Part shown: positions 1 through 46,088 of the stretch, piece after piece | How positions within the stretch are numbered: position 1 is the first letter of the stretch | Layout of the letters: every line of letters starts with the position of its first letter | Virus record (IMG/VR): IMGVR_UViG_3300037473_000433 | Coordinates: 1-46,088 of that record | Strand: one strand, 5' to 3' | Length of the DNA stretch: 46,088 bases | Source: a virus | Taxonomy: Duplodnaviria > Caudoviricetes | Notes under the pieces: generated by a model | The model's input: only the letters and a program-made list of their open reading frames with translations | Databases searched by the model: none | Told to the model about the DNA's origin: nothing | Made by a program: the position numbers and the translations under genes

Positions 1-875
1 CGAAACGACGAAACCTCCCCAATATGCTGCGCCAGCGATGGGCGATGGTAGTAAAACCGCAGGCCCAGTTCGCGTACCGCCTGACCTACCATCACATCGA
101 TTCTCCGATCAATCGGCCACGTCGCCACTGTCCTCGTTTTCAACAATTCGATTGCTGTTTTCGTCCTGAACAGCAACGCGCAGGCCCCCCACGTCGTCCC
201 GCCAGCGGCATGCAATCCGGGGGACATATCGGGGATTATGTCGGGCGTGTACAAACTGATGCAGCCGGCGTCCTCCGGCCATTTCAATGCGCTGATATAA
301 TTCCGCAGATTCCGGCAGAAAACCACGTCGTCCTGAATTAACAGCACGTAGGCGCTGTCGTGCATCGTCAGGCTGCCCAACGCCATTTTCCAATTCACGA
401 CAGCGTTTCCATCGCGATCATGAAACAGATACGGAAATAAATCTGCGGATTCTATGCTGATCAACGTCCGCTCTAAATAGGGCTGCCCCCGCGGAATAGT
501 CGTACACCCGACCATTAATTCGCCTGGAATAATGTCGGGTTTTTCCTGTCTGTCAGGGCAGGCGATGCATGTTTTAACGCCGCGAATGCCGCCGGAGGAA
601 TGCACAGAACATCGCCCGTGTTTTCGGCAACTAAAAATTACCACGGGGCGTTCCGCGCCGCCGCATGCCGGGCACGTCTGGACATCTACAACCGAACCGC
701 GATGAACGCAGGAAAATTCAATCGGGGCGCCGATCGTATCGCCACAAAGCGCATAAATCGGAAATGTATTTGTCGTGATCAACTGGCCGCAATTCAAACA
801 CCCAACAGTGACAGGATTCGGCAAAACCCGTTTGCTGTTGTCCAGAAATACACATGTCAATTGCGACGATGTCAT
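1..875 (-). CDS. Cys-rich N-terminal domain fused to a GT-A type glycosyltransferase (runs off the window edge; absent from the ORF track)
   Basis: Hand translation from ATG 875 (ATGA overlap with the upstream stop) is open to the edge: MTSSQLTC...CVHRG...TCPACGG...CRKHGRCSV...CIACPD, then YVLLIQDDVVFCRN (DXD-like), WGACALLF, PSLAQHIGEVSS. Confidence 0.75.
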   Translation of the reverse strand, partial: MTSSQLTCVFLDNSKRVLPNPVTVGCLNCGQLITTNTFPIYALCGDTIGAPIEFSCVHRGSVVDVQTCPACGGAERPVVIFSCRKHGRCSVHSSGGIRGVKTCIACPDRQEKPDIIPGELMVGCTTIPRGQPYLERTLISIESADLFPYLFHDRDGNAVVNWKMALGSLTMHDSAYVLLIQDDVVFCRNLRNYISALKWPEDAGCISLYTPDIIPDMSPGLHAAGGTTWGACALLFRTKTAIELLKTRTVATWPIDRRIDVMVGQAVRELGLRFYYHRPSLAQHIGEVSSF

Positions 876-1384
876 GACGGAGTCAATGTGATAGTCGTTG
901 GGGCGGATGATCCGGCAGGGATTAAACAACTACTTCCGGGAACCCTGTTCAGGGTCAGCGGGATAAGGCAATTAGTAACCAACGCGCCCGCCTTGTCAAA
1001 CGCCATAAGAGTGGTCAACCACGTCAGGATCCATCTAAAATCCCCGAATTGGTTATATGACAACCGCCAGAACGCCACGCTAGGTGGACAGACATTCGGA
1101 GAAATCCACGCGCAGCTACCCTGATAGGATAAAACGAATGTTCCGTCCGGTCCGCAGGAACTCGAATCGTCGCAGTTTCCTGTCGTGCTGTGATAGCCAG
1201 AAGTAGAAAATGTCCACCGCGCTGGGATTGTAGTGCAGTTGCCGCAGGTTCCCGGCGTTGTCGAATGCGGGGACGGGCTGGGGGACGGACTGGGGGTAGT
1301 GCAACAACAGTCCCCCATACCAATTCCGGCCGGGACGCGTTCAGAATATTGAAATTTTCGGCTGGGCAACCAGAGCTGCGACAT
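872..1384 (-). CDS. Cys-rich putative tail-associated protein
   Basis: 170 aa, MGDCCC motif and PSPSPSPSP linker; follows the tail-tip genes with tight gene coupling. Confidence 0.6.
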   Translation of the reverse strand: MSQLWLPSRKFQYSERVPAGIGMGDCCCTTPSPSPSPSPHSTTPGTCGNCTTIPARWTFSTSGYHSTTGNCDDSSSCGPDGTFVLSYQGSCAWISPNVCPPSVAFWRLSYNQFGDFRWILTWLTTLMAFDKAGALVTNCLIPLTLNRVPGSSCLIPAGSSAPTTITLTPS

Positions 1385-2125
1385 TCAACATTCCTTGTCG
1401 ATCAGTTCCCAGCGGACCGACGCCGTATTCGCAGTCGGAATCCAGCCGACGCGGACCTTTTGGCCCGACGAAACCGCGACGTACCGGCAATTGGCAGTCA
1501 CCACCGTTCCGTCTGGCGCCGTGACGGTGCATGTACTGCCCTTTGATCCGGACGATGCGGTCGTCCCGATGAATTCAAGACAGGGGCAGGGGCAAACGAG
1601 AACGATCGTATCCGCGGTAATAATATCGCCGACGACAACATATCCGCCAACGTTCAATTTCAATTTGAATGATGAACGGGCGGGGCCTAGAACCTGTCCA
1701 ACGGCAGTGGGGGCGAATGACGAATCGTACAACGCCCACACGTAGTTTTGATTCCGCAGGACGCGTCCATACCCCGCAATGCTGATCGGATTTGGGCCGT
1801 TGACGAGATGACTGTATTGGGCGCCGTATCCATTTGCGTCAGTTTTCCGAACGCGAACCGACGCCTGGCGGCCCGTCGCCGTTCTGTTCGATGTACCGAC
1901 CATCGTTTCCATCAGGGCGTACGCGGGGATTTCCTCTGACCCTGCGTTTTCAACCAGAATCAAATCCCGATGATCGTTAATCGGGAAATAGCCGTTCCCG
2001 TTATCAATAAACGCATCGCCGCCGTTATGACGACGGGACAGGCGCTCCACCTCGGACGCAATCGCATTATCGCGACTGGCGGACGGGCGTTCGCCCTTCA
2101 CAACGCGGCTGAATTTTGCGTCCAT
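1385..2125 (-). CDS. Putative tail tip/baseplate-associated protein
   Basis: 246 aa, second gene downstream of the tape measure gene; positional inference. Confidence 0.5.
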   Translation of the reverse strand: MDAKFSRVVKGERPSASRDNAIASEVERLSRRHNGGDAFIDNGNGYFPINDHRDLILVENAGSEEIPAYALMETMVGTSNRTATGRQASVRVRKTDANGYGAQYSHLVNGPNPISIAGYGRVLRNQNYVWALYDSSFAPTAVGQVLGPARSSFKLKLNVGGYVVVGDIITADTIVLVCPCPCLEFIGTTASSGSKGSTCTVTAPDGTVVTANCRYVAVSSGQKVRVGWIPTANTASVRWELIDKEC

Positions 2126-2128
2126 CGT

Positions 2129-3022
2129 TTACGATTGCTGATTGCCCGCCTGGAACAACGTGGCGAAATTAAACGTTTCGAACATTGACGCGCCGCCCTG
2201 GGCCGCGGCAGATTTTCGAATCCGGAAAAATCCCTGATTCTGCTCATCCCAATAATGATTGTGCCCACCGACAGATGAGCCCCATGTCGCGACGTCGGCC
2301 GCCGTCACCTTTTTACGAGAAATTTTGACGGAAATTTCCCAGAACCGCGTTCCTAGAAACGACATCGTCACCTGTTTACTGTCATAGCCCAGATACTGCA
2401 GCGTCTCCTTTTCATCGTCCGCCCCGCGCAGGCGAAACGTGGCATTATTCAACTGGCCCATTTTTCCATCGAGGGCCGCCCAGTTCGGGGATTCGACGAT
2501 ATGGTCCACGATCGTATGTTCAATCGTGGGAACAAAAATCCCGCGTACGGTTCCTGATGGGACGCGTTTTCCGTCCGCGTCCCAAACCAGCCCCCCGGAA
2601 TCCTCGAATGTCAGGAACTGCCCACCGCCCGTCATCTGGTGCGACAGCATCTCCTTGGGATCATAATTGATAGGCTGGCCGCTGGTGTCCGGCAGGGCGC
2701 CGACGCCGGGGATTTCGTAGGTAATGTCAACCTTGGCGAGTTCATGCGCCAGAACCCCGTTCGTATCCACGCCGCTATTAGCCGCGTCGTCATGATGCGG
2801 TTTGATTTTGAATGACGAAACCCGAAACTGCGGCAATCCGGGCATCTTCTGCCCCACGCCGCTGACAGAATTCTGGCCCAACGTCGTAGCGGCGGGCATC
2901 AGTTCATCGGCATAGGTTAACGCGTCATCCCAATCAATAATCACCTGTCGCTCAATACTCATTCTCCCATTCGAGAAATTGAATACCGGGGACCCGGCGC
3001 ATTCATCGTATGCTACAGCCAT
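2129..3022 (-). CDS. Putative distal tail/hub protein
   Basis: 297 aa beta-rich ORF immediately downstream of the tape measure gene. Confidence 0.55.
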   Translation of the reverse strand: MAVAYDECAGSPVFNFSNGRMSIERQVIIDWDDALTYADELMPAATTLGQNSVSGVGQKMPGLPQFRVSSFKIKPHHDDAANSGVDTNGVLAHELAKVDITYEIPGVGALPDTSGQPINYDPKEMLSHQMTGGGQFLTFEDSGGLVWDADGKRVPSGTVRGIFVPTIEHTIVDHIVESPNWAALDGKMGQLNNATFRLRGADDEKETLQYLGYDSKQVTMSFLGTRFWEISVKISRKKVTAADVATWGSSVGGHNHYWDEQNQGFFRIRKSAAAQGGASMFETFNFATLFQAGNQQS

Positions 3023-3028
3023 GCGGGC

Positions 3029-4996
3029 CTAATCCTTATATCCGGCGGGTTCCAGATTTTCGTTAATTTTCTCGAGCTGCGAAACAGTCATTTTCGCGTA
3101 CTGCGCGGTTTTGCGGATGTCCTGCTCCGTTCCGCTGGACATCAACGACAACTGTACGCGATTCCCCATTTCTGCAATTCCAGAAAACGACGGGGCGACG
3201 CGCTTCTTCGCCAGTTCGTCTAATTGCTTCCGGCCGGCGGCATCCGTCATCGCCATTAATGCCTGACGTTTCTCAACCGAAATATTTTCCATGTCAGCGA
3301 TTTCGCGCTTCCGTTCCTTCATCTGGTCCAGGATGCGACCGACGGGGGCGAATGCGGGGGCGATGTCATCCCGCATTTCTCCAACCAATCGCCGCGTCTG
3401 CGCGAACTGGGAATTCGCCTCCTGCTTCTTCCGTTTGTCGTCCTCCTTGATCGCGTCGCGTCGTTCCTTGTCCGCCTGGGCGTCGATATCATCAAGCATT
3501 TTCATACCGGCCGTTGTCGTTCCGGTAGCATCCATCGCCTCGTTTGCCTTTTTACGCTTCGCCCGACGGTTTTCCTCAATCTGAACCAGTTTCCGCCCCA
3601 GATCATCCGTCGCGGCCAACCCGCGTTTAATTTCGCCCAGTTCCTTGTTGCCAACCTCCTTCAATCGTTCCTTGATCCTGACGCGTTCGCGTTCCTTAAC
3701 CAGAACATCATTTGACTTTTCCGCTATTCTGGCCTCAGACGCGGCGACGTCCTCATTGATTTTTTTGAGTTCATCAGCACTACGGGCACGCCCGACGGTC
3801 ACCTGTCCCGTTTTATCATTGAACGTCGCGATCAACCCGTCACCAATATCCGCCGCGCCCTTCCCCATCAAATCGCGAATCGCAGGCCCCCATGCGTTTA
3901 TCCCCTTACCTCCCGCCGCCTCAACGGCGTTCGCCAGTTCGCCGCGGAAAAAGTCCATGCCCATATTACCGACATCTACACGGGCCGAGCCGATGCCCTC
4001 GGGTTGTCGCAATTTTTTCATATCCTCGAGTTTGCGACGTTCCTCCTCGATCTCCTTTTTAGTAACTGCGATTTCATCATCTACTGATTTTTGACGGGCC
4101 AGGCCCTCGTGGGAACTGCCGAATTCCCCGGGCATAATGTCCGCCCGGAATAGATCGACATTCAGTTTCGCGCGGTTCTGCAAATGCTGCACAGATGCCG
4201 CCAACCGTTCCATGCGTTTTGCCGTGTCGTCCGCGGCGTTTCCTGTATCCAGCAGATACGGATAGAGAACCGTCGCCAACGTCAGGCCCAACCCGACAAA
4301 CGCCCCCTGCAGCGGATTGATAATCGCCGCCACCTGCGACCAGTTGTTCACCGACGCCCGCAATGCCCCCTGCAGGCCCATCGGGCCGTACATGACGCTA
4401 AAGTCCTGGGCACCGAACGAGGCCTGCAACAACGCCTGATTGAATCGATTCATGCGGGCCTGTGCCGCGGCCTGCGCATGCTGGGCAGCCTCGCGCGCCC
4501 GGGGATCAACCATCGTCCTGTCAACGCGGGGACGTCCCTGCGCAATCCATTGCTGCAACGATTGTTGCCGGGCGGCGTCCTCGGCCTGCTGCTGTTCGAA
4601 TTTCCGCCGGGACATCCGCATCGCCTCGAGATCGGCGGCCTTCTGCGATGCGGCGGTTTGTCGTCCGACGGCCGCGACCTCAACCTGTCGCTGCTGCTCG
4701 CGATCCATCAACTGCGTCCGCTGGGCTGTATGCGAACGCATGGCCGACAAATCGGCCTGACGTTGCTGGGCAACGCGGGGGTCGATGGGCGGGCGTTCAA
4801 TAACCCGCATATCCTGCAATTTAGCGGCCAGCGTCGATTCCGCGTCCTCACGCAGTTTAATATTGCGAAGAAACGCTGCGCTGGTGGCCTGGAGATGCGT
4901 TTGAACGGCCTGACGATTTCGATCCAGACTGCGCGGGACGCCAGAATCCCGAACAGCAATCTCGATGAACGCCTCGGCAAGACGATTTCTACCCAT
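3029..4996 (-). CDS. Tape measure protein
   Basis: 655 aa, Ala/Gln/Arg-rich helical sequence, N-terminal LAEAFIEI motif, central hydrophobic segment; follows the tail chaperones. Confidence 0.85.
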   Translation of the reverse strand: MGRNRLAEAFIEIAVRDSGVPRSLDRNRQAVQTHLQATSAAFLRNIKLREDAESTLAAKLQDMRVIERPPIDPRVAQQRQADLSAMRSHTAQRTQLMDREQQRQVEVAAVGRQTAASQKAADLEAMRMSRRKFEQQQAEDAARQQSLQQWIAQGRPRVDRTMVDPRAREAAQHAQAAAQARMNRFNQALLQASFGAQDFSVMYGPMGLQGALRASVNNWSQVAAIINPLQGAFVGLGLTLATVLYPYLLDTGNAADDTAKRMERLAASVQHLQNRAKLNVDLFRADIMPGEFGSSHEGLARQKSVDDEIAVTKKEIEEERRKLEDMKKLRQPEGIGSARVDVGNMGMDFFRGELANAVEAAGGKGINAWGPAIRDLMGKGAADIGDGLIATFNDKTGQVTVGRARSADELKKINEDVAASEARIAEKSNDVLVKERERVRIKERLKEVGNKELGEIKRGLAATDDLGRKLVQIEENRRAKRKKANEAMDATGTTTAGMKMLDDIDAQADKERRDAIKEDDKRKKQEANSQFAQTRRLVGEMRDDIAPAFAPVGRILDQMKERKREIADMENISVEKRQALMAMTDAAGRKQLDELAKKRVAPSFSGIAEMGNRVQLSLMSSGTEQDIRKTAQYAKMTVSQLEKINENLEPAGYKD

Positions 4997-5729
4997 TATT
5001 CCCCGCCTGACAAAACCCGTTCAGCGTACTCAATTCCATCCGCCAAACGTTGTTGAAATTCTGCCTTTTTACGATACGAAACGTTGGGATTCGTCGTTTT
5101 TGTTTTCCCCAGGGCGTCCTCGATCGGACTGAAATACAACGACACGGCGGGGATCGTCAGACGTAAAACCTGGTCCGGCCCCCAATGGAACTCCGTTGCG
5201 AAATGACGAAATATCAGTTTCCACGGGAATCCCTCCCCATTATCGCCCCCGCCTGGGGGGCTCAGGAGTTTCCCAGCGCCGTATGCCCGGATGCCCGATC
5301 AATCGCATCCAGGATTTCGGTTCGGGCCTGCATGAACAGCGCGGGATCCTCAGCGGCCGTCTCCATCAACCAGAACAGAACGCCGCGAATCGTCAACGCT
5401 TGGTCCTGATCGCGGATCGCCATCCAGATTTGAAACGCCTCGCCATACGGACTGTTGTGAAACTCCGTGTAATCCGCGTAGCTGCATGTCGCCCAGCCCC
5501 GAAAATTCTTCGACAGGGCTACGGCAACGTTATTCACCACCTGCGGGTCGTTGCGATACTCCGCTGCAGCGGAAACCAGCCGCTGCAGCGGGTCCCCCCG
5601 CAGACGCATGATTTCCGCCTCAAGCATCGCGTAATATTCAACGGTACGTCCCCGGATTGTCCATTGACGCCCCATGAACGTAGCAACGCCGCCAGCGCCG
5701 ACAATCGGCGCGACAGATGTCTCGGCCAT
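4996..5729 (-). CDS. Tail assembly chaperone, long -1 frameshifted form (lambda gpGT-like)
   Basis: After G GGA AAC the -1 frame is open (KLLSPPGGGDNGEGFPWKLIFRHFATEFHWGPDQVLRLTIP...SGGE*) and ends in a TAA overlapping the tape measure ATG (TAATG). Confidence 0.8.
5245..5274 (-). other. Programmed -1 ribosomal frameshift signal: slippery GGGAAAC plus downstream GC hairpin
   Basis: X XXY YYZ heptamer at 5274-5268, followed 6 nt later by GCCCCC-CAGGC-GGGGGC. Confidence 0.8.
5262..5729 (-). CDS. Tail assembly chaperone, short form (lambda gpG-like)
   Basis: 155 aa between the tail tube and tape measure genes; ends ...ALGNS* across the slippery heptamer. Confidence 0.8.
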   Translation of the reverse strand: MAETSVAPIVGAGGVATFMGRQWTIRGRTVEYYAMLEAEIMRLRGDPLQRLVSAAAEYRNDPQVVNNVAVALSKNFRGWATCSYADYTEFHNSPYGEAFQIWMAIRDQDQALTIRGVLFWLMETAAEDPALFMQARTEILDAIDRASGHTALGNS

Positions 5730-5776
5730 TTTTCACCTCGGAATGAAAAATGAGGAAAATTGACGGAACAGAACGA

Positions 5777-6175
5777 TTAGTTGAAGGCCCAGGGGCCATC
5801 CGATTCGAACGGGGCCGACCATTCCTCGATGTCGCCCGTGTCGTTGTTGACTGTGAATTCCAGTTGCCCGAACCGTCCCGGGCCGCTGAAATACTTCGGC
5901 GGGCTACTGTCGAAGTTCAACCGGATTTGCACGATACTGTCCGTGTTGAGCTGCGTATCGATCGGGTCCGAGGAATTGTACTTCCCCTTCACCGTGCCGG
6001 AAACCTTCTTGTTTCCGATCTGAGTTTTCTGCCAGCCGGCGCCCGACTTGCTGTTGTAGGTTTTCAACCCCTTATCCAGGGTAAATTGAAAATCCGTGAA
6101 TTCGGCAATCGTACACGAGCCAACGACGGCCCAGCCCTTATTGCCTGAAATACCCCGTTCCAGCGTACCCGACAT
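5777..6175 (-). CDS. Major tail tube protein
   Basis: 132 aa with SGAGWQKTQIGNKKVSGTVKGKY and C-terminal EEWSAPFESDG pattern typical of tail tube proteins; position. Confidence 0.75.
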   Translation of the reverse strand: MSGTLERGISGNKGWAVVGSCTIAEFTDFQFTLDKGLKTYNSKSGAGWQKTQIGNKKVSGTVKGKYNSSDPIDTQLNTDSIVQIRLNFDSSPPKYFSGPGRFGQLEFTVNNDTGDIEEWSAPFESDGPWAFN

Positions 6176-6203
6176 AATCTAATCCTCCAGAATATTTCAG
6201 GGA

Positions 6204-6749
6204 TTAAACAGTACCCAACAGCGCAAAATCATAATCCAGCGCGCCGGACGATCCGCCGTCATGCGAAATCCGCAGGACTGATGCGATTGTCGGGCAAAGG
6301 ATCCCCGTAGTCATACGGGACAGATAGAATTCATCCTGCGGCCCAAGTTTGATCACGTTCCCGGACGAAATCACGGCGTCGTTAAACAGGGCCGTCCAGC
6401 CGTTTGACGGGGCGGGTTTGATCAACAGATTCGCGCCATTCGCCGACACCGGCTCCTGATTTTTAATGTAAATGACGCGTATGGTTTCAAAATTAATCGT
6501 GTCGCCGAAATCGGGACACACCAACGCGGACAGGTTGATATCATCCGTACCGGATGCAGCCGTCAGGCTGCGCCGTTTCGCATATGGGCGCGTCGCCATC
6601 GAAACGCCCGTGCCGAATGTCCACGCCCGTTTGCTGTCCCCCCTAGAACTATATTCACGCTTGGCGGGCGCGCTGGTTGCCCCATTCAGATCGTTCAACG
6701 AACTGAAGTTAAAGTTGATTTCTGTCTGGGCTGTAACGGTGATGGACAT
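6204..6749 (-). CDS. Putative virion structural protein
   Basis: 181 aa beta-rich ORF between the tail terminator and tail tube genes. Confidence 0.5.
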   Translation of the reverse strand: MSITVTAQTEINFNFSSLNDLNGATSAPAKREYSSRGDSKRAWTFGTGVSMATRPYAKRRSLTAASGTDDINLSALVCPDFGDTINFETIRVIYIKNQEPVSANGANLLIKPAPSNGWTALFNDAVISSGNVIKLGPQDEFYLSRMTTGILCPTIASVLRISHDGGSSGALDYDFALLGTV

Positions 6750-6751
6750 TG

Positions 6752-7195
6752 TTACGAGGCCGGGGCCAGATTTCGGGATTCGGAATAGACAACCGCGAAT
6801 GTTTGCGTGACGCGCCAGACGTCCCGTGATTCCTCAGACGCGATCGGATCCCCGTCGGGTTCGATGGAAACAATCGTCCCCGTCGTTTGTCCCATCGTCA
6901 TCGCATTCGCCGCGGCCCGGTCAGCGTTCGTCAGGGCCTCGCGAATCGCGACGGCCCCCGCGTCCGCGTCCGCGTCGTTATACGCGTAGTTGTCGATCTG
7001 GATGGAACAGCGAATGTATCGGCTGGATTTCGACGCAGAAACCTTCGCGGACGTCACATCCATGTACGTGGCATATGCCACGCCTGCCGCCAATCCCTCA
7101 GGCGCAGATCCGCGGGACAAACCCCCGGGGATGACCGCATCCAGGTTTTTCGCGTCCCAGCGGGCGCATAAGGCGGAGTTCAATCCTGCGCTCAT
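6752..7195 (-). CDS. Tail terminator/completion protein
   Basis: 147 aa with IQIDNYA and WRVTQTFAV patterns; position after the neck gene. Confidence 0.7.
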   Translation of the reverse strand: MSAGLNSALCARWDAKNLDAVIPGGLSRGSAPEGLAAGVAYATYMDVTSAKVSASKSSRYIRCSIQIDNYAYNDADADAGAVAIREALTNADRAAANAMTMGQTTGTIVSIEPDGDPIASEESRDVWRVTQTFAVVYSESRNLAPAS

Positions 7196-7782
7196 GCCGG
7201 CCCCCCAAAAATCTGTTGATAGCGGGGCCGCATCTCATCCAGCGACGGGCGCAGGAATGGGTGCGGTTTAATCGTCACCTCAGTCGTGATAACGTAATGA
7301 ATGATCGAACGACGGTTCCGGCCCCCGATCGTCTCAACAAGGAAAATCGTGGCGGCGGATCGAACGATTTTTCGTAATCGTTTTCCGTTCGGCATGAAAT
7401 CCAACGCCCGGCCCCCGCGCCGCCGAAATGTCCGGGCCTGGGGACTGAGGGGGATCGCCAGGTACTTACCGTTTTTCGGCCGGATGGTTTTTCCCAATTC
7501 CTGCGTCAATGCATATTTCGATGGCGTCCCGATGATCCGTACCAAATCCCCCCGCCGTTCCCAGAAAATGGACTGCCGCAACTGCCCATTGTCAACGTGC
7601 GGCGGGGCGCCGGCGGCGTAACTATCCGCATGCGTCCCAACGTGCCCGCGTCGTCCGGCGGACAGTTTATGTTTTACGTGTTGCGTCGTTTCCTGCGCGC
7701 ATTGATCCATGCGGCGGATTAGTTCGGTGTGAATCTCCCGTTCGACCGATTTTCCATACCATCGAATTTCATACCCGGCCAT
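7192..7782 (-). CDS. HK97 gp10-like neck/tail completion protein
   Basis: Start MAGYEI overlaps the upstream TAA; PPHVDNGQLRQSI, YALTQELG and PHPFLRPSL motifs. Confidence 0.75.
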   Translation of the reverse strand: MAGYEIRWYGKSVEREIHTELIRRMDQCAQETTQHVKHKLSAGRRGHVGTHADSYAAGAPPHVDNGQLRQSIFWERRGDLVRIIGTPSKYALTQELGKTIRPKNGKYLAIPLSPQARTFRRRGGRALDFMPNGKRLRKIVRSAATIFLVETIGGRNRRSIIHYVITTEVTIKPHPFLRPSLDEMRPRYQQIFGGPA

Positions 7783-8150
7783 TATTTGACCCCCCGATTT
7801 GATTCCTCGAGGGATGCAATCCACAGCCGGTCCAATTCCTGAACGTTCGTCAGCGTCAGCACATTGAGCGTGCGTTCGGGCGTCGTCGCCGTCGCCGCCA
7901 CAATGAATTGATCGCGGTTATCCACGCGCGGGTTGGACGTAAATAGCATGTAATCCGTCGCGTCCTCATCGCGGATTCCATATTGCTCGCGCTCCCGGGG
8001 ACTGGCCTTCATCAACCGACCCGACGCGGACGTGGGTAGACTGCCGCGGGCGGCCGTTGAAAAGGTTCTGGCATTACCCTTGGTGACGGTTTTTGCAGTC
8101 GTCTGCCGTTTGATCGTGACAGTCTTCAGATTCGTAGTCAGGAGGCTCAT
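7782..8150 (-). CDS. Head closure (stopper) protein
   Basis: 122 aa, TVTIKRQT N-terminus, beta-rich; position after the connector. Confidence 0.65.
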   Translation of the reverse strand: MSLLTTNLKTVTIKRQTTAKTVTKGNARTFSTAARGSLPTSASGRLMKASPREREQYGIRDEDATDYMLFTSNPRVDNRDQFIVAATATTPERTLNVLTLTNVQELDRLWIASLEESNRGVK

Positions 8151-8929
8151 GCCGTCCTCCTGACGTACGGGACCAACAGTTCGCAGGATTCCCCCGGCAG
8201 GGACATGGACATTGCAACATTTTTCCCCGCCAGGGACGTGTCATAGCTGACAGAATGCCCGGAAACCGAAATCGATTCTGATCGTAACGGCCCCACGCCG
8301 GCGGATGTCCCGGATTGCCAAACCTCAGACTGTTTCGCATGTTTGACGACGGCCAGAATTGCCGCCAGCCGCATGTCAGACGCGTTAATTTCCGGGGATG
8401 TGCCGCCGTCGAATTCAGCCGCCGTATAGCCGGAATAGTAGACGAGTTTCACCGTCCCCTTACGTCCCGGCCATGTCGCATTGATTCTGCGAATGAACCC
8501 CGTTCGGGAAATTCCATCCTCATCGAAATCCACCCAGAAATCCCGCCCGGCCGTCAACTGCGTTTCCGCGAGGAAATCGTTCGGCCCCTGTCCCCCATAG
8601 GCGTTCCAGTCGACATATGCAGCGACGACGGAACGCACCGGCAGACAACGGGCGATCAACAGGGCATCCTCGCCGGCATCCCCGCCGTCAACGACGACGC
8701 GATTATCAACGACGTCAAATGTCGGGTCCTCATCCGTCACCGAAACGCCCGCGCGCGTCGGGTAATATTCCGTACGTAGGGCATAATGCGGATTGTATTT
8801 GATGTGCGAATGGATGGCGCGTTCCGCCATCGGGATCAGCATATTCAACAGGGCGCGCTGCGCAGCGGTGGCCGTATCCGCAATTTGCAGATAGGTCAGA
8901 ACGTCGCCAACCGATGCAATGGACGCCAT
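8147..8929 (-). CDS. Head-tail connector/adaptor protein
   Basis: 260 aa: VLTYLQI...AERAIHSH, VKLVYYSGY, SESISVSGHSVSY, LLVPYVR pattern. Confidence 0.75.
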   Translation of the reverse strand: MASIASVGDVLTYLQIADTATAAQRALLNMLIPMAERAIHSHIKYNPHYALRTEYYPTRAGVSVTDEDPTFDVVDNRVVVDGGDAGEDALLIARCLPVRSVVAAYVDWNAYGGQGPNDFLAETQLTAGRDFWVDFDEDGISRTGFIRRINATWPGRKGTVKLVYYSGYTAAEFDGGTSPEINASDMRLAAILAVVKHAKQSEVWQSGTSAGVGPLRSESISVSGHSVSYDTSLAGKNVAMSMSLPGESCELLVPYVRRTA

Positions 8930-9312
8930 TAGGTTAACCCGATATCCCCGCCAGGGGCCTCCAGCAGATTCAAAACGCCGTATTCGACCGATTTAATTCG
9001 ATCGCTGTCCCCGGTATCCACGAGCGACAATTCCGCGTCGTACACCAGCGGAGGCAGGCCCGCTGTATCGCCCCCGGCGATTTTCAGGGTATAGGCGCCG
9101 GTTGTCCTGTCGAACGTCAGGATAGAACCGCCTGACGCCGCCCCGATTGAATCCAGATCCAGAATCGGCGTCGCCCCGTTCCGGCGATACGCCTTAAATC
9201 GAAGCACAGTCCCCACAGCGGATCCAGTGACCGCCGTTGTCCCGTCGTCCTCATAAACCGTACCAGCAAAATCCTGCGTACGGCCGACGTTCGCTGTTAG
9301 GGAAAATGACAT
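8929..9312 (-). CDS. Ig-like/BppU N-terminal-like virion protein
   Basis: 127 aa ending GLPPLVYDAELSLVD...GVLNL; lies in the head-neck cluster. Confidence 0.5.
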   Translation of the reverse strand: MSFSLTANVGRTQDFAGTVYEDDGTTAVTGSAVGTVLRFKAYRRNGATPILDLDSIGAASGGSILTFDRTTGAYTLKIAGGDTAGLPPLVYDAELSLVDTGDSDRIKSVEYGVLNLLEAPGGDIGLT

Positions 9313-9459
9313 TTATTTTGTTCGGAGTTTCTGTTTTCCGGAACCACCGCAAATCGGACAGGACTTCGTTTCGTATCGCCCGTCCTCTGCCGCAACGCGA
9401 ATTACCCGGGCACCGCCGCATCGCCTGCATTTTTTCCCAGAATTATCGGCAACAGACAT
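9313..9459 (-). CDS. 48-aa zinc-finger microprotein (DnaJ-type CxxCxG motifs); below the ORF-track cutoff
   Basis: MSVADNSGKKCRRCGGARVIRVAAEDGRYETKSCPICGGSGKQKLRTK*; stop abuts the next ATG at 9312. Confidence 0.65.
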   Translation of the reverse strand: MSVADNSGKKCRRCGGARVIRVAAEDGRYETKSCPICGGSGKQKLRTK

Positions 9460-10345
9460 TGATCAATTCCTGGCAGCGTTTCGCGTACGTGAAATCCCGC
9501 ATGACTATTTCCCGGGCCAACCGCCCTATTTCGGACCATTTACCCCCGAGCAAAATGCTGGAAACTGTTTCGGTTAACCCATCCTCGTATGTCTGATGGG
9601 GAAACTCCGGCCCTGGATCGCCCAGAATATGCCGGTGCAGAACAAACGCCCCTGCGCCGCCCGCCAACCAAACCCGATCCGACCAGTACCCGGGAACGTC
9701 GTCCCGCAAATCAACGCAGAGACAAACTGCCCCGCGGGAAAGAAGGGCAGGAAGCTCCCCCGCGGGACAGAACGAAATGTCGGTAACGCCCGGCGGCGGC
9801 AGCCCATTGTCGCCAGCCCATGCAACGCGAAAATCAGCGGCAGCCAGAATTCGGGCCTCATCATACCGCTGCGAATATTCCTCCATTCGCGTTCCAAAAA
9901 TGACGACATCAAATTCCGGATCAGACTGGTATTGAACGGCACCCATCCAGGGCGGGCATCCCTGATCCAGCCGAAACGCATTGATTCCGAATTCTTGCTG
10001 ATAACGGTCAACGCAGCGTTCCTTAACCGCGACAAAATCCATCGTCCGCATCAGATCCCCGAAAACCGTAATCAGGTCCTGATGTCGCTGCTCAATCAAC
10101 AGGTCAAACCACCATTGAACCCAGATTGATTTATGCCCCGCGCCCTGTTTAGCGATTTGTTTTCGTCCGATCGGGTTTTCCCGATGTTCGAACAAAACCA
10201 GATCGCACGTTTTTTCAACATCCATTAACATCTCAATCGACGTTAGATGGATCAAGGCGTGGCCCAGTTCCAGGAGTGCGTCCGCCACCCACTGGAACTT
10301 GGGCCACGTCCGAGGGCGCGGCTCATAAACCAAACCGATTCTCAT
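9443..10345 (-). CDS. Glycosyltransferase, GT-B/CgeB-like
   Basis: 300 aa: FDVVIFGT, PGYWSDRVWLAGGAGAFVL and C-terminal EIGRLAREIVMRDFTYAKRCQELI, typical of the CgeB-like family. Confidence 0.8.
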   Translation of the reverse strand: MRIGLVYEPRPRTWPKFQWVADALLELGHALIHLTSIEMLMDVEKTCDLVLFEHRENPIGRKQIAKQGAGHKSIWVQWWFDLLIEQRHQDLITVFGDLMRTMDFVAVKERCVDRYQQEFGINAFRLDQGCPPWMGAVQYQSDPEFDVVIFGTRMEEYSQRYDEARILAAADFRVAWAGDNGLPPPGVTDISFCPAGELPALLSRGAVCLCVDLRDDVPGYWSDRVWLAGGAGAFVLHRHILGDPGPEFPHQTYEDGLTETVSSILLGGKWSEIGRLAREIVMRDFTYAKRCQELINVCCR

Positions 10346-11019
10346 GTCCCGACGGCCGCCAGTTCATCCTTTCGGGATTCGATTTCCTCGTCCGACAAAA
10401 TCGGAATGAATGCGGATTCCCCGGGGAGGCGCATCGGATTGCAGGTTTTCACCAGTCCCGTTTGACGCAGTTCGAGCGTCGTCGGGTATTGGGACGGGAA
10501 ATTGTCCTGAACCATCCGCGCCATCGGGGCCATTTTCTGCGGCAGGGCGGCCGTGTTCGGTTTCGCGCCCTCGGCCGTATTCATCAGATTCGGCTCCAAC
10601 AGCCGACGCATGAAATACATCCAGGTTTCGCGATCGCCGCTGCCGTTTTTCGTCTGCAGGCGAAACTCCAGTTCCGGCTGCGCGCAGGCCAGCGGGCGCG
10701 GGGGCTGCAGGGAAACATTAACGTCGTTGATCGTTTTCAGCAGTTCCGCATTTTCCGGATCCGCCAGCGGGTCGGTAATGCGGCCAATACCCCGTTTCAG
10801 ATCCAAGTGAATCCGCTGCCCGGGAATCGGGGCCGTATTGAACTGATTCAACGGGGCCTGGGCGCGCGGGCCGGAACGATGGGTAATGAACCGGCTGCGC
10901 AACGCCAGCGCAATCGGATCGAACATGACGTCCCCATTTCGGGGGTGGTCGATTTCAATGACAATCTCGCCAGCACGGATAGCAGACATAATATTCCTCG
11001 TTGATTTTTCCTCGGACAA
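10342..11019 (-). CDS. Hypothetical protein
   Basis: 225 aa ORF directly after the capsid gene; stop overlaps the next start. Confidence 0.6.
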   Translation of the reverse strand: MSEEKSTRNIMSAIRAGEIVIEIDHPRNGDVMFDPIALALRSRFITHRSGPRAQAPLNQFNTAPIPGQRIHLDLKRGIGRITDPLADPENAELLKTINDVNVSLQPPRPLACAQPELEFRLQTKNGSGDRETWMYFMRRLLEPNLMNTAEGAKPNTAALPQKMAPMARMVQDNFPSQYPTTLELRQTGLVKTCNPMRLPGESAFIPILSDEEIESRKDELAAVGT

Positions 11020-11122
11020 AAATCAGCAAACAAACGCGCGATAGATAGAAAAAATCTGCCCCCGGGTGGTGCCAATGGCGGCGGGAAATTGCAGAGCACC
11101 CGGGAACAGGGGAAACGTCGGC

Positions 11123-12721
11123 CTAGATCATTTCGGCCATGTACGTTGATGGGAGCGTCAACTGACCGCCCCAACGCATACGGGCGAGGAGCAGTTTGCT
11201 GTTAGACAACAGCAACGTGCGGCCCCGGTCCTCCATCGTGAACGAAATCCCGGCCCGGCGGTACATGCGGTATCCCCGCAGGTTGCAGAGGCCGAGGTTG
11301 CCGTTCGAGATGTTGTTCTGAATCGAAACGCCATAGTCGCCGAGGCGATAGGCGTTCCAGTTCATCCCGAAGATCGGGCGGGTATCACCCGTGACGCCCG
11401 TCGCGAGCTGCATGAAGACGCGGTACTGCGCGTCGTTCATGACAAACCGCGTGAAGTTCCCGCCAAAATTGTTTCGGGCGGCCTTGCCGATACCGAACGC
11501 CAGCTTCACGACGTCGCTGTAAACCATCGAGGCGAACGTGTGGGAACTGTTCGGGGGAACCTGCGTACCGGACGCAACGAAAATACCCTGGGGTTCGGTA
11601 GTTCCGTCCCCGATGGCGATCTGCTCGTCCAGCCATCGCTTCGACTCGTCGCCGATCTGGGCGATGACGGCCGCCATGAAGTTCGGCGTCGCGTCCTCCT
11701 CGAAATCGCGGCCCCATTCGAAGGCGCACGATGCCGGATAGAACGTGGTGTCGAACGCCGTGACGAACCCGGTCGTCGTGAATGGGGTAATCGCAGTTCC
11801 TGACGCCGTCGAAACGAACGTCGGGGTTCCGATCGAAAACCCGTCAGCCGACGAACCGCGCGACACCGGAACGTACTGAATGTACGGGGACAGTTCCCCG
11901 AACAACAGCGGCGTGCGGATGATGTCGTCGTCGAAGAATTCAGGAACGGCCTCAGCGCCGCCCGAGGTGACGTCATCCAGGACGGCCTTCGTTTCCATGT
12001 CATTCAGGAAACGCCGCTGCATCTGGAGGTTGTCCCCCTTGCCGACGCAGCCCGTCCATTTGTCCTTATGGACGCATTCCTTCAGCAGGCCCATTTCCTC
12101 CTCGTTCATCCGCCAGGATTTGCGAAGTTCGGGAATGTCCTGCAGCATGCGGAACTTGAGGAACGCCGCCGACTTCATTTTTTCGAGTTCGGACGGCGTG
12201 TCGATGTACCGCGGGGCAACGATGTTGCTCCCGTCCGATCCCTCGAGGATGAACGCGCGCTGTCCCGGGGCATATTCCCCGGTATTTTCGCGGTGCTCCT
12301 TGCGGGGATTCGGCGCCCAGACAGCCGCGGATTTCACGCCGCTGTACCGCTCGCTGAACGCCTTGACGCGAACCTGGCCGTTGGGGTCCAGGTTTTTGTT
12401 CGCGCGATCATACAGATCCTGCGGGCTGTCCGTCTGGGCTGCCTTTTCTCCGGCCGGCGGCGCGGTGGGTGTGTTCTGCTGCAACAGGCGATCAATGCCC
12501 GCCTGCAGCGGCTTCAGCCGTTCGTCAATCGCCGAATCGATCAGGCCCTTGATCCGGTTCGCCGGATTCTCCTCGGCCGTCAGCGTTTCGTACTCGCTGG
12601 GGGACAATCGGCCCCCAACCATTGCATCAGCAGCCGCCCGGCCCAGCGCCTCGTCGGTGACGTCGGCGGCGACCAGCGATTTCGAAACCATATGGTCCCG
12701 AAGTTTCGTGGAAACCTTCAT
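11123..12721 (-). CDS. Major capsid protein (HK97 fold) with long N-terminal scaffold-like region
   Basis: SGGAEAVPEFFDDDII, IAIGDGTTEPQGI, FVMN and RMRWGG motifs; ATG at 12721 follows a GGAG Shine-Dalgarno. Confidence 0.9.
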   Translation of the reverse strand: MKVSTKLRDHMVSKSLVAADVTDEALGRAAADAMVGGRLSPSEYETLTAEENPANRIKGLIDSAIDERLKPLQAGIDRLLQQNTPTAPPAGEKAAQTDSPQDLYDRANKNLDPNGQVRVKAFSERYSGVKSAAVWAPNPRKEHRENTGEYAPGQRAFILEGSDGSNIVAPRYIDTPSELEKMKSAAFLKFRMLQDIPELRKSWRMNEEEMGLLKECVHKDKWTGCVGKGDNLQMQRRFLNDMETKAVLDDVTSGGAEAVPEFFDDDIIRTPLLFGELSPYIQYVPVSRGSSADGFSIGTPTFVSTASGTAITPFTTTGFVTAFDTTFYPASCAFEWGRDFEEDATPNFMAAVIAQIGDESKRWLDEQIAIGDGTTEPQGIFVASGTQVPPNSSHTFASMVYSDVVKLAFGIGKAARNNFGGNFTRFVMNDAQYRVFMQLATGVTGDTRPIFGMNWNAYRLGDYGVSIQNNISNGNLGLCNLRGYRMYRRAGISFTMEDRGRTLLLSNSKLLLARMRWGGQLTLPSTYMAEMI

Positions 12722-12762
12722 GTCATACTCCAAAAAAGGAAATGCCGCCGGGGACGCCCCGA

Positions 12763-15255
12763 CTAAACCAAAGAAAGAAGCTCGGATTCGAGTTCCGCGT
12801 CGTCAATCTGACGGGACGCGGATTCGATGATTCGTTTTGCAATACCCGCATTTTTTACAGCCCCATACAAAAATTGGGCTGCAATGGCCGTATAGGACGC
12901 CGCGGACTTATCCGCATTATCAAATTGCGCCATCGTTCCCTGATGCCCGCATTCAGGGCATTTCATCATTTTGCCCGAGTCCTTAACGACAGCAAATTCC
13001 GGACGGGATTTCATGACGAAATCCGCCAGTTCCTTACGCGGACGATGTCGCGACGCGCCAGCCCATTGTTCGTTGATCAATTCGCGCTGTTCGCGGACCT
13101 TCTCCAGGGCCTGTTTGACGGCCGGGGAAATTTCGATTTCGTCCTGCTCGGAAATCGACTTGGCGTATTCCGACAACTCAAACAGATGCGCCCCGGACAT
13201 CCCGTCCGTTTCCGCGACGACGGTTTTCCGTTCCGCGTCGGGGAGATCGGGGAGCCATTTTGATAGCATCCGTTCCCTGACCTTTTCGTCCGGACAGTCG
13301 AATTTCAGGACGTCGTGGAAACGCCCCGGACGATCCAACAGGGCCTCGGGCAGACGTTCCGGGAAGTTGGTAGTCAGAATCGTGATCACGCCCGACGAAC
13401 GCCCGACGCCGTCCATTTCAGCCTTCAGCAAATCGATCGTGTCGTCATAGAACCAGTTGTCGATATCCTCCATCACGATCACGCAGGGGGCCAGTTCCTT
13501 CGCCAGGCTGTACGCATATCGGATACCGCCGTACGGGCTGAAATAATACAGGTCCCGCGCGCTGATCCAGATGAACGACGCCTCAGCCTGGTTTTTGACG
13601 ACGCGGGCGGATAGGGTTTTTCCGGTGCCCGGCGGCCCCATGAAAACCATCCCGCGATTTGCCGCGCGGCCCTGTTTTTCGTTGAGGTTTTTCAGCATCC
13701 GTTCAATCGGGGTTTGCTGCTTGCCGTCGAGGAAAACATCCTCGAACGACAGTTCGTCCCGCGGCAGGAATTCCCCGGACAGCGAAAATGCCTCGCCCTT
13801 CAGGAAATTATTCACCTTGGCCCATTCCCAGGATTTTTCAATAACGGCCCGATTCTTGGCCTCGTTTTTCAGGGACGTGTAAACCGTCATGTAAATCCCC
13901 GTCCATGTCGGGGTATATTTCACGACGAACGGGCCGTCCGGCCCAACATAAAATTGCATCCCCTCGATCAGAAACGACGCGTTCCGTTCAGATGTCAGTT
14001 CAATCACCTCGTACGCTGGCGGGTTTTCCCGGCCCTCGTGCGTGATGTTCCGAACATCCTGAACCTTGTCGTTGACGCAAACCCGCTGAACGCCCGTCAG
14101 GAACGAACCCATTCGGGCAGACGGAATATCCGTCGTGTTTTTGAACAGGTCCTTTACCTGGCAGTTGCAATGTTTTGCAACCCATTCGTACTCGAGTTTC
14201 GACGCCTCGAGGTACTCGTTGTTCGTGTCGAACTGTTTGCGGTTGAACCGCGCGGACAGTTTCAGATTCCAACGCGGGGCGGATTTGTCGACGGGATATT
14301 CCGTGATCCCCGTCGCGTCATCCGTCGCGGGCAGTTGACGTTCGGGTCGTTCCGTCGTTTCCTCAGGCTCCTCGGCCGGCGCATGATTTTTCGTCCCGCA
14401 ACTGCAGGCCGCCTTCGGCGTCAAAACAGTCGTCGTGAATGTTTCCGGGGGCTGGGTCTTTGGGGCCAATTCTGCAACGCTTGTGCTCAGCCTGTTGAAT
14501 TTGTCATCCAGTTCAACCAGCCGTTGCGGCGAAAACGCGAACGTTTTGATTCGGTTGTCGAAATACGACTTGGCCCATTGTTTGATCAGAGGGTCGTGCA
14601 GTTTCCCGCGGCTGAAAACAGTAATAACCGCGTCGACATTCGACGGGACGGAAACCGTTGACGCCTCGAAAACCTTGAATTTCGTGATGTGCCAACCGTC
14701 CGTACCCTTCAGCGGCTCATACCCATCCTCCTCGGGCATGAATCCGTGGGAAATCCGCAGGGCGCCCATGTCGATCAGGGCCGCGGCATCGCGCCCCTGG
14801 GCAATGTCCGCGATCGCGAACCGGCCGCGGGCCTCGTTATCGGTATGGCTGATCAGACTGACCATTTTGCCGATCGGGGCCATCGGAATGTGCTGCCAGA
14901 GCAGCGGCATCCGCAAATCAAACGATGCCCCCTTCGTCTCCAGCACGTCCCCGTCCCGATCGCGCGTCGTCGTAGTAATGACGCAGTCGAAATCCATGAT
15001 CGAACCGTGGGACAGGGACAGCCCGGCAATGCCGACGTCCTTGATGTCCATGTCGGGGTGACTGTACGTCAATTTCCCCTCGGCCGCGGCGAGTTCCTTC
15101 TGCCAGTCCCCCGGGGGATGGTCGCCGTACAGTTTCGTCGGGCAGAGGCCGCCGTTGAGGCAACCCTCAATTTCCCGAAAATACCTGTCTGCGCGAATGA
15201 TTCCGTGTTTGCTGGTTTTGGCGGACGCGAGGATCAATTCGCGGGACATTGGCAT
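12763..15255 (-). CDS. HK97-type prohead protease fused to an AAA+ ATPase and a C-terminal CxxC motif
   Basis: N-terminal DRDGD, PLLWQH, ISHGF, FEASTVSVPSN (protease); Walker A GPPGTGKT, Walker B VIVMEDID, sensor/arginine finger TTNFPERLPEALLDRPGRF; CPECGH. Confidence 0.85.
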   Translation of the reverse strand: MPMSRELILASAKTSKHGIIRADRYFREIEGCLNGGLCPTKLYGDHPPGDWQKELAAAEGKLTYSHPDMDIKDVGIAGLSLSHGSIMDFDCVITTTTRDRDGDVLETKGASFDLRMPLLWQHIPMAPIGKMVSLISHTDNEARGRFAIADIAQGRDAAALIDMGALRISHGFMPEEDGYEPLKGTDGWHITKFKVFEASTVSVPSNVDAVITVFSRGKLHDPLIKQWAKSYFDNRIKTFAFSPQRLVELDDKFNRLSTSVAELAPKTQPPETFTTTVLTPKAACSCGTKNHAPAEEPEETTERPERQLPATDDATGITEYPVDKSAPRWNLKLSARFNRKQFDTNNEYLEASKLEYEWVAKHCNCQVKDLFKNTTDIPSARMGSFLTGVQRVCVNDKVQDVRNITHEGRENPPAYEVIELTSERNASFLIEGMQFYVGPDGPFVVKYTPTWTGIYMTVYTSLKNEAKNRAVIEKSWEWAKVNNFLKGEAFSLSGEFLPRDELSFEDVFLDGKQQTPIERMLKNLNEKQGRAANRGMVFMGPPGTGKTLSARVVKNQAEASFIWISARDLYYFSPYGGIRYAYSLAKELAPCVIVMEDIDNWFYDDTIDLLKAEMDGVGRSSGVITILTTNFPERLPEALLDRPGRFHDVLKFDCPDEKVRERMLSKWLPDLPDAERKTVVAETDGMSGAHLFELSEYAKSISEQDEIEISPAVKQALEKVREQRELINEQWAGASRHRPRKELADFVMKSRPEFAVVKDSGKMMKCPECGHQGTMAQFDNADKSAASYTAIAAQFLYGAVKNAGIAKRIIESASRQIDDAELESELLSLV

Positions 15256-15262
15256 TCCCCAG

Positions 15263-15301
15263 AAAATAAAAAAAAGCCCCGCAGGTGAATTACCTGGGGG
15301 C
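15263..15301 (-). terminator. Intrinsic terminator just upstream of the protease gene
   Basis: Hairpin GCCCC(G)CAGGT-GAATT-ACCTG-GGGGC followed on the minus strand by TTTTTTTTATTTT. Confidence 0.55.
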
Positions 15302-15327
15302 CTCGATTTTTTCGATAGCCGGTTTAT

Positions 15328-15531
15328 TCAGGGGGACGACGGAAAAATCCGTTTGTGCATCCCCGCCTTGACGGACTGAAAATAACCCTTCTCGAACGGC
15401 ACCTCAAGGGAAATCGTACCATACGCGTTGACATCCCCGGCAACCGCATCCAGAAGTTTATCCAGTTCAGCCCGCATCGCTATTCGAAACCTGTCGTTTC
15501 GATCGTCGTCCGACGTCCTGCCCGCCGCCAT
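15328..15531 (-). CDS. Small hypothetical protein
   Basis: 67 aa between the portal and protease genes; AGGA Shine-Dalgarno. Confidence 0.55.
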   Translation of the reverse strand: MAAGRTSDDDRNDRFRIAMRAELDKLLDAVAGDVNAYGTISLEVPFEKGYFQSVKAGMHKRIFPSSP

Positions 15532-15542
15532 TTTCCTACCCC

Positions 15543-17834
15543 CTATGCTGCGAATCCGTCAATGAAATCCCCGACATCCCCGGTGCCAGTCGTCGGGGTA
15601 CAGCGGCAATTACACCGCTGTTTCGCCGACAATTTATGATACCCCGGGTAGGGGGCGTACTCCGTAATTCCGGTTTCAGGATCAAACAAAACGAATAGTT
15701 CAGAAATTCCAACCGTCTGGCCGTTCGCGGCGAAATGCGCGTCGCGCGTCGCCTCGTCCTCAGTCGCCAGCCAGGTTTTTGTTCGGGGGCCGCCCGGATC
15801 CTCCGCCATTTCCTGCGCAACTGCATACGCCCCGGCATTCAGCATCCCCGTCGTTTCCGTTCGGGCAATGTTCTCGGCCCGGGCGGGCTGGACCCCCAGA
15901 ACCTGTTGAATGGCCGCGATCTGTTTCGTCAAATCCCAGCCATTCGTAGACATCTGAATAAACAGGGATCGCAATTTCCATTGCGTCTTGATGTTAATTT
16001 CCGCCCAGTAATCCTCAGCCAGAACCTGGGACAGCGTCTGCCGAATGGCCGCCTGAACATTTGTCGGAAGAACCGTCAGGACGGAATCAACGGAGTCCTT
16101 CCGGGACATCAACTGCCCGCGCGCAGCCCCCTGAAATCCCGCCCGCGCGAGGGGAACCTGTACAGCGGCAATCAATTTCGCATCCCAATCCTCGGGAACA
16201 AAAACCGCCTCAGGCGTCCAATTCCCCTGCGTTTCCCGCACGCGCGACAGAATGGACGCCGTCTGCTGCTGGAAAAACCGTCGCATGACGGACGCCAGTT
16301 CCCCCTCGTGGAACCCGTGGGTTTTTAGCCAAAGGGACGAAAACGAACCCGCCAGGGCCTTCGCGGCCGGGGAACCCTGCTGCCCTGCCATCCGGGCCGC
16401 ATTCTGCGCGTCTATTTTCGCCTGCTCATCGGCCGCCGCCTCCTCAGGCGTCTGGTCAACCCGCTGCAATTTCATACCGGCCTTCACCAGAATCTGGTTC
16501 CCCCAGCCATTCGGCAGCGGCGGCAGGCCCATCAGGACAAACCGGGCGGTATCCACCGTAATACCGCTGGAACCCAACAGGGTGGTAACATTCGCGCGAA
16601 CCCCGTCGGGGTCATACGCAATCGCCTCCTCGATCCAGGCGGACAGTTCCCGCGCCGCGTTAGCGACAGCCCCAGCCAGGAATTTCGGCAGGACCCATTG
16701 ATTCAGCGCCTGCGACATCATCGTCAACAGGGGATTAACGACATTGTCCAGAAACGATTCCGTCGCGACGGTCGCGGATGCCCGGTTGCTGTTTTCGAGC
16801 TGCCCGGCGACGGCCGGATTCACCCCGAAAATCTGCATGATTTCTTCCTTGAGCATCTGCCCTGACTGCTGAAAATCCATCTCAAAGGGCTTCTGCGACA
16901 GGAGATCGACGTCCTCGATATTTTTGTCCGTGACGAGGAACCGTCCCCATTTGTGGACGCCGCGGTAGAGCTGCCGCAACGTCGCCTCAATCGTCTGCTT
17001 CTGGGCGTCGGTAAATTCCGGAAGGGATTTTGTACCGTCCGCCGCCTCAACCACCCCGGAACGGAAAATGATCGTAGGCAGGGCGACATTATCGAACGTC
17101 GCAGACTGGGCGACGGTCACCTTTTCCGACGCGGACGCGACGAGTTCTGACGCGTCCATCGGCCCGCGGGCTCGGGACGGATTTTCGGGATCTGGGTAAT
17201 AAAAAACCGCCATGTCCTCGGCCGGGACAAATACCGGCTTAGATTCCCCGGGGGCGGTAACGTCCCAGCCCTTTCCCTTTTCTGCCTTTTTCACCCAATG
17301 CGTCGGAACGGGCCAGATATCCCAGCCGGTTCCATTTCGTTCCGGGTCCTTAGGGTCAGCCCTCCACATCCACCAGAACGCCCAGCCCGTTAACTGGGCG
17401 GACGCGGCCGTTACGAATTTCAGCGCCCATTCCGTCATCATCGGATTGGGGTCGGCCAGCGCCTGTAACATCGGATGCTTATTGACGAGCTCAACCGTGA
17501 CGTTTTCGCTGAGCTGCGTTTTCAGATGACAGGGCAGCCGATTTTTAACCGCGAACGATTCCGGGGATTCCTTCTCCCCGGCGTCCCGTTCCTTGATTTT
17601 CCCGACGCGGAACGGCTGGCGCGCGACGCGAACGGCGATCGGGCGGATGCTGGCGTACACCCAGCCGGTGTTTTTCCCGTACTGGCGCCGGGCGCGGTTC
17701 GTCGCATCCGACTCCACGCCCGGAATCTGCGCGCTGCCGCCTGATGATCCCCCAGGATTGCGAACGGCGCGCCGCGATCGGGCGGCATTCACCATTTGAT
17801 CCGCCCGGTTACGCGCCTCAACTGCATGATTCAT
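15543..17834 (-). CDS. Portal protein fused to a MuF (SPP1 gp7-like) minor head domain
   Basis: Portal: WVYASIRPIA, IMQIFGVNP, NRASA. MuF: RAENIARTET, KTWLATEDEATRDAH, NCRCT. Confidence 0.85.
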   Translation of the reverse strand: MNHAVEARNRADQMVNAARSRRAVRNPGGSSGGSAQIPGVESDATNRARRQYGKNTGWVYASIRPIAVRVARQPFRVGKIKERDAGEKESPESFAVKNRLPCHLKTQLSENVTVELVNKHPMLQALADPNPMMTEWALKFVTAASAQLTGWAFWWMWRADPKDPERNGTGWDIWPVPTHWVKKAEKGKGWDVTAPGESKPVFVPAEDMAVFYYPDPENPSRARGPMDASELVASASEKVTVAQSATFDNVALPTIIFRSGVVEAADGTKSLPEFTDAQKQTIEATLRQLYRGVHKWGRFLVTDKNIEDVDLLSQKPFEMDFQQSGQMLKEEIMQIFGVNPAVAGQLENSNRASATVATESFLDNVVNPLLTMMSQALNQWVLPKFLAGAVANAARELSAWIEEAIAYDPDGVRANVTTLLGSSGITVDTARFVLMGLPPLPNGWGNQILVKAGMKLQRVDQTPEEAAADEQAKIDAQNAARMAGQQGSPAAKALAGSFSSLWLKTHGFHEGELASVMRRFFQQQTASILSRVRETQGNWTPEAVFVPEDWDAKLIAAVQVPLARAGFQGAARGQLMSRKDSVDSVLTVLPTNVQAAIRQTLSQVLAEDYWAEINIKTQWKLRSLFIQMSTNGWDLTKQIAAIQQVLGVQPARAENIARTETTGMLNAGAYAVAQEMAEDPGGPRTKTWLATEDEATRDAHFAANGQTVGISELFVLFDPETGITEYAPYPGYHKLSAKQRCNCRCTPTTGTGDVGDFIDGFAA

Positions 17835-17836
17835 CG

Positions 17837-18070
17837 TCAGGCCTCCCCGGCCGCAATCTTATCCGCATGTCCCGCAGTTTCCGCCTGGATACGCTTCCGA
17901 TCGCGGGCAAGCACGTCATTCAATTGAAGGATATGTTCCTCAAGAACCTCGATTTTGCGTTCGAGTCGCGGTATGTCCCGCTCCCGGGCAACCAGCAACT
18001 CCTCAGCCAGCGATTGAATTGCTGCAGATTCCATTTTCCGCAGAACCCATCGCGCGAATTTTCCGAACAT
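17837..18070 (-). CDS. Small coiled-coil hypothetical protein
   Basis: 77 aa, tightly packed between terL and portal. Confidence 0.55.
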   Translation of the reverse strand: MFGKFARWVLRKMESAAIQSLAEELLVARERDIPRLERKIEVLEEHILQLNDVLARDRKRIQAETAGHADKIAAGEA

Positions 18071-18072
18071 AC

Positions 18073-19743
18073 CTAATCGCCCCCATTCTCCGCGTCAATC
18101 GACGCCGCCATACTGGCAATGAGCTCGCGCTTCTCGCGCTGAAACCTATCAGACGGATCCTCATTCCGCAACGCGTCTATATCGGACTGCATCGGGGACG
18201 CGACGTTCACGACGAACATCCCGCCGAACTGGACCTTATTGGACAGGGCCAGGCGATTGAACGCGCCCGCCGCGGCATCCGCCCGGTCCTTCAATTTCCG
18301 GGTGTCCATAATCTCATCCCCGGACAGCGCATCCAGTTCCGCCTCGAATCCCCGCCAGTCCCAGTCATCCGACGTGATTACAGTAACATTTCCGGCCTGT
18401 TGCTGAACCGCCAGCGGGCGCCAGCGGGACGCCTTGGAACCGGACGCCGTCACGGCAAAAACGGGATAACCCGACAACGAACGAATACTGAATTTGGCGG
18501 CAAATTTACCGCCTGAACCGGGTTCCTGTTCCATCCCGATTTCGACGTAACCCCAGCGCTGTCGATCCTTCTCGGCATTCGACAGCATCCGATCCTCGAC
18601 GTCGAAATCCGACCATCGTCCGCAGTCGCAGCCCAGCACATAAAAATGCGGCATGCGCAGCATGCGTTTTGTTTTTTCGTCAGACAACCAGTCAACCCGC
18701 ATCGCCATCAGGACTCCCGCCGTACGCGCGCCCGCGCCCCCCTCAGTGCCGGCCTTATCCCAGAACCGACAGAACGTGTATTCCCCGGGCGGCAACGCCC
18801 CGGCGCGTTTCCATTTGTCGCGCGGGAAAATCATCCCGGCCGCCGGCCGAATCTTCCAGTTCCCGCGCAGCAGGCGTTCGCGTTCGACAACGTCCAGGGC
18901 CATAAGGTTTGCCATGTACCCGGGGTCGTTCCGCATCAACGCGGTATTATCCTCGACGTTGGCCGCGACGAACGTAAACGATTTTGGGCGTTCCTGTGCG
19001 TTCTGCAGTAGAACTTCGCGCGCGTCCCCCTCGACCTCATCAGGAATCAGGGTTTTTGCAAATTCAACCGCGGACGCCCGATCATCGAACCAGTGCATTT
19101 CGTCACGATCGCGGACGAACCAGCGGATAACGCCGGAACGGGCCTGGATCGGATATCCCGTCTCCTGATCGATCCACCAGGCGATTAGTTCCGCCACCCA
19201 TGATTCAGAATCCGGATTGCATGTCGCGCGCACATACGGACGAACGCCGCAGGTTGATCGGTTACGCGACAGCATGAACCAGAACTGTCGGCTGGAAAAC
19301 TGCGTCAATTCGTCCCAACAGAGCAACGGAATTTGCGCCCCGCGCCAGTTTTCCGTGTCCTGATCATGCTGCATATGCGCGAATGAAACCGTCGCCCCGG
19401 ATGGGAACGTATGTTCCAGCCGCGTCTCAATCGCGACGGTGTTCAACTGCCCGTACAGCGCGTTGGATTCGTCCCAGAGACCGCCCTCGTTGCGAATCTG
19501 CGGGTACGTCTGCCGGAAAATGACGGCACCGAATCGGGGGTTATTGATATGCCGCAGGGGTTCCAGAAGCAGATAGTACGATTTGCCGCCCCCGGCCGCG
19601 CCCCCGAAAATGAGAATGTCCGCAGGCGACGCGCAGGCTGTTTCCTGCGGGCCGGCCTGCGGACGAATCTCAATTGCCTTCCCCATCGCGTCGAACGCGC
19701 GGGGTTTCTGCGTATTCTGCTTTTTACGTCCGGGACGTCCCAC
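18073..19743 (-). CDS. terL: Terminase large subunit
   Basis: Walker A FGGAAGGGKS, Walker B WDELTQF, ATCNP, nuclease motifs RFWDKA and EQEPGSGGK. Confidence 0.92.
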   Translation of the reverse strand: MGRPGRKKQNTQKPRAFDAMGKAIEIRPQAGPQETACASPADILIFGGAAGGGKSYYLLLEPLRHINNPRFGAVIFRQTYPQIRNEGGLWDESNALYGQLNTVAIETRLEHTFPSGATVSFAHMQHDQDTENWRGAQIPLLCWDELTQFSSRQFWFMLSRNRSTCGVRPYVRATCNPDSESWVAELIAWWIDQETGYPIQARSGVIRWFVRDRDEMHWFDDRASAVEFAKTLIPDEVEGDAREVLLQNAQERPKSFTFVAANVEDNTALMRNDPGYMANLMALDVVERERLLRGNWKIRPAAGMIFPRDKWKRAGALPPGEYTFCRFWDKAGTEGGAGARTAGVLMAMRVDWLSDEKTKRMLRMPHFYVLGCDCGRWSDFDVEDRMLSNAEKDRQRWGYVEIGMEQEPGSGGKFAAKFSIRSLSGYPVFAVTASGSKASRWRPLAVQQQAGNVTVITSDDWDWRGFEAELDALSGDEIMDTRKLKDRADAAAGAFNRLALSNKVQFGGMFVVNVASPMQSDIDALRNEDPSDRFQREKRELIASMAASIDAENGGD

Positions 19744-19746
19744 GGT

Positions 19747-20001
19747 TTACAGCCCAGTGGGATTAGCCGGATCGACAACAGCGGGGGCCGGGGTAATGTC
19801 AATGAAATATTCCTGCCCGGCGACAAACTGTTCGTTTGCGGCGGGGTTGACGCACCCCAGCATCAACGAGCCGGACGGCGTCCAGCGGAAAAATTCCTTA
19901 TTTTCCGGACTGCCGTCAACAACCGCCTCCATGCGAATATTCTTCCCATTGTCGGCGTTATCCTCAACGCCGACGCATTTGAACTTCGCGCGTACGCCCA
20001 T
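19747..20001 (-). CDS. Phage hypothetical protein
   Basis: 84 aa VRAKFKC...ENKEFFRWTPSGSL...YFIDITPA; GAGGAG Shine-Dalgarno. Confidence 0.7.
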   Translation of the reverse strand: MGVRAKFKCVGVEDNADNGKNIRMEAVVDGSPENKEFFRWTPSGSLMLGCVNPAANEQFVAGQEYFIDITPAPAVVDPANPTGL

Positions 20002-20067
20002 CGGGAACTCCTCAGGAATAGGAAAAAGCGGCCCGCATAAAAGGAACGGCGTCAGATGGAACGGATC

Positions 20068-20337
20068 CTACGCCTCAGGCGTCGAATCGTCCTTTTCAGC
20101 AGGCGCCTCGACGGCCTCGACAGTGACGTCAACCAGCCCGAACAACGGGAAATTGCGCAGGACCTCCTTGTTGTTCGTCCGGAATACGAGATTACCGTCT
20201 GGCTTGTAGGTTTTTTCGGTCCGCATCGCCTGACCGCGCGGGACAGTCCCGTCAAATCGCGGCTCCAGCCGCACGACAGACGTATCATTCGATTCGGGCT
20301 GAATGGACGTCACCTCGGCGCGAAACTTGAGAATCAT
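20068..20337 (-). CDS. Phage hypothetical protein, apparent paralog of 19747-20001
   Basis: 89 aa LKFRAEV...VRLEPRFDG...KPDGNLVFRTNN...VDVTVEAV; start overlaps the terS stop. Confidence 0.65.
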   Translation of the reverse strand: MILKFRAEVTSIQPESNDTSVVRLEPRFDGTVPRGQAMRTEKTYKPDGNLVFRTNNKEVLRNFPLFGLVDVTVEAVEAPAEKDDSTPEA

Positions 20338-20885
20338 GATTTTTCCTCTGGGGTACTGGAAACTACCTGCGCCCGCACCGGCCGCGCTGGCGTTACATCA
20401 ATTGGCAGCCCGACGCCCGGTGCGGGAAGGGCCGCGGTATTTGGGTTGCCGGAACGTCCGTTGTCCGGCAGGTAGACGTTAATCGACTGCGTCAACTGCG
20501 TCGGACCATGATTGGGATTTTCGTCCCGGGCCGATTTGAATTTCTCCGGCATTTCGGCATCCAGCAGTTTCGCCAAGATCCCGGTATTGATCTCATACTC
20601 GGACGCAACGCGATCACCCTTATAGTAAATTCCCTTTTTGCTGCCCCGCGTCCCCAGTTTGTATGCCGTTTCCCAGAGACGATCCTTCACGCGCTGGGCC
20701 GCGTTTTCAAACGCCGCGCGATATGTACTATGCCGTTCCATCCAGTTTTTGTGTATGCTGGGCTGCGCCCCGATCGCCCGGGCGGCCCCGGAAATCGTCC
20801 CGATGACAGCGTACGCCTCGAGGAATTTCGCCTGGCGGGCATCCATCCAGCGCCCGTCTACGAAAATCTGCCGCTGACGCGACAT
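20334..20885 (-). CDS. terS: Terminase small subunit (HTH)
   Basis: QAKFLEAYAVIGTISGAARAIG HTH, YRAAFENA, LLDAEMPEKF, VYLPDNGR; upstream of terL; start placed at MSRQRQ. Confidence 0.75.
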   Translation of the reverse strand: MSRQRQIFVDGRWMDARQAKFLEAYAVIGTISGAARAIGAQPSIHKNWMERHSTYRAAFENAAQRVKDRLWETAYKLGTRGSKKGIYYKGDRVASEYEINTGILAKLLDAEMPEKFKSARDENPNHGPTQLTQSINVYLPDNGRSGNPNTAALPAPGVGLPIDVTPARPVRAQVVSSTPEEKS

Positions 20886-21194
20886 CGTACGCGCCCCATG
20901 AGGGATCCGGCCCGGGGGGTTTGGCCGCGGAATGATTTTCGGCGTATACCCGTCGTCGCTATACAGCGTGTCCGCGCGCGCGAAGGGGCGCCGGGCGAGT
21001 TTTTCAATGGGCGGGGGCAGGAGGAGGATCATACGGATATTCCCGAAACAGGTTCGGGGACAGCATATCCGCAAATTGCCCGGAATGGAAAGAGAGAATG
21101 CCCGGCAGGTCATGGGGAAACCTGCCGGGCACCGTCAACAGCCACCTGCTCGCAACCAACGCAAGATTACAGTCGGGGTTTTCGACTGTCAACA

Positions 21195-21581
21195 TTAAAA
21201 ATGCTGCGCACCGTGCATTGGGCAGCGTGCGTTTCGAACGCCATCCCAACAGATGCACCCGGTAACGACAAACGCAGACGGCGAATAGCTTTTTGGCGGG
21301 GGCGGCGGGGGCGGATCGGGTTTTTGGATTCCCGGCGGGGGCGTAACATGCTGGCCGCCACGGATTGTGTATCTTGGATCGGCCCCAATTCCCGGACTGC
21401 CTGCAGCCCTCCATGCCTCAAATTCCCGGATCGCCTCGCCCGATGGTTTATCCGGGAACTGTTCGGCCCATAGAATACCGACCAGCGTCTCGAGACGATC
21501 AATTCGACGATAGGCCCCGACCAGCAGCAGACAGGTGACGCCGCAGGCCAGGCCCATCCAGCCGATAAACACCAGATCCAT
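21195..21581 (-). CDS. Membrane-anchored protein with Pro-rich linker and C-terminal Cys/His motif
   Basis: N-terminal hydrophobic helix, PPPPPPP, CIC...CPMH. Confidence 0.6.
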   Translation of the reverse strand: MDLVFIGWMGLACGVTCLLLVGAYRRIDRLETLVGILWAEQFPDKPSGEAIREFEAWRAAGSPGIGADPRYTIRGGQHVTPPPGIQKPDPPPPPPPKSYSPSAFVVTGCICWDGVRNARCPMHGAQHF

Positions 21582-22579
21582 TATTTTCCTCCGAACCGTT
21601 GAAACGCCGCGTCGATCGCCTCAGCGACTGATTCCTTATTTATTTCAGTAAACGCCCGAACCAATTCCCGCCCCAGATCCTGAAAACGGTTTTCAACATG
21701 AACAACAGACGCCGCGGGACTGTACGCGTCAGGCGTTGTCTCGGAATTGACTGGGGTAAATGTCCCCGCAGGTTCCGCCGGCGGGGCAAATCCATGCTGT
21801 TCCCGGTACGCGATGAACTCAGCGATATCCGCCGCCTCGCGTCCGCCGATCCTCCCCCCGCCCAATTCTGTATTGGGTTTGAACATAATGCAATCAGTCC
21901 CGGTTAGCTCCACAAACCCCACCAGAATATCCGGATCCGGTTTTACAACCTGCCACATCCCCCGGGACGTATTACATACCTCAGGCCCGAGCCAGATGAA
22001 GTCCAGGTAAGTATATTCAACGCGAACTACCGCGGGCGGTTCAGGGGCTGCGACAGAAATCGTTTCCTTTTGTTTCGTCCCGCCCAGCGATTCCAGATAG
22101 TTGGCGATCGCCCTCAGTTCAACGGATGAAACCTGCAGCCAGGGTTGATGCGCCCGAAAATAGTGACCCTGGGCCGGATCATCGATCCGGATGTGGCCGA
22201 TTACTGTTTCTGCCGAAGTCTGCCCATCGACAATCAAACGTCGGACGGACCTATCATGCGCCAGAAACCGGATTTCACCGCGCAACGGCCCCGCTGGCAT
22301 GCAGTAGTTCATGGCCTTTGTCAGATTGGCCGCGCCGTTCGCCGTCAGCACTAAAATCCCTGCCGCTACAAACGCCCCGTTCCCCTCCCCATCGTCGCGG
22401 ATTGTCCCGACCCGTTCGTCATCATTATAGACGTCAAATTCCACGTCCCCGGCGCCGACGCGAACCAACTGCGTTTTGTAAAGCATGGTTTCCCTGGCTA
22501 GAATTTCAAACAATGAACTGGGCAGCAACCGTTCCAGTTCCCGAACCCCCAGTTGCTGAATCCGCGTCAACCGCGCCAT
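21581..22579 (-). CDS. Hypothetical protein with three diverged internal repeats
   Basis: Start at MARLTR; repeated G-x-(I/V)...F...(I/L)A(N/E)(Y/F)(L/I) units. Confidence 0.65.
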   Translation of the reverse strand: MARLTRIQQLGVRELERLLPSSLFEILARETMLYKTQLVRVGAGDVEFDVYNDDERVGTIRDDGEGNGAFVAAGILVLTANGAANLTKAMNYCMPAGPLRGEIRFLAHDRSVRRLIVDGQTSAETVIGHIRIDDPAQGHYFRAHQPWLQVSSVELRAIANYLESLGGTKQKETISVAAPEPPAVVRVEYTYLDFIWLGPEVCNTSRGMWQVVKPDPDILVGFVELTGTDCIMFKPNTELGGGRIGGREAADIAEFIAYREQHGFAPPAEPAGTFTPVNSETTPDAYSPAASVVHVENRFQDLGRELVRAFTEINKESVAEAIDAAFQRFGGK

Positions 22580-22583
22580 AGTT

Positions 22584-22838
22584 TCAGGCCTTCTCAAAAA
22601 CATGCCAGACGAACGGCGGCTGTTGAAATGATCCGACATGGCGATTTCCGGACGGGGGAACTGGATGCCCCGTGCCGACAATCAGAAATTCCCGTTGCAC
22701 CATAGGTTTTGCGGGATCGACCAACGCCCACATACAAGGCACGCCGAACTGAACGTCAATCATGAGGATTTTCGCGTCGGCCGGCATCTGAATACTGATA
22801 CGATAATCGACGGCGAATGTGTACTTGTAAACAATCAT
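22584..22838 (-). CDS. Conserved-looking phage hypothetical protein
   Basis: 84 aa IVYKY...MPADAKIL...WALVDP...GTGHP...VWHVFE. Confidence 0.75.
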   Translation of the reverse strand: MIVYKYTFAVDYRISIQMPADAKILMIDVQFGVPCMWALVDPAKPMVQREFLIVGTGHPVPPSGNRHVGSFQQPPFVWHVFEKA

Positions 22839-22871
22839 TTTTTCCCTCCACTAACAGTATCGGAACGAACG

Positions 22872-23459
22872 ATGCCGCACGTCCATGCCTACGGGGACAG
22901 TCATAGCTGGATGTTCCGGGGCTACCCGAATTGCAGCGTCCACCATGTCGGGGGCGTCCTGATGTACCGGATCGGACGCGACGGGTTTACGTTCCCGCCC
23001 GTCCCAGCGCCGGGCGATGCCTGCGTTTTCGTATTCGGGGAAATCGACGTCCGCTGTCATATCGCGCGGATCGCGGAACGGGACAAACGGAATATCGTAC
23101 AGGTTATGATCGAACTGGCGACGGACTACCTGACGTCAATCCAGCGGTTCGCGATGGCGTACGAAATTACCCCCGTCGTCTGCTGCATTCTGCCCGCCAG
23201 CGACAGGGGACATGAAAACAGCCTGCCGGTTTACGGTCCGCTCTGGCAGCGTTCGCTTGTCACAATCGGCATGAACGAACTGTTGCGGCGCGGCTGCGAT
23301 TCAGCAGGCGGAATCAAATTCCTGGACTACTGGGGGGAATTCGCGATGTCAGACGGATCGTTACGGCATGACAGATCGGACGGGCTGTTGCATGTCGCGG
23401 AAAAATTCTACCCGATCGTGCATGCCGCGTTGAATCAATTGCTCAGCCGGGATCCCTGA
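22872..23459 (+). CDS. SGNH/GDSL-family hydrolase (esterase or acyltransferase-like)
   Basis: Block I YGDSHS, FGEIDVRCH, C-terminal SDGLLH; opposite strand to its neighbours. Confidence 0.75.
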   Translation: MPHVHAYGDSHSWMFRGYPNCSVHHVGGVLMYRIGRDGFTFPPVPAPGDACVFVFGEIDVRCHIARIAERDKRNIVQVMIELATDYLTSIQRFAMAYEITPVVCCILPASDRGHENSLPVYGPLWQRSLVTIGMNELLRRGCDSAGGIKFLDYWGEFAMSDGSLRHDRSDGLLHVAEKFYPIVHAALNQLLSRDP

Positions 23460-23769
23460 ACCCGGCGATATACCCCAGCATCCACACCGACGCGGCCATC
23501 CAGTCCCGCGCGCTGAACGCCAGATATTGCAATTGCCGGCCCTCAGGCCATCGTTCGGCATTCGCGCGAACAAAAACCTGGATAGTCCGCCCAACAACGC
23601 AGAATGACAAATCAAACTGCTCGTTCAGCGGCATTGTCCAAATTCCCGACGGCCCGAACGTCCGCGCCTGCAGGTGAATTTTCGCCTGCATGGACTCCAT
23701 CCGGAGAATATGGACGAGTTTGCCCAGAACAGTTGTCCCGCGCGGGAATTTGTAGGCGCTGGCGTTCAT
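23443..23769 (-). CDS. Hypothetical protein
   Basis: Start MNASAY overlaps the upstream stop (ATGA). Confidence 0.55.
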   Translation of the reverse strand: MNASAYKFPRGTTVLGKLVHILRMESMQAKIHLQARTFGPSGIWTMPLNEQFDLSFCVVGRTIQVFVRANAERWPEGRQLQYLAFSARDWMAASVWMLGYIAGFRDPG

Positions 23770-24185
23770 TTCGTCCTCACATACAGATGTTTCCTGTCGA
23801 TCCGGAGTTTCCCGCCGATATTCCAGGAAATCAGGTAATGGGCTTTGTAGTCTGAATCGGCGATGTGAATCCGCCGCAACAATTCCGTTCCGGAAATTTT
23901 TACGCCCTTCGGGCCGACCCATTCCTGCGCATCGAGTTTTGCCTCTGGGCTGTCAGGCGGCAGTTCTGGTTTTTCGAGTTCGGCGCGCGGCGGTTTGATC
24001 AACTCCACCATGAATCTGCCGATCGCGAGGACTTCACCAGTGACGACATAGTCCAGCAAATTCAGCCGGGGCTCATCAACGCCCTGAATTGCGATGTCTC
24101 CGATTTTCACATTCTGAATGCTCGGCCTGTCGCGGTAGATGTTCCAACCGCGGGTTCCGTTCTGCTCAAACCGGATTTCGCTCAT
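23766..24185 (-). CDS. Hypothetical protein
   Basis: 139 aa, ATGA coupling at both ends. Confidence 0.65.
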   Translation of the reverse strand: MSEIRFEQNGTRGWNIYRDRPSIQNVKIGDIAIQGVDEPRLNLLDYVVTGEVLAIGRFMVELIKPPRAELEKPELPPDSPEAKLDAQEWVGPKGVKISGTELLRRIHIADSDYKAHYLISWNIGGKLRIDRKHLYVRTK

Positions 24186-24607
24186 GGCAAAATGATTTCC
24201 TGTTCCAGCGCCGCGCGGTTTACGGCCGCCCCGATTTCCGAATTGCCCGCGGCTATGAATACGTCGACCAGCAGCATAGCGAATTTTTCCAGCCGGACAT
24301 CAGAATAACAACGCAGTCCCGGAACCGGCAGCCTGGATTCATCGAAAATTTCCGGGACTGTTTCTGAGCGGCCGTCAATTTCTGGTATTTCAATCGGCCC
24401 ATAATACCAGATTCCGGTGCCAGCCTCCGGCCGCGGGCGTATCAATCGGGAATATTTCCCCCGGGCCTTCCGCAACTGAACCCCGATATGCCGCAGATCG
24501 GATTCTGTTCCGATCAGATGGACGATTTTCATCGACCGGGCGCCGCGTTCGTCGATTTTGTACTTCGCCCAGAACCCGGGGGCTGTCGGAAATTTAATCC
24601 AGGCCAT
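24182..24607 (-). CDS. Hypothetical protein
   Basis: MAWIKFPTAPGFW...WYYGPIEIPE; GAGG Shine-Dalgarno before ATG 24607. Confidence 0.6.
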   Translation of the reverse strand: MAWIKFPTAPGFWAKYKIDERGARSMKIVHLIGTESDLRHIGVQLRKARGKYSRLIRPRPEAGTGIWYYGPIEIPEIDGRSETVPEIFDESRLPVPGLRCYSDVRLEKFAMLLVDVFIAAGNSEIGAAVNRAALEQEIILP

Positions 24608-24737
24608 TTTTCGCCTCATCCTCTTTCCTGACCGTCATTTTGATATTGACGGTGTTTGCATGATTTTCCGCCAGCAGGATCATGGCCCAGCACAGAATCA
24701 TGCCGACGCCGCAGACGAATCCTCGAATGTATTCCAT
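24594..24737 (-). CDS. 47-aa membrane peptide
   Basis: Hand translation MEYIRGFVCGVGMILCWAMILLAENH...; GGAGG upstream; fills an operon gap. Confidence 0.45.
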   Translation of the reverse strand: MEYIRGFVCGVGMILCWAMILLAENHANTVNIKMTVRKEDEAKNGLD

Positions 24738-24742
24738 GATTT

Positions 24743-24976
24743 TCAGTCAATCCTCCGGGCCATGTATTCTGCAATCTGCAGCAGTTGCGAAATCGACAGC
24801 ATTTTATCCCCGACGGGCAGGAATTTCATTCTGCCGTCTTTTTCCCTGCGGATAATCCAGCCGAAAAATATCTCATCCTCGTCCTCCACTCCGGCGTTTT
24901 CGTAGACCCCGGCATGCCGCAGGCAGCCCTTCGTCAAAATCGGGCGGGTGACTGGCAGGAATTCTAATTTCGCCAT
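24743..24976 (-). CDS. Hypothetical protein, first gene of the leftward operon
   Basis: 77 aa ending LLQIAEYMARRID. Confidence 0.6.
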   Translation of the reverse strand: MAKLEFLPVTRPILTKGCLRHAGVYENAGVEDEDEIFFGWIIRREKDGRMKFLPVGDKMLSISQLLQIAEYMARRID

Positions 24977-25001
24977 GATTTTTGCCGGGGTAATTTCTTG
25001 G

Positions 25002-25164
25002 GTGAAAAAAATTTTGGGGTATGCCCACTCCCATTATCGGAACTGGCTACGGTTTGGGCATTTATTACGCCTGGAGTTTAATTAATGCCCGAGTGAGGTG
25101 AAAAATTTGCGGGGTAGGCGTCCCCGGAATTTACGGTATTTGTTCCGTGAGTGAAAAATTTGCG
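25002..25164. repeat. Direct repeats GTGAAAAATTTGCG, a candidate terminase recognition/packaging site
   Basis: Exact copies at 25098-25111 and 25151-25164, degenerate copy at 25002-25016, in a ~800-bp noncoding gap between divergent operons. Confidence 0.45.
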
Positions 25165-25774
25165 CAGGGTCGAGCCCATCGCCCTGGCTCCGATTTCGTG
25201 CGACTTTTGGACTAAATCTAATTGATTTGGCCTGAATTATGCATATCTGCCATCAAATCAATTTAATTCTGCTGTCAAATCAATTCGAATAAATAGGGAA
25301 TTAAATTGTTCAATCCTACGTCAGCGCAAACTATGCATATATAGGGGGGAATACCGGGGGCTGACATGGGGCGCAACAGGGGAATATCCCAATGAATAAC
25401 GGGGGGATTACAATTTCCCGCAGTTGCATCGGGTATTTAATTAGGGAAATCGATTGGGACTGCATTAAACGGGTTCTGCAGGGCCGCGGATAATAGGGGC
25501 CGATCGAATTACGGGGCAGGAACCGGGGGCGTCATAGGGGCGGATATACGTTTCTGATTCGGCGCAGGCATGGGGCGCAGAAATGCGATTTGGGCAGTTA
25601 TGGCAATCTTGAGAAATCGATTCATTTTAGCTAAGTCATTAGTGGAAACAGGGATCGGCCAGGTTTTTGCATATCTGTCTGATGGAAAACGTCGCCATAA
25701 GTACCAAAAAGGGGGGTATTTCCACTGTATAGTGTAGGCTGTTGATTGATGACAACGAAACAGGAACCGCGAAA

Positions 25775-25981
25775 ATGATTACGAAACTGGATACAGAACT
25801 GGTTGCGGGAATGGTTGAAACCCTGCTGACGGGCGTTTCCCTGCTGTCATGGGGGGATTTCTACAACGACAACGGAACCATCGATCTGGACATCGTCGCC
25901 GAAACCGAATCCGGCGAAACGATCAACCGGACGATTCGCCTGAACCCTGATAACGGACAGTTCCGTTTGCGGGCCGTCTGA
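25775..25981 (+). CDS. Array gene 1, small acidic hypothetical protein
   Basis: 68 aa from ATG 25775 after CAGGAACC. Confidence 0.7.
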   Translation: MITKLDTELVAGMVETLLTGVSLLSWGDFYNDNGTIDLDIVAETESGETINRTIRLNPDNGQFRLRAV

Positions 25982-26045
25982 TCCGCGAAACCCCCCGCAA
26001 TAGGTTTCTGAAACCCAAAACCGAATTCAACAGGAAAACCGAACC

Positions 26046-26222
26046 ATGATTCTGACATCCCGCGATATCGAAAACCTGACGCGAAACGAAATGATTTCCC
26101 TGCTGGTTCAGATCGATCGAAATGGCATCTGGACAGATCGCGACAGCGAATTGCATGGATACGGCCCGCTGTCGGCCGATGACGCAAAACAGGCCCTGAC
26201 GGATCTGATTACCCGCGAATAA
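26046..26222 (+). CDS. Array gene 2, 58-aa hypothetical protein (absent from the ORF track)
   Basis: MILTSRDIENLTRNEMISLLVQIDRNGIWTDRDSELHGYGPLSADDAKQALTDLITRE*; repeat and AGGA leader. Confidence 0.75.
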   Translation: MILTSRDIENLTRNEMISLLVQIDRNGIWTDRDSELHGYGPLSADDAKQALTDLITRE

Positions 26223-26225
26223 CTG

Positions 26226-26254
26226 TTGACAGCAGTTGTATAGATTTCTATACT
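26226..26254 (+). promoter_or_regulatory. sigma70-type promoter with overlapping palindromic operator
   Basis: TTGACA-N17-TATACT; GTATAGA-TT-TCTATAC at 26238-26253. Confidence 0.85.
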
Positions 26255-26307
26255 GATACCAGCCCGAACCAGAAACCCCCGAACCCCGAACCGACAGGAA
26301 AACGACA

Positions 26308-26601
26308 ATGGATCCCAACGCATGCTATCGCAGGATTTTCGAATCATTCGCCAATGGCGATTTTCAGGACGCGTTTGATGCAATCGACGATTTGCGGCAA
26401 TGGCTGGCGAATGCGGGATTTGAACCTGAATGGGAAAACGTCCCCAATGGCTGGACAATCAATACATTTTCCGAACCGTCAACGTTCGGTTGGGCCGCGG
26501 GAACGCATGTCGTTACAGAATTTATCGCCCCGAACGGAATGACGCGCCGGGAAATCGGCCCGTTGCGCTGTCTGGAACGCCTGATTCAAAACGCGTCCTG
26601 A
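26308..26601 (+). CDS. Array gene 3, hypothetical protein
   Basis: 97 aa MDPNAC...WLANAGFEP; CAGGA leader. Confidence 0.75.
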   Translation: MDPNACYRRIFESFANGDFQDAFDAIDDLRQWLANAGFEPEWENVPNGWTINTFSEPSTFGWAAGTHVVTEFIAPNGMTRREIGPLRCLERLIQNAS

Positions 26602-26656
26602 ACCCCCGCAATGGGTTTCTGAAACTAAAACCCGAATTCAACAGGAAAACCGAACC

Positions 26657-26965
26657 ATGAAAATCGAACAGATTGAAATCAGTAGCGCCATTGACGACAA
26701 AAACAGGATTCATCTGGTTGTTGAACGGTTCCCGGAAAAACGCGTTGTCGTCAAAACGTCCCGCGTTGTCATCGAATCGGGCGCCATGTTCAAAACCGAT
26801 CCTGTCGAATGCATCGCAATCTACCCTGACAACAACGCGGCCTGTCGCATGACGAAATATCAATCGCTGGCGAACCGCATCGGGCCAATCGATCAGGCGT
26901 TGGATCTGACCAAATTCGATTGGCTGGTTCGAACCCTGCTGGAATATCCCCTGATCCCGCGCTAG
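26657..26965 (+). CDS. Array gene 4, hypothetical protein
   Basis: 102 aa; leader nearly identical to that of gene 2. Confidence 0.75.
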   Translation: MKIEQIEISSAIDDKNRIHLVVERFPEKRVVVKTSRVVIESGAMFKTDPVECIAIYPDNNAACRMTKYQSLANRIGPIDQALDLTKFDWLVRTLLEYPLIPR

Positions 26966-27006
26966 GCAAAACCCCCGTTAGTAATTTCTGAAACAGGAAC
27001 CAGATC

Positions 27007-27573
27007 ATGAATTACAAAAAAATCCCGTCGTCAATTCCCGGATGCCCAGAAACCAAACGCGTTCTGGGGGCTGACGAAATTCAGAACCTGCCGTTGGGGC
27101 TGTCGTTGACAGATCCGAAAACCGGATGGCGATATGTTGTCGTCATATGGCGCGCCGATGACGGAACGGTTTCCCGGGTTCTGCGTTCTGTCATGGAAAA
27201 CGATAAATTCGGAAACTACCTGAATGCCGAATCGCCGATCATTCCTGATCTGATCCCTGATCTGCCAACAACCGGACTGGCGTTTTGCTGGATGCAGAAC
27301 GAAATTGCGGCCGACATGAAATCGGGCATCGTCCCCGAAACCGTCGCATCGTTTTCCGAACTGCATGACTACGTAGATGCGAACTGCTACGGGGGCGCGG
27401 AATTCGAATTCATCCGAACGGACGGAACCGATGAATCTGAATCTGCGGCCCGGGATGCAATTGACGATGTCTACGCCCCCGCAATGGAACGCGTCAACGA
27501 TTGGCTGGCCCAACGGGCCAAATTGCGGCAACTGCTGGCAGCCCGGGATTCGGCAGATTGCGCCTATGCCTGA
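27007..27573 (+). CDS. Array gene 5, hypothetical protein
   Basis: 188 aa containing VPETVASFSELHDYVDANCYGG; repeat and CAGGAACC leader. Confidence 0.75.
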   Translation: MNYKKIPSSIPGCPETKRVLGADEIQNLPLGLSLTDPKTGWRYVVVIWRADDGTVSRVLRSVMENDKFGNYLNAESPIIPDLIPDLPTTGLAFCWMQNEIAADMKSGIVPETVASFSELHDYVDANCYGGAEFEFIRTDGTDESESAARDAIDDVYAPAMERVNDWLAQRAKLRQLLAARDSADCAYA

Positions 27574-27632
27574 AACCCCCGCAACGCGTCGCATTAATCC
27601 GAACCCAAAACCCCCGCTAGGATGTTTCTGAA

Positions 27633-28034
27633 ATGAACCGAACCGACAAACTGACTGCCCCCGTCATGATTGCCCCGAACCTGAATGCAGGCGTTAAAAT
27701 CGGCGACGCATGGGTAACAATCGGCTATTCTGATCTGCCCCCGAATGAACGGGGCAGGACGCGCTACCGATGGGAAATCATTTTCGCCGATGGGACGACA
27801 GAATCGGCTGACGACATGCGTTCCGGATGTCAGGGCGGAAACCTGACAGATGGATTGAAATCCCTGCTGTCGTATCTGTCGGCTGCAGCCGAATCCTACC
27901 GATACAACGGAAACGCGTACAATGCAGATCCCGACAGCAATTGCAGCCTGTTTTCTGAACGCGTTGTTGAATTCGCATACCAGAATGACGACGAAATCAG
28001 CATGACAGAATACGAAATCGAAAACCCCGAATAG
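27633..28034 (+). CDS. Array gene 6, acidic hypothetical protein
   Basis: 133 aa; ATG abuts the repeat (TTTCTGAAATG). Confidence 0.7.
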   Translation: MNRTDKLTAPVMIAPNLNAGVKIGDAWVTIGYSDLPPNERGRTRYRWEIIFADGTTESADDMRSGCQGGNLTDGLKSLLSYLSAAAESYRYNGNAYNADPDSNCSLFSERVVEFAYQNDDEISMTEYEIENPE

Positions 28035-28080
28035 TTCCCGCGAAACCCCCGGCTAGTAATTTCTGAAACAGGAACCAATC

Positions 28081-28251
28081 ATGTCAGACTATGAAATTTT
28101 CGAACTGATCAACGACGACGAAATCGGAGAACTGCTGGGGGATGTCAGCGCTGATAACGAAATTGACGCGCAGGAATTGGCCGAACAAATGTTCCCGGGC
28201 CAGCCTGTCATCGTCTGCGAAAATTCCGACATCTGGGGCGGACGGGCATAA
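28081..28251 (+). CDS. Array gene 7, 56-aa highly acidic protein (absent from the ORF track)
   Basis: MSDYEIFELINDDEIGELLGDVSADNEIDAQELAEQMFPGQPVIVCENSDIWGGRA*; 15 D/E versus 1 R. Confidence 0.75.
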   Translation: MSDYEIFELINDDEIGELLGDVSADNEIDAQELAEQMFPGQPVIVCENSDIWGGRA

Positions 28252-28301
28252 CCCCCCCCGCAATAGATTTCTGAAATCCGAACCAGACTGGAACCCCGAT
28301 C

Positions 28302-28580
28302 ATGACAACGAAAAACCCGATTCAGGAATTGCAGGATGCAGCCCCCGGGCTGGCCGATCTGCTGGCAAATCATCTGCGGGCCAATGGGCCGGATGTCGTT
28401 TTCAACGCGTTGCATTCCGCATGGATCGATGCAGCCGAATTCCTGAACGAATCCCCCCAGTATGGGGCAGTTAAAACAACGTTGCAACTGTTGGCGGACG
28501 TCGCGAACGGACATGGCAGCATGATTGTTGAAACCCGCCCCCGCGCCTATTTCCGAACATCGGTTCGGTTCCGGGAATAG
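28302..28580 (+). CDS. Array gene 8, hypothetical protein
   Basis: 92 aa flanked by repeats. Confidence 0.7.
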   Translation: MTTKNPIQELQDAAPGLADLLANHLRANGPDVVFNALHSAWIDAAEFLNESPQYGAVKTTLQLLADVANGHGSMIVETRPRAYFRTSVRFRE

Positions 28581-28646
28581 TCCGGAACCCCCGCTAGGAT
28601 ATTTCTGAAACCCAATCCAAACCCCGAACCCGCAGGAACCCCCGCA

Positions 28647-29195
28647 ATGCGTTTTCCGAAACTAATGACAGTCTGCATCGTCCTGAACATTGCCGCGATT
28701 GCAATTGGCGCCGTAAATCTGGTTGCCCGGAAACCAGGCATTTCCGAAATTGGAATTTCGACGCGCATCGAACAGGGGGAAATCCTGCTGCGGATCGATG
28801 GCGACGATTTCGGCATGGATGCGGCCTGCGCCCGATCCGTTGCAGACGCGCTGCGGATGTCAGCCGATGAACTAGACGCGATGTTAATTTCCCCTGAACC
28901 CCCGAACCTAATCATCTGGAACCAGAAAATGCAAATTCAAATCGTTCAATTCAGATTTGGCGGCGAAACGTTTTCCATGTTCATCAGCGCGCATGCCGAA
29001 AACGTTGTCATTCAGAAATCGGGCGCAGTTGTCGCGAAAATCGATATTGAATCCCATGCGTCAGGGGACGTCGATCCGATGCGCAATGCATGGGAAACTA
29101 TAGTAGGAAACCGCGGTTGGACAATCGATCAGTTCAAAACATTCCGAACCGTCGTCGACATGCTGGCCGCTAGCGCGTTGACAACAATCGTATAG
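28647..29195 (+). CDS. Array gene 9, N-terminal hydrophobic helix; probably two cassettes fused in frame (second start at 28929)
   Basis: 182 aa; internal leader remnant GAACCCCCGAACCTAATCATCTGGAACCAGAAAATG at 28896-28931. Confidence 0.65.
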   Translation: MRFPKLMTVCIVLNIAAIAIGAVNLVARKPGISEIGISTRIEQGEILLRIDGDDFGMDAACARSVADALRMSADELDAMLISPEPPNLIIWNQKMQIQIVQFRFGGETFSMFISAHAENVVIQKSGAVVAKIDIESHASGDVDPMRNAWETIVGNRGWTIDQFKTFRTVVDMLAASALTTIV

Positions 29196-29206
29196 ATATC
29201 TATACT
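29178..29206 (+). promoter_or_regulatory. sigma70-type promoter with a perfect 16-bp palindromic operator
   Basis: TTGACA-N17-TATACT; GTATAGATATCTATAC at 29190-29205. Confidence 0.85.
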
Positions 29207-29258
29207 GGAACCATCGCGACGCAAACCCGAACCCTGAACCCCCGATTAGGAACCAAAC

Positions 29259-29645
29259 ATGATTACAAACATCGATCGTCAGTTTCTGCAGACTGTCCGG
29301 CCTGAACTGGAAACCGCGCTGGCGGATGTTGCGGCCCGATACGGCGTAAAAATCAGTCTGGGGAATTGTACGTTTTCATCTGGGGCCGCAACGTTCAAAC
29401 TGAACATTGCAACGAAAACGGAATCGGGCGATGTCATGACGCCTGATGCTGAAATGTTCAAACTGTCTGCGTATCAGTTCGGCCTGAAACCCGAAAACCT
29501 GTTCGCCGAATTTACCTATGGGGGCGAACGATACAAACTGACGGGACTGAAACCGCGCAGCCGATTCCCGATCATCGCGCAACGCCTGTCGAATGGAAAA
29601 TCGTTCAAACTGCCGATTGAATCCGTTATGGGAAAATTCGCCTGA
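29259..29645 (+). CDS. Array gene 10, phage hypothetical protein
   Basis: 128 aa; AGGAACC leader downstream of the promoter. Confidence 0.8.
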   Translation: MITNIDRQFLQTVRPELETALADVAARYGVKISLGNCTFSSGAATFKLNIATKTESGDVMTPDAEMFKLSAYQFGLKPENLFAEFTYGGERYKLTGLKPRSRFPIIAQRLSNGKSFKLPIESVMGKFA

Positions 29646-29727
29646 TCCCCCCGCAACCATCGTTCTGAAACCCGAACCCCCGCTAGTAATTTCTGAAACT
29701 GAAACCGCCGAACTAGGAAACCGAACC

Positions 29728-30159
29728 ATGAACATCAGCCTAACTAAAATCAAAACGTTTCGCGCCATGTCCCGGGAAACTGAATGTTTCGTCGCAACGA
29801 TCTGTCTGGATGGGAAACCCGTCGGAACAGTTCGAAATGACGGGGGCGGGGGGCCTGACTGGTTCGAATGGAATGATCAGGACATCGGCGAACAAATCGA
29901 AAAATGGGCCGCGGAATCGACAGGCGAAAAATTCGAACCGCTGTCATGCGTCATCGCGAATCTACTGGACGCGGCCGATGAACTGAAACAACTGAAACGC
30001 TGGACGAAATCCGGCGCGCAGACAGTCTATCGACTGACAGATATGAAACCCGGCGCATGGTTGATTCTGAAAACCCCGTTCAACGAAACGACGCGCGACG
30101 CGTTGAAAACGAAACATGGGGACAAACTGGCGGAAATCGCCAATGATCGATTCGCCTGA
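29728..30159 (+). CDS. Array gene 11, phage hypothetical protein
   Basis: MNISLTKIK...SRETECFVATICLDGK...RNDGGGG; ATG follows a tandem repeat and AGGA. Confidence 0.8.
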   Translation: MNISLTKIKTFRAMSRETECFVATICLDGKPVGTVRNDGGGGPDWFEWNDQDIGEQIEKWAAESTGEKFEPLSCVIANLLDAADELKQLKRWTKSGAQTVYRLTDMKPGAWLILKTPFNETTRDALKTKHGDKLAEIANDRFA

Positions 30160-30309
30160 TCCCCCCGCTATGGGTTTCTGAAACGAAAAACCCGGCGCCC
30201 TTGGGCCAACGAAAAACGAAAAACCGCGAATTGACAGAGATTTCTATACTGGAATCATCGGGCCGGGAACCGCGGCCCATTCGAACCCCGAACCAACAGG
30301 AACCAGATC

Positions 30310-30834
30310 ATGAAACGCCCAGTCAGCCCCAACCAAATCGCCCGATTTCAGGCCCTGCGTAAATTCGTTCCCGATCTGCGGAACGTCCCGTCAGCCGAAT
30401 TCGACGAACCTACCCCGGGTTTCATTTATCCCGTCAACGAAACAGACAAATTCCCCCTATGGATTGCGATCGATCCGAAATCAGGGACGTTTTTCCCGGG
30501 GGATGAATTCGCAATCGGCAAATACAATGCAGCCGATTTGAACGATTGCGAATCTGCTGTCATCGCGTTCATTTCCGATGAACAGGGGGCAGAATTCCCC
30601 CCGGTTCCCGCGCCGGAATCCGATTGTCTGGTTTGGCCGATCGTCGAATATTTCGATACGTCGTCAGATGCCAGCGTTTTCGAAAATCGCTGTTTCAATG
30701 CCAAACTGACGAACCGAACCGCGGCCGATATCAAATATGAAAATGGGAAATGGGCCGCGCGGTTTGAAACGCCATGCCCGAAACAATGCGCGGCAATCGC
30801 GCATGCTGTCCGCCATCCAGTTTTTTCAGTTTGA
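30310..30834 (+). CDS. Array gene 12, hypothetical protein
   Basis: 174 aa; CAGGAACCAGATCATG leader identical to that of gene 5. Confidence 0.75.
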   Translation: MKRPVSPNQIARFQALRKFVPDLRNVPSAEFDEPTPGFIYPVNETDKFPLWIAIDPKSGTFFPGDEFAIGKYNAADLNDCESAVIAFISDEQGAEFPPVPAPESDCLVWPIVEYFDTSSDASVFENRCFNAKLTNRTAADIKYENGKWAARFETPCPKQCAAIAHAVRHPVFSV

Positions 30835-30891
30835 ACCCCCGCAACGCGTTTTCCGAACCGAACCCCCGCAACGTACATTCAGGAACCAACC

Positions 30892-31365
30892 ATGTCAGAC
30901 TATCGCAAAAACCTGCTGGATGCCCGCGTAGCAGCCCGGAACCAGGCCCATTCGATCGCAAACGAACTGCAGGCGAAATTGATTGATGCGGCCCGTCCAT
31001 TCATCGGCAAAAAAATCATCAATGCCGATGGTACGCTGGCGAAATCGTTCGAATCCAAACTGCCCCCGCTGCCATTCGGAAATGGGATTCGTTGTTACCA
31101 TGATCGGTATCAAACGCTGTTGGAATTTTTTCTGGACGTCTGTAAACATGTCGTTGGGGATTCGGGCTGCGTCTACGAAAAAACGTCAATCAGCGTAGGG
31201 ATTCTGGACGGGGGGATTCTGGTTTCCGTCCGCGAACCAGAACCGAAACGGACAGACTGGACAGCCGACGAAATCATTGCGGCCCGTCAGACAGCCGAAA
31301 ACCTGCGACGTCAGGCCCAGGACGCAGAAAACGCATGCGGCCCGTTCGGGCTGGTTGATCGGTAG
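30892..31365 (+). CDS. Array gene 13, hypothetical protein
   Basis: 157 aa; AGGAACCAACCATG leader. Confidence 0.75.
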   Translation: MSDYRKNLLDARVAARNQAHSIANELQAKLIDAARPFIGKKIINADGTLAKSFESKLPPLPFGNGIRCYHDRYQTLLEFFLDVCKHVVGDSGCVYEKTSISVGILDGGILVSVREPEPKRTDWTADEIIAARQTAENLRRQAQDAENACGPFGLVDR

Positions 31366-31446
31366 GAACCCCCCGCTATTCGATTTCCAAAACCCCCGCT
31401 ATGGGTTTCTGAAACCAAACTGAACCCCGAACCATAGGAACCAACC

Positions 31447-32061
31447 ATGTCATTTTCCGGTATGTTAGGATTCGTCGCCCCGAAACCCGTTTCCCCGCAT
31501 CGCATTGAATGGGACAAAATCGCCGCGAAAATCGTTGAACTGGGAGGCGATGTCCGGTTGCAGGGAGATCATCCATTTGAATATGGGCATGCGATCGTCC
31601 AGGTTCGCGACGCGGCAACAATCGCCGCGGGGGGAAAACCGGAATCGATTTCCATTGAAATCAAAATGACGTATACCGGCGCGTCGAAATGGACGCGCGG
31701 GCGTCCGACAGGGAATTACAAAATCTGCATCGGCGCCGGCCGGGATGCGGAACGCCTGGGCGGGGGCAAAAACGGAATTCCGTATCTGAACGTAGCGCAT
31801 CGCGTCATAGCGCATGCCCACATGAAACAGCGCGAAAACGAAAACCGGATCAAACGGGATGCGGACGAAAAACGCCAGACGGAAATGGTTGCATGTCTGC
31901 GGGCGCAATTCGGAATGGAACATCCGGATTATTCAGGGCGTCCCGTCATTAGCGCTAGCCCGCATTCGTTTTCGTCGATCCTGCTGCAATTCGAAACCGA
32001 CAACCCCGCGGCCGTTTACGAATTGGTTTCGCTGGCCCAGGCATTGGGCGTTTGGAAATAA
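31447..32061 (+). CDS. Array gene 14, hypothetical protein
   Basis: 204 aa; AGGAACCAACCATG leader. Confidence 0.75.
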   Translation: MSFSGMLGFVAPKPVSPHRIEWDKIAAKIVELGGDVRLQGDHPFEYGHAIVQVRDAATIAAGGKPESISIEIKMTYTGASKWTRGRPTGNYKICIGAGRDAERLGGGKNGIPYLNVAHRVIAHAHMKQRENENRIKRDADEKRQTEMVACLRAQFGMEHPDYSGRPVISASPHSFSSILLQFETDNPAAVYELVSLAQALGVWK

Positions 32062-32067
32062 TTGGTT

Positions 32068-32134
32068 CCATGCGGGGCTGGTTCCCCCGCATGGGTTCGG
32101 GCGCGCCGGCAGGACTGGTTCCCCTGCCGGCGCG
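32068..32134 (+). other. Tandem GC-rich hairpins sharing a CTGGTTC loop (candidate structured RNA)
   Basis: CCATGCGGGG-CTGGTTC-CCCCGCATGG (32068-32094) and CGCGCCGGCAGG-ACTGGTTCC-CCTGCCGGCGCG (32102-32134). Confidence 0.65.
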
Positions 32135-32186
32135 ATTTCAACCATACCCCCGATTACTGCCTTCTGAAAACAAAACAGGAAATACC

Positions 32187-32732
32187 ATGTCAACAACCAT
32201 CCGCAAAAACGCGTTCCAGAAAATTCATAACATCCTGTCGGGCTGCGTCCTGATTCGCCAGTTCAAATACGATGACATGGGGAATGACATGCAAACCGTT
32301 TCCGCTGACGACGTCATCGCCGCGGGCCGCGAATATGAATTCGATCGGGTTTCGGAAACCGACGATCAAATCCGCTGCAGCATCCATCGCAATTTCGCGT
32401 TTACCGGATACAAATCGATCGATGGGGCGCGCCGGACGATGACGCCCAGGGCATTTCGGGAATGTTTTTCATGGGTTGATGCAGACGGGTTTATCCCGCT
32501 GGCGGATTTCGAACGGGCGACGGCCGAATTCGGCGCGTTAGTTTCCGGCGCGCTGCGTCCCCATCATGACGACGACGAGACCCGGTTCCATCTGTTCGCG
32601 ACGAACGGCGCGGAAATCTGCGAACAGTTGGGACATATCATCATTGATGAATCATCCGCCGGCCCCGATTCCGGGAATATGGACTGGGCCTGCGCCGTCT
32701 GCGGATTGTCCGCGTCCGTCCCGTTGTACTAA
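32187..32732 (+). CDS. Array gene 15, hypothetical protein with C-terminal Cys/His zinc-binding-like motif
   Basis: Start MSTTIRK after CAGGA; CEQLGH...CAVCG. Confidence 0.7.
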   Translation: MSTTIRKNAFQKIHNILSGCVLIRQFKYDDMGNDMQTVSADDVIAAGREYEFDRVSETDDQIRCSIHRNFAFTGYKSIDGARRTMTPRAFRECFSWVDADGFIPLADFERATAEFGALVSGALRPHHDDDETRFHLFATNGAEICEQLGHIIIDESSAGPDSGNMDWACAVCGLSASVPLY

Positions 32733-32786
32733 ATCCCCGCTACGCGTTTTCTGAAACCCCCGCAACTAATCATCTGGAACCAAATC

Positions 32787-33101
32787 ATGCGACTGAAATC
32801 AATCGTCCTCGATACCGAGGAGACGACTGAAAATCCTAACGATTCAATAGAGATCCGTCTGGAAAAAACATGGACTACAGACGGGACGCGGATTTACCTG
32901 TCGGCCGTCCTGAAGCTATGGGACGGACATCTAAACAGGAATTCGGAACGCATCCTGCATCAAACCTGGATCTGGGCATTTGCCACAGAAATCCGGACCG
33001 CGATCGAGTCTGTATTGCGCGCCCCAATCGGGACAATTCCGCGAAGGTACGGCGATCGCGACGTTTCGTTAATTGCTGAACAGATCAACCGTCTACGATA
33101 A
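32787..33101 (+). CDS. Last array gene, hypothetical protein
   Basis: 104 aa flanked by repeats; contains several GAG/AAG/CTC unlike the other array genes. Confidence 0.7.
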   Translation: MRLKSIVLDTEETTENPNDSIEIRLEKTWTTDGTRIYLSAVLKLWDGHLNRNSERILHQTWIWAFATEIRTAIESVLRAPIGTIPRRYGDRDVSLIAEQINRLR

Positions 33102-33128
33102 CCCCCGCTATGGGTTTCTGAAACGAAA

Positions 33129-33156
33129 ATGGGCCGTCGCGAAATCGACGGCCCAT
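33129..33156. terminator. Hairpin between converging transcription units
   Basis: ATGGGCCGTCG-CGAAAT-CGACGGCCCAT; T-rich run on the minus-strand side. Confidence 0.65.
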
Positions 33157-33242
33157 CCAGGGATTATTTACCCTTCGGTTTTGGTTTTCGTTTACCGCCA
33201 GCGCATGCCACTAGGATCACCCCCCTTCCATGAAAAATAGAA

Positions 33243-33506
33243 TCAACCATCCGCAGACGTCCGCCGATGGATCCCAGACGCCCCCGGGCCAGTCCGGCGG
33301 ATAGATACCGCCCCAGGCCCCACGCGGCTGAATGACGCATCCCCGGGCCAGACAGGCGCCGGGGGCAGGGCGGCGGATTCGGACGCGTACAGATGCATCA
33401 GATGCAGCCTGTCCCCTACGGAATCGGCGGCCGGGGGAATGGATAACCGCCAGGGAACGGAATACCCGATCAATGACAGCCGTTTTGCGTACGTATCAAC
33501 AGCCAT
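33243..33506 (-). CDS. Small hypothetical protein, possibly virion-associated
   Basis: Start at MAVDTYAKRLS, 87 aa. Confidence 0.55.
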   Translation of the reverse strand: MAVDTYAKRLSLIGYSVPWRLSIPPAADSVGDRLHLMHLYASESAALPPAPVWPGDASFSRVGPGAVSIRRTGPGASGIHRRTSADG

Positions 33507-33549
33507 CAAACCCCCCGGCAACTGCCTTCTGAAAACAAAATCAGCCCGC

Positions 33550-33930
33550 TTAACCCGTAACCGTTTCCCCTGTTCCCGGATCGGCCGGTTTGTCGTTCGC
33601 AGCCCGGGCCGCCGCCAGGGTTGCATCCAGCTCGGCCTTCGATGCCGTCAATTCCGACAGCAATTTGTCTGCCGCCGCCCGCTGTTCCGCGGCAGTTTTC
33701 AAATCGAGCTCAACCGCCGCCCGGGCCTTCTGGACGTCAGTTTGAACAGCAGCGGACGCCAGGGCGGCCGACAACTGTTCCCGTTCTGCCTTCAGCGTCG
33801 CGTACGACATGCGTTCCCGTCGCGCCGTTTCCTCGGCCGCCGCGGCATTTTTCAAATGTTCCGCCATCGCCGCATTAACGAGATTCAGCCGGGCGATTCC
33901 ATCCTGAACCTGTTTTTCCAAATCAGACAT
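33550..33930 (-). CDS. Ala-rich coiled-coil protein
   Basis: 126 aa heptad-like Ala/Glu/Lys composition. Confidence 0.65.
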   Translation of the reverse strand: MSDLEKQVQDGIARLNLVNAAMAEHLKNAAAAEETARRERMSYATLKAEREQLSAALASAAVQTDVQKARAAVELDLKTAAEQRAAADKLLSELTASKAELDATLAAARAANDKPADPGTGETVTG

Positions 33931-33964
33931 ATTGCATATACCCCCGGCTACGTGCTTCCAAAAA

Positions 33965-34027
33965 ATGTAACGCGATCTGCGTTACATCCGCAGACCAGAA
34001 TTCATCGCGTAACGCAGTTTGCGCTAC
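33965..34027. promoter_or_regulatory. Pair of inverted-repeat sites GTAACGC-N5-GCG(T/C)TAC
   Basis: ATGTAACGC-GATCT-GCGTTACAT (33965-33987) and GTAACGC-AGTTT-GCGCTAC (34009-34027). Confidence 0.5.
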
Positions 34028-34054
34028 CCCCGGCTAGGTGCTTCCAAAAACAAA

Positions 34055-35989
34055 TCAGGCGGCAACCAGCGCGCCGACCGTAGTTAGCCCCGCTGCATCT
34101 GTCACGACGCGTTTCTGCTCGACGACGCCAGCCCGGCTGTACAACTGCTGCAGGCCAGTGTTCGTGTCCTGGTCATGCTTATTCGTAGCATCCTTATAAA
34201 TCCAACGCAGAATTTCCGCCAGCGTCGGGGTGTCCGTTGGGGTTCCAATTCCGGGGATTGCATATGTATCCCCGTTCATGACGTCCAGAAGTTCGGCGTT
34301 GACGTCTGCCTTAGCCTGCGTCGCCAACGAACCGATTGAACCGACGACATTCCCCCCGACATTGCCCGTCACGCTGCCCACGGCGCCCGTTGTGCTGAAC
34401 GTCTGCGACGCCGCCAGCGTAACCAGCCCGGACGCGGTATCCAGTTCCCCGGCCGCCGTGCCGTCGACAATCCGTATCCGACCGTTGGCGTCCGTCGACA
34501 GGGCATAGGAACCGCCCGTAATTGCATCCCGAATCTCTGTAACGGCAGACGACGCCAGGCCAGTTGCCGTCAGCCAATCCGTCCCGAAGTCTGCCGCGGC
34601 CAGCGCAAACCCCAGGGCGGACAACGTACGCGTCCCATTGGCCCAGACGCCCGCGTTTGTCGCGCGGCCCGAAATCGCTGCGTCCAGGTAGGTTCCCAGC
34701 AAAAACCCAGCCGTGCCGGCACCGTACAGCCCCGGAACGGTTGTCGACCAGGGATCGCCTGCCGACCCGGCAGCATTCAGCGCAGCCCCGGTTGTCCCCG
34801 ATGTCAGGTGGGCAGACAGGGTAACGTCCCAGGCGTCGGCGATATTTGTGAGCGTCGTCACCGTGTCCGCCAGCGTAACCCGGCTGATATGCCCGGACGC
34901 GTTGATCCCCAGCAGCGGGAAATTGTTCGGGAATGATGGAACGTTGGCGAGATTAGCGTTGTTGATATTGTCCATGTACCCGGCCCGCGCGGCCGTCAGG
35001 CGACTGAGCAGCGTCGTGACGCCGGACGAATCAGACGGGGCGTTCGTCAATGTTGTCGCCGTGTCCGTCAACACGACGTGCGCAATCGCACCCGACGTCG
35101 TATCGATTTCCCCTGCCCCGGTTCCGTCGACAATCCGAATCCGCCCGTTCGCGTCGGTCGAAAGAGCATAGGCGCCGCCAGTAATCAGGGCCTGCAATTC
35201 AGCTCCGGCAGACGCGGCCAATGACGTAGAGTTCACTGCGTCAGTACCAAGCGCCGTCGCGGTCCCGATCGTCGTTCCGGACAGATTGACTGTCGTTGTC
35301 GGGCCGCCGATGTTCGCCCAATCGATCCCAGCCTCGCCCGTGGAAGTAACGTCAAGCGTTCTGCCGGCAGTCGTTGGCTGCAGCGGCATTGCCCGCATCA
35401 CAGAAATATTGTCCTTAGCCGCGATTGTAAACGTCGGCGCGGCCGCCAGGGTGACGGTCTTCGTCGACCCGGTATAGGCCGAAATAATCCCGAATGACAT
35501 TTGCACGGCGCTTGCCGCGTCGTGAATCACAACCTCACGGCCGACAAGCGCATTGTCCTCCGCCGGCCCATTCGTAAGCGTAAAACTGGTTTGGCTCGAA
35601 AGCGTGGCAATCGTCGTATCGAGAACGGACCCCTCCTCACCGATACGAAACGTCGCCGCAAGAAAACTCATGGTCTGCGAGTCGACCGTGATGGTCGAAA
35701 CCACAACGAGATACCTCGATCCGCTCGCCCAGAAATCCGCAGTCGTATTATCTGACAGATCGATCGAGAACCCGTGGATGCCGGTGATTCCGTCAATATC
35801 AATCCCATCGGTATCGAGCAGCGTGAATCCGGACGCGCTCGCGCGCTGCGTCATATTCCCGTCTTTGTAAACGAGAATATCCGACGTCGCGAGTCCCGTA
35901 ATCGTGATCGGCGCCCCCGTCGAACTCGCAAATGATTCGAAGGGGATATAAATCGTCGATCCGGGCTGAACCTTATAGAAATTGATCAT
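34055..35989 (-). CDS. Thr/Ala/Gly-rich putative virion fibre or decoration protein with internal duplication
   Basis: 644 aa; ITGG(A/S)YALSTDANGRIRIVDGT(G/A)AGE(I/L)DT occurs twice. Confidence 0.65.
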   Translation of the reverse strand: MINFYKVQPGSTIYIPFESFASSTGAPITITGLATSDILVYKDGNMTQRASASGFTLLDTDGIDIDGITGIHGFSIDLSDNTTADFWASGSRYLVVVSTITVDSQTMSFLAATFRIGEEGSVLDTTIATLSSQTSFTLTNGPAEDNALVGREVVIHDAASAVQMSFGIISAYTGSTKTVTLAAAPTFTIAAKDNISVMRAMPLQPTTAGRTLDVTSTGEAGIDWANIGGPTTTVNLSGTTIGTATALGTDAVNSTSLAASAGAELQALITGGAYALSTDANGRIRIVDGTGAGEIDTTSGAIAHVVLTDTATTLTNAPSDSSGVTTLLSRLTAARAGYMDNINNANLANVPSFPNNFPLLGINASGHISRVTLADTVTTLTNIADAWDVTLSAHLTSGTTGAALNAAGSAGDPWSTTVPGLYGAGTAGFLLGTYLDAAISGRATNAGVWANGTRTLSALGFALAAADFGTDWLTATGLASSAVTEIRDAITGGSYALSTDANGRIRIVDGTAAGELDTASGLVTLAASQTFSTTGAVGSVTGNVGGNVVGSIGSLATQAKADVNAELLDVMNGDTYAIPGIGTPTDTPTLAEILRWIYKDATNKHDQDTNTGLQQLYSRAGVVEQKRVVTDAAGLTTVGALVAA

Positions 35990-35993
35990 TCTT

Positions 35994-37073
35994 TCAGTTC
36001 CGAACTAGCTTACCTGGACCAGTCAATGGGCCGCCCCCGCTGCCCCCGCCATCGCTGACCTGATCAAGCAGCAGGGACATTAATGTACGATGCGTCGTCG
36101 AGTCCGTAAATGCCCCCGTATCTGTTCTCTGGCATTGGTAAAAATCAGAACCGCCGCCGAGAACCGCGAGATAAGCCTGGGCCTGGACAGTAACCTCACG
36201 GAGAATCAGGCTGGTTGCCGTTGTTGGAATTACCTCTACGCGATACCACGTATTCGCCGTGATACTGACTGGTGTGCCGAAATAGCCCACGGCACGACCA
36301 AACACCGTCGCTGATCGATCAACAGCACGATAGGTAGGAGAAACCCCTAGCTGCGTCCCCGAGTCATCCGTAACGGCGATTGTAAAATCACCATCCATGT
36401 CGACGTTCAGCATGAGCCCGACGATGCGGGTCGGGAATGTCAATCTGAATCTATTGCCGTAGCGGTTTGGCGATGATCCGTTGTTGTAGGTAATGTTGGC
36501 CCACGTCATGATCGCCAGATTGTCGATCACCTGGTAGACAGCCCCGTTGCTATCCTTAAAGGAAACAATCGAGCACTGCGTTGCGTTTTTAACCCATGCC
36601 CCCGTGTTAAAAACGTCGACATAGTTGTTGCTGACCTTTGGGGTCCATGTCGTCGATCCGTTGGCCGTGGAAACGATGTTTCCAGCAAAGGTGGATCCCA
36701 CAGGCCGACGAATGACGAAGGCCACAAGCTGACCGCCCGCGACTACCGCATTAGCCGTCAGCGCCTTTTCAAGCCAGACGTTATCATCGGTAGCATTGAC
36801 GGTGATTGTGCCTGACGTATTCGTTGCCCACAATGTGCCGGAGGGATCACCACTGGCGTCGAGTGTTTGCACCTCAACAATCAAATCGCCGCCAGTAGTG
36901 ACAGTCCCGGTCTTAAACATCAGGGTCGCAATGTTCATGCCGTATGGCACGACAAGCACGCCCGCAATTGCTTCATTATCTGCATCAATCAGGGTTGATC
37001 CCAACGATGGGGAGGTACTTCCCTGATTACTCAGATAGGGATGCTCAAACGGGCTAATGGTCTGCATTGCCAT
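35994..37073 (-). CDS. Beta-rich putative virion/receptor-binding protein
   Basis: 359 aa, Thr/Gly/Val-rich; two similar halves ending in GGQLVAFVI and ANTWYRVEV; C-terminal GGGSGGG. Confidence 0.55.
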   Translation of the reverse strand: MAMQTISPFEHPYLSNQGSTSPSLGSTLIDADNEAIAGVLVVPYGMNIATLMFKTGTVTTGGDLIVEVQTLDASGDPSGTLWATNTSGTITVNATDDNVWLEKALTANAVVAGGQLVAFVIRRPVGSTFAGNIVSTANGSTTWTPKVSNNYVDVFNTGAWVKNATQCSIVSFKDSNGAVYQVIDNLAIMTWANITYNNGSSPNRYGNRFRLTFPTRIVGLMLNVDMDGDFTIAVTDDSGTQLGVSPTYRAVDRSATVFGRAVGYFGTPVSITANTWYRVEVIPTTATSLILREVTVQAQAYLAVLGGGSDFYQCQRTDTGAFTDSTTHRTLMSLLLDQVSDGGGSGGGPLTGPGKLVRN

Positions 37074-37078
37074 TGCGA

Positions 37079-37372
37079 TTACTCGACGTCCCGAACCTTG
37101 AAAATGTTTCCGTTCGAATCAGCCCAGTCCCAGAAGAAGTATTTGTCGTTGATGATTGATGGATCGCTGAGCGTCGGATCCCGTTTCCACCAATAAACAC
37201 CGATTGCCTCGCCCGTCGATACGGACAGCGGCGATCCACCATCCCACGATTCGCAGTTCGCGACAAAGTCGGCGACGGGGATCGTATCCCCAACCCCGTC
37301 GATCTGAATCAGGATGGTCGGTACTTCCCCCGATGCGTCGATCACAACATCCGTCACATGCTTGACGATCAC
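37079..37372 (-). CDS. Acidic hypothetical protein
   Basis: 97 aa, GTG start after AGGAGG. Confidence 0.6.
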   Translation of the reverse strand: MIVKHVTDVVIDASGEVPTILIQIDGVGDTIPVADFVANCESWDGGSPLSVSTGEAIGVYWWKRDPTLSDPSIINDKYFFWDWADSNGNIFKVRDVE

Positions 37373-37376
37373 GTTT

Positions 37377-40118
37377 TTACCCTCCTAAAGGACTCACCCG
37401 AATTGTCGTCACAATCCTGTAGACCCCATCGACTGGGGTCGCCGTCACATAGACGGTGTAAAATCCGCCGGCCAGAATCTGCTGATCGCGCGGCAATACC
37501 TGCCATTCCGCAGTTCCCGCAACATTGTACAGCGTTCGATCGTATTCCTCAGCCCAGAGATTATCCGTCTCTCCTCCTCGGAAGGTCACCTCTGCCGGCG
37601 TAGCATCCCACGTCATTTCAGCAGTAGCCTGGCCGTTCGAAAACGTGACGGAGCTGTCGCTGATCACCGGCCTCAGCGGCGTCGGCCAGGACGACATCGG
37701 GACGTATCCGGGTTTCGGGACGCATTCATCCGTAATCGTAATCGTGTTGGTGTCCCGATCGTATTCGAACGTTCGCAGCATACGCGTGACGACGCCTGGA
37801 TAATGCTGCGTTAAATCAGCAACATACGCATTCCCGACTTTTTTGAATGATCCTACCTTAACCCGACGCGGGACATCATCCCCGCTGAGAGGGACAACAA
37901 TCTTCCCGGTTGCCGCGACGCGAATCATCGGCAGGATTGCCCGCCCTGGACCGGAATAGCCATGCGCGTATATTCCCGAACGATCGGCGATGAGCGGCAG
38001 GCCCCCTGACCAAATCATCACATTGCCGCTGGCCGTCGCCCGGTACATTTGTTCCGAGCAACCAAAAAACACCCTGGTCGCGCCGTCCGTCCAGTCTGAT
38101 CGATCGTAATAAAGTCCTGTCGACTGGACGTAATACTCAGAAATCAAACCGAGTTCAACCGGAGTCTTTGGTTTGACCCGCGGATCGCCGACGATGCATC
38201 GCCAGAAAAATTCATCGAACGCGGGCTGTCCTGCGTACTGAACCTGCGTCAACAGCCATGCAGATATTGCAGCGACCTGCGGACGCGGGTCGCCCGTCCC
38301 GCCCGCCAGCCAGAACGGATTCCGCATCCAGTCGTTGCCGTTGGCATACGTCGGCATCAATTTCAGTCGCGGTTTGCCGTTATAGGGCAATGCGACGCAT
38401 TGATGCAGGTAGAGCAACGACACATCAGAAAGAAATGGATAGTTCAGGGATTTGAAATCGCCGGTCGCCGTCTGCCAGGCGTGACGAACGGCCAGGAAAC
38501 CAAGCTGATCCCCGAGGTATCCCCAGTCCTCATTATTTCCGCCGCCGACGAGCCAATTCCGTTCGTACTCGCGGTTGTAAAATCCGCCGATTCCCTTTTT
38601 CTCGGGCGGGGGAATTGCCCACCAATTTTCATCCCAATATTTCTGAACCCAGTCCGTCGTGGTTTCCCCGTAAACCGCGATGGCGACCGTCATCCCGGCG
38701 CCAGAATCCTGGTTGTAGCCGGCCCAGTAACGATTTGGATTTTGAACCGGAATTTTGACTGGGTCGCCCTTCGCATCGACTGCGATTTGCGGAAACCCAT
38801 CTGTGTTCGGGGCTGCCCATTTATATCTGACCGTCGTGTAGGCGGCTGATAGGGCCTCAATCAACGTCGCGCGAATTGTCGCGCGCTGGGCATCTGTCAT
38901 GTCGTTGTACAGCCAGTCGTACAGCGTCGCGAGCGGATGCAGGTGATTGATTTCGTAATGCGTTCCCGCCAGATTGATTTGCGTCTGGGCCATGACCAGC
39001 GCCTTCGAAATGGCGCGATCGCGGTATTGTTCAGCGGTGTATTTGTACTTTGCTGGCGGGGGCAGCGGGGGTAGGCCGCCTTCCTTCGACAGCAACCACA
39101 GCGCGGCGCAATCCAGCGGGGTTTCGGTTTTTCGCGTGTCCGCGTCCGTATCTGCAATCGCTGCGAGATCGCTGAGAACCTTGGGCGCAGCGAGAAGGCG
39201 CTGGCGAATGTCGCTGTGCCAGTACAACCGCGGATGATCCGGACGGATTTTATATGTGGTGGTCGGGGGCGGGTCGACAGGGGGTGGCTGGACGTCGTCA
39301 CTGACGATCGTCAACGATGCGTCCCCAATCATCAATGTCTCGTCGTCCTCAATATCCGAATCATCGATAATCTGAATCGGGACGACGCGTCGCGTTTCGC
39401 CAACGGCAAACGTAATCCGGGGCGGGGCGTCATAATCCCCCGTCCCTGCAGTCCCCCGAAACGTCAGATCAATGACAAACTCATTTACCCACGCCTTGGA
39501 AAGCGTGACGATCAGATCAGCCGATTTTCCCTCAGCAACTGTCGTCGGATCAAACGCGTACGAAACTGTCGGCGGGGGCGGAAGGTCATAACTGTTGATC
39601 AGGAGTTTTGCGTCGCCGCCGACAAATTGTTTTGCGCCGACAAAACTGGAAATCGTCGCGATGATCGTTTCCTGGGGCTCGACCAGGTCATCCGATTTTC
39701 CGCGGATGATGATCTGCGCGCCCTCCTGTCCGGCGGGGATAGTCAGCGTAGTTGCAGACGCCTCGTAATCATCCCCGCCGGCAGTTCCCGAAAAACCGAT
39801 TTCGACTGTGACAGGATTTTTCCATTTCTTGGACAGGCGCACCACCAACGGGGTTTGTCCGTCGTCCTCATCGATTTCGGATTTATCGAACGCCAGGGAA
39901 ACATCCGGCGGGGTTTTTCCATCTGCATATTTCTGCCAGGCGGCGTCGATCTTTGCCGTTTCAGCCAGTCGAATAGCTGCGGACGACGCGCGAATCTGGG
40001 CCTGGGCATCAGCGCGGATCGCATCGAGTTCCGCCTGCAGCGCCTCATCCTCAGGCGTCAGTTGCGCGTACACGACAGACGGCATGAGCACCGTCAGCAG
40101 AAACAGAAACTTTCGCAT
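37377..40118 (-). CDS. Secreted protein: signal peptide, two Calx-beta-like domains, heparinase II/III or alginate-lyase-like region
   Basis: MRKFLFLLTVLMPSVVYA signal; GTAGGDDY...DDLVEPQETI and GTAGTGDY...DDSDIEDDETL; PDHPRLYW; YYDRSDWTDGAT. Confidence 0.65.
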   Translation of the reverse strand: MRKFLFLLTVLMPSVVYAQLTPEDEALQAELDAIRADAQAQIRASSAAIRLAETAKIDAAWQKYADGKTPPDVSLAFDKSEIDEDDGQTPLVVRLSKKWKNPVTVEIGFSGTAGGDDYEASATTLTIPAGQEGAQIIIRGKSDDLVEPQETIIATISSFVGAKQFVGGDAKLLINSYDLPPPPTVSYAFDPTTVAEGKSADLIVTLSKAWVNEFVIDLTFRGTAGTGDYDAPPRITFAVGETRRVVPIQIIDDSDIEDDETLMIGDASLTIVSDDVQPPPVDPPPTTTYKIRPDHPRLYWHSDIRQRLLAAPKVLSDLAAIADTDADTRKTETPLDCAALWLLSKEGGLPPLPPPAKYKYTAEQYRDRAISKALVMAQTQINLAGTHYEINHLHPLATLYDWLYNDMTDAQRATIRATLIEALSAAYTTVRYKWAAPNTDGFPQIAVDAKGDPVKIPVQNPNRYWAGYNQDSGAGMTVAIAVYGETTTDWVQKYWDENWWAIPPPEKKGIGGFYNREYERNWLVGGGNNEDWGYLGDQLGFLAVRHAWQTATGDFKSLNYPFLSDVSLLYLHQCVALPYNGKPRLKLMPTYANGNDWMRNPFWLAGGTGDPRPQVAAISAWLLTQVQYAGQPAFDEFFWRCIVGDPRVKPKTPVELGLISEYYVQSTGLYYDRSDWTDGATRVFFGCSEQMYRATASGNVMIWSGGLPLIADRSGIYAHGYSGPGRAILPMIRVAATGKIVVPLSGDDVPRRVKVGSFKKVGNAYVADLTQHYPGVVTRMLRTFEYDRDTNTITITDECVPKPGYVPMSSWPTPLRPVISDSSVTFSNGQATAEMTWDATPAEVTFRGGETDNLWAEEYDRTLYNVAGTAEWQVLPRDQQILAGGFYTVYVTATPVDGVYRIVTTIRVSPLGG

Positions 40119-40119
40119 G

Positions 40120-40236
40120 TTAGTGGGCTCGGGAAAGAATGGAGACGATGAAGGAAATGACTGCCCCAGATATGTTAAATCCAAGGCCGAACAGCAACCC
40201 GATCAGAACGGTTCGGAACGAAACTTCGAGATTCAT
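40120..40236 (-). CDS. 38-aa membrane peptide
   Basis: MNLEVSFRTVLIGLLFGLGFNISGAVISFIVSILSRAH*; ATGA overlap with the upstream stop. Confidence 0.45.
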   Translation of the reverse strand: MNLEVSFRTVLIGLLFGLGFNISGAVISFIVSILSRAH

Positions 40237-41264
40237 GATGAATTCTCCCAAACCAACATTTGGCGATAACCAGACGGGCACGATGCGCAGGGAACAGATC
40301 GCATGACCCATCGTCCCTGCGGGGCGACAACAGTTTGCGCCTGACGATTCAATTGTTGCTGAATGGCATTGCACATCTGACAGCGGGGGTTGTTGCAGAC
40401 GCGGCCGGTGTATGCCTGGCCGTCATATATGGCGACCGGCTGTTGCTGAACAGCCCGGGGCTGCCGCCAGATCCATACATCCCCATTCTGCTGCATCTGC
40501 AGACCATCGACTGGGTGGAACGGGGTTGCAAAACGATTCAGCTTGAGCAGCCGCGGTTTCAGTTTCGTGAGCAGATCGGGGTACAAATAAGCAACGCCGA
40601 CGTCCCCCTCGACCCTAGCCGTCAACACATCCCCCTCGATAACCTGAACCCTGCCGAATACCCCAGCCTCGTCTGCCGCCCGACGCGCACGATCAACCTG
40701 CAGCGGATCGATTTCAATACCCACAGCGCGGCAATTGTAAATCCGCGCCGCCTCAATCAACCAGCGGCCATCACCGCAACCAAAATCGACAAACGTCTCG
40801 TGGGGTTGCGGATTCAATAGGGCCAACACACGACGGATTTCGGGGATCGGCGTTGGAGATTGGCCGACATTCGTCCCGGCCCGTCCGGAAATTATCAGCG
40901 GGACCTCGTCCCGTCGAAAATTCGCAAGGCCGGTAATCTGGTCATCCTGACTGTACCGATACAGAGGGAATTGCCGCGGCCCGGCGGCGGTGCTGTAATG
41001 CAACGTCGGGGTCGATTGAACCCAGTCCGGTTTATCCTTCTGAACAACCAGCCGAATTTCAGGAATCGCCCCAGCCTCTAGCAATTTCTTAGCGCGTTCG
41101 CAGGGAACGCAACCCGGCGCCGAATAAAGAACCACAAACGGGCGGGTATCCAGTTCCGCCTGCGCAGATTTTACCGACGCATCGAATAAATCGAATTTCT
41201 GCGTCGGATCGTCAAACAGATCAAATTGTCCCGCCAGGGCGGCGGCAAGGATGATTGCGTTCAT
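40233..41264 (-). CDS. Thioredoxin/glutaredoxin-like domain fused to a class I SAM-dependent methyltransferase
   Basis: YSAPGCVPCERAK (CxxC); motif I FVDFGCGDGR, VGIEID, VAYLYP; signal-like N-terminus; Cys-rich tail. Confidence 0.8.
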   Translation of the reverse strand: MNAIILAAALAGQFDLFDDPTQKFDLFDASVKSAQAELDTRPFVVLYSAPGCVPCERAKKLLEAGAIPEIRLVVQKDKPDWVQSTPTLHYSTAAGPRQFPLYRYSQDDQITGLANFRRDEVPLIISGRAGTNVGQSPTPIPEIRRVLALLNPQPHETFVDFGCGDGRWLIEAARIYNCRAVGIEIDPLQVDRARRAADEAGVFGRVQVIEGDVLTARVEGDVGVAYLYPDLLTKLKPRLLKLNRFATPFHPVDGLQMQQNGDVWIWRQPRAVQQQPVAIYDGQAYTGRVCNNPRCQMCNAIQQQLNRQAQTVVAPQGRWVMRSVPCASCPSGYRQMLVWENSS

Positions 41265-41267
41265 GAT

Positions 41268-42170
41268 TTAGAAAATATCGAATTTATCGAGTTCATCGGA
41301 TTGCGCCGGCATGCCCTTAATATCGCTGACGGCATACCATTCGCCCTCATCCAGCATCTCCTCCATTTTCCGCCGACGCAACGGCCCCGCGCAACGCGGA
41401 CAATCCTCAATCCGCATCCCGGGAATCGGGGGCCAGGAACCGTTGTTGTACACGACGTATGGATCGGAAATCGAATCGTCGTATCCGTCGATCGTCGTGC
41501 AGTGCCCGCCGGACATCGTTTGAATCAGATATCCATCCGACGCCCGACGTTCGAAAATTTGATTCGAACCCCCGACGATCGGTTCCCCGTTGTACAACGC
41601 GGTACAGATTTCATCCCATGTCGTAACCGGCGCCGCGTCCAGTAATGGGAATTCCCGGGCAATGGGTTCCAGTTGATCGGGAATCCCTACGCCGGGACGT
41701 CCCCAATACTCAGCGAGATTGTCGTTATACTGGGTTAAATCAATGGCGCCGTATTTCTGACGCCAGAGAAATCCATACTGCATCGCGGCCTTGATGCCCC
41801 AGGAAACGACTAGACCGCCGTTGTTCCTAAGACGCCCCCGGCCGATTTCATTTCTCCCCAGCCCATACAACGGTTCGGACGCAATAATCCCGGGGACCTG
41901 CTCCCGCATCCCCTTCAGGGCAATGCGGATGCACATCAACATCATCGCCGAGCGCTGAATTCCCTTGGAAACGCACGTCGGGCCGGTTTGAATTTCCTCG
42001 AAATCCCGACCCAGAACGGTACGCTGATACGGCCAGAAAAACCGCTTCTTACCACGGCCAGATTCCCGGGGCAGATCGCCGTAGGTTTTAATTGCCAGTG
42101 ATCGTTTGAAAACCGTTTCCTCTGCGGGGATATAAACCGCCCCGCAGAGTTTTGATTTATCCAGGGGCAT
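41268..42170 (-). CDS. Papain-like (C1-type) cysteine peptidase
   Basis: Q-x4-C (QTGPTCVS), GGHCTTIDGYDD (His), NNGSW (Asn). Confidence 0.75.
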   Translation of the reverse strand: MPLDKSKLCGAVYIPAEETVFKRSLAIKTYGDLPRESGRGKKRFFWPYQRTVLGRDFEEIQTGPTCVSKGIQRSAMMLMCIRIALKGMREQVPGIIASEPLYGLGRNEIGRGRLRNNGGLVVSWGIKAAMQYGFLWRQKYGAIDLTQYNDNLAEYWGRPGVGIPDQLEPIAREFPLLDAAPVTTWDEICTALYNGEPIVGGSNQIFERRASDGYLIQTMSGGHCTTIDGYDDSISDPYVVYNNGSWPPIPGMRIEDCPRCAGPLRRRKMEEMLDEGEWYAVSDIKGMPAQSDELDKFDIF

Positions 42171-42172
42171 AG

Positions 42173-43015
42173 TTATTGGTCCCCCGCGGCAACGAGGCCC
42201 GTACGGATTTCCTCGAAGGCGGTTGCAACCGCCATCAAATCCGTTGTCGCGAGTTTTCGGGTTTGAACCAGATCATTCAACGCGGCGCCAATGGCGTTCG
42301 TTACGGGCATCCATGCCTGTTCAACGCCGTTCCGCGTCGCCTGCGTTCTGGATTTCAGTTCCGCGTTCGCATCTGCAAATGTCACGAGCTGTTTAGTACG
42401 GATGCGATTAGCGACAAACCCAAAATCCATTCCCAATTTCTGGGCCAGTTTTCGATCGATCCCCGGCGTGGAAATAACAGCCTGCCGCGTCAATTCCGCC
42501 AGGCCGTATTGTCCCGGGGGCAGCGGGGCGGGCATCGGTTTAACCGGATCGACGGGTTTGACAGGATCGACAGGCCCCGGGACAACCGCCCCCGTCAGAA
42601 CGATCGTCCGTTCAACCTGCGAAATCGACGGCGTCCCGTCTGTCCCGCATTTCGCGATGGACAGAATGAACGTGTATTTACCCGGCGTCGGGCTGGCAAA
42701 ATAGGCGATCCGTCCATTTTCCGCGACGTCGAACATTCCCGGGGACGCCCCCACCAGAATCCATTTGAACGCCTGGGCATCCGTCGCGGATGCGTCCAGT
42801 TTGATTAATGATCCGGCCGGCGCCGTTTCTGACGGGGTCGTGGATACCACGGCAGAAATATCCGTCTCCGCCGCAACGGATTTGGCGGCCGGCCGGTGAA
42901 TTCGCCGCGGCTGAATGACGGTAACGGGTTCTGCCCCATCGTCCTGTCCAACCATCGCCGCCGGCATGAACAATAATGGGCAGAACAGAAACGCAAGATG
43001 AAGCATTCGTCGCAT
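42173..43015 (-). CDS. Secreted protein with PKD/Ig-like domain, PVDP linker and helical C-terminal domain
   Basis: Signal-like MRRMLHLAFLFCPLLF; LIKLDAS...FKW...PGKYTFIL; PVDPVKPVDPVKP. Confidence 0.65.
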   Translation of the reverse strand: MRRMLHLAFLFCPLLFMPAAMVGQDDGAEPVTVIQPRRIHRPAAKSVAAETDISAVVSTTPSETAPAGSLIKLDASATDAQAFKWILVGASPGMFDVAENGRIAYFASPTPGKYTFILSIAKCGTDGTPSISQVERTIVLTGAVVPGPVDPVKPVDPVKPMPAPLPPGQYGLAELTRQAVISTPGIDRKLAQKLGMDFGFVANRIRTKQLVTFADANAELKSRTQATRNGVEQAWMPVTNAIGAALNDLVQTRKLATTDLMAVATAFEEIRTGLVAAGDQ

Positions 43016-43060
43016 GATTTTCCCTCGGTGAAAATCGATCAATGGGCGGAAACGAAACGA

Positions 43061-43456
43061 TCAGAAAATGTCGAAGTTGTCGGGGTCCTGGAACGGCAGC
43101 AGCGACGCCGCGAAATCAATCTGTTCCTGCGGCGTAGATGCCCTGGCCACGGACACGACAGCGTTAATGGCGGCCGTCGCATTCGCATCAGGGTTTTTAA
43201 TTTTGTCCGCTCGAACCCGGCGGGCGAATCGCGCCCGGAGGGCAGATTGCTGAAATGGTCCCAACGCCTTAACCCGGGCAACCGCCTCCTCAGGCGTCGG
43301 TTGCTGCGTACAGCCCGTCACCAGCCCCATCAGAAAATCAATCAGCGTCGTAGTAATTGCCGGATCGAGCTGCGGAAACGATTTCCTGGCCTCAGTCTCG
43401 AACCTGGATGTAAAACCCGAAAGGGCCTGCGGGGCTGCTGGGGTCGTAGGGGGCAT
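43061..43456 (-). CDS. Hypothetical protein
   Basis: 131 aa, GAGGA Shine-Dalgarno. Confidence 0.6.
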   Translation of the reverse strand: MPPTTPAAPQALSGFTSRFETEARKSFPQLDPAITTTLIDFLMGLVTGCTQQPTPEEAVARVKALGPFQQSALRARFARRVRADKIKNPDANATAAINAVVSVARASTPQEQIDFAASLLPFQDPDNFDIF

Positions 43457-43486
43457 TTGTCTATCCTCGGAATAGAATGAAACGGT

Positions 43487-43924
43487 TTAGTTTTGGCCGT
43501 CGTCATACGGCGGCATTGGGGATGTTTTAATCGGCCCGCGTAGCGCCTGGTTCGTCTTTTTAATTTCGAGCAGAACTGAACCAAGGGAAGTGTTCTGCTC
43601 GCGAATCAACGTTTGCGTTTCCTTCTGCAGGCGATGGGATTCCTCAGTCCCTACCTTGATGTCCGACAGCCCCCCCTTTATGTCGCGCATCAAATCCGTC
43701 TGATCCTCAACGGCCGTCGCCACCTTCATGGCGGCCTCGGCGGAAAGTTTTCTGTCAATGCGATCCTGATCGTGGTCTGGCTTGTAAATCCAGATCATCC
43801 ACCAACCGAAAAAAACGAAACAGATTGACAAAATCGCTGACGGGGCACCATACCGCTCAAACGATCGCCCCAGCCCATTGACTGAATCCGAAAGTTTTTT
43901 GCCGTCGGCAACCATCATTCGCAC
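43487..43924 (-). CDS. Single-TM plus coiled-coil membrane protein (holin-like position)
   Basis: YGAPSAILSICFVFFGWWMIWI hydrophobic segment, then heptads. Confidence 0.6.
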   Translation of the reverse strand: MRMMVADGKKLSDSVNGLGRSFERYGAPSAILSICFVFFGWWMIWIYKPDHDQDRIDRKLSAEAAMKVATAVEDQTDLMRDIKGGLSDIKVGTEESHRLQKETQTLIREQNTSLGSVLLEIKKTNQALRGPIKTSPMPPYDDGQN

Positions 43925-44244
43925 CCTGCGTTATCGATTGACTGTTGAATGGCAACCATGCCGACATTGAGGGAATCCAGCAACGCCTGCTGGATCCCGC
44001 GGCCCGCGTACAACGAGACCAGCCAGGAATACATCCCGGCCAGTCCCGGGTTCGTCATCATGTATTCCGCGGCCTTAGTTCCGGCCGCCTGCGCATCAAT
44101 GGGTACCGGGGCGTTCGTATCCGCCCCATAGATCGCGATAATTTGAACAGTGATCGACGTGTTCAAATTTGCAATCGTCGTTTCGGTGGTATCGATATAC
44201 TCCTGCTGCTGAGTTTTCGCAGCCAACAGCTCCGGACATCCCAT
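43915..44244 (-). CDS. Helical hypothetical protein
   Basis: 109 aa, tightly coupled to its neighbours. Confidence 0.55.
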   Translation of the reverse strand: MGCPELLAAKTQQQEYIDTTETTIANLNTSITVQIIAIYGADTNAPVPIDAQAAGTKAAEYMMTNPGLAGMYSWLVSLYAGRGIQQALLDSLNVGMVAIQQSIDNAGCE

Positions 44245-44568
44245 TTATTTATCCTTTTTGAGTTCCGCCAGCAGTTCAACCAGAAGTTTTTGCGTCTCGC
44301 GGGATTCGTCCCGCGCCCGAACATTGCCCTCATGGATCAATTTCATCGCCTGGGCAATTTGAAGCAGCGCCTCCCGCATCTGGGCATTCGTTTCAGACTG
44401 CTGCGACAGTACCTGATTGACCCTGATTTTTTCCGATTCCAACCGGCCGGCAGCCTCCAGCGACGCCCGCCCCCCGCCGGTATATGCCAAAACCAGCGCA
44501 ATTCCCAACAACAGGGCCGGAACCATGATCCGTTCCAGCCGCAAAAATACGCGATCCACTGCTATCAT
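44245..44568 (-). CDS. Single-TM plus coiled-coil membrane protein
   Basis: IMVPALLLGIALVLAY, then coiled coil; start placed at MIAVD. Confidence 0.55.
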   Translation of the reverse strand: MIAVDRVFLRLERIMVPALLLGIALVLAYTGGGRASLEAAGRLESEKIRVNQVLSQQSETNAQMREALLQIAQAMKLIHEGNVRARDESRETQKLLVELLAELKKDK

Positions 44569-44596
44569 TTTTGGCCCCGCGAGCGTCCGGGTTATC

Positions 44597-45007
44597 TCAA
44601 CTACTGTTGTCGTAATAATGGCCCAGCAATGCATCAATTGCCGCCGCATGACGTTCTATCTCGCGAATCCTATCGGGCGGCAGTCCCTCAAATCCCACCA
44701 ACAGGATTTTGGTGATCCGCAACAGGGATTGATTTTTGTTAATTTGATTCTGCGACGCCTCAACGGTCCGCTCATAACTATCCGCCAGTCGTTGCAGATT
44801 CAGGGCATTCTGTTTGATGTGCTCCGTCGCGGTATTTGTTAGCGTAATCTGGGCATTGATCACGGTTGGTCCGTATTTGATCAACCCGACCAGCAAAACA
44901 ACGACTATCGCTCCGGCCCATCCAAATTTTTCAACGAGCTTCGTGAATCCATCCCAGACAGACAAATCGACGGGATCAGCCGCCAGGAGCAGAAACGCTG
45001 ACTGCAT
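44597..45007 (-). CDS. Single-TM plus coiled-coil membrane protein (holin-like)
   Basis: FGWAGAIVVVLLVGLI, then coiled coil; start placed at MQSAFL. Confidence 0.55.
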   Translation of the reverse strand: MQSAFLLLAADPVDLSVWDGFTKLVEKFGWAGAIVVVLLVGLIKYGPTVINAQITLTNTATEHIKQNALNLQRLADSYERTVEASQNQINKNQSLLRITKILLVGFEGLPPDRIREIERHAAAIDALLGHYYDNSS

Positions 45008-45575
45008 TTTCGCCCCCTGCAACCCGTTGTAGTTCCGCCCATTTCTGGGTGCTGATATCCCGACAGGTCCCAACAAATACGCGATGTTCGCCGGACGCGT
45101 CCCAGATTTCAGAAATCGTCAACCGCAGCGGGAATAGCGTTCCGTCCTTTTTACGTCCTATCAGATCCCGCCCGACGCCGATAATGCGTTTTTCCCCTGT
45201 TTTCAAATACGCCGCAATGTACCCATCATGGGCGGAATGGTACGGTTCCGGCATCAGTAGTTTAACGTTCTCGCCAACCAGTTCACCCAGTTTGTATCCG
45301 AACAGCATGACAGCCGCCGGATTGGCATTCTGGACAATCCCATCCTCGCCGATCTGGACAGTCGCCTCGCCGACGTCGCAAAGTTCGCGGGTATGGGGAA
45401 TGGCGCGGATCAGCGACAACGTTCGACGGTAGCCCCACCAGGCGAACGCAGCGACGATCAACGCAAGCACGAGAATGGCTGGCGCGGTATCCAATGCTGT
45501 CAACCGAATGGGGTTCCCGCCGCCATTGGGACCGTATGGATACCCAAACGATAGCAGGCCGGGCGTTGATTGCAA
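44976..45575 (-). CDS. Membrane-anchored stand-alone PAS domain protein, FixL heme-PAS-like (start uncertain)
   Basis: TM helix, then NPAAVMLFGY...LVGENVKLLMPEPYHSAHDGYIAAYLKTGEKRIIGVGR...GRKKDGTLFPL...FVGTCRDIS. Confidence 0.8.
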   Translation of the reverse strand: MQSTPGLLSFGYPYGPNGGGNPIRLTALDTAPAILVLALIVAAFAWWGYRRTLSLIRAIPHTRELCDVGEATVQIGEDGIVQNANPAAVMLFGYKLGELVGENVKLLMPEPYHSAHDGYIAAYLKTGEKRIIGVGRDLIGRKKDGTLFPLRLTISEIWDASGEHRVFVGTCRDISTQKWAELQRVAGGENAVSVSAPGG

Positions 45576-45595
45576 CCCGAACCGGAAAAACTTTC

Positions 45596-45661
45596 AGAAT
45601 CTATACGGAATCTGACGATCCAGACTTGTATAGATTTCGTTCCCGATATAGATTTCTATAC
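45596..45661. promoter_or_regulatory. Cluster of operator-like sites matching the early-promoter palindrome, at a divergent junction
   Basis: ATATAGATTTCTATAC (45646-45661), half sites GTATAGATTTC (45628-45638) and AGAATCTATAC (45596-45606). Confidence 0.6.
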
Positions 45662-45720
45662 AGCCAGTTAACGCTAACCCGTAACCAGCCGTCTCTGTAA
45701 CCCAAAGAGAAAGGACCGAC

Positions 45721-45945
45721 ATGAGCGACAAGCCCGGAGACGCGACAAAAGGCGGAATGACGTTCGGGTCCGCATTGGCCCTCCTGTTCATCGGCCTGAA
45801 GTTGGGCGGGGTGATCGACTGGTCGTGGTGGTGGGCGCTCTCCCCGCCATTGGCCGCCGTTCTGGCTTTCTTGTGCTGTCTCTGTGCAATCGCTGGCGCC
45901 TGCTTAGTCGGCGCGGCAGTTATCGAGAAGGTGGGTGGCAAGTGA
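45721..45945 (+). CDS. Small multi-TM phage membrane protein
   Basis: LALLFIGLKLGGVIDWSWWWALSP motif; AAGGA Shine-Dalgarno. Confidence 0.75.
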   Translation: MSDKPGDATKGGMTFGSALALLFIGLKLGGVIDWSWWWALSPPLAAVLAFLCCLCAIAGACLVGAAVIEKVGGK

Positions 45946-45956
45946 AATTAGCACTG

Positions 45957-46088
45957 ATGATCCCACCCATGTCGACTGACACCCCCGAATTGCGGCTCAC
46001 CAATGCCGAGCGGATGGAGATCCGTCGAGAGGGAGACTGGAGGTGGGAGGCGATATGGCTGAATGCTGTGCTGATCGAACGCGAAGAC
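45957..46088 (+). CDS. Partial hypothetical protein
   Basis: Open to the window end (MIPPMSTDTPELRLT...). Confidence 0.35.
   Translation, partial: MIPPMSTDTPELRLTNAERMEIRREGDWRWEAIWLNAVLIERED

Follow-up and report, generated by a model that had tools for sequence, protein, structure and literature searches.

The DNA window analysed here, the 46,088-nucleotide contig of an uncultured soil phage, contains a 7.6-kb block (25207–32786) from which AAG, GAG, CAC, and GACC have almost all gone on both strands. The block carries, next to the terminase operon, 15 small genes in an array headed by predicted promoters. At the site density found elsewhere in the contig, ∼304 occurrences of the four word pairs would be expected in it; it has 18.

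An initial annotation had reported the near-absence of GAG/CTC, AAG/CTT, and GTG/CAC, with several hundred sites expected in unbiased sequence. Its coordinates and counts proved exact: base composition predicts 673 sites in 25735–32786, and the eight that it listed are all that exist there. Under a first-order Markov model, observed/expected counts in this interval were 1/173 for CAC/GTG, 2/127 for AAG/CTT, and 5/126 for GAG/CTC. A fourth word pair that had been overlooked, GACC/GGTC, occurs only at 26908 and 32579 (2 versus 56.9 expected), with borders identical to those of the trimers. Zero sites were found in the non-coding stretch 25207–25607. Upstream of the first gene lies an unpurged 127-bp patch (25608–25734) in which a few extra sites had been noted; we counted eight, together with a half copy of an operator-like palindrome at 25727. 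Residual sites increase with distance from the left border (2 in 4,465 bp, 8 in 2,587 bp, and then 9 in 315 bp).

Off-frame counts in the 15 genes, compared with synonymous shuffles, were 0/12.7 for AAG, 0/41.3 for CAC, 0/34.4 for CTC, 0/37.6 for CTT, 0/24.4 for GTG, and 3/26.8 for GAG, and three sites were present in the 1,118 non-coding bases. Because both strands, all frames, and non-coding DNA are purged, the avoidance acts at the DNA level and codon bias is ruled out, as had been argued earlier from codon junctions and non-coding DNA. The depletion is unequal along the contig (1.4 four-word sites per kb in the block versus 40 per kb in the rest), and both the Markov and the synonymous-shuffle expectations lie far above the observed counts. 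ATG (O/E 1.04) and AGG (O/E 0.97) are not depleted in the block, CAG, GAA, and AAC are enriched, and GTG is replaced by GTC or GTT, not by GTA.

The purge extends into the proteins. Fourteen amino-acid pairs are banned across the 15 block proteins; pairs that cannot be encoded without a purged word number 0, versus 81.6 ± 6.9 expected and a lowest value of 58 in 1,000 shuffles. None of the 212 Lys or Glu residues is followed by Val, Ala, Asp, Glu, or Gly, although these five make up 36.6% of residues. Three homologues from other phages retain 6, 8, and 10 such forced pairs. The ribosome-binding sites of early genes have the form AGGAA or TGGAA, and several late ones keep GGAG or GAGG.

The earlier reading of the block as an early-type gene module adjoining the terminase operon agrees with its layout, in which predicted promoters lead an array within 16 co-oriented small open reading frames on the plus strand. 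Two plus-strand TTGACA-17-TATACT sites score 11/12 as consensus matches and are predicted promoters. The first, of sigma-70 type (26226–26254), has the palindrome GTATAGATTTCTATAC (26238–26253) overlapping its −10 box and lies among e1 (25775–25981, 68 aa), e2 (26046–26222, 58 aa), and e3 (26308–26601, 97 aa), all acidic and, like e4 (26657–26965, 102 aa, with the GACC at 26908), without a family. In e5 (27007–27573, 188 aa), residues 96–166 show similarity to Arthrobacter phage proteins annotated as hypothetical (16 records, best E 7e-5), and the acidic e6 (27633–28034, 133 aa) matches PHROG 21648, of unknown function (E 1.2e-10). With 15 Asp/Glu against 1 Lys/Arg, e7 (28081–28251, 56 aa, residual GAG at 28127) has a composition that may be DNA-mimic-like. 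It is followed by e8 (28302–28580, 92 aa, without a family) and e9 (28647–29195, a 182-aa frame), whose internal leader and in-frame ATG suggest a second start near 28929.

The second predicted promoter (29178–29206) contains the perfect palindrome GTATAGATATCTATAC (29190–29205) and precedes e10 (29259–29645, 128 aa), which shares 30–33% identity with hypothetical proteins of Erythrobacter phages R6L and ZS04 and Erwinia phage Kaldavass; purged-word sites number 0 in e10, 48 in the R6L homologue, and 33 in that of Kaldavass. Jumbo phage LR756511.1 encodes a protein sharing 41% identity with that of e11 (29728–30159, 143 aa); e11 has neither sites nor forced pairs, and the jumbo-phage counterpart has 38 sites and 8 forced pairs. 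A third promoter-like site (30231–30258, plus strand) has a half operator at 30244, with residual CTT at 30200 and GAG at 30237. Neither family nor phage matches were found for e12 (30310–30834, 174 aa) and e13 (30892–31365, 157 aa), and e14 (31447–32061, 204 aa, three residual sites) and e15 (32187–32732, 181 aa, GAG at 32577 and GACC at 32579) were likewise without a match. The right border of the purge is marked by e16 (32787–33101, 104 aa), which has the same type of leader but is unpurged, its 315 bp containing nine sites. A mostly intergenic repeat, CCCCG(G)CWA, has 22 of the contig's 24 plus-strand matches within 25993–34060, with TTTCTGAAAC typically 5–7 nt after it; it precedes the majority of the cassettes, is also found behind genes on the minus strand, and has no Rfam family.

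No early gene had an informative match among families, atlas, PDB, or folds, none has a named function, and none matched known anti-defence families; homologues of dmp, A1, and A2 were absent among PHROG, Pfam, and NCBIfam matches. Single-sequence structure models of two early proteins (pLDDT 39 and 54) were too poor to judge. A methyltransferase-fold protein at 40233–41264, which has a thioredoxin domain and a hydrophobic segment at its N terminus, was not taken for a DNA methyltransferase. Depth, taken from assembled contigs only, was not doubled over the block (6.7–9.1 versus 9.9 beside it). In run X1 the assembled contigs are interrupted at 25269–25333, possibly a genome end, and a read-length piece from another run spans 25173–25314; runs X2–X5 had small shares only and were left out of the evidence.

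Outside the block the same words are depleted more mildly (O/E 0.44–0.62 for the trimers and 0.50 for GACC), with GACC and GGTC at 80 each and therefore no strand confinement. Late genes avoid the words where avoidance is free: the Gln codon preceding a G-starting codon is CAG 127 times and CAA twice. Fitted penalties in late genes were largest for AAG (−1.60), followed by GACC (−1.31), GAG (−1.20), and GTG (−1.01), and ATG had a weight of +0.23 there and +1.17 in early genes. Each of the 24 ways of extending the three trimers to four letters was penalised, and the purge is independent of flanking sequence. The four words are depleted 2–3-fold in the divergent packaging operon (11123–21113, minus strand), which encodes the small terminase (20334–21113), large terminase (18073–19743), portal (15543–17834), protease-AAA (12763–15255), and HK97-type capsid (11123–12733).

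Palindromes had been described as freely used. This holds for the four that were named (GAATTC, CCCGGG, ATCGAT, and GATC), which are common, but not for several 6-bp palindromes that are absent contig-wide (observed/expected GGGCCC 0/30.7, CAGCTG 0/18.1, CCATGG 0/12.1, ACCGGT 0/8.4, and TTTAAA 0/6.0) or nearly so (TGGCCA 1/11.3 and GGTACC 1/5.9). Restriction pressure on the phage and its family is therefore evident. The purged words, being asymmetric 3–4-mers, are unlike type IIP targets (4–8-bp palindromes), and the IIP-type avoidance is separate and contig-wide. Under a constrained null, CCWGG remained depleted (7 versus 21.7, z −4.4; null minima −2.9 to −3.8), as did two gapped words with comparable z, which overlap CCWGG or TAA; the remaining gapped-word candidates were lost. 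A single degenerate reader of RWG was ruled out by the undepleted ATG, half-sites or near-neighbours of a palindrome by the presence of GAGCTC (3) and CTCGAG (9) outside the block, and RNA-level toxins by the coverage of both strands.

We found nothing approaching the purge at any of 226 other loci, a set that includes relatives, T5, T7, SPO1, and phiCbK. It was absent from 79 distant terminase loci, 23 capsid-family loci, the 10 terminase-bearing loci among 115 pattern matches (the other 105 are chance matches, retained as background only), and five longer records, one of which is a complete 93-kb relative whose AAG/GAG dip sits in long minus-strand structural-type genes and not in a cassette array. 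The closest relative compared (capsid 54%) shows mild penalties only (GAG −0.57 and GACC −0.62), similar in size to those of other family members. A search of IMG/VR with the repeat pattern and terminase returned only 100% identical records, that is, the same phage. A 40-kb Logan contig carries a terminase and a capsid that are 58–62% identical. Our host search found none; among 401 genomes from one phylum considered as a candidate, none contained the capsid family.

The explanation that we favor, with less than even confidence, is that this DNA, probably the first to be expressed, was purged since host enzymes directly read RAG, CAC, and GACC. The host would likely carry restriction-type enzymes reading adenine-centred words of three to four letters. 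The array would be transcribed by host sigma-70 polymerase at once on entry, and every site would cost some survival until an array product blocks the defence. Fast-changing early genes could shed every site, even through amino-acid changes, and structural genes, later in entry or in importance, would shed cheap sites only. Cutters of 6-bp palindromes would stay unblocked, which would explain the loss of their sites contig-wide. Natural enzymes that target exactly GACC and RAG are known: the type III methyltransferase ModH5 of Helicobacter pylori marks G(m6A)CC (PMC5700931), and Nt.CviQII of a chlorovirus, an algal virus, nicks R^AG (PMC3017599). The literature searched, largely open-access, yielded no precedent for CAC and no bacterial reader of RAG or CAC. 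Since ∼40 sites per kb persist elsewhere, the explanation has to invoke staged entry or an inhibitor, and no early gene matched a known anti-defence family. Also against it, eight sites persist in the 127-bp patch before the first gene, and phages reportedly do not uniformly avoid asymmetric restriction sites (10.64898/2026.09.23.753747).

A close rival, which we regard as a real but lesser possibility, is escape from CRISPR targeting, with AAG, GAG, and GTG as host class 1 PAMs, first-entering DNA alone effectively targeted, and GACC a separate restriction target. A PAM is three letters long and context-independent, matching the data; the AAG penalty is the largest in late genes, and a graded risk would suit the partial depletion elsewhere in the contig. 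AAG is the consensus PAM of types I-E and IV-A3 and GAG an interfering I-E PAM (PMC6568314), IV-A3 PAMs include KAG and GTG (PMC12714566), a published table gives AG (I-E), CTT (I-C), and GTG (I-D) (PMC8482600), and protection against T5 came solely from spacers against pre-early genes (PMC5389539). The initial annotation had raised PAMs of this kind, and AAG, GAG, and GTG do fit; GACC does not, neither it nor GGTC appearing in the type I table (PMC8482600). Moreover, ATG, the E. coli I-E consensus, stands at 1.04 and AGG at 0.97, CAG and AAC are enriched, published PAM depletions are modest (PMC4246573), and no spacer match to the phage is among the loose ends listed.

It is unlikely that the phage is protecting itself from an early nuclease of its own that cleaves host DNA at the purged words, with the remaining genome kept back meanwhile. 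Such an arrangement accounts for the sharp block and for any set of words, a T5 A1 study proposes self-protection of this type (10.1101/866236), and virus-encoded three-letter nickases exist (Nt.CviQII; PMC3017599). Yet the 16 genes have no match to a nuclease family, trimers are not purged from the first-step DNA of T5 (O/E of 0.79 or more among those listed), and four unrelated words would need several enzymes.

We give a similarly low probability to the interpretation of the initial annotation, in which the words are cores or half-sites shared over time by many longer type I, IIG, III, and BREX sites. Each of the four words has a form centred on adenine, this phage family meets many restriction systems, and context z-scores are slightly over-dispersed (variance 0.91 versus 0.78 ± 0.05), so that weak longer motifs, or a diffuse effect of very many of them, keep some probability. 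Longer target sites, however, would be expected to vanish contig-wide, as the 6-bp palindromes do, and none does: no asymmetric 5–6-mer (type IIG/III/BREX-like) was missing beyond chance, bipartite half-site combinations at residual sites of 33 late genes left 2 of 876 cells empty (null 2.2 ± 1.5; cells with an expectation <4 lay outside the test), and inward-facing pairs in these genes showed no deficit at spacers of 0–20. CAG, GAA, and AAC are common half-sites and are enriched in the block. Clearing 97% of a trimer would also need near-complete coverage of its contexts. A defence-free mutational bias, codon bias, or Shine-Dalgarno avoidance, for which somewhat low GGAG and GGAGG on late coding strands might speak, is highly improbable and refuted as sole cause by the equally purged reverse complements and non-coding DNA, the sharp borders, the replacement of GTG by GTC/GTT rather than GTA, the constrained protein sequences, and the lack of anything comparable at 226 other loci.

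Like T5 first-step-transfer DNA and the ocr-bearing T7 left end, the block is a compact module of small genes transcribed, here by prediction, by host polymerase, and it would be exposed to defence ahead of any counter-defence product. In T5, EcoRI and type I-E Cascade act on pre-early DNA only (PMC5389539; 10.1101/866236), and T7 gene 0.3 inhibits EcoB/EcoK (record annotation). The T5 and T7 first-entry regions lose palindromic words of 4–5 bp (GATC, CCWGG) and no trimer; the lowest listed trimer O/E is 0.79 in T5, 0.77 in T7, 0.70 in SPO1, and 0.59 in phiCbK, versus 0.02–0.04 here. Phage PAM depletion likewise leaves three-letter words, AAG included, under-represented on both strands (PMC4246573; PMC12174588), but it is modest and genome-averaged, whereas this purge is 97–98%, regional, and protein-deep, spares ATG, and includes GACC. 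Plasmid leading regions are also first-entering, anti-defence-rich, and shaped at the sequence level (PMC13478746); they are reported to be codon-optimised and not consistently depleted of palindromes, whereas here codon choice yields to word avoidance. In the largely open-access literature searched, we found no description of a trimer purge limiting which dipeptides proteins contain.

That the phage DNA entering first avoids defence targets was already known, as loss of 4–6-bp palindromes or mild PAM depletion. In this block the removal is almost complete for three trimers and one tetramer, at the cost of 14 amino-acid pairs in 15 proteins. The banned pairs (Lys or Glu before Val, Ala, Asp, Glu, or Gly) provide a protein-only signature for discovering such modules in databases. 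Under the host-enzyme explanation, it is possible, though we hold this only tentatively, that a soil bacterium carries undescribed readers of RAG, CAC, and GACC, that the first-expressed module, rewritten to the protein level, encodes new inhibitors shielding the remaining genome, and that this lineage swapped its family's broad palindrome avoidance for such a module. The missing words would then spell out what an undescribed host defence recognises, and the purge singles out 15 orphan genes, several of them small and acidic, as candidate defence inhibitors.

The purge, seen in one genome, is real and stronger than the initial annotation reported. The tally of 8 sites of GAG/CTC, AAG/CTT and GTG/CAC in 25735–32786 was exact, where base composition predicts 673; further sites had been claimed in the promoter zone, and 25608–25734 indeed has eight, for which no model accounts, and 25207–25607 has zero. 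A low-order Markov model failed as an explanation, with 1 versus 173 sites for CAC/GTG, 2 versus 127 for AAG/CTT and 5 versus 126 for GAG/CTC in 25735–32786 (first-order Markov), the larger part of the purged block (25207–32786). Codon bias had been excluded from the start, and rightly, as off-frame counts were 0–3 versus 13–41 under synonymous shuffles of 15 genes; the non-coding part holds 3 sites in 1,118 bases. The longest stretch without any of the six trimer words is ~2.4 kb, and it is 157 bases among 226 other loci (each at least 2 kb, 3.1 Mb in total, partly redundant), 0 of which have all three trimers at an observed/expected ratio (O/E) <0.89. Residual sites increase rightwards, from 2 in 4,465 bp to 8 in 2,587 bp and 9 in the 315-bp last cassette, where the leader is present and the purge absent.

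A fourth word, GACC/GGTC, which the initial annotation missed, is purged with the same borders (2 seen versus 56.9 expected) and has an O/E of 0.50 outside the block. The density of the four words is 1.4 sites/kb in the block versus 40/kb in the rest of the contig, the latter being about half of the 78–85/kb in two other phages' loci; the depletion is not equal genome-wide. Under a constrained null with the same proteins, the same codon usage and unchanged counts of all four words, further candidates were only CCWGG (7 versus 21.7, z −4.4) and two gapped words with similar z, the null minima being −2.9 to −3.8. The claim that palindromes are freely used stood for CCCGGG, ATCGAT and others, the late region freely carrying ACGCGT, CCCGGG, GACGTC, CTGCAG, ATCGAT and TTCGAA, but not for GGGCCC (0 seen/30.7 expected), CAGCTG (0/18.1), CCATGG (0/12.1) and ACCGGT (0/8.4), which are absent contig-wide. 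Trimer sites are no sparser in the two minus-strand genes at 34055–37073 (41 and 56/kb) than in late genes on average (35/kb); these two may have been acquired more recently.

The purge reaches into the proteins. Fourteen amino-acid pairs (K or E before V, A, D, E or G; W or M before C or W) cannot be encoded without a trimer, and the 15 block proteins contain 0 of them versus 81.6±6.9 in shuffles (minimum 58 among 1,000; the longer start was taken for the first ORF). V, A, D, E and G make up 36.6% of residues but follow not one of the 212 K/E residues. Three homologues retain 10, 6 and 8 forced pairs and 48, 33 and 38 DNA sites; the early genes e10 and e11 have 0 of both. Block codons are GAA 132:GAG 1, AAA 85:AAG 0 and CAT 28:CAC 1, with GTG, CTC and CTT each at 0. 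The early genes have AGGAA or TGGAA as ribosome-binding sites, and several late genes retain GGAG or GAGG. Forced pairs number 272 versus 370±14 in 33 late genes, where codons before a G-starting codon are CAG 127:CAA 2 for Gln and GAG 145:GAA 5 for Glu, and fitted penalties are −1.60 for AAG, −1.31 for GACC, −1.20 for GAG, −1.01 for GTG and +0.23 for ATG.

The window is an entire virus contig of 46 kb. The contig is best represented in one soil metagenome run, possibly its source, and is probably partial because a complete family member has 93 kb. Its minus strand encodes terminase, portal, protease-AAA, HK97-type capsid and tail genes, and the block is the only plus-strand gene array annotated, its 16 small genes oriented away from the terminase operon. 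In lambda-like phages, the last DNA to be packaged, and the first to leave the capsid, is that just upstream of this operon. Doubled depth over the block was not seen in assembled contigs, a data type unable to show an end. No named family was found for the early genes, several of whose proteins are small and acidic. Sequence matching placed two plus-strand promoters (TTGACA-17-TATACT) in the block, their −10 boxes overlapped by the 16-bp operator-like palindrome GTATAGATWTCTATAC (26238–26253 and 29190–29205); together with half or near copies at 25727, 30244 and 45601–45662 (the right contig end), this suggests one shared putative repressor. Of the 24 plus-strand contig matches to the repeat CCCCG(G)CWA, which in most cases precedes TTTCTGAAAC, 22 fall in 25993–34060; Rfam has no match for the repeat. 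It stays plus-oriented even behind minus-strand genes (33513, 33942, 34028), two partial minus-oriented copies lying left of 25.2 kb at 24990 and 25114, and its role may be that of a polar signal in the DNA (speculatively Chi-like or entry-related) and not of a transcript element.

Low-depth contigs of metagenome run X1 join 28036 to 28585 and 30192 to 30282 at repeat or leader sequences (27993–28613, 30163–30366), hinting, with sides of only 29–30 letters, at strains with other cassette orders. Directly after the last plus-strand cassette, where transcription directions meet, a hairpin with a 10-bp stem (33130–33155) was read from the sequence and not flagged by a terminator scan. Two near-copies of GAGTGA(GGTGA)AAAATTTGCG stand at 25074–25155, immediately to the left of the border of the purge and upstream of the terminase genes; the motif is rich in avoided words and a candidate late promoter or packaging signal. 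Elsewhere on the minus strand are a prohead protease fused to an AAA ATPase (12763–15255), a fusion common to relative L088 over 776 aa; a portal fused to a Mu F-like domain (15543–17834); a glycosyltransferase-like gene amid head-neck genes (9443–10345); a thioredoxin and methyltransferase-fold protein adjoining a papain-like peptidase (40233–42170); and a PAS-domain protein near a spanin-like gene (44976–45575).

No reachable relative showed the purge. Seven family records (L087, L088/L199, L201, G001–G003, G005) are each nearly without 15–30 six-base palindromes; by the same rule 8 are nearly missing from the late region here, where a few palindromes come under the expectation cut-off because of the trimer loss. 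Most CG-containing six-base palindromes are freely used here. This pattern could reflect a different host or a DNA modification. In its workings the block resembles the first-entry DNA of T5 and T7, which is likewise poor in sites, but it does not pass as a T5-type module; no trimer listed for the first-entry regions of T5, T7, SPO1 and phiCbK has an O/E <0.59.

The target of selection is double-stranded DNA and, within it, the short words as such. The leading but tentative explanation is restriction-type enzymes whose recognition sites are very short, making up the adenine-centred set RAG, CAC and GACC: type III ModH5 recognises GACC (excerpt of PMC5700931) and Nt.CviQII recognises RAG (excerpt of PMC3017599). 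Against these enzymes, the literature covered yielded no bacterial enzyme that reads RAG or CAC, ~40 sites/kb persist outside the block, and an excerpt (10.64898/2026.09.23.753747) reports that asymmetric sites are not uniformly avoided. Escape from CRISPR through loss of PAMs, also proposed initially, is possible and slightly less probable: AAG, GAG and GTG are among I-E, IV-A3 and I-D PAMs (excerpts of PMC6568314; PMC12714566; PMC8482600, Table 1), and T5 is vulnerable to Cascade only in pre-early DNA (excerpt of PMC5389539), but ATG, AGG, CAG and AAC are undepleted and GACC is left without explanation; five supplements of PMC8482600 gave no whole-word match.

A nuclease encoded by the phage itself, of the kind proposed for T5 A1 (excerpt of 10.1101/866236), is improbable. 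Equally so are cores of longer sites, proposed in the initial annotation: context z variance was slightly raised (0.91 versus 0.78±0.05), but all 24 four-letter extensions of the trimers were penalised, unequally (−0.25 to −1.03), no asymmetric 5–6-mer was absent beyond chance and no bipartite partner was forbidden at residual late sites with spacers of 3–9 (2 of 876 cells empty versus 2.2±1.5 in the null), which argues against such cores. Readers of kinds not named take the remaining probability, and non-defence causes have next to none.

The purge exceeds the PAM depletion published in excerpts of PMC4246573 and PMC12174588, and the block differs from plasmid leading regions as described in part of PMC13478746. 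No report of a trimer purge banning dipeptides was found in the literature, which was covered incompletely. Taken together, the block is probably some sort of early module exposed to defence, and its purge would be a new form of defence-target avoidance.

Follow-up and report, generated by a model that had tools for sequence, protein, structure and literature searches.

The DNA analysed here (the window) is a siphophage contig of 46,088 nt, about half complete, in which 16 small, co-oriented phage genes are punctuated by a polar two-box repeat. The array lies upstream of the terminase operon and is divergent from it. Its features are given below, where "words" stands for GAG, AAG, CAC and GACC read on either strand, and ORFs are taken from the ORF list unless another source is named.

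25208..25607: non-coding stretch, 0 words against 16 expected (word count); candidate genome-end or cis region, the physical end being putative
25608..25735: 128-bp island of normal word density (8 sites; word count), ending in a -10-like TATAGT at 25728-25733
25736..32786, both strands: purged zone (word count)
25775..25981, + strand: ORF 1, 68 aa, acidic, pI 4.2
25991..26013, + strand: first copy of the two-box motif (pattern and matrix scan)
26046..26222, + strand: ORF 2, 58 aa, acidic
26226..26254, + strand: sigma-70-like promoter TTGACA-17-TATACT, 11/12, with the near-palindrome GTATAGATTTCTATAC across spacer and -10 (promoter scan)
26308..26601, + strand: ORF 3, 97 aa; placed behind ORF 6 in a contig of a sister strain (contig comparison)
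26602, 26971, 27610, 28045, 28254, 28587, 28638, 29647 and 29676, + strand: starts of further motif copies (matrix scan)
26657..26965, + strand: ORF 4, 102 aa
27007..27573, + strand: ORF 5, 188 aa; no usable match from Atlas
27633..28034, + strand: ORF 6, 133 aa, phrog_21648, function not known (family search)
28081..28251, + strand: ORF 7, 56 aa, 15 acidic versus 1 basic residue (composition)
28302..28580, + strand: ORF 8, 92 aa
28647..29195, + strand: ORF 9, 182 aa; an inner part of it, near 28898-28930, resembles a spacer (sequence reading)
29178..29206, + strand: sigma-70-like promoter, 11/12, with the perfect 16-bp palindrome GTATAGATATCTATAC at 29190-29205 (promoter scan)
29259..29645, + strand: ORF 10, 128 aa, Y4mA_C (PF27402) family, function not known (family search)
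29728..30159, + strand: ORF 11, 143 aa, in a family of 1111 representatives (family search)
30161, 30835, 31369, 31392, 32146, 32733 and 33101, + strand: starts of further motif copies (matrix scan)
30231..30258, + strand: third promoter-like site, 10/12, similar to the other two in shortened form (promoter scan)
30310..30834, + strand: ORF 12, 174 aa
30892..31365, + strand: ORF 13, 157 aa
31447..32061, + strand: ORF 14, 204 aa
32062..32140, no strand: a pair of G+C-rich inverted repeats in the gap from ORF 14 to ORF 15 (sequence reading), with no Rfam family at gathering score
32187..32732, + strand: ORF 15, 181 aa
32787..33101, + strand: ORF 16, 104 aa, not purged (word count), with motif copies on both sides
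33511..34049, + strand, the same DNA strand as the array copies: three motif copies between minus-strand genes (matrix scan)

Because the promoter scan as a whole was not above chance (5 sites found, 7.4 expected), reliance was placed only on the two 11/12 sites in intergenic gaps; all three promoter-like sites in the array, the full number there, are separate from the motif. No terminator was called at a hairpin near 33131-33153. Searching the array against Rfam gave no family at gathering score, and a PtaRNA1 match was discarded at 24 bits against a cut-off of 47. Judged by its sequence, ORF 9 looks like an in-frame fusion of two cassettes, and the composition of ORF 7 may be called DNA-mimic-like. 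Family searches with the array ORFs, together with the predicted folds of ORFs 6 and 11, returned no known anti-defence family or fold for any of them, so that the suggestion of anti-defence cassettes in the preliminary description found no backing. Neither predicted fold matched a solved structure, and the predicted fold of ORF 6 resembled only an uncharacterised mycobacteriophage protein.

The repeat, CCCCG-S/W-A-N4-5-TTTCYRAAA, is present in 20 copies, all on the + strand and only within 25991-34049. The exact pattern AACCCCCGCWA-N3-6-TTTCTGAAA matched six times in the window, always on the + strand, and not once in any of 100 shuffles. Scanning of the whole record with a two-box matrix at a cut-off of at least 21 bits revealed 20 distinct sites and none on the minus strand, the scoring being partly circular as the matrix was trained on 19 of these sites; the highest score outside 25990-34050 was 17.5, and all minus-strand scores were below 12. 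Seventeen sites fall in 25775-33156, the extent originally given for the array, and three lie beyond it (33511, 33940 and 34026) amid minus-strand genes, where box B starts with CTT. The motif is thus found where it had been placed, and the end had been set too early, by about 900 bp. Box A (CCCCG) starts no more than 12 nt from the stop codon in 13 of the 16 array ORFs; the remaining three are followed by sigma-70-like promoters (two) or by hairpins (one). The motif usually precedes a separate AGGA-ATG by 12-40 nt. At 27610, the motif copy itself carries the AGGA directly before ORF 6.

Other elements of the preliminary description were likewise recovered, namely the polar motif after stop codons, the AGGA-ATG leaders, near-identical leaders (25992-26049 and 26603-26660, 93% over 58 nt), the exact identity of 30162-30189 with 33102-33129, and the presence of TTCGCCTGATCCCCCCGC at both 29637 and 30151. 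Consensus folding of the two-box motif gave 0 consensus pairs, neither a hairpin nor a terminator stem-loop being found. A Chi-like reading of box A was rejected, the strand bias of CCCCG in coding DNA being only mild (18 versus 8) and due to proline codons. Given the fixed spacing of the boxes and their one-strand polarity, the motif is also a candidate site at which a protein of the phage or of the host may bind double-stranded DNA.

What had gone unreported in the earlier account of the array is its near-total lack of four short words. GAG, AAG, CAC and GACC, on either strand, occur 10 times in 25736-32786, where about 284 copies are expected: CAC/GTG once (88 expected), AAG/CTT twice (63), GAG/CTC five times (100) and GACC/GGTC twice (55). 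The set is closed under reverse complement. Word density is lowest at the promoter end and rises with distance from it, with 0.4 and 0.5 per kb up to 30000, then 2.5 and 3.8, compared with 40.3 in the rest of the contig. ORF 16, with nine words (28.6 per kb), is outside the purge. Other common half-sites (CAG, GAC, AAC, GAA, CCA and TGA) are not purged in the array, and neither are ATG and AGG.

The purge spans all reading frames and overrides protein conservation. In 5889 coding nt, the words occur twice in frame and three times out of frame, the latter count comparing with 174 upon synonymous shuffling (lowest of 500 shuffles, 145) and 291 upon codon-order shuffling. The codons GAG, AAG, CAC, GTG, CTC and CTT are nearly unused in frame. 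Dipeptides of the type Glu/Lys-[AGVDE] are absent from 15 array proteins (78 expected), and 25 other proteins have 235 (314 expected). Among the best 150 members of its 1111-representative family, ORF 11 is alone in having no such pair; at conserved positions, the family's S-E-E-T is changed to S-R-E-T and its K-G to T-D.

Given the in-frame codon usage, and with plasmid leading regions being codon-adapted in the available text of PMC13478746, adaptation for fast translation could be considered. It is hardly credible here, since out-of-frame and intergenic copies have disappeared as well (3 versus 174-291), the word set is closed under reverse complement and amino-acid pairs are lost.

In the rest of the contig, the same three trinucleotides are halved (O/E 0.42, 0.40 and 0.63; in 170 other loci, the median is 0.96 and the lowest value 0.82), and GGGCCC, CAGCTG, CCATGG and ACCGGT are absent where 24, 14, 9 and 7 are expected. 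This implies restriction-type selection on the phage. Among full bipartite sites, none is conspicuously missing there, which speaks against a clearing of restriction half-sites; the depletion is independent of context. Gapped patterns such as AC-N6-GT, which had seemed depleted, are self-complementary and were counted twice; they fail correction for about 1000 tests. GAG and CAC are on record as half-sites of Type I systems in other bacteria in the accessible portion of PMC3874165, where target-recognition domains are also described as recombining independently of one another. The sections available for Mme2I (AGAG-N6-GTG) describe restriction solely via sites in the first-injected region (PMC12455610), and T5-like phages obey the same rule in the corresponding text of PMC10644984.

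Several searches for relatives were made. Two strict motif patterns matched viral contigs of this same phage only, with at least 118 single-match loci for the leader pattern and at least 121 in the metagenome scan. Of the 244 loci then examined, none was purged besides this phage's own three, and no second purged phage was obtained at the DNA level among the loci screened. The T5 first-step region, T7 and Murciavirus CPG1g lack a comparable purge and keep the trinucleotides; known site avoidance therefore does not normally reach such an extent. DNA similarity to the contig was absent among 50,697 phage records. Terminase relatives (80 viral and 80 genome loci) had neither purge nor motif arrays and little in common with the contig beyond terminase and portal. 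The top genome match of the terminase, a Planctomycetaceae bin at 47%, is level with Rhizobiales prophages (46-50%), and no host was assigned. For ORF 11 and its relative P0130, no viral locus was found. Homologues of ORF 6 sit in other phages' repeat-punctuated arrays with different repeats, and PeSL cassettes are known from the available part of PMC2839356; the architecture can hence not be called undescribed, as had been supposed. A regional purge of trinucleotides was not described anywhere in a literature search that was partial in coverage and mostly of open papers, which is no proof that none has been published.

The idea that genes are gained, lost or shuffled at the repeats received partial support. 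The spacers are mosaic, with shared blocks of 16-29 nt, and ORF 16, unpurged and between motif copies, is likely a recent acquisition. Weaker support comes from two sister-strain contigs, one of 118 nt (depth 2.5) running from the end of ORF 6 through a motif allele into the ORF 3 leader, the other of 124 nt (depth 3.9) skipping 30192-30282 including the third promoter-like site; these are single, short, low-depth contigs with a shorter side of 29-30 letters, aligned at 80-85% likeness, and the window itself may derive from the same sequencing run. Their joints contain novel letters and vary in position within the spacers. As previously noted, no dedicated recombinase is in view, tyrosine and serine recombinases being absent from the record, which is about 50% complete. 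The likely role of the repeats is to supply homology for crossovers, and they may also be bound by protein.

An integron-like array, in which the repeat would be the site of a dedicated site-specific recombinase, is suggested by stops abutting box A, single-gene units and two conserved boxes. It is very improbable given the 0 consensus hairpin pairs, the lack of a tyrosine or serine recombinase in the record and the variable, novel-letter joints. It is also unlikely, though less so, that the motif acts like a stoperator, with a repressor bound there halting elongation across the early genes and shuffling being incidental; this reading concerns the motif only and fits any cause of the purge. 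About 20 asymmetric copies in short intergenic gaps without RNA structure resemble L5 stoperators as described in the available text of PMC9283540. Orientation should then follow transcription, whereas three copies keep the + strand among oppositely transcribed genes; moreover, the promoters bear a different palindrome instead of the motif, and no repressor was recognised in the record.

Taken as a whole, we give an even balance of probability to the reading in which this gene block, near-free of the four words, likely forms the genome end that is injected first and has likely been cleared of restriction half-sites, with the repeats providing homology and a candidate binding site. It starts from what is observed at the locus (repeat, purge, frame-independence, protein-sequence cost and change with distance from the promoter end). 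The array would likely enter first, and GAG, AAG, CAC and GACC would likely have been removed because adenine-methylating restriction systems of the host (Type I, IIG or similar) would read them as half-sites or as the 3' ends of their targets. Because whole half-sites are gone, recombined specificity subunits that use them would, up to the point when early proteins take effect, find no target in the incoming DNA; the DNA that follows may have lost only half of its words because protection would already be in place. Repeats and leaders would offer short homology for ordinary recombination, so that single genes could come, go or change places, and a newly arrived gene, of which ORF 16 is a likely example, would undergo the purge afterwards. 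The earlier proposal of leading DNA receives strong indirect support from the purge, its gradient and the terminase-divergent position, the physical end being a deduction from these. The unpurged CAG, GAC, AAC, GAA, CCA and TGA mean that the restriction model needs a host-specific repertoire. At the supposed leading end lies the normal-density 128-bp island (25608-25735), an observation that speaks against first injection.

Only tentatively do we extend this to an entering segment hidden from sequence-reading defences by deletion of whole 3-4-bp words across 7 kb of coding DNA, with the encoded proteins altered to that end. The missing words would read out a shuffling pool of Type I specificities or an undescribed short-word defence of the host, and the polar site would label this stretch for a protein that protects it or pulls it in, besides being the joint at which anti-defence cassettes are swapped.

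Other causes of the purge were weighed against restriction. A host defence of an uncharacterised kind, be it a nuclease, a DNA-modifying toxin or a sensor, that reads 3-4-bp words directly in entering double-stranded DNA would account for words being removed regardless of context, for no longer site standing out elsewhere, and for known restriction avoidance (T5, T7, CPG1g) leaving the words intact. We regard it as unlikely, as the words agree with half-sites documented for Type I systems, and a host could hardly shield its own DNA at every word without modification; since self-protection needs a modification system, the proposal reverts to an RM-like model. Phages can also modify their virion DNA, as exemplified by the Mom-like and hypermodified-base families. 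Modification at the words, with the part first transcribed by host RNA polymerase staying unmodified, would fit the extent of the main purge, which takes in the sigma-70-driven unit from just past the -10-like box (25733) onwards and spares the island upstream of the promoter. A shade more doubtful still, it conflicts with the equally word-free non-coding stretch 25208-25607, with words halved instead of enriched in the rest of the contig, and with the complete loss of four Type II palindromes, which suggests unprotected DNA; queries with 71 ORFs turned up no gene for DNA modification, about half of the genome being missing. Clearing of CRISPR PAMs (type I-E AAG and GAG) from early DNA would affect both strands, and the available text of PMC4246573 gives AAG as a type I-E acquisition motif and PAM depletion in some phages. 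It is improbable, because ATG and AGG are unpurged, GACC and CAC are left without explanation, depletion in the published cases is slight, and interference requires a spacer too.

If the restriction reading is correct, the locus would represent an extreme natural case of defence-driven recoding that overrides protein conservation, known first-injected regions losing single full sites only. Scans for stretches cleared of words, or for proteins in which Glu/Lys-[AGVDE] pairs are lacking, would locate the leading regions of uncultured phages and their candidate anti-defence genes without reference to gene function; the degree of purge would date cassette arrival, and the missing words would predict recognition words of host defences.

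Among known systems, integron attC cassette arrays consist of single genes ending at a repeat. The present array shares this single-gene-plus-repeat layout and differs in having no hairpin, with no integrase found in a record about 50% complete. The following comparisons refer to the available parts of the cited reports. PeSL cassettes of T4-type phages are alike in that repeats between non-essential ORFans serve as homology for gain, loss and reordering, but PeSL combine a sigma-70 promoter with a terminator stem-loop, and the array motif is neither (PMC2839356). L5 stoperators similarly comprise about 20 asymmetric intergenic sites (PMC9283540), whereas the array motif is two-boxed with a variable middle, is absent from promoters and has three copies not oriented with transcription. 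The start-associated sequences of Cluster K are also polar repeats restricted to the non-structural genome part, but have the ribosome-binding site within them, 3-7 bp from the start codon that follows, while the array motif sits after the stop (PMC3203893). In Murciavirus/Mme2I (PMC12455610) and the T5 first-step region (PMC10644984), depletion is likewise centred on a variable block of small early genes, and the Mme2I site is made of AGAG and GTG/CAC. Those phages lose single full sites, whereas the array loses whole 3-4-bp words over 7 kb at a cost in protein sequence. We conclude that repeat-punctuated arrays of small genes are already known in PeSL-like form, and that the extent of the word purge exceeds that of known first-injected regions.

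Counting of short words revealed four of them, each taken with its reverse complement, to be nearly absent from 25736-32786, a zone that largely covers an array of 16 small plus-strand cassette ORFs (ORF 1-16, 25775-33101). In 25771-32740, CAC/GTG, AAG/CTT and GAG/CTC were found 1, 2 and 5 times, against expectations of 88, 63 and 100 based on the remaining contig, and GACC/GGTC twice versus 55 expected. Runs free of the three trinucleotides extended over 2394 bp and about 2070 bp. The density of the four words along the array was 0.4, 0.5, 2.5 and 3.8 per kb, compared with 40.3 per kb elsewhere and 43.9 per kb directly left of 25208; 25208-25607 contains zero copies and 25608-25735 is of normal density. 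ORF 16, the last cassette, is unpurged (9 words), as expected for a recent arrival. The preliminary description's observation of repeats in this region was confirmed and its interpretation found support in part; the word purge was absent from that account.

The array, with ORFs of 56-204 aa, is the sole long plus-strand block and is divergent from the operon running to the terminase. The sequence is present in soil metagenome runs. The gene content is that of a tailed phage, the surrounding genes being:

Left of the array, minus strand: portal, HK97-type capsid and tail genes
12763-15255, minus strand: prohead protease-AAA ATPase domain fusion (830 aa), left of the array
18073-19743, minus strand: terminase, left of the array
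Right of the array, minus strand: lysis-like, PAS, methyltransferase and Calx-beta genes
44976-45575, minus strand: PAS-domain protein in the lysis region, adjoining an Rz-like gene

A glycosyltransferase-like gene directly follows the capsid gene (9443-10345, minus), and a glutaredoxin-methyltransferase fusion lies amid late genes (40233-41264, minus); both may possibly modify the virion. Outside 25200-32800, the longest run lacking all three trinucleotides (300 bp) falls within 22638-23459, an isolated plus-strand ORF that lies in the minus-strand operon and has no Pfam match. The non-coding segment 25171-25314 is a candidate packaging or origin element; it recurs, 8 differences apart, in one 151-nt contig each from metagenome runs X2 and X3.

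The purge acts in all frames. Out-of-frame words in the array numbered 3, versus 174 upon synonymous and 291 upon codon-order shuffling, which rules out codon choice as the cause and contradicts the rival explanation of codon adaptation (PMC13478746). A set of words closed under reverse complement and lost in every frame suggests that selection acts at the level of double-stranded DNA. Each of the four contains adenine followed by G or C. The proteins are affected because AAG or GAG is unavoidable wherever Glu or Lys precedes a codon starting with G: such residue pairs were found 0 times versus 78 expected in 15 array ORFs. The ORF 11 protein (29728-30159) is the sole one of 150 family members to have none (median 9); in S-E-E-T it has R at a position held by E in 69 of 127 aligned relatives. 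One relative, P0130, has the same substitution and 1 such pair versus 5, and is possibly kin. Relatives of ORF 6 (27633-28034) also retain pairs of this kind.

Across 157 sequences of at least 3 kb, 3-kb windows reached a minimum trinucleotide O/E of 0.0 here, the next lowest being 0.146. The lowest value was 0.51 in the first 30 kb of T5 and 0.45 in T7, and the first 20 kb of CPG1g retained the words. A further 170 screened loci, 11 of them shared with the former set, gave a median of 0.96 and a minimum of 0.82 for the mean O/E of the three words; in the structural region of this phage the values were 0.42, 0.40 and 0.63. GGGCCC, CAGCTG, CCATGG and ACCGGT do not occur in the contig outside the array; such absence typically signals Type II avoidance and predicts the host's Type II specificities.

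In lambda, the end packaged last is ejected first and lies beyond the terminus as seen from the terminase genes. The array has its promoter end in the corresponding place, and by this analogy the array would be the leading, first-injected region. In PMC3874165, GAG and CAC are listed as Type I half-sites, the two recognition domains recombining freely. Type I restriction can work solely via sites in the first-injected region, as demonstrated with AGAG-N6-GTG (PMC12455610) and with T5-like phages (PMC10644984). From half-site listing, first-injected rule and lambda-like position, we infer the array to be a leading region from which entire half-sites have been removed, whereby any specificity combination using them would be defeated; the presumed genome tip, host enzymes and anti-defence activity are putative steps herein. 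This reading is opposed by the island of normal word density (25608-25735) at the supposed tip, by the words CAG, GAC, AAC and GAA, which are untouched in the purged zone, and by known cases of avoidance being far milder. Rival explanations are a host defence of uncharacterised kind recognising short words and self-modification of the phage DNA; a third, PAM avoidance (PMC4246573), is opposed by ATG and AGG being untouched.

The proposal that the array genes serve anti-defence gained no support from family searches: no array ORF gave a match above noise to Pfam anti-defence entries, PHROGs of known function, NCBIfam or PADLOC, although PADLOC models are built for defence and not for anti-defence proteins. 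ORF 10 belongs to Y4mA_C, a family without assigned function. Predicted models of ORF 6 and ORF 11 were confident (pLDDT 84 and 97) and matched no solved structure.

On recheck, the previously reported coordinates and identities of motif copies and leaders were correct. The exact motif pattern occurs in 6 copies, versus 0 in 100 shuffles. A two-box matrix scan of the whole window detected 20 separate sites; every one is on the plus strand (25991-34049), and 3 lie among minus-strand genes. Box A lies at most 12 nt past the stop in 13 of 16 ORFs; box B starts with CTT in copies at or beyond the purge edge and with TTT in inner copies. The copies share no fold (0 consensus pairs) and have no Rfam family; among the collections scanned, the motif turned up in this phage only. 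The array spacers are mosaics of common 16-29-nt blocks. Two near-consensus sigma-70 promoters (26226-26254 and 29178-29206, both 11/12), with a 16-bp palindrome of their own, occupy gaps without motif. The palindrome GTATAGAWWTCTATAC, over spacer and -10, is common to the early promoters (26238-26253, 29190-29205, 30231-30250), being partly lost in the third copy, and is likely an operator.

Same-allele motif copies (32146-32175, 33511-33540) bracket a 1.36-kb block with ORFs 15 and 16, resembling a target duplication. A double hairpin element (32062-32140) recurs in a 246-nt contig of metagenome run X5, where a box A copy comes after it and the context differs. Between two motif copies, upstream of a 126-aa minus-strand gene, lie overlapping inverted repeats (33965-34020) that scored terminator-like on the minus strand.

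Gene exchange at the repeats, as previously suggested, is indicated by two contigs of low depth, from a run that may be the window's source; this evidence is suggestive only. Short-sided joints like these often reflect repeats or other organisms. A 118-nt contig (depth 2.5) leads from the ORF 6 end via the motif allele of 28585 to the ORF 3 leader and start, and shows 4 differences in 44 letters to the window, therefore representing another strain; a 124-nt contig (depth 3.9) omits the third promoter (30231-30258, 10/12). In agreement with the earlier remark that no dedicated recombinase is visible, the linear record, about 50% complete (CheckV), contains no integrase or resolvase.

The zone of the motif matches the purged zone and disregards gene direction, which suits a site recognised at the DNA level more than a stoperator (PMC9283540) or a start-associated sequence (PMC3203893). 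The architecture, formerly put forward as a candidate undescribed one, is already known, the present array being a new member: PMC2839356 describes T4-type phages shuffling small genes through recombination between promoter-terminator repeats, and of 7 ORF 6 homologue loci found, 4 of the 6 examined have spacer repeats of their own, a CCTGGCAGCCCGG-type motif in L245 and promoter-like repeats in L246, L249 and L250. In the L245 phage array (7000-12600), the small genes are each served by a separate promoter, with the conserved CCTGGCAGCCCGG-type motif in front of it. A literature search, most subscription papers being outside its reach, found no description of such a purge. On the basis of one genome plus fragments, the word purge represents a known strategy in much stronger form.
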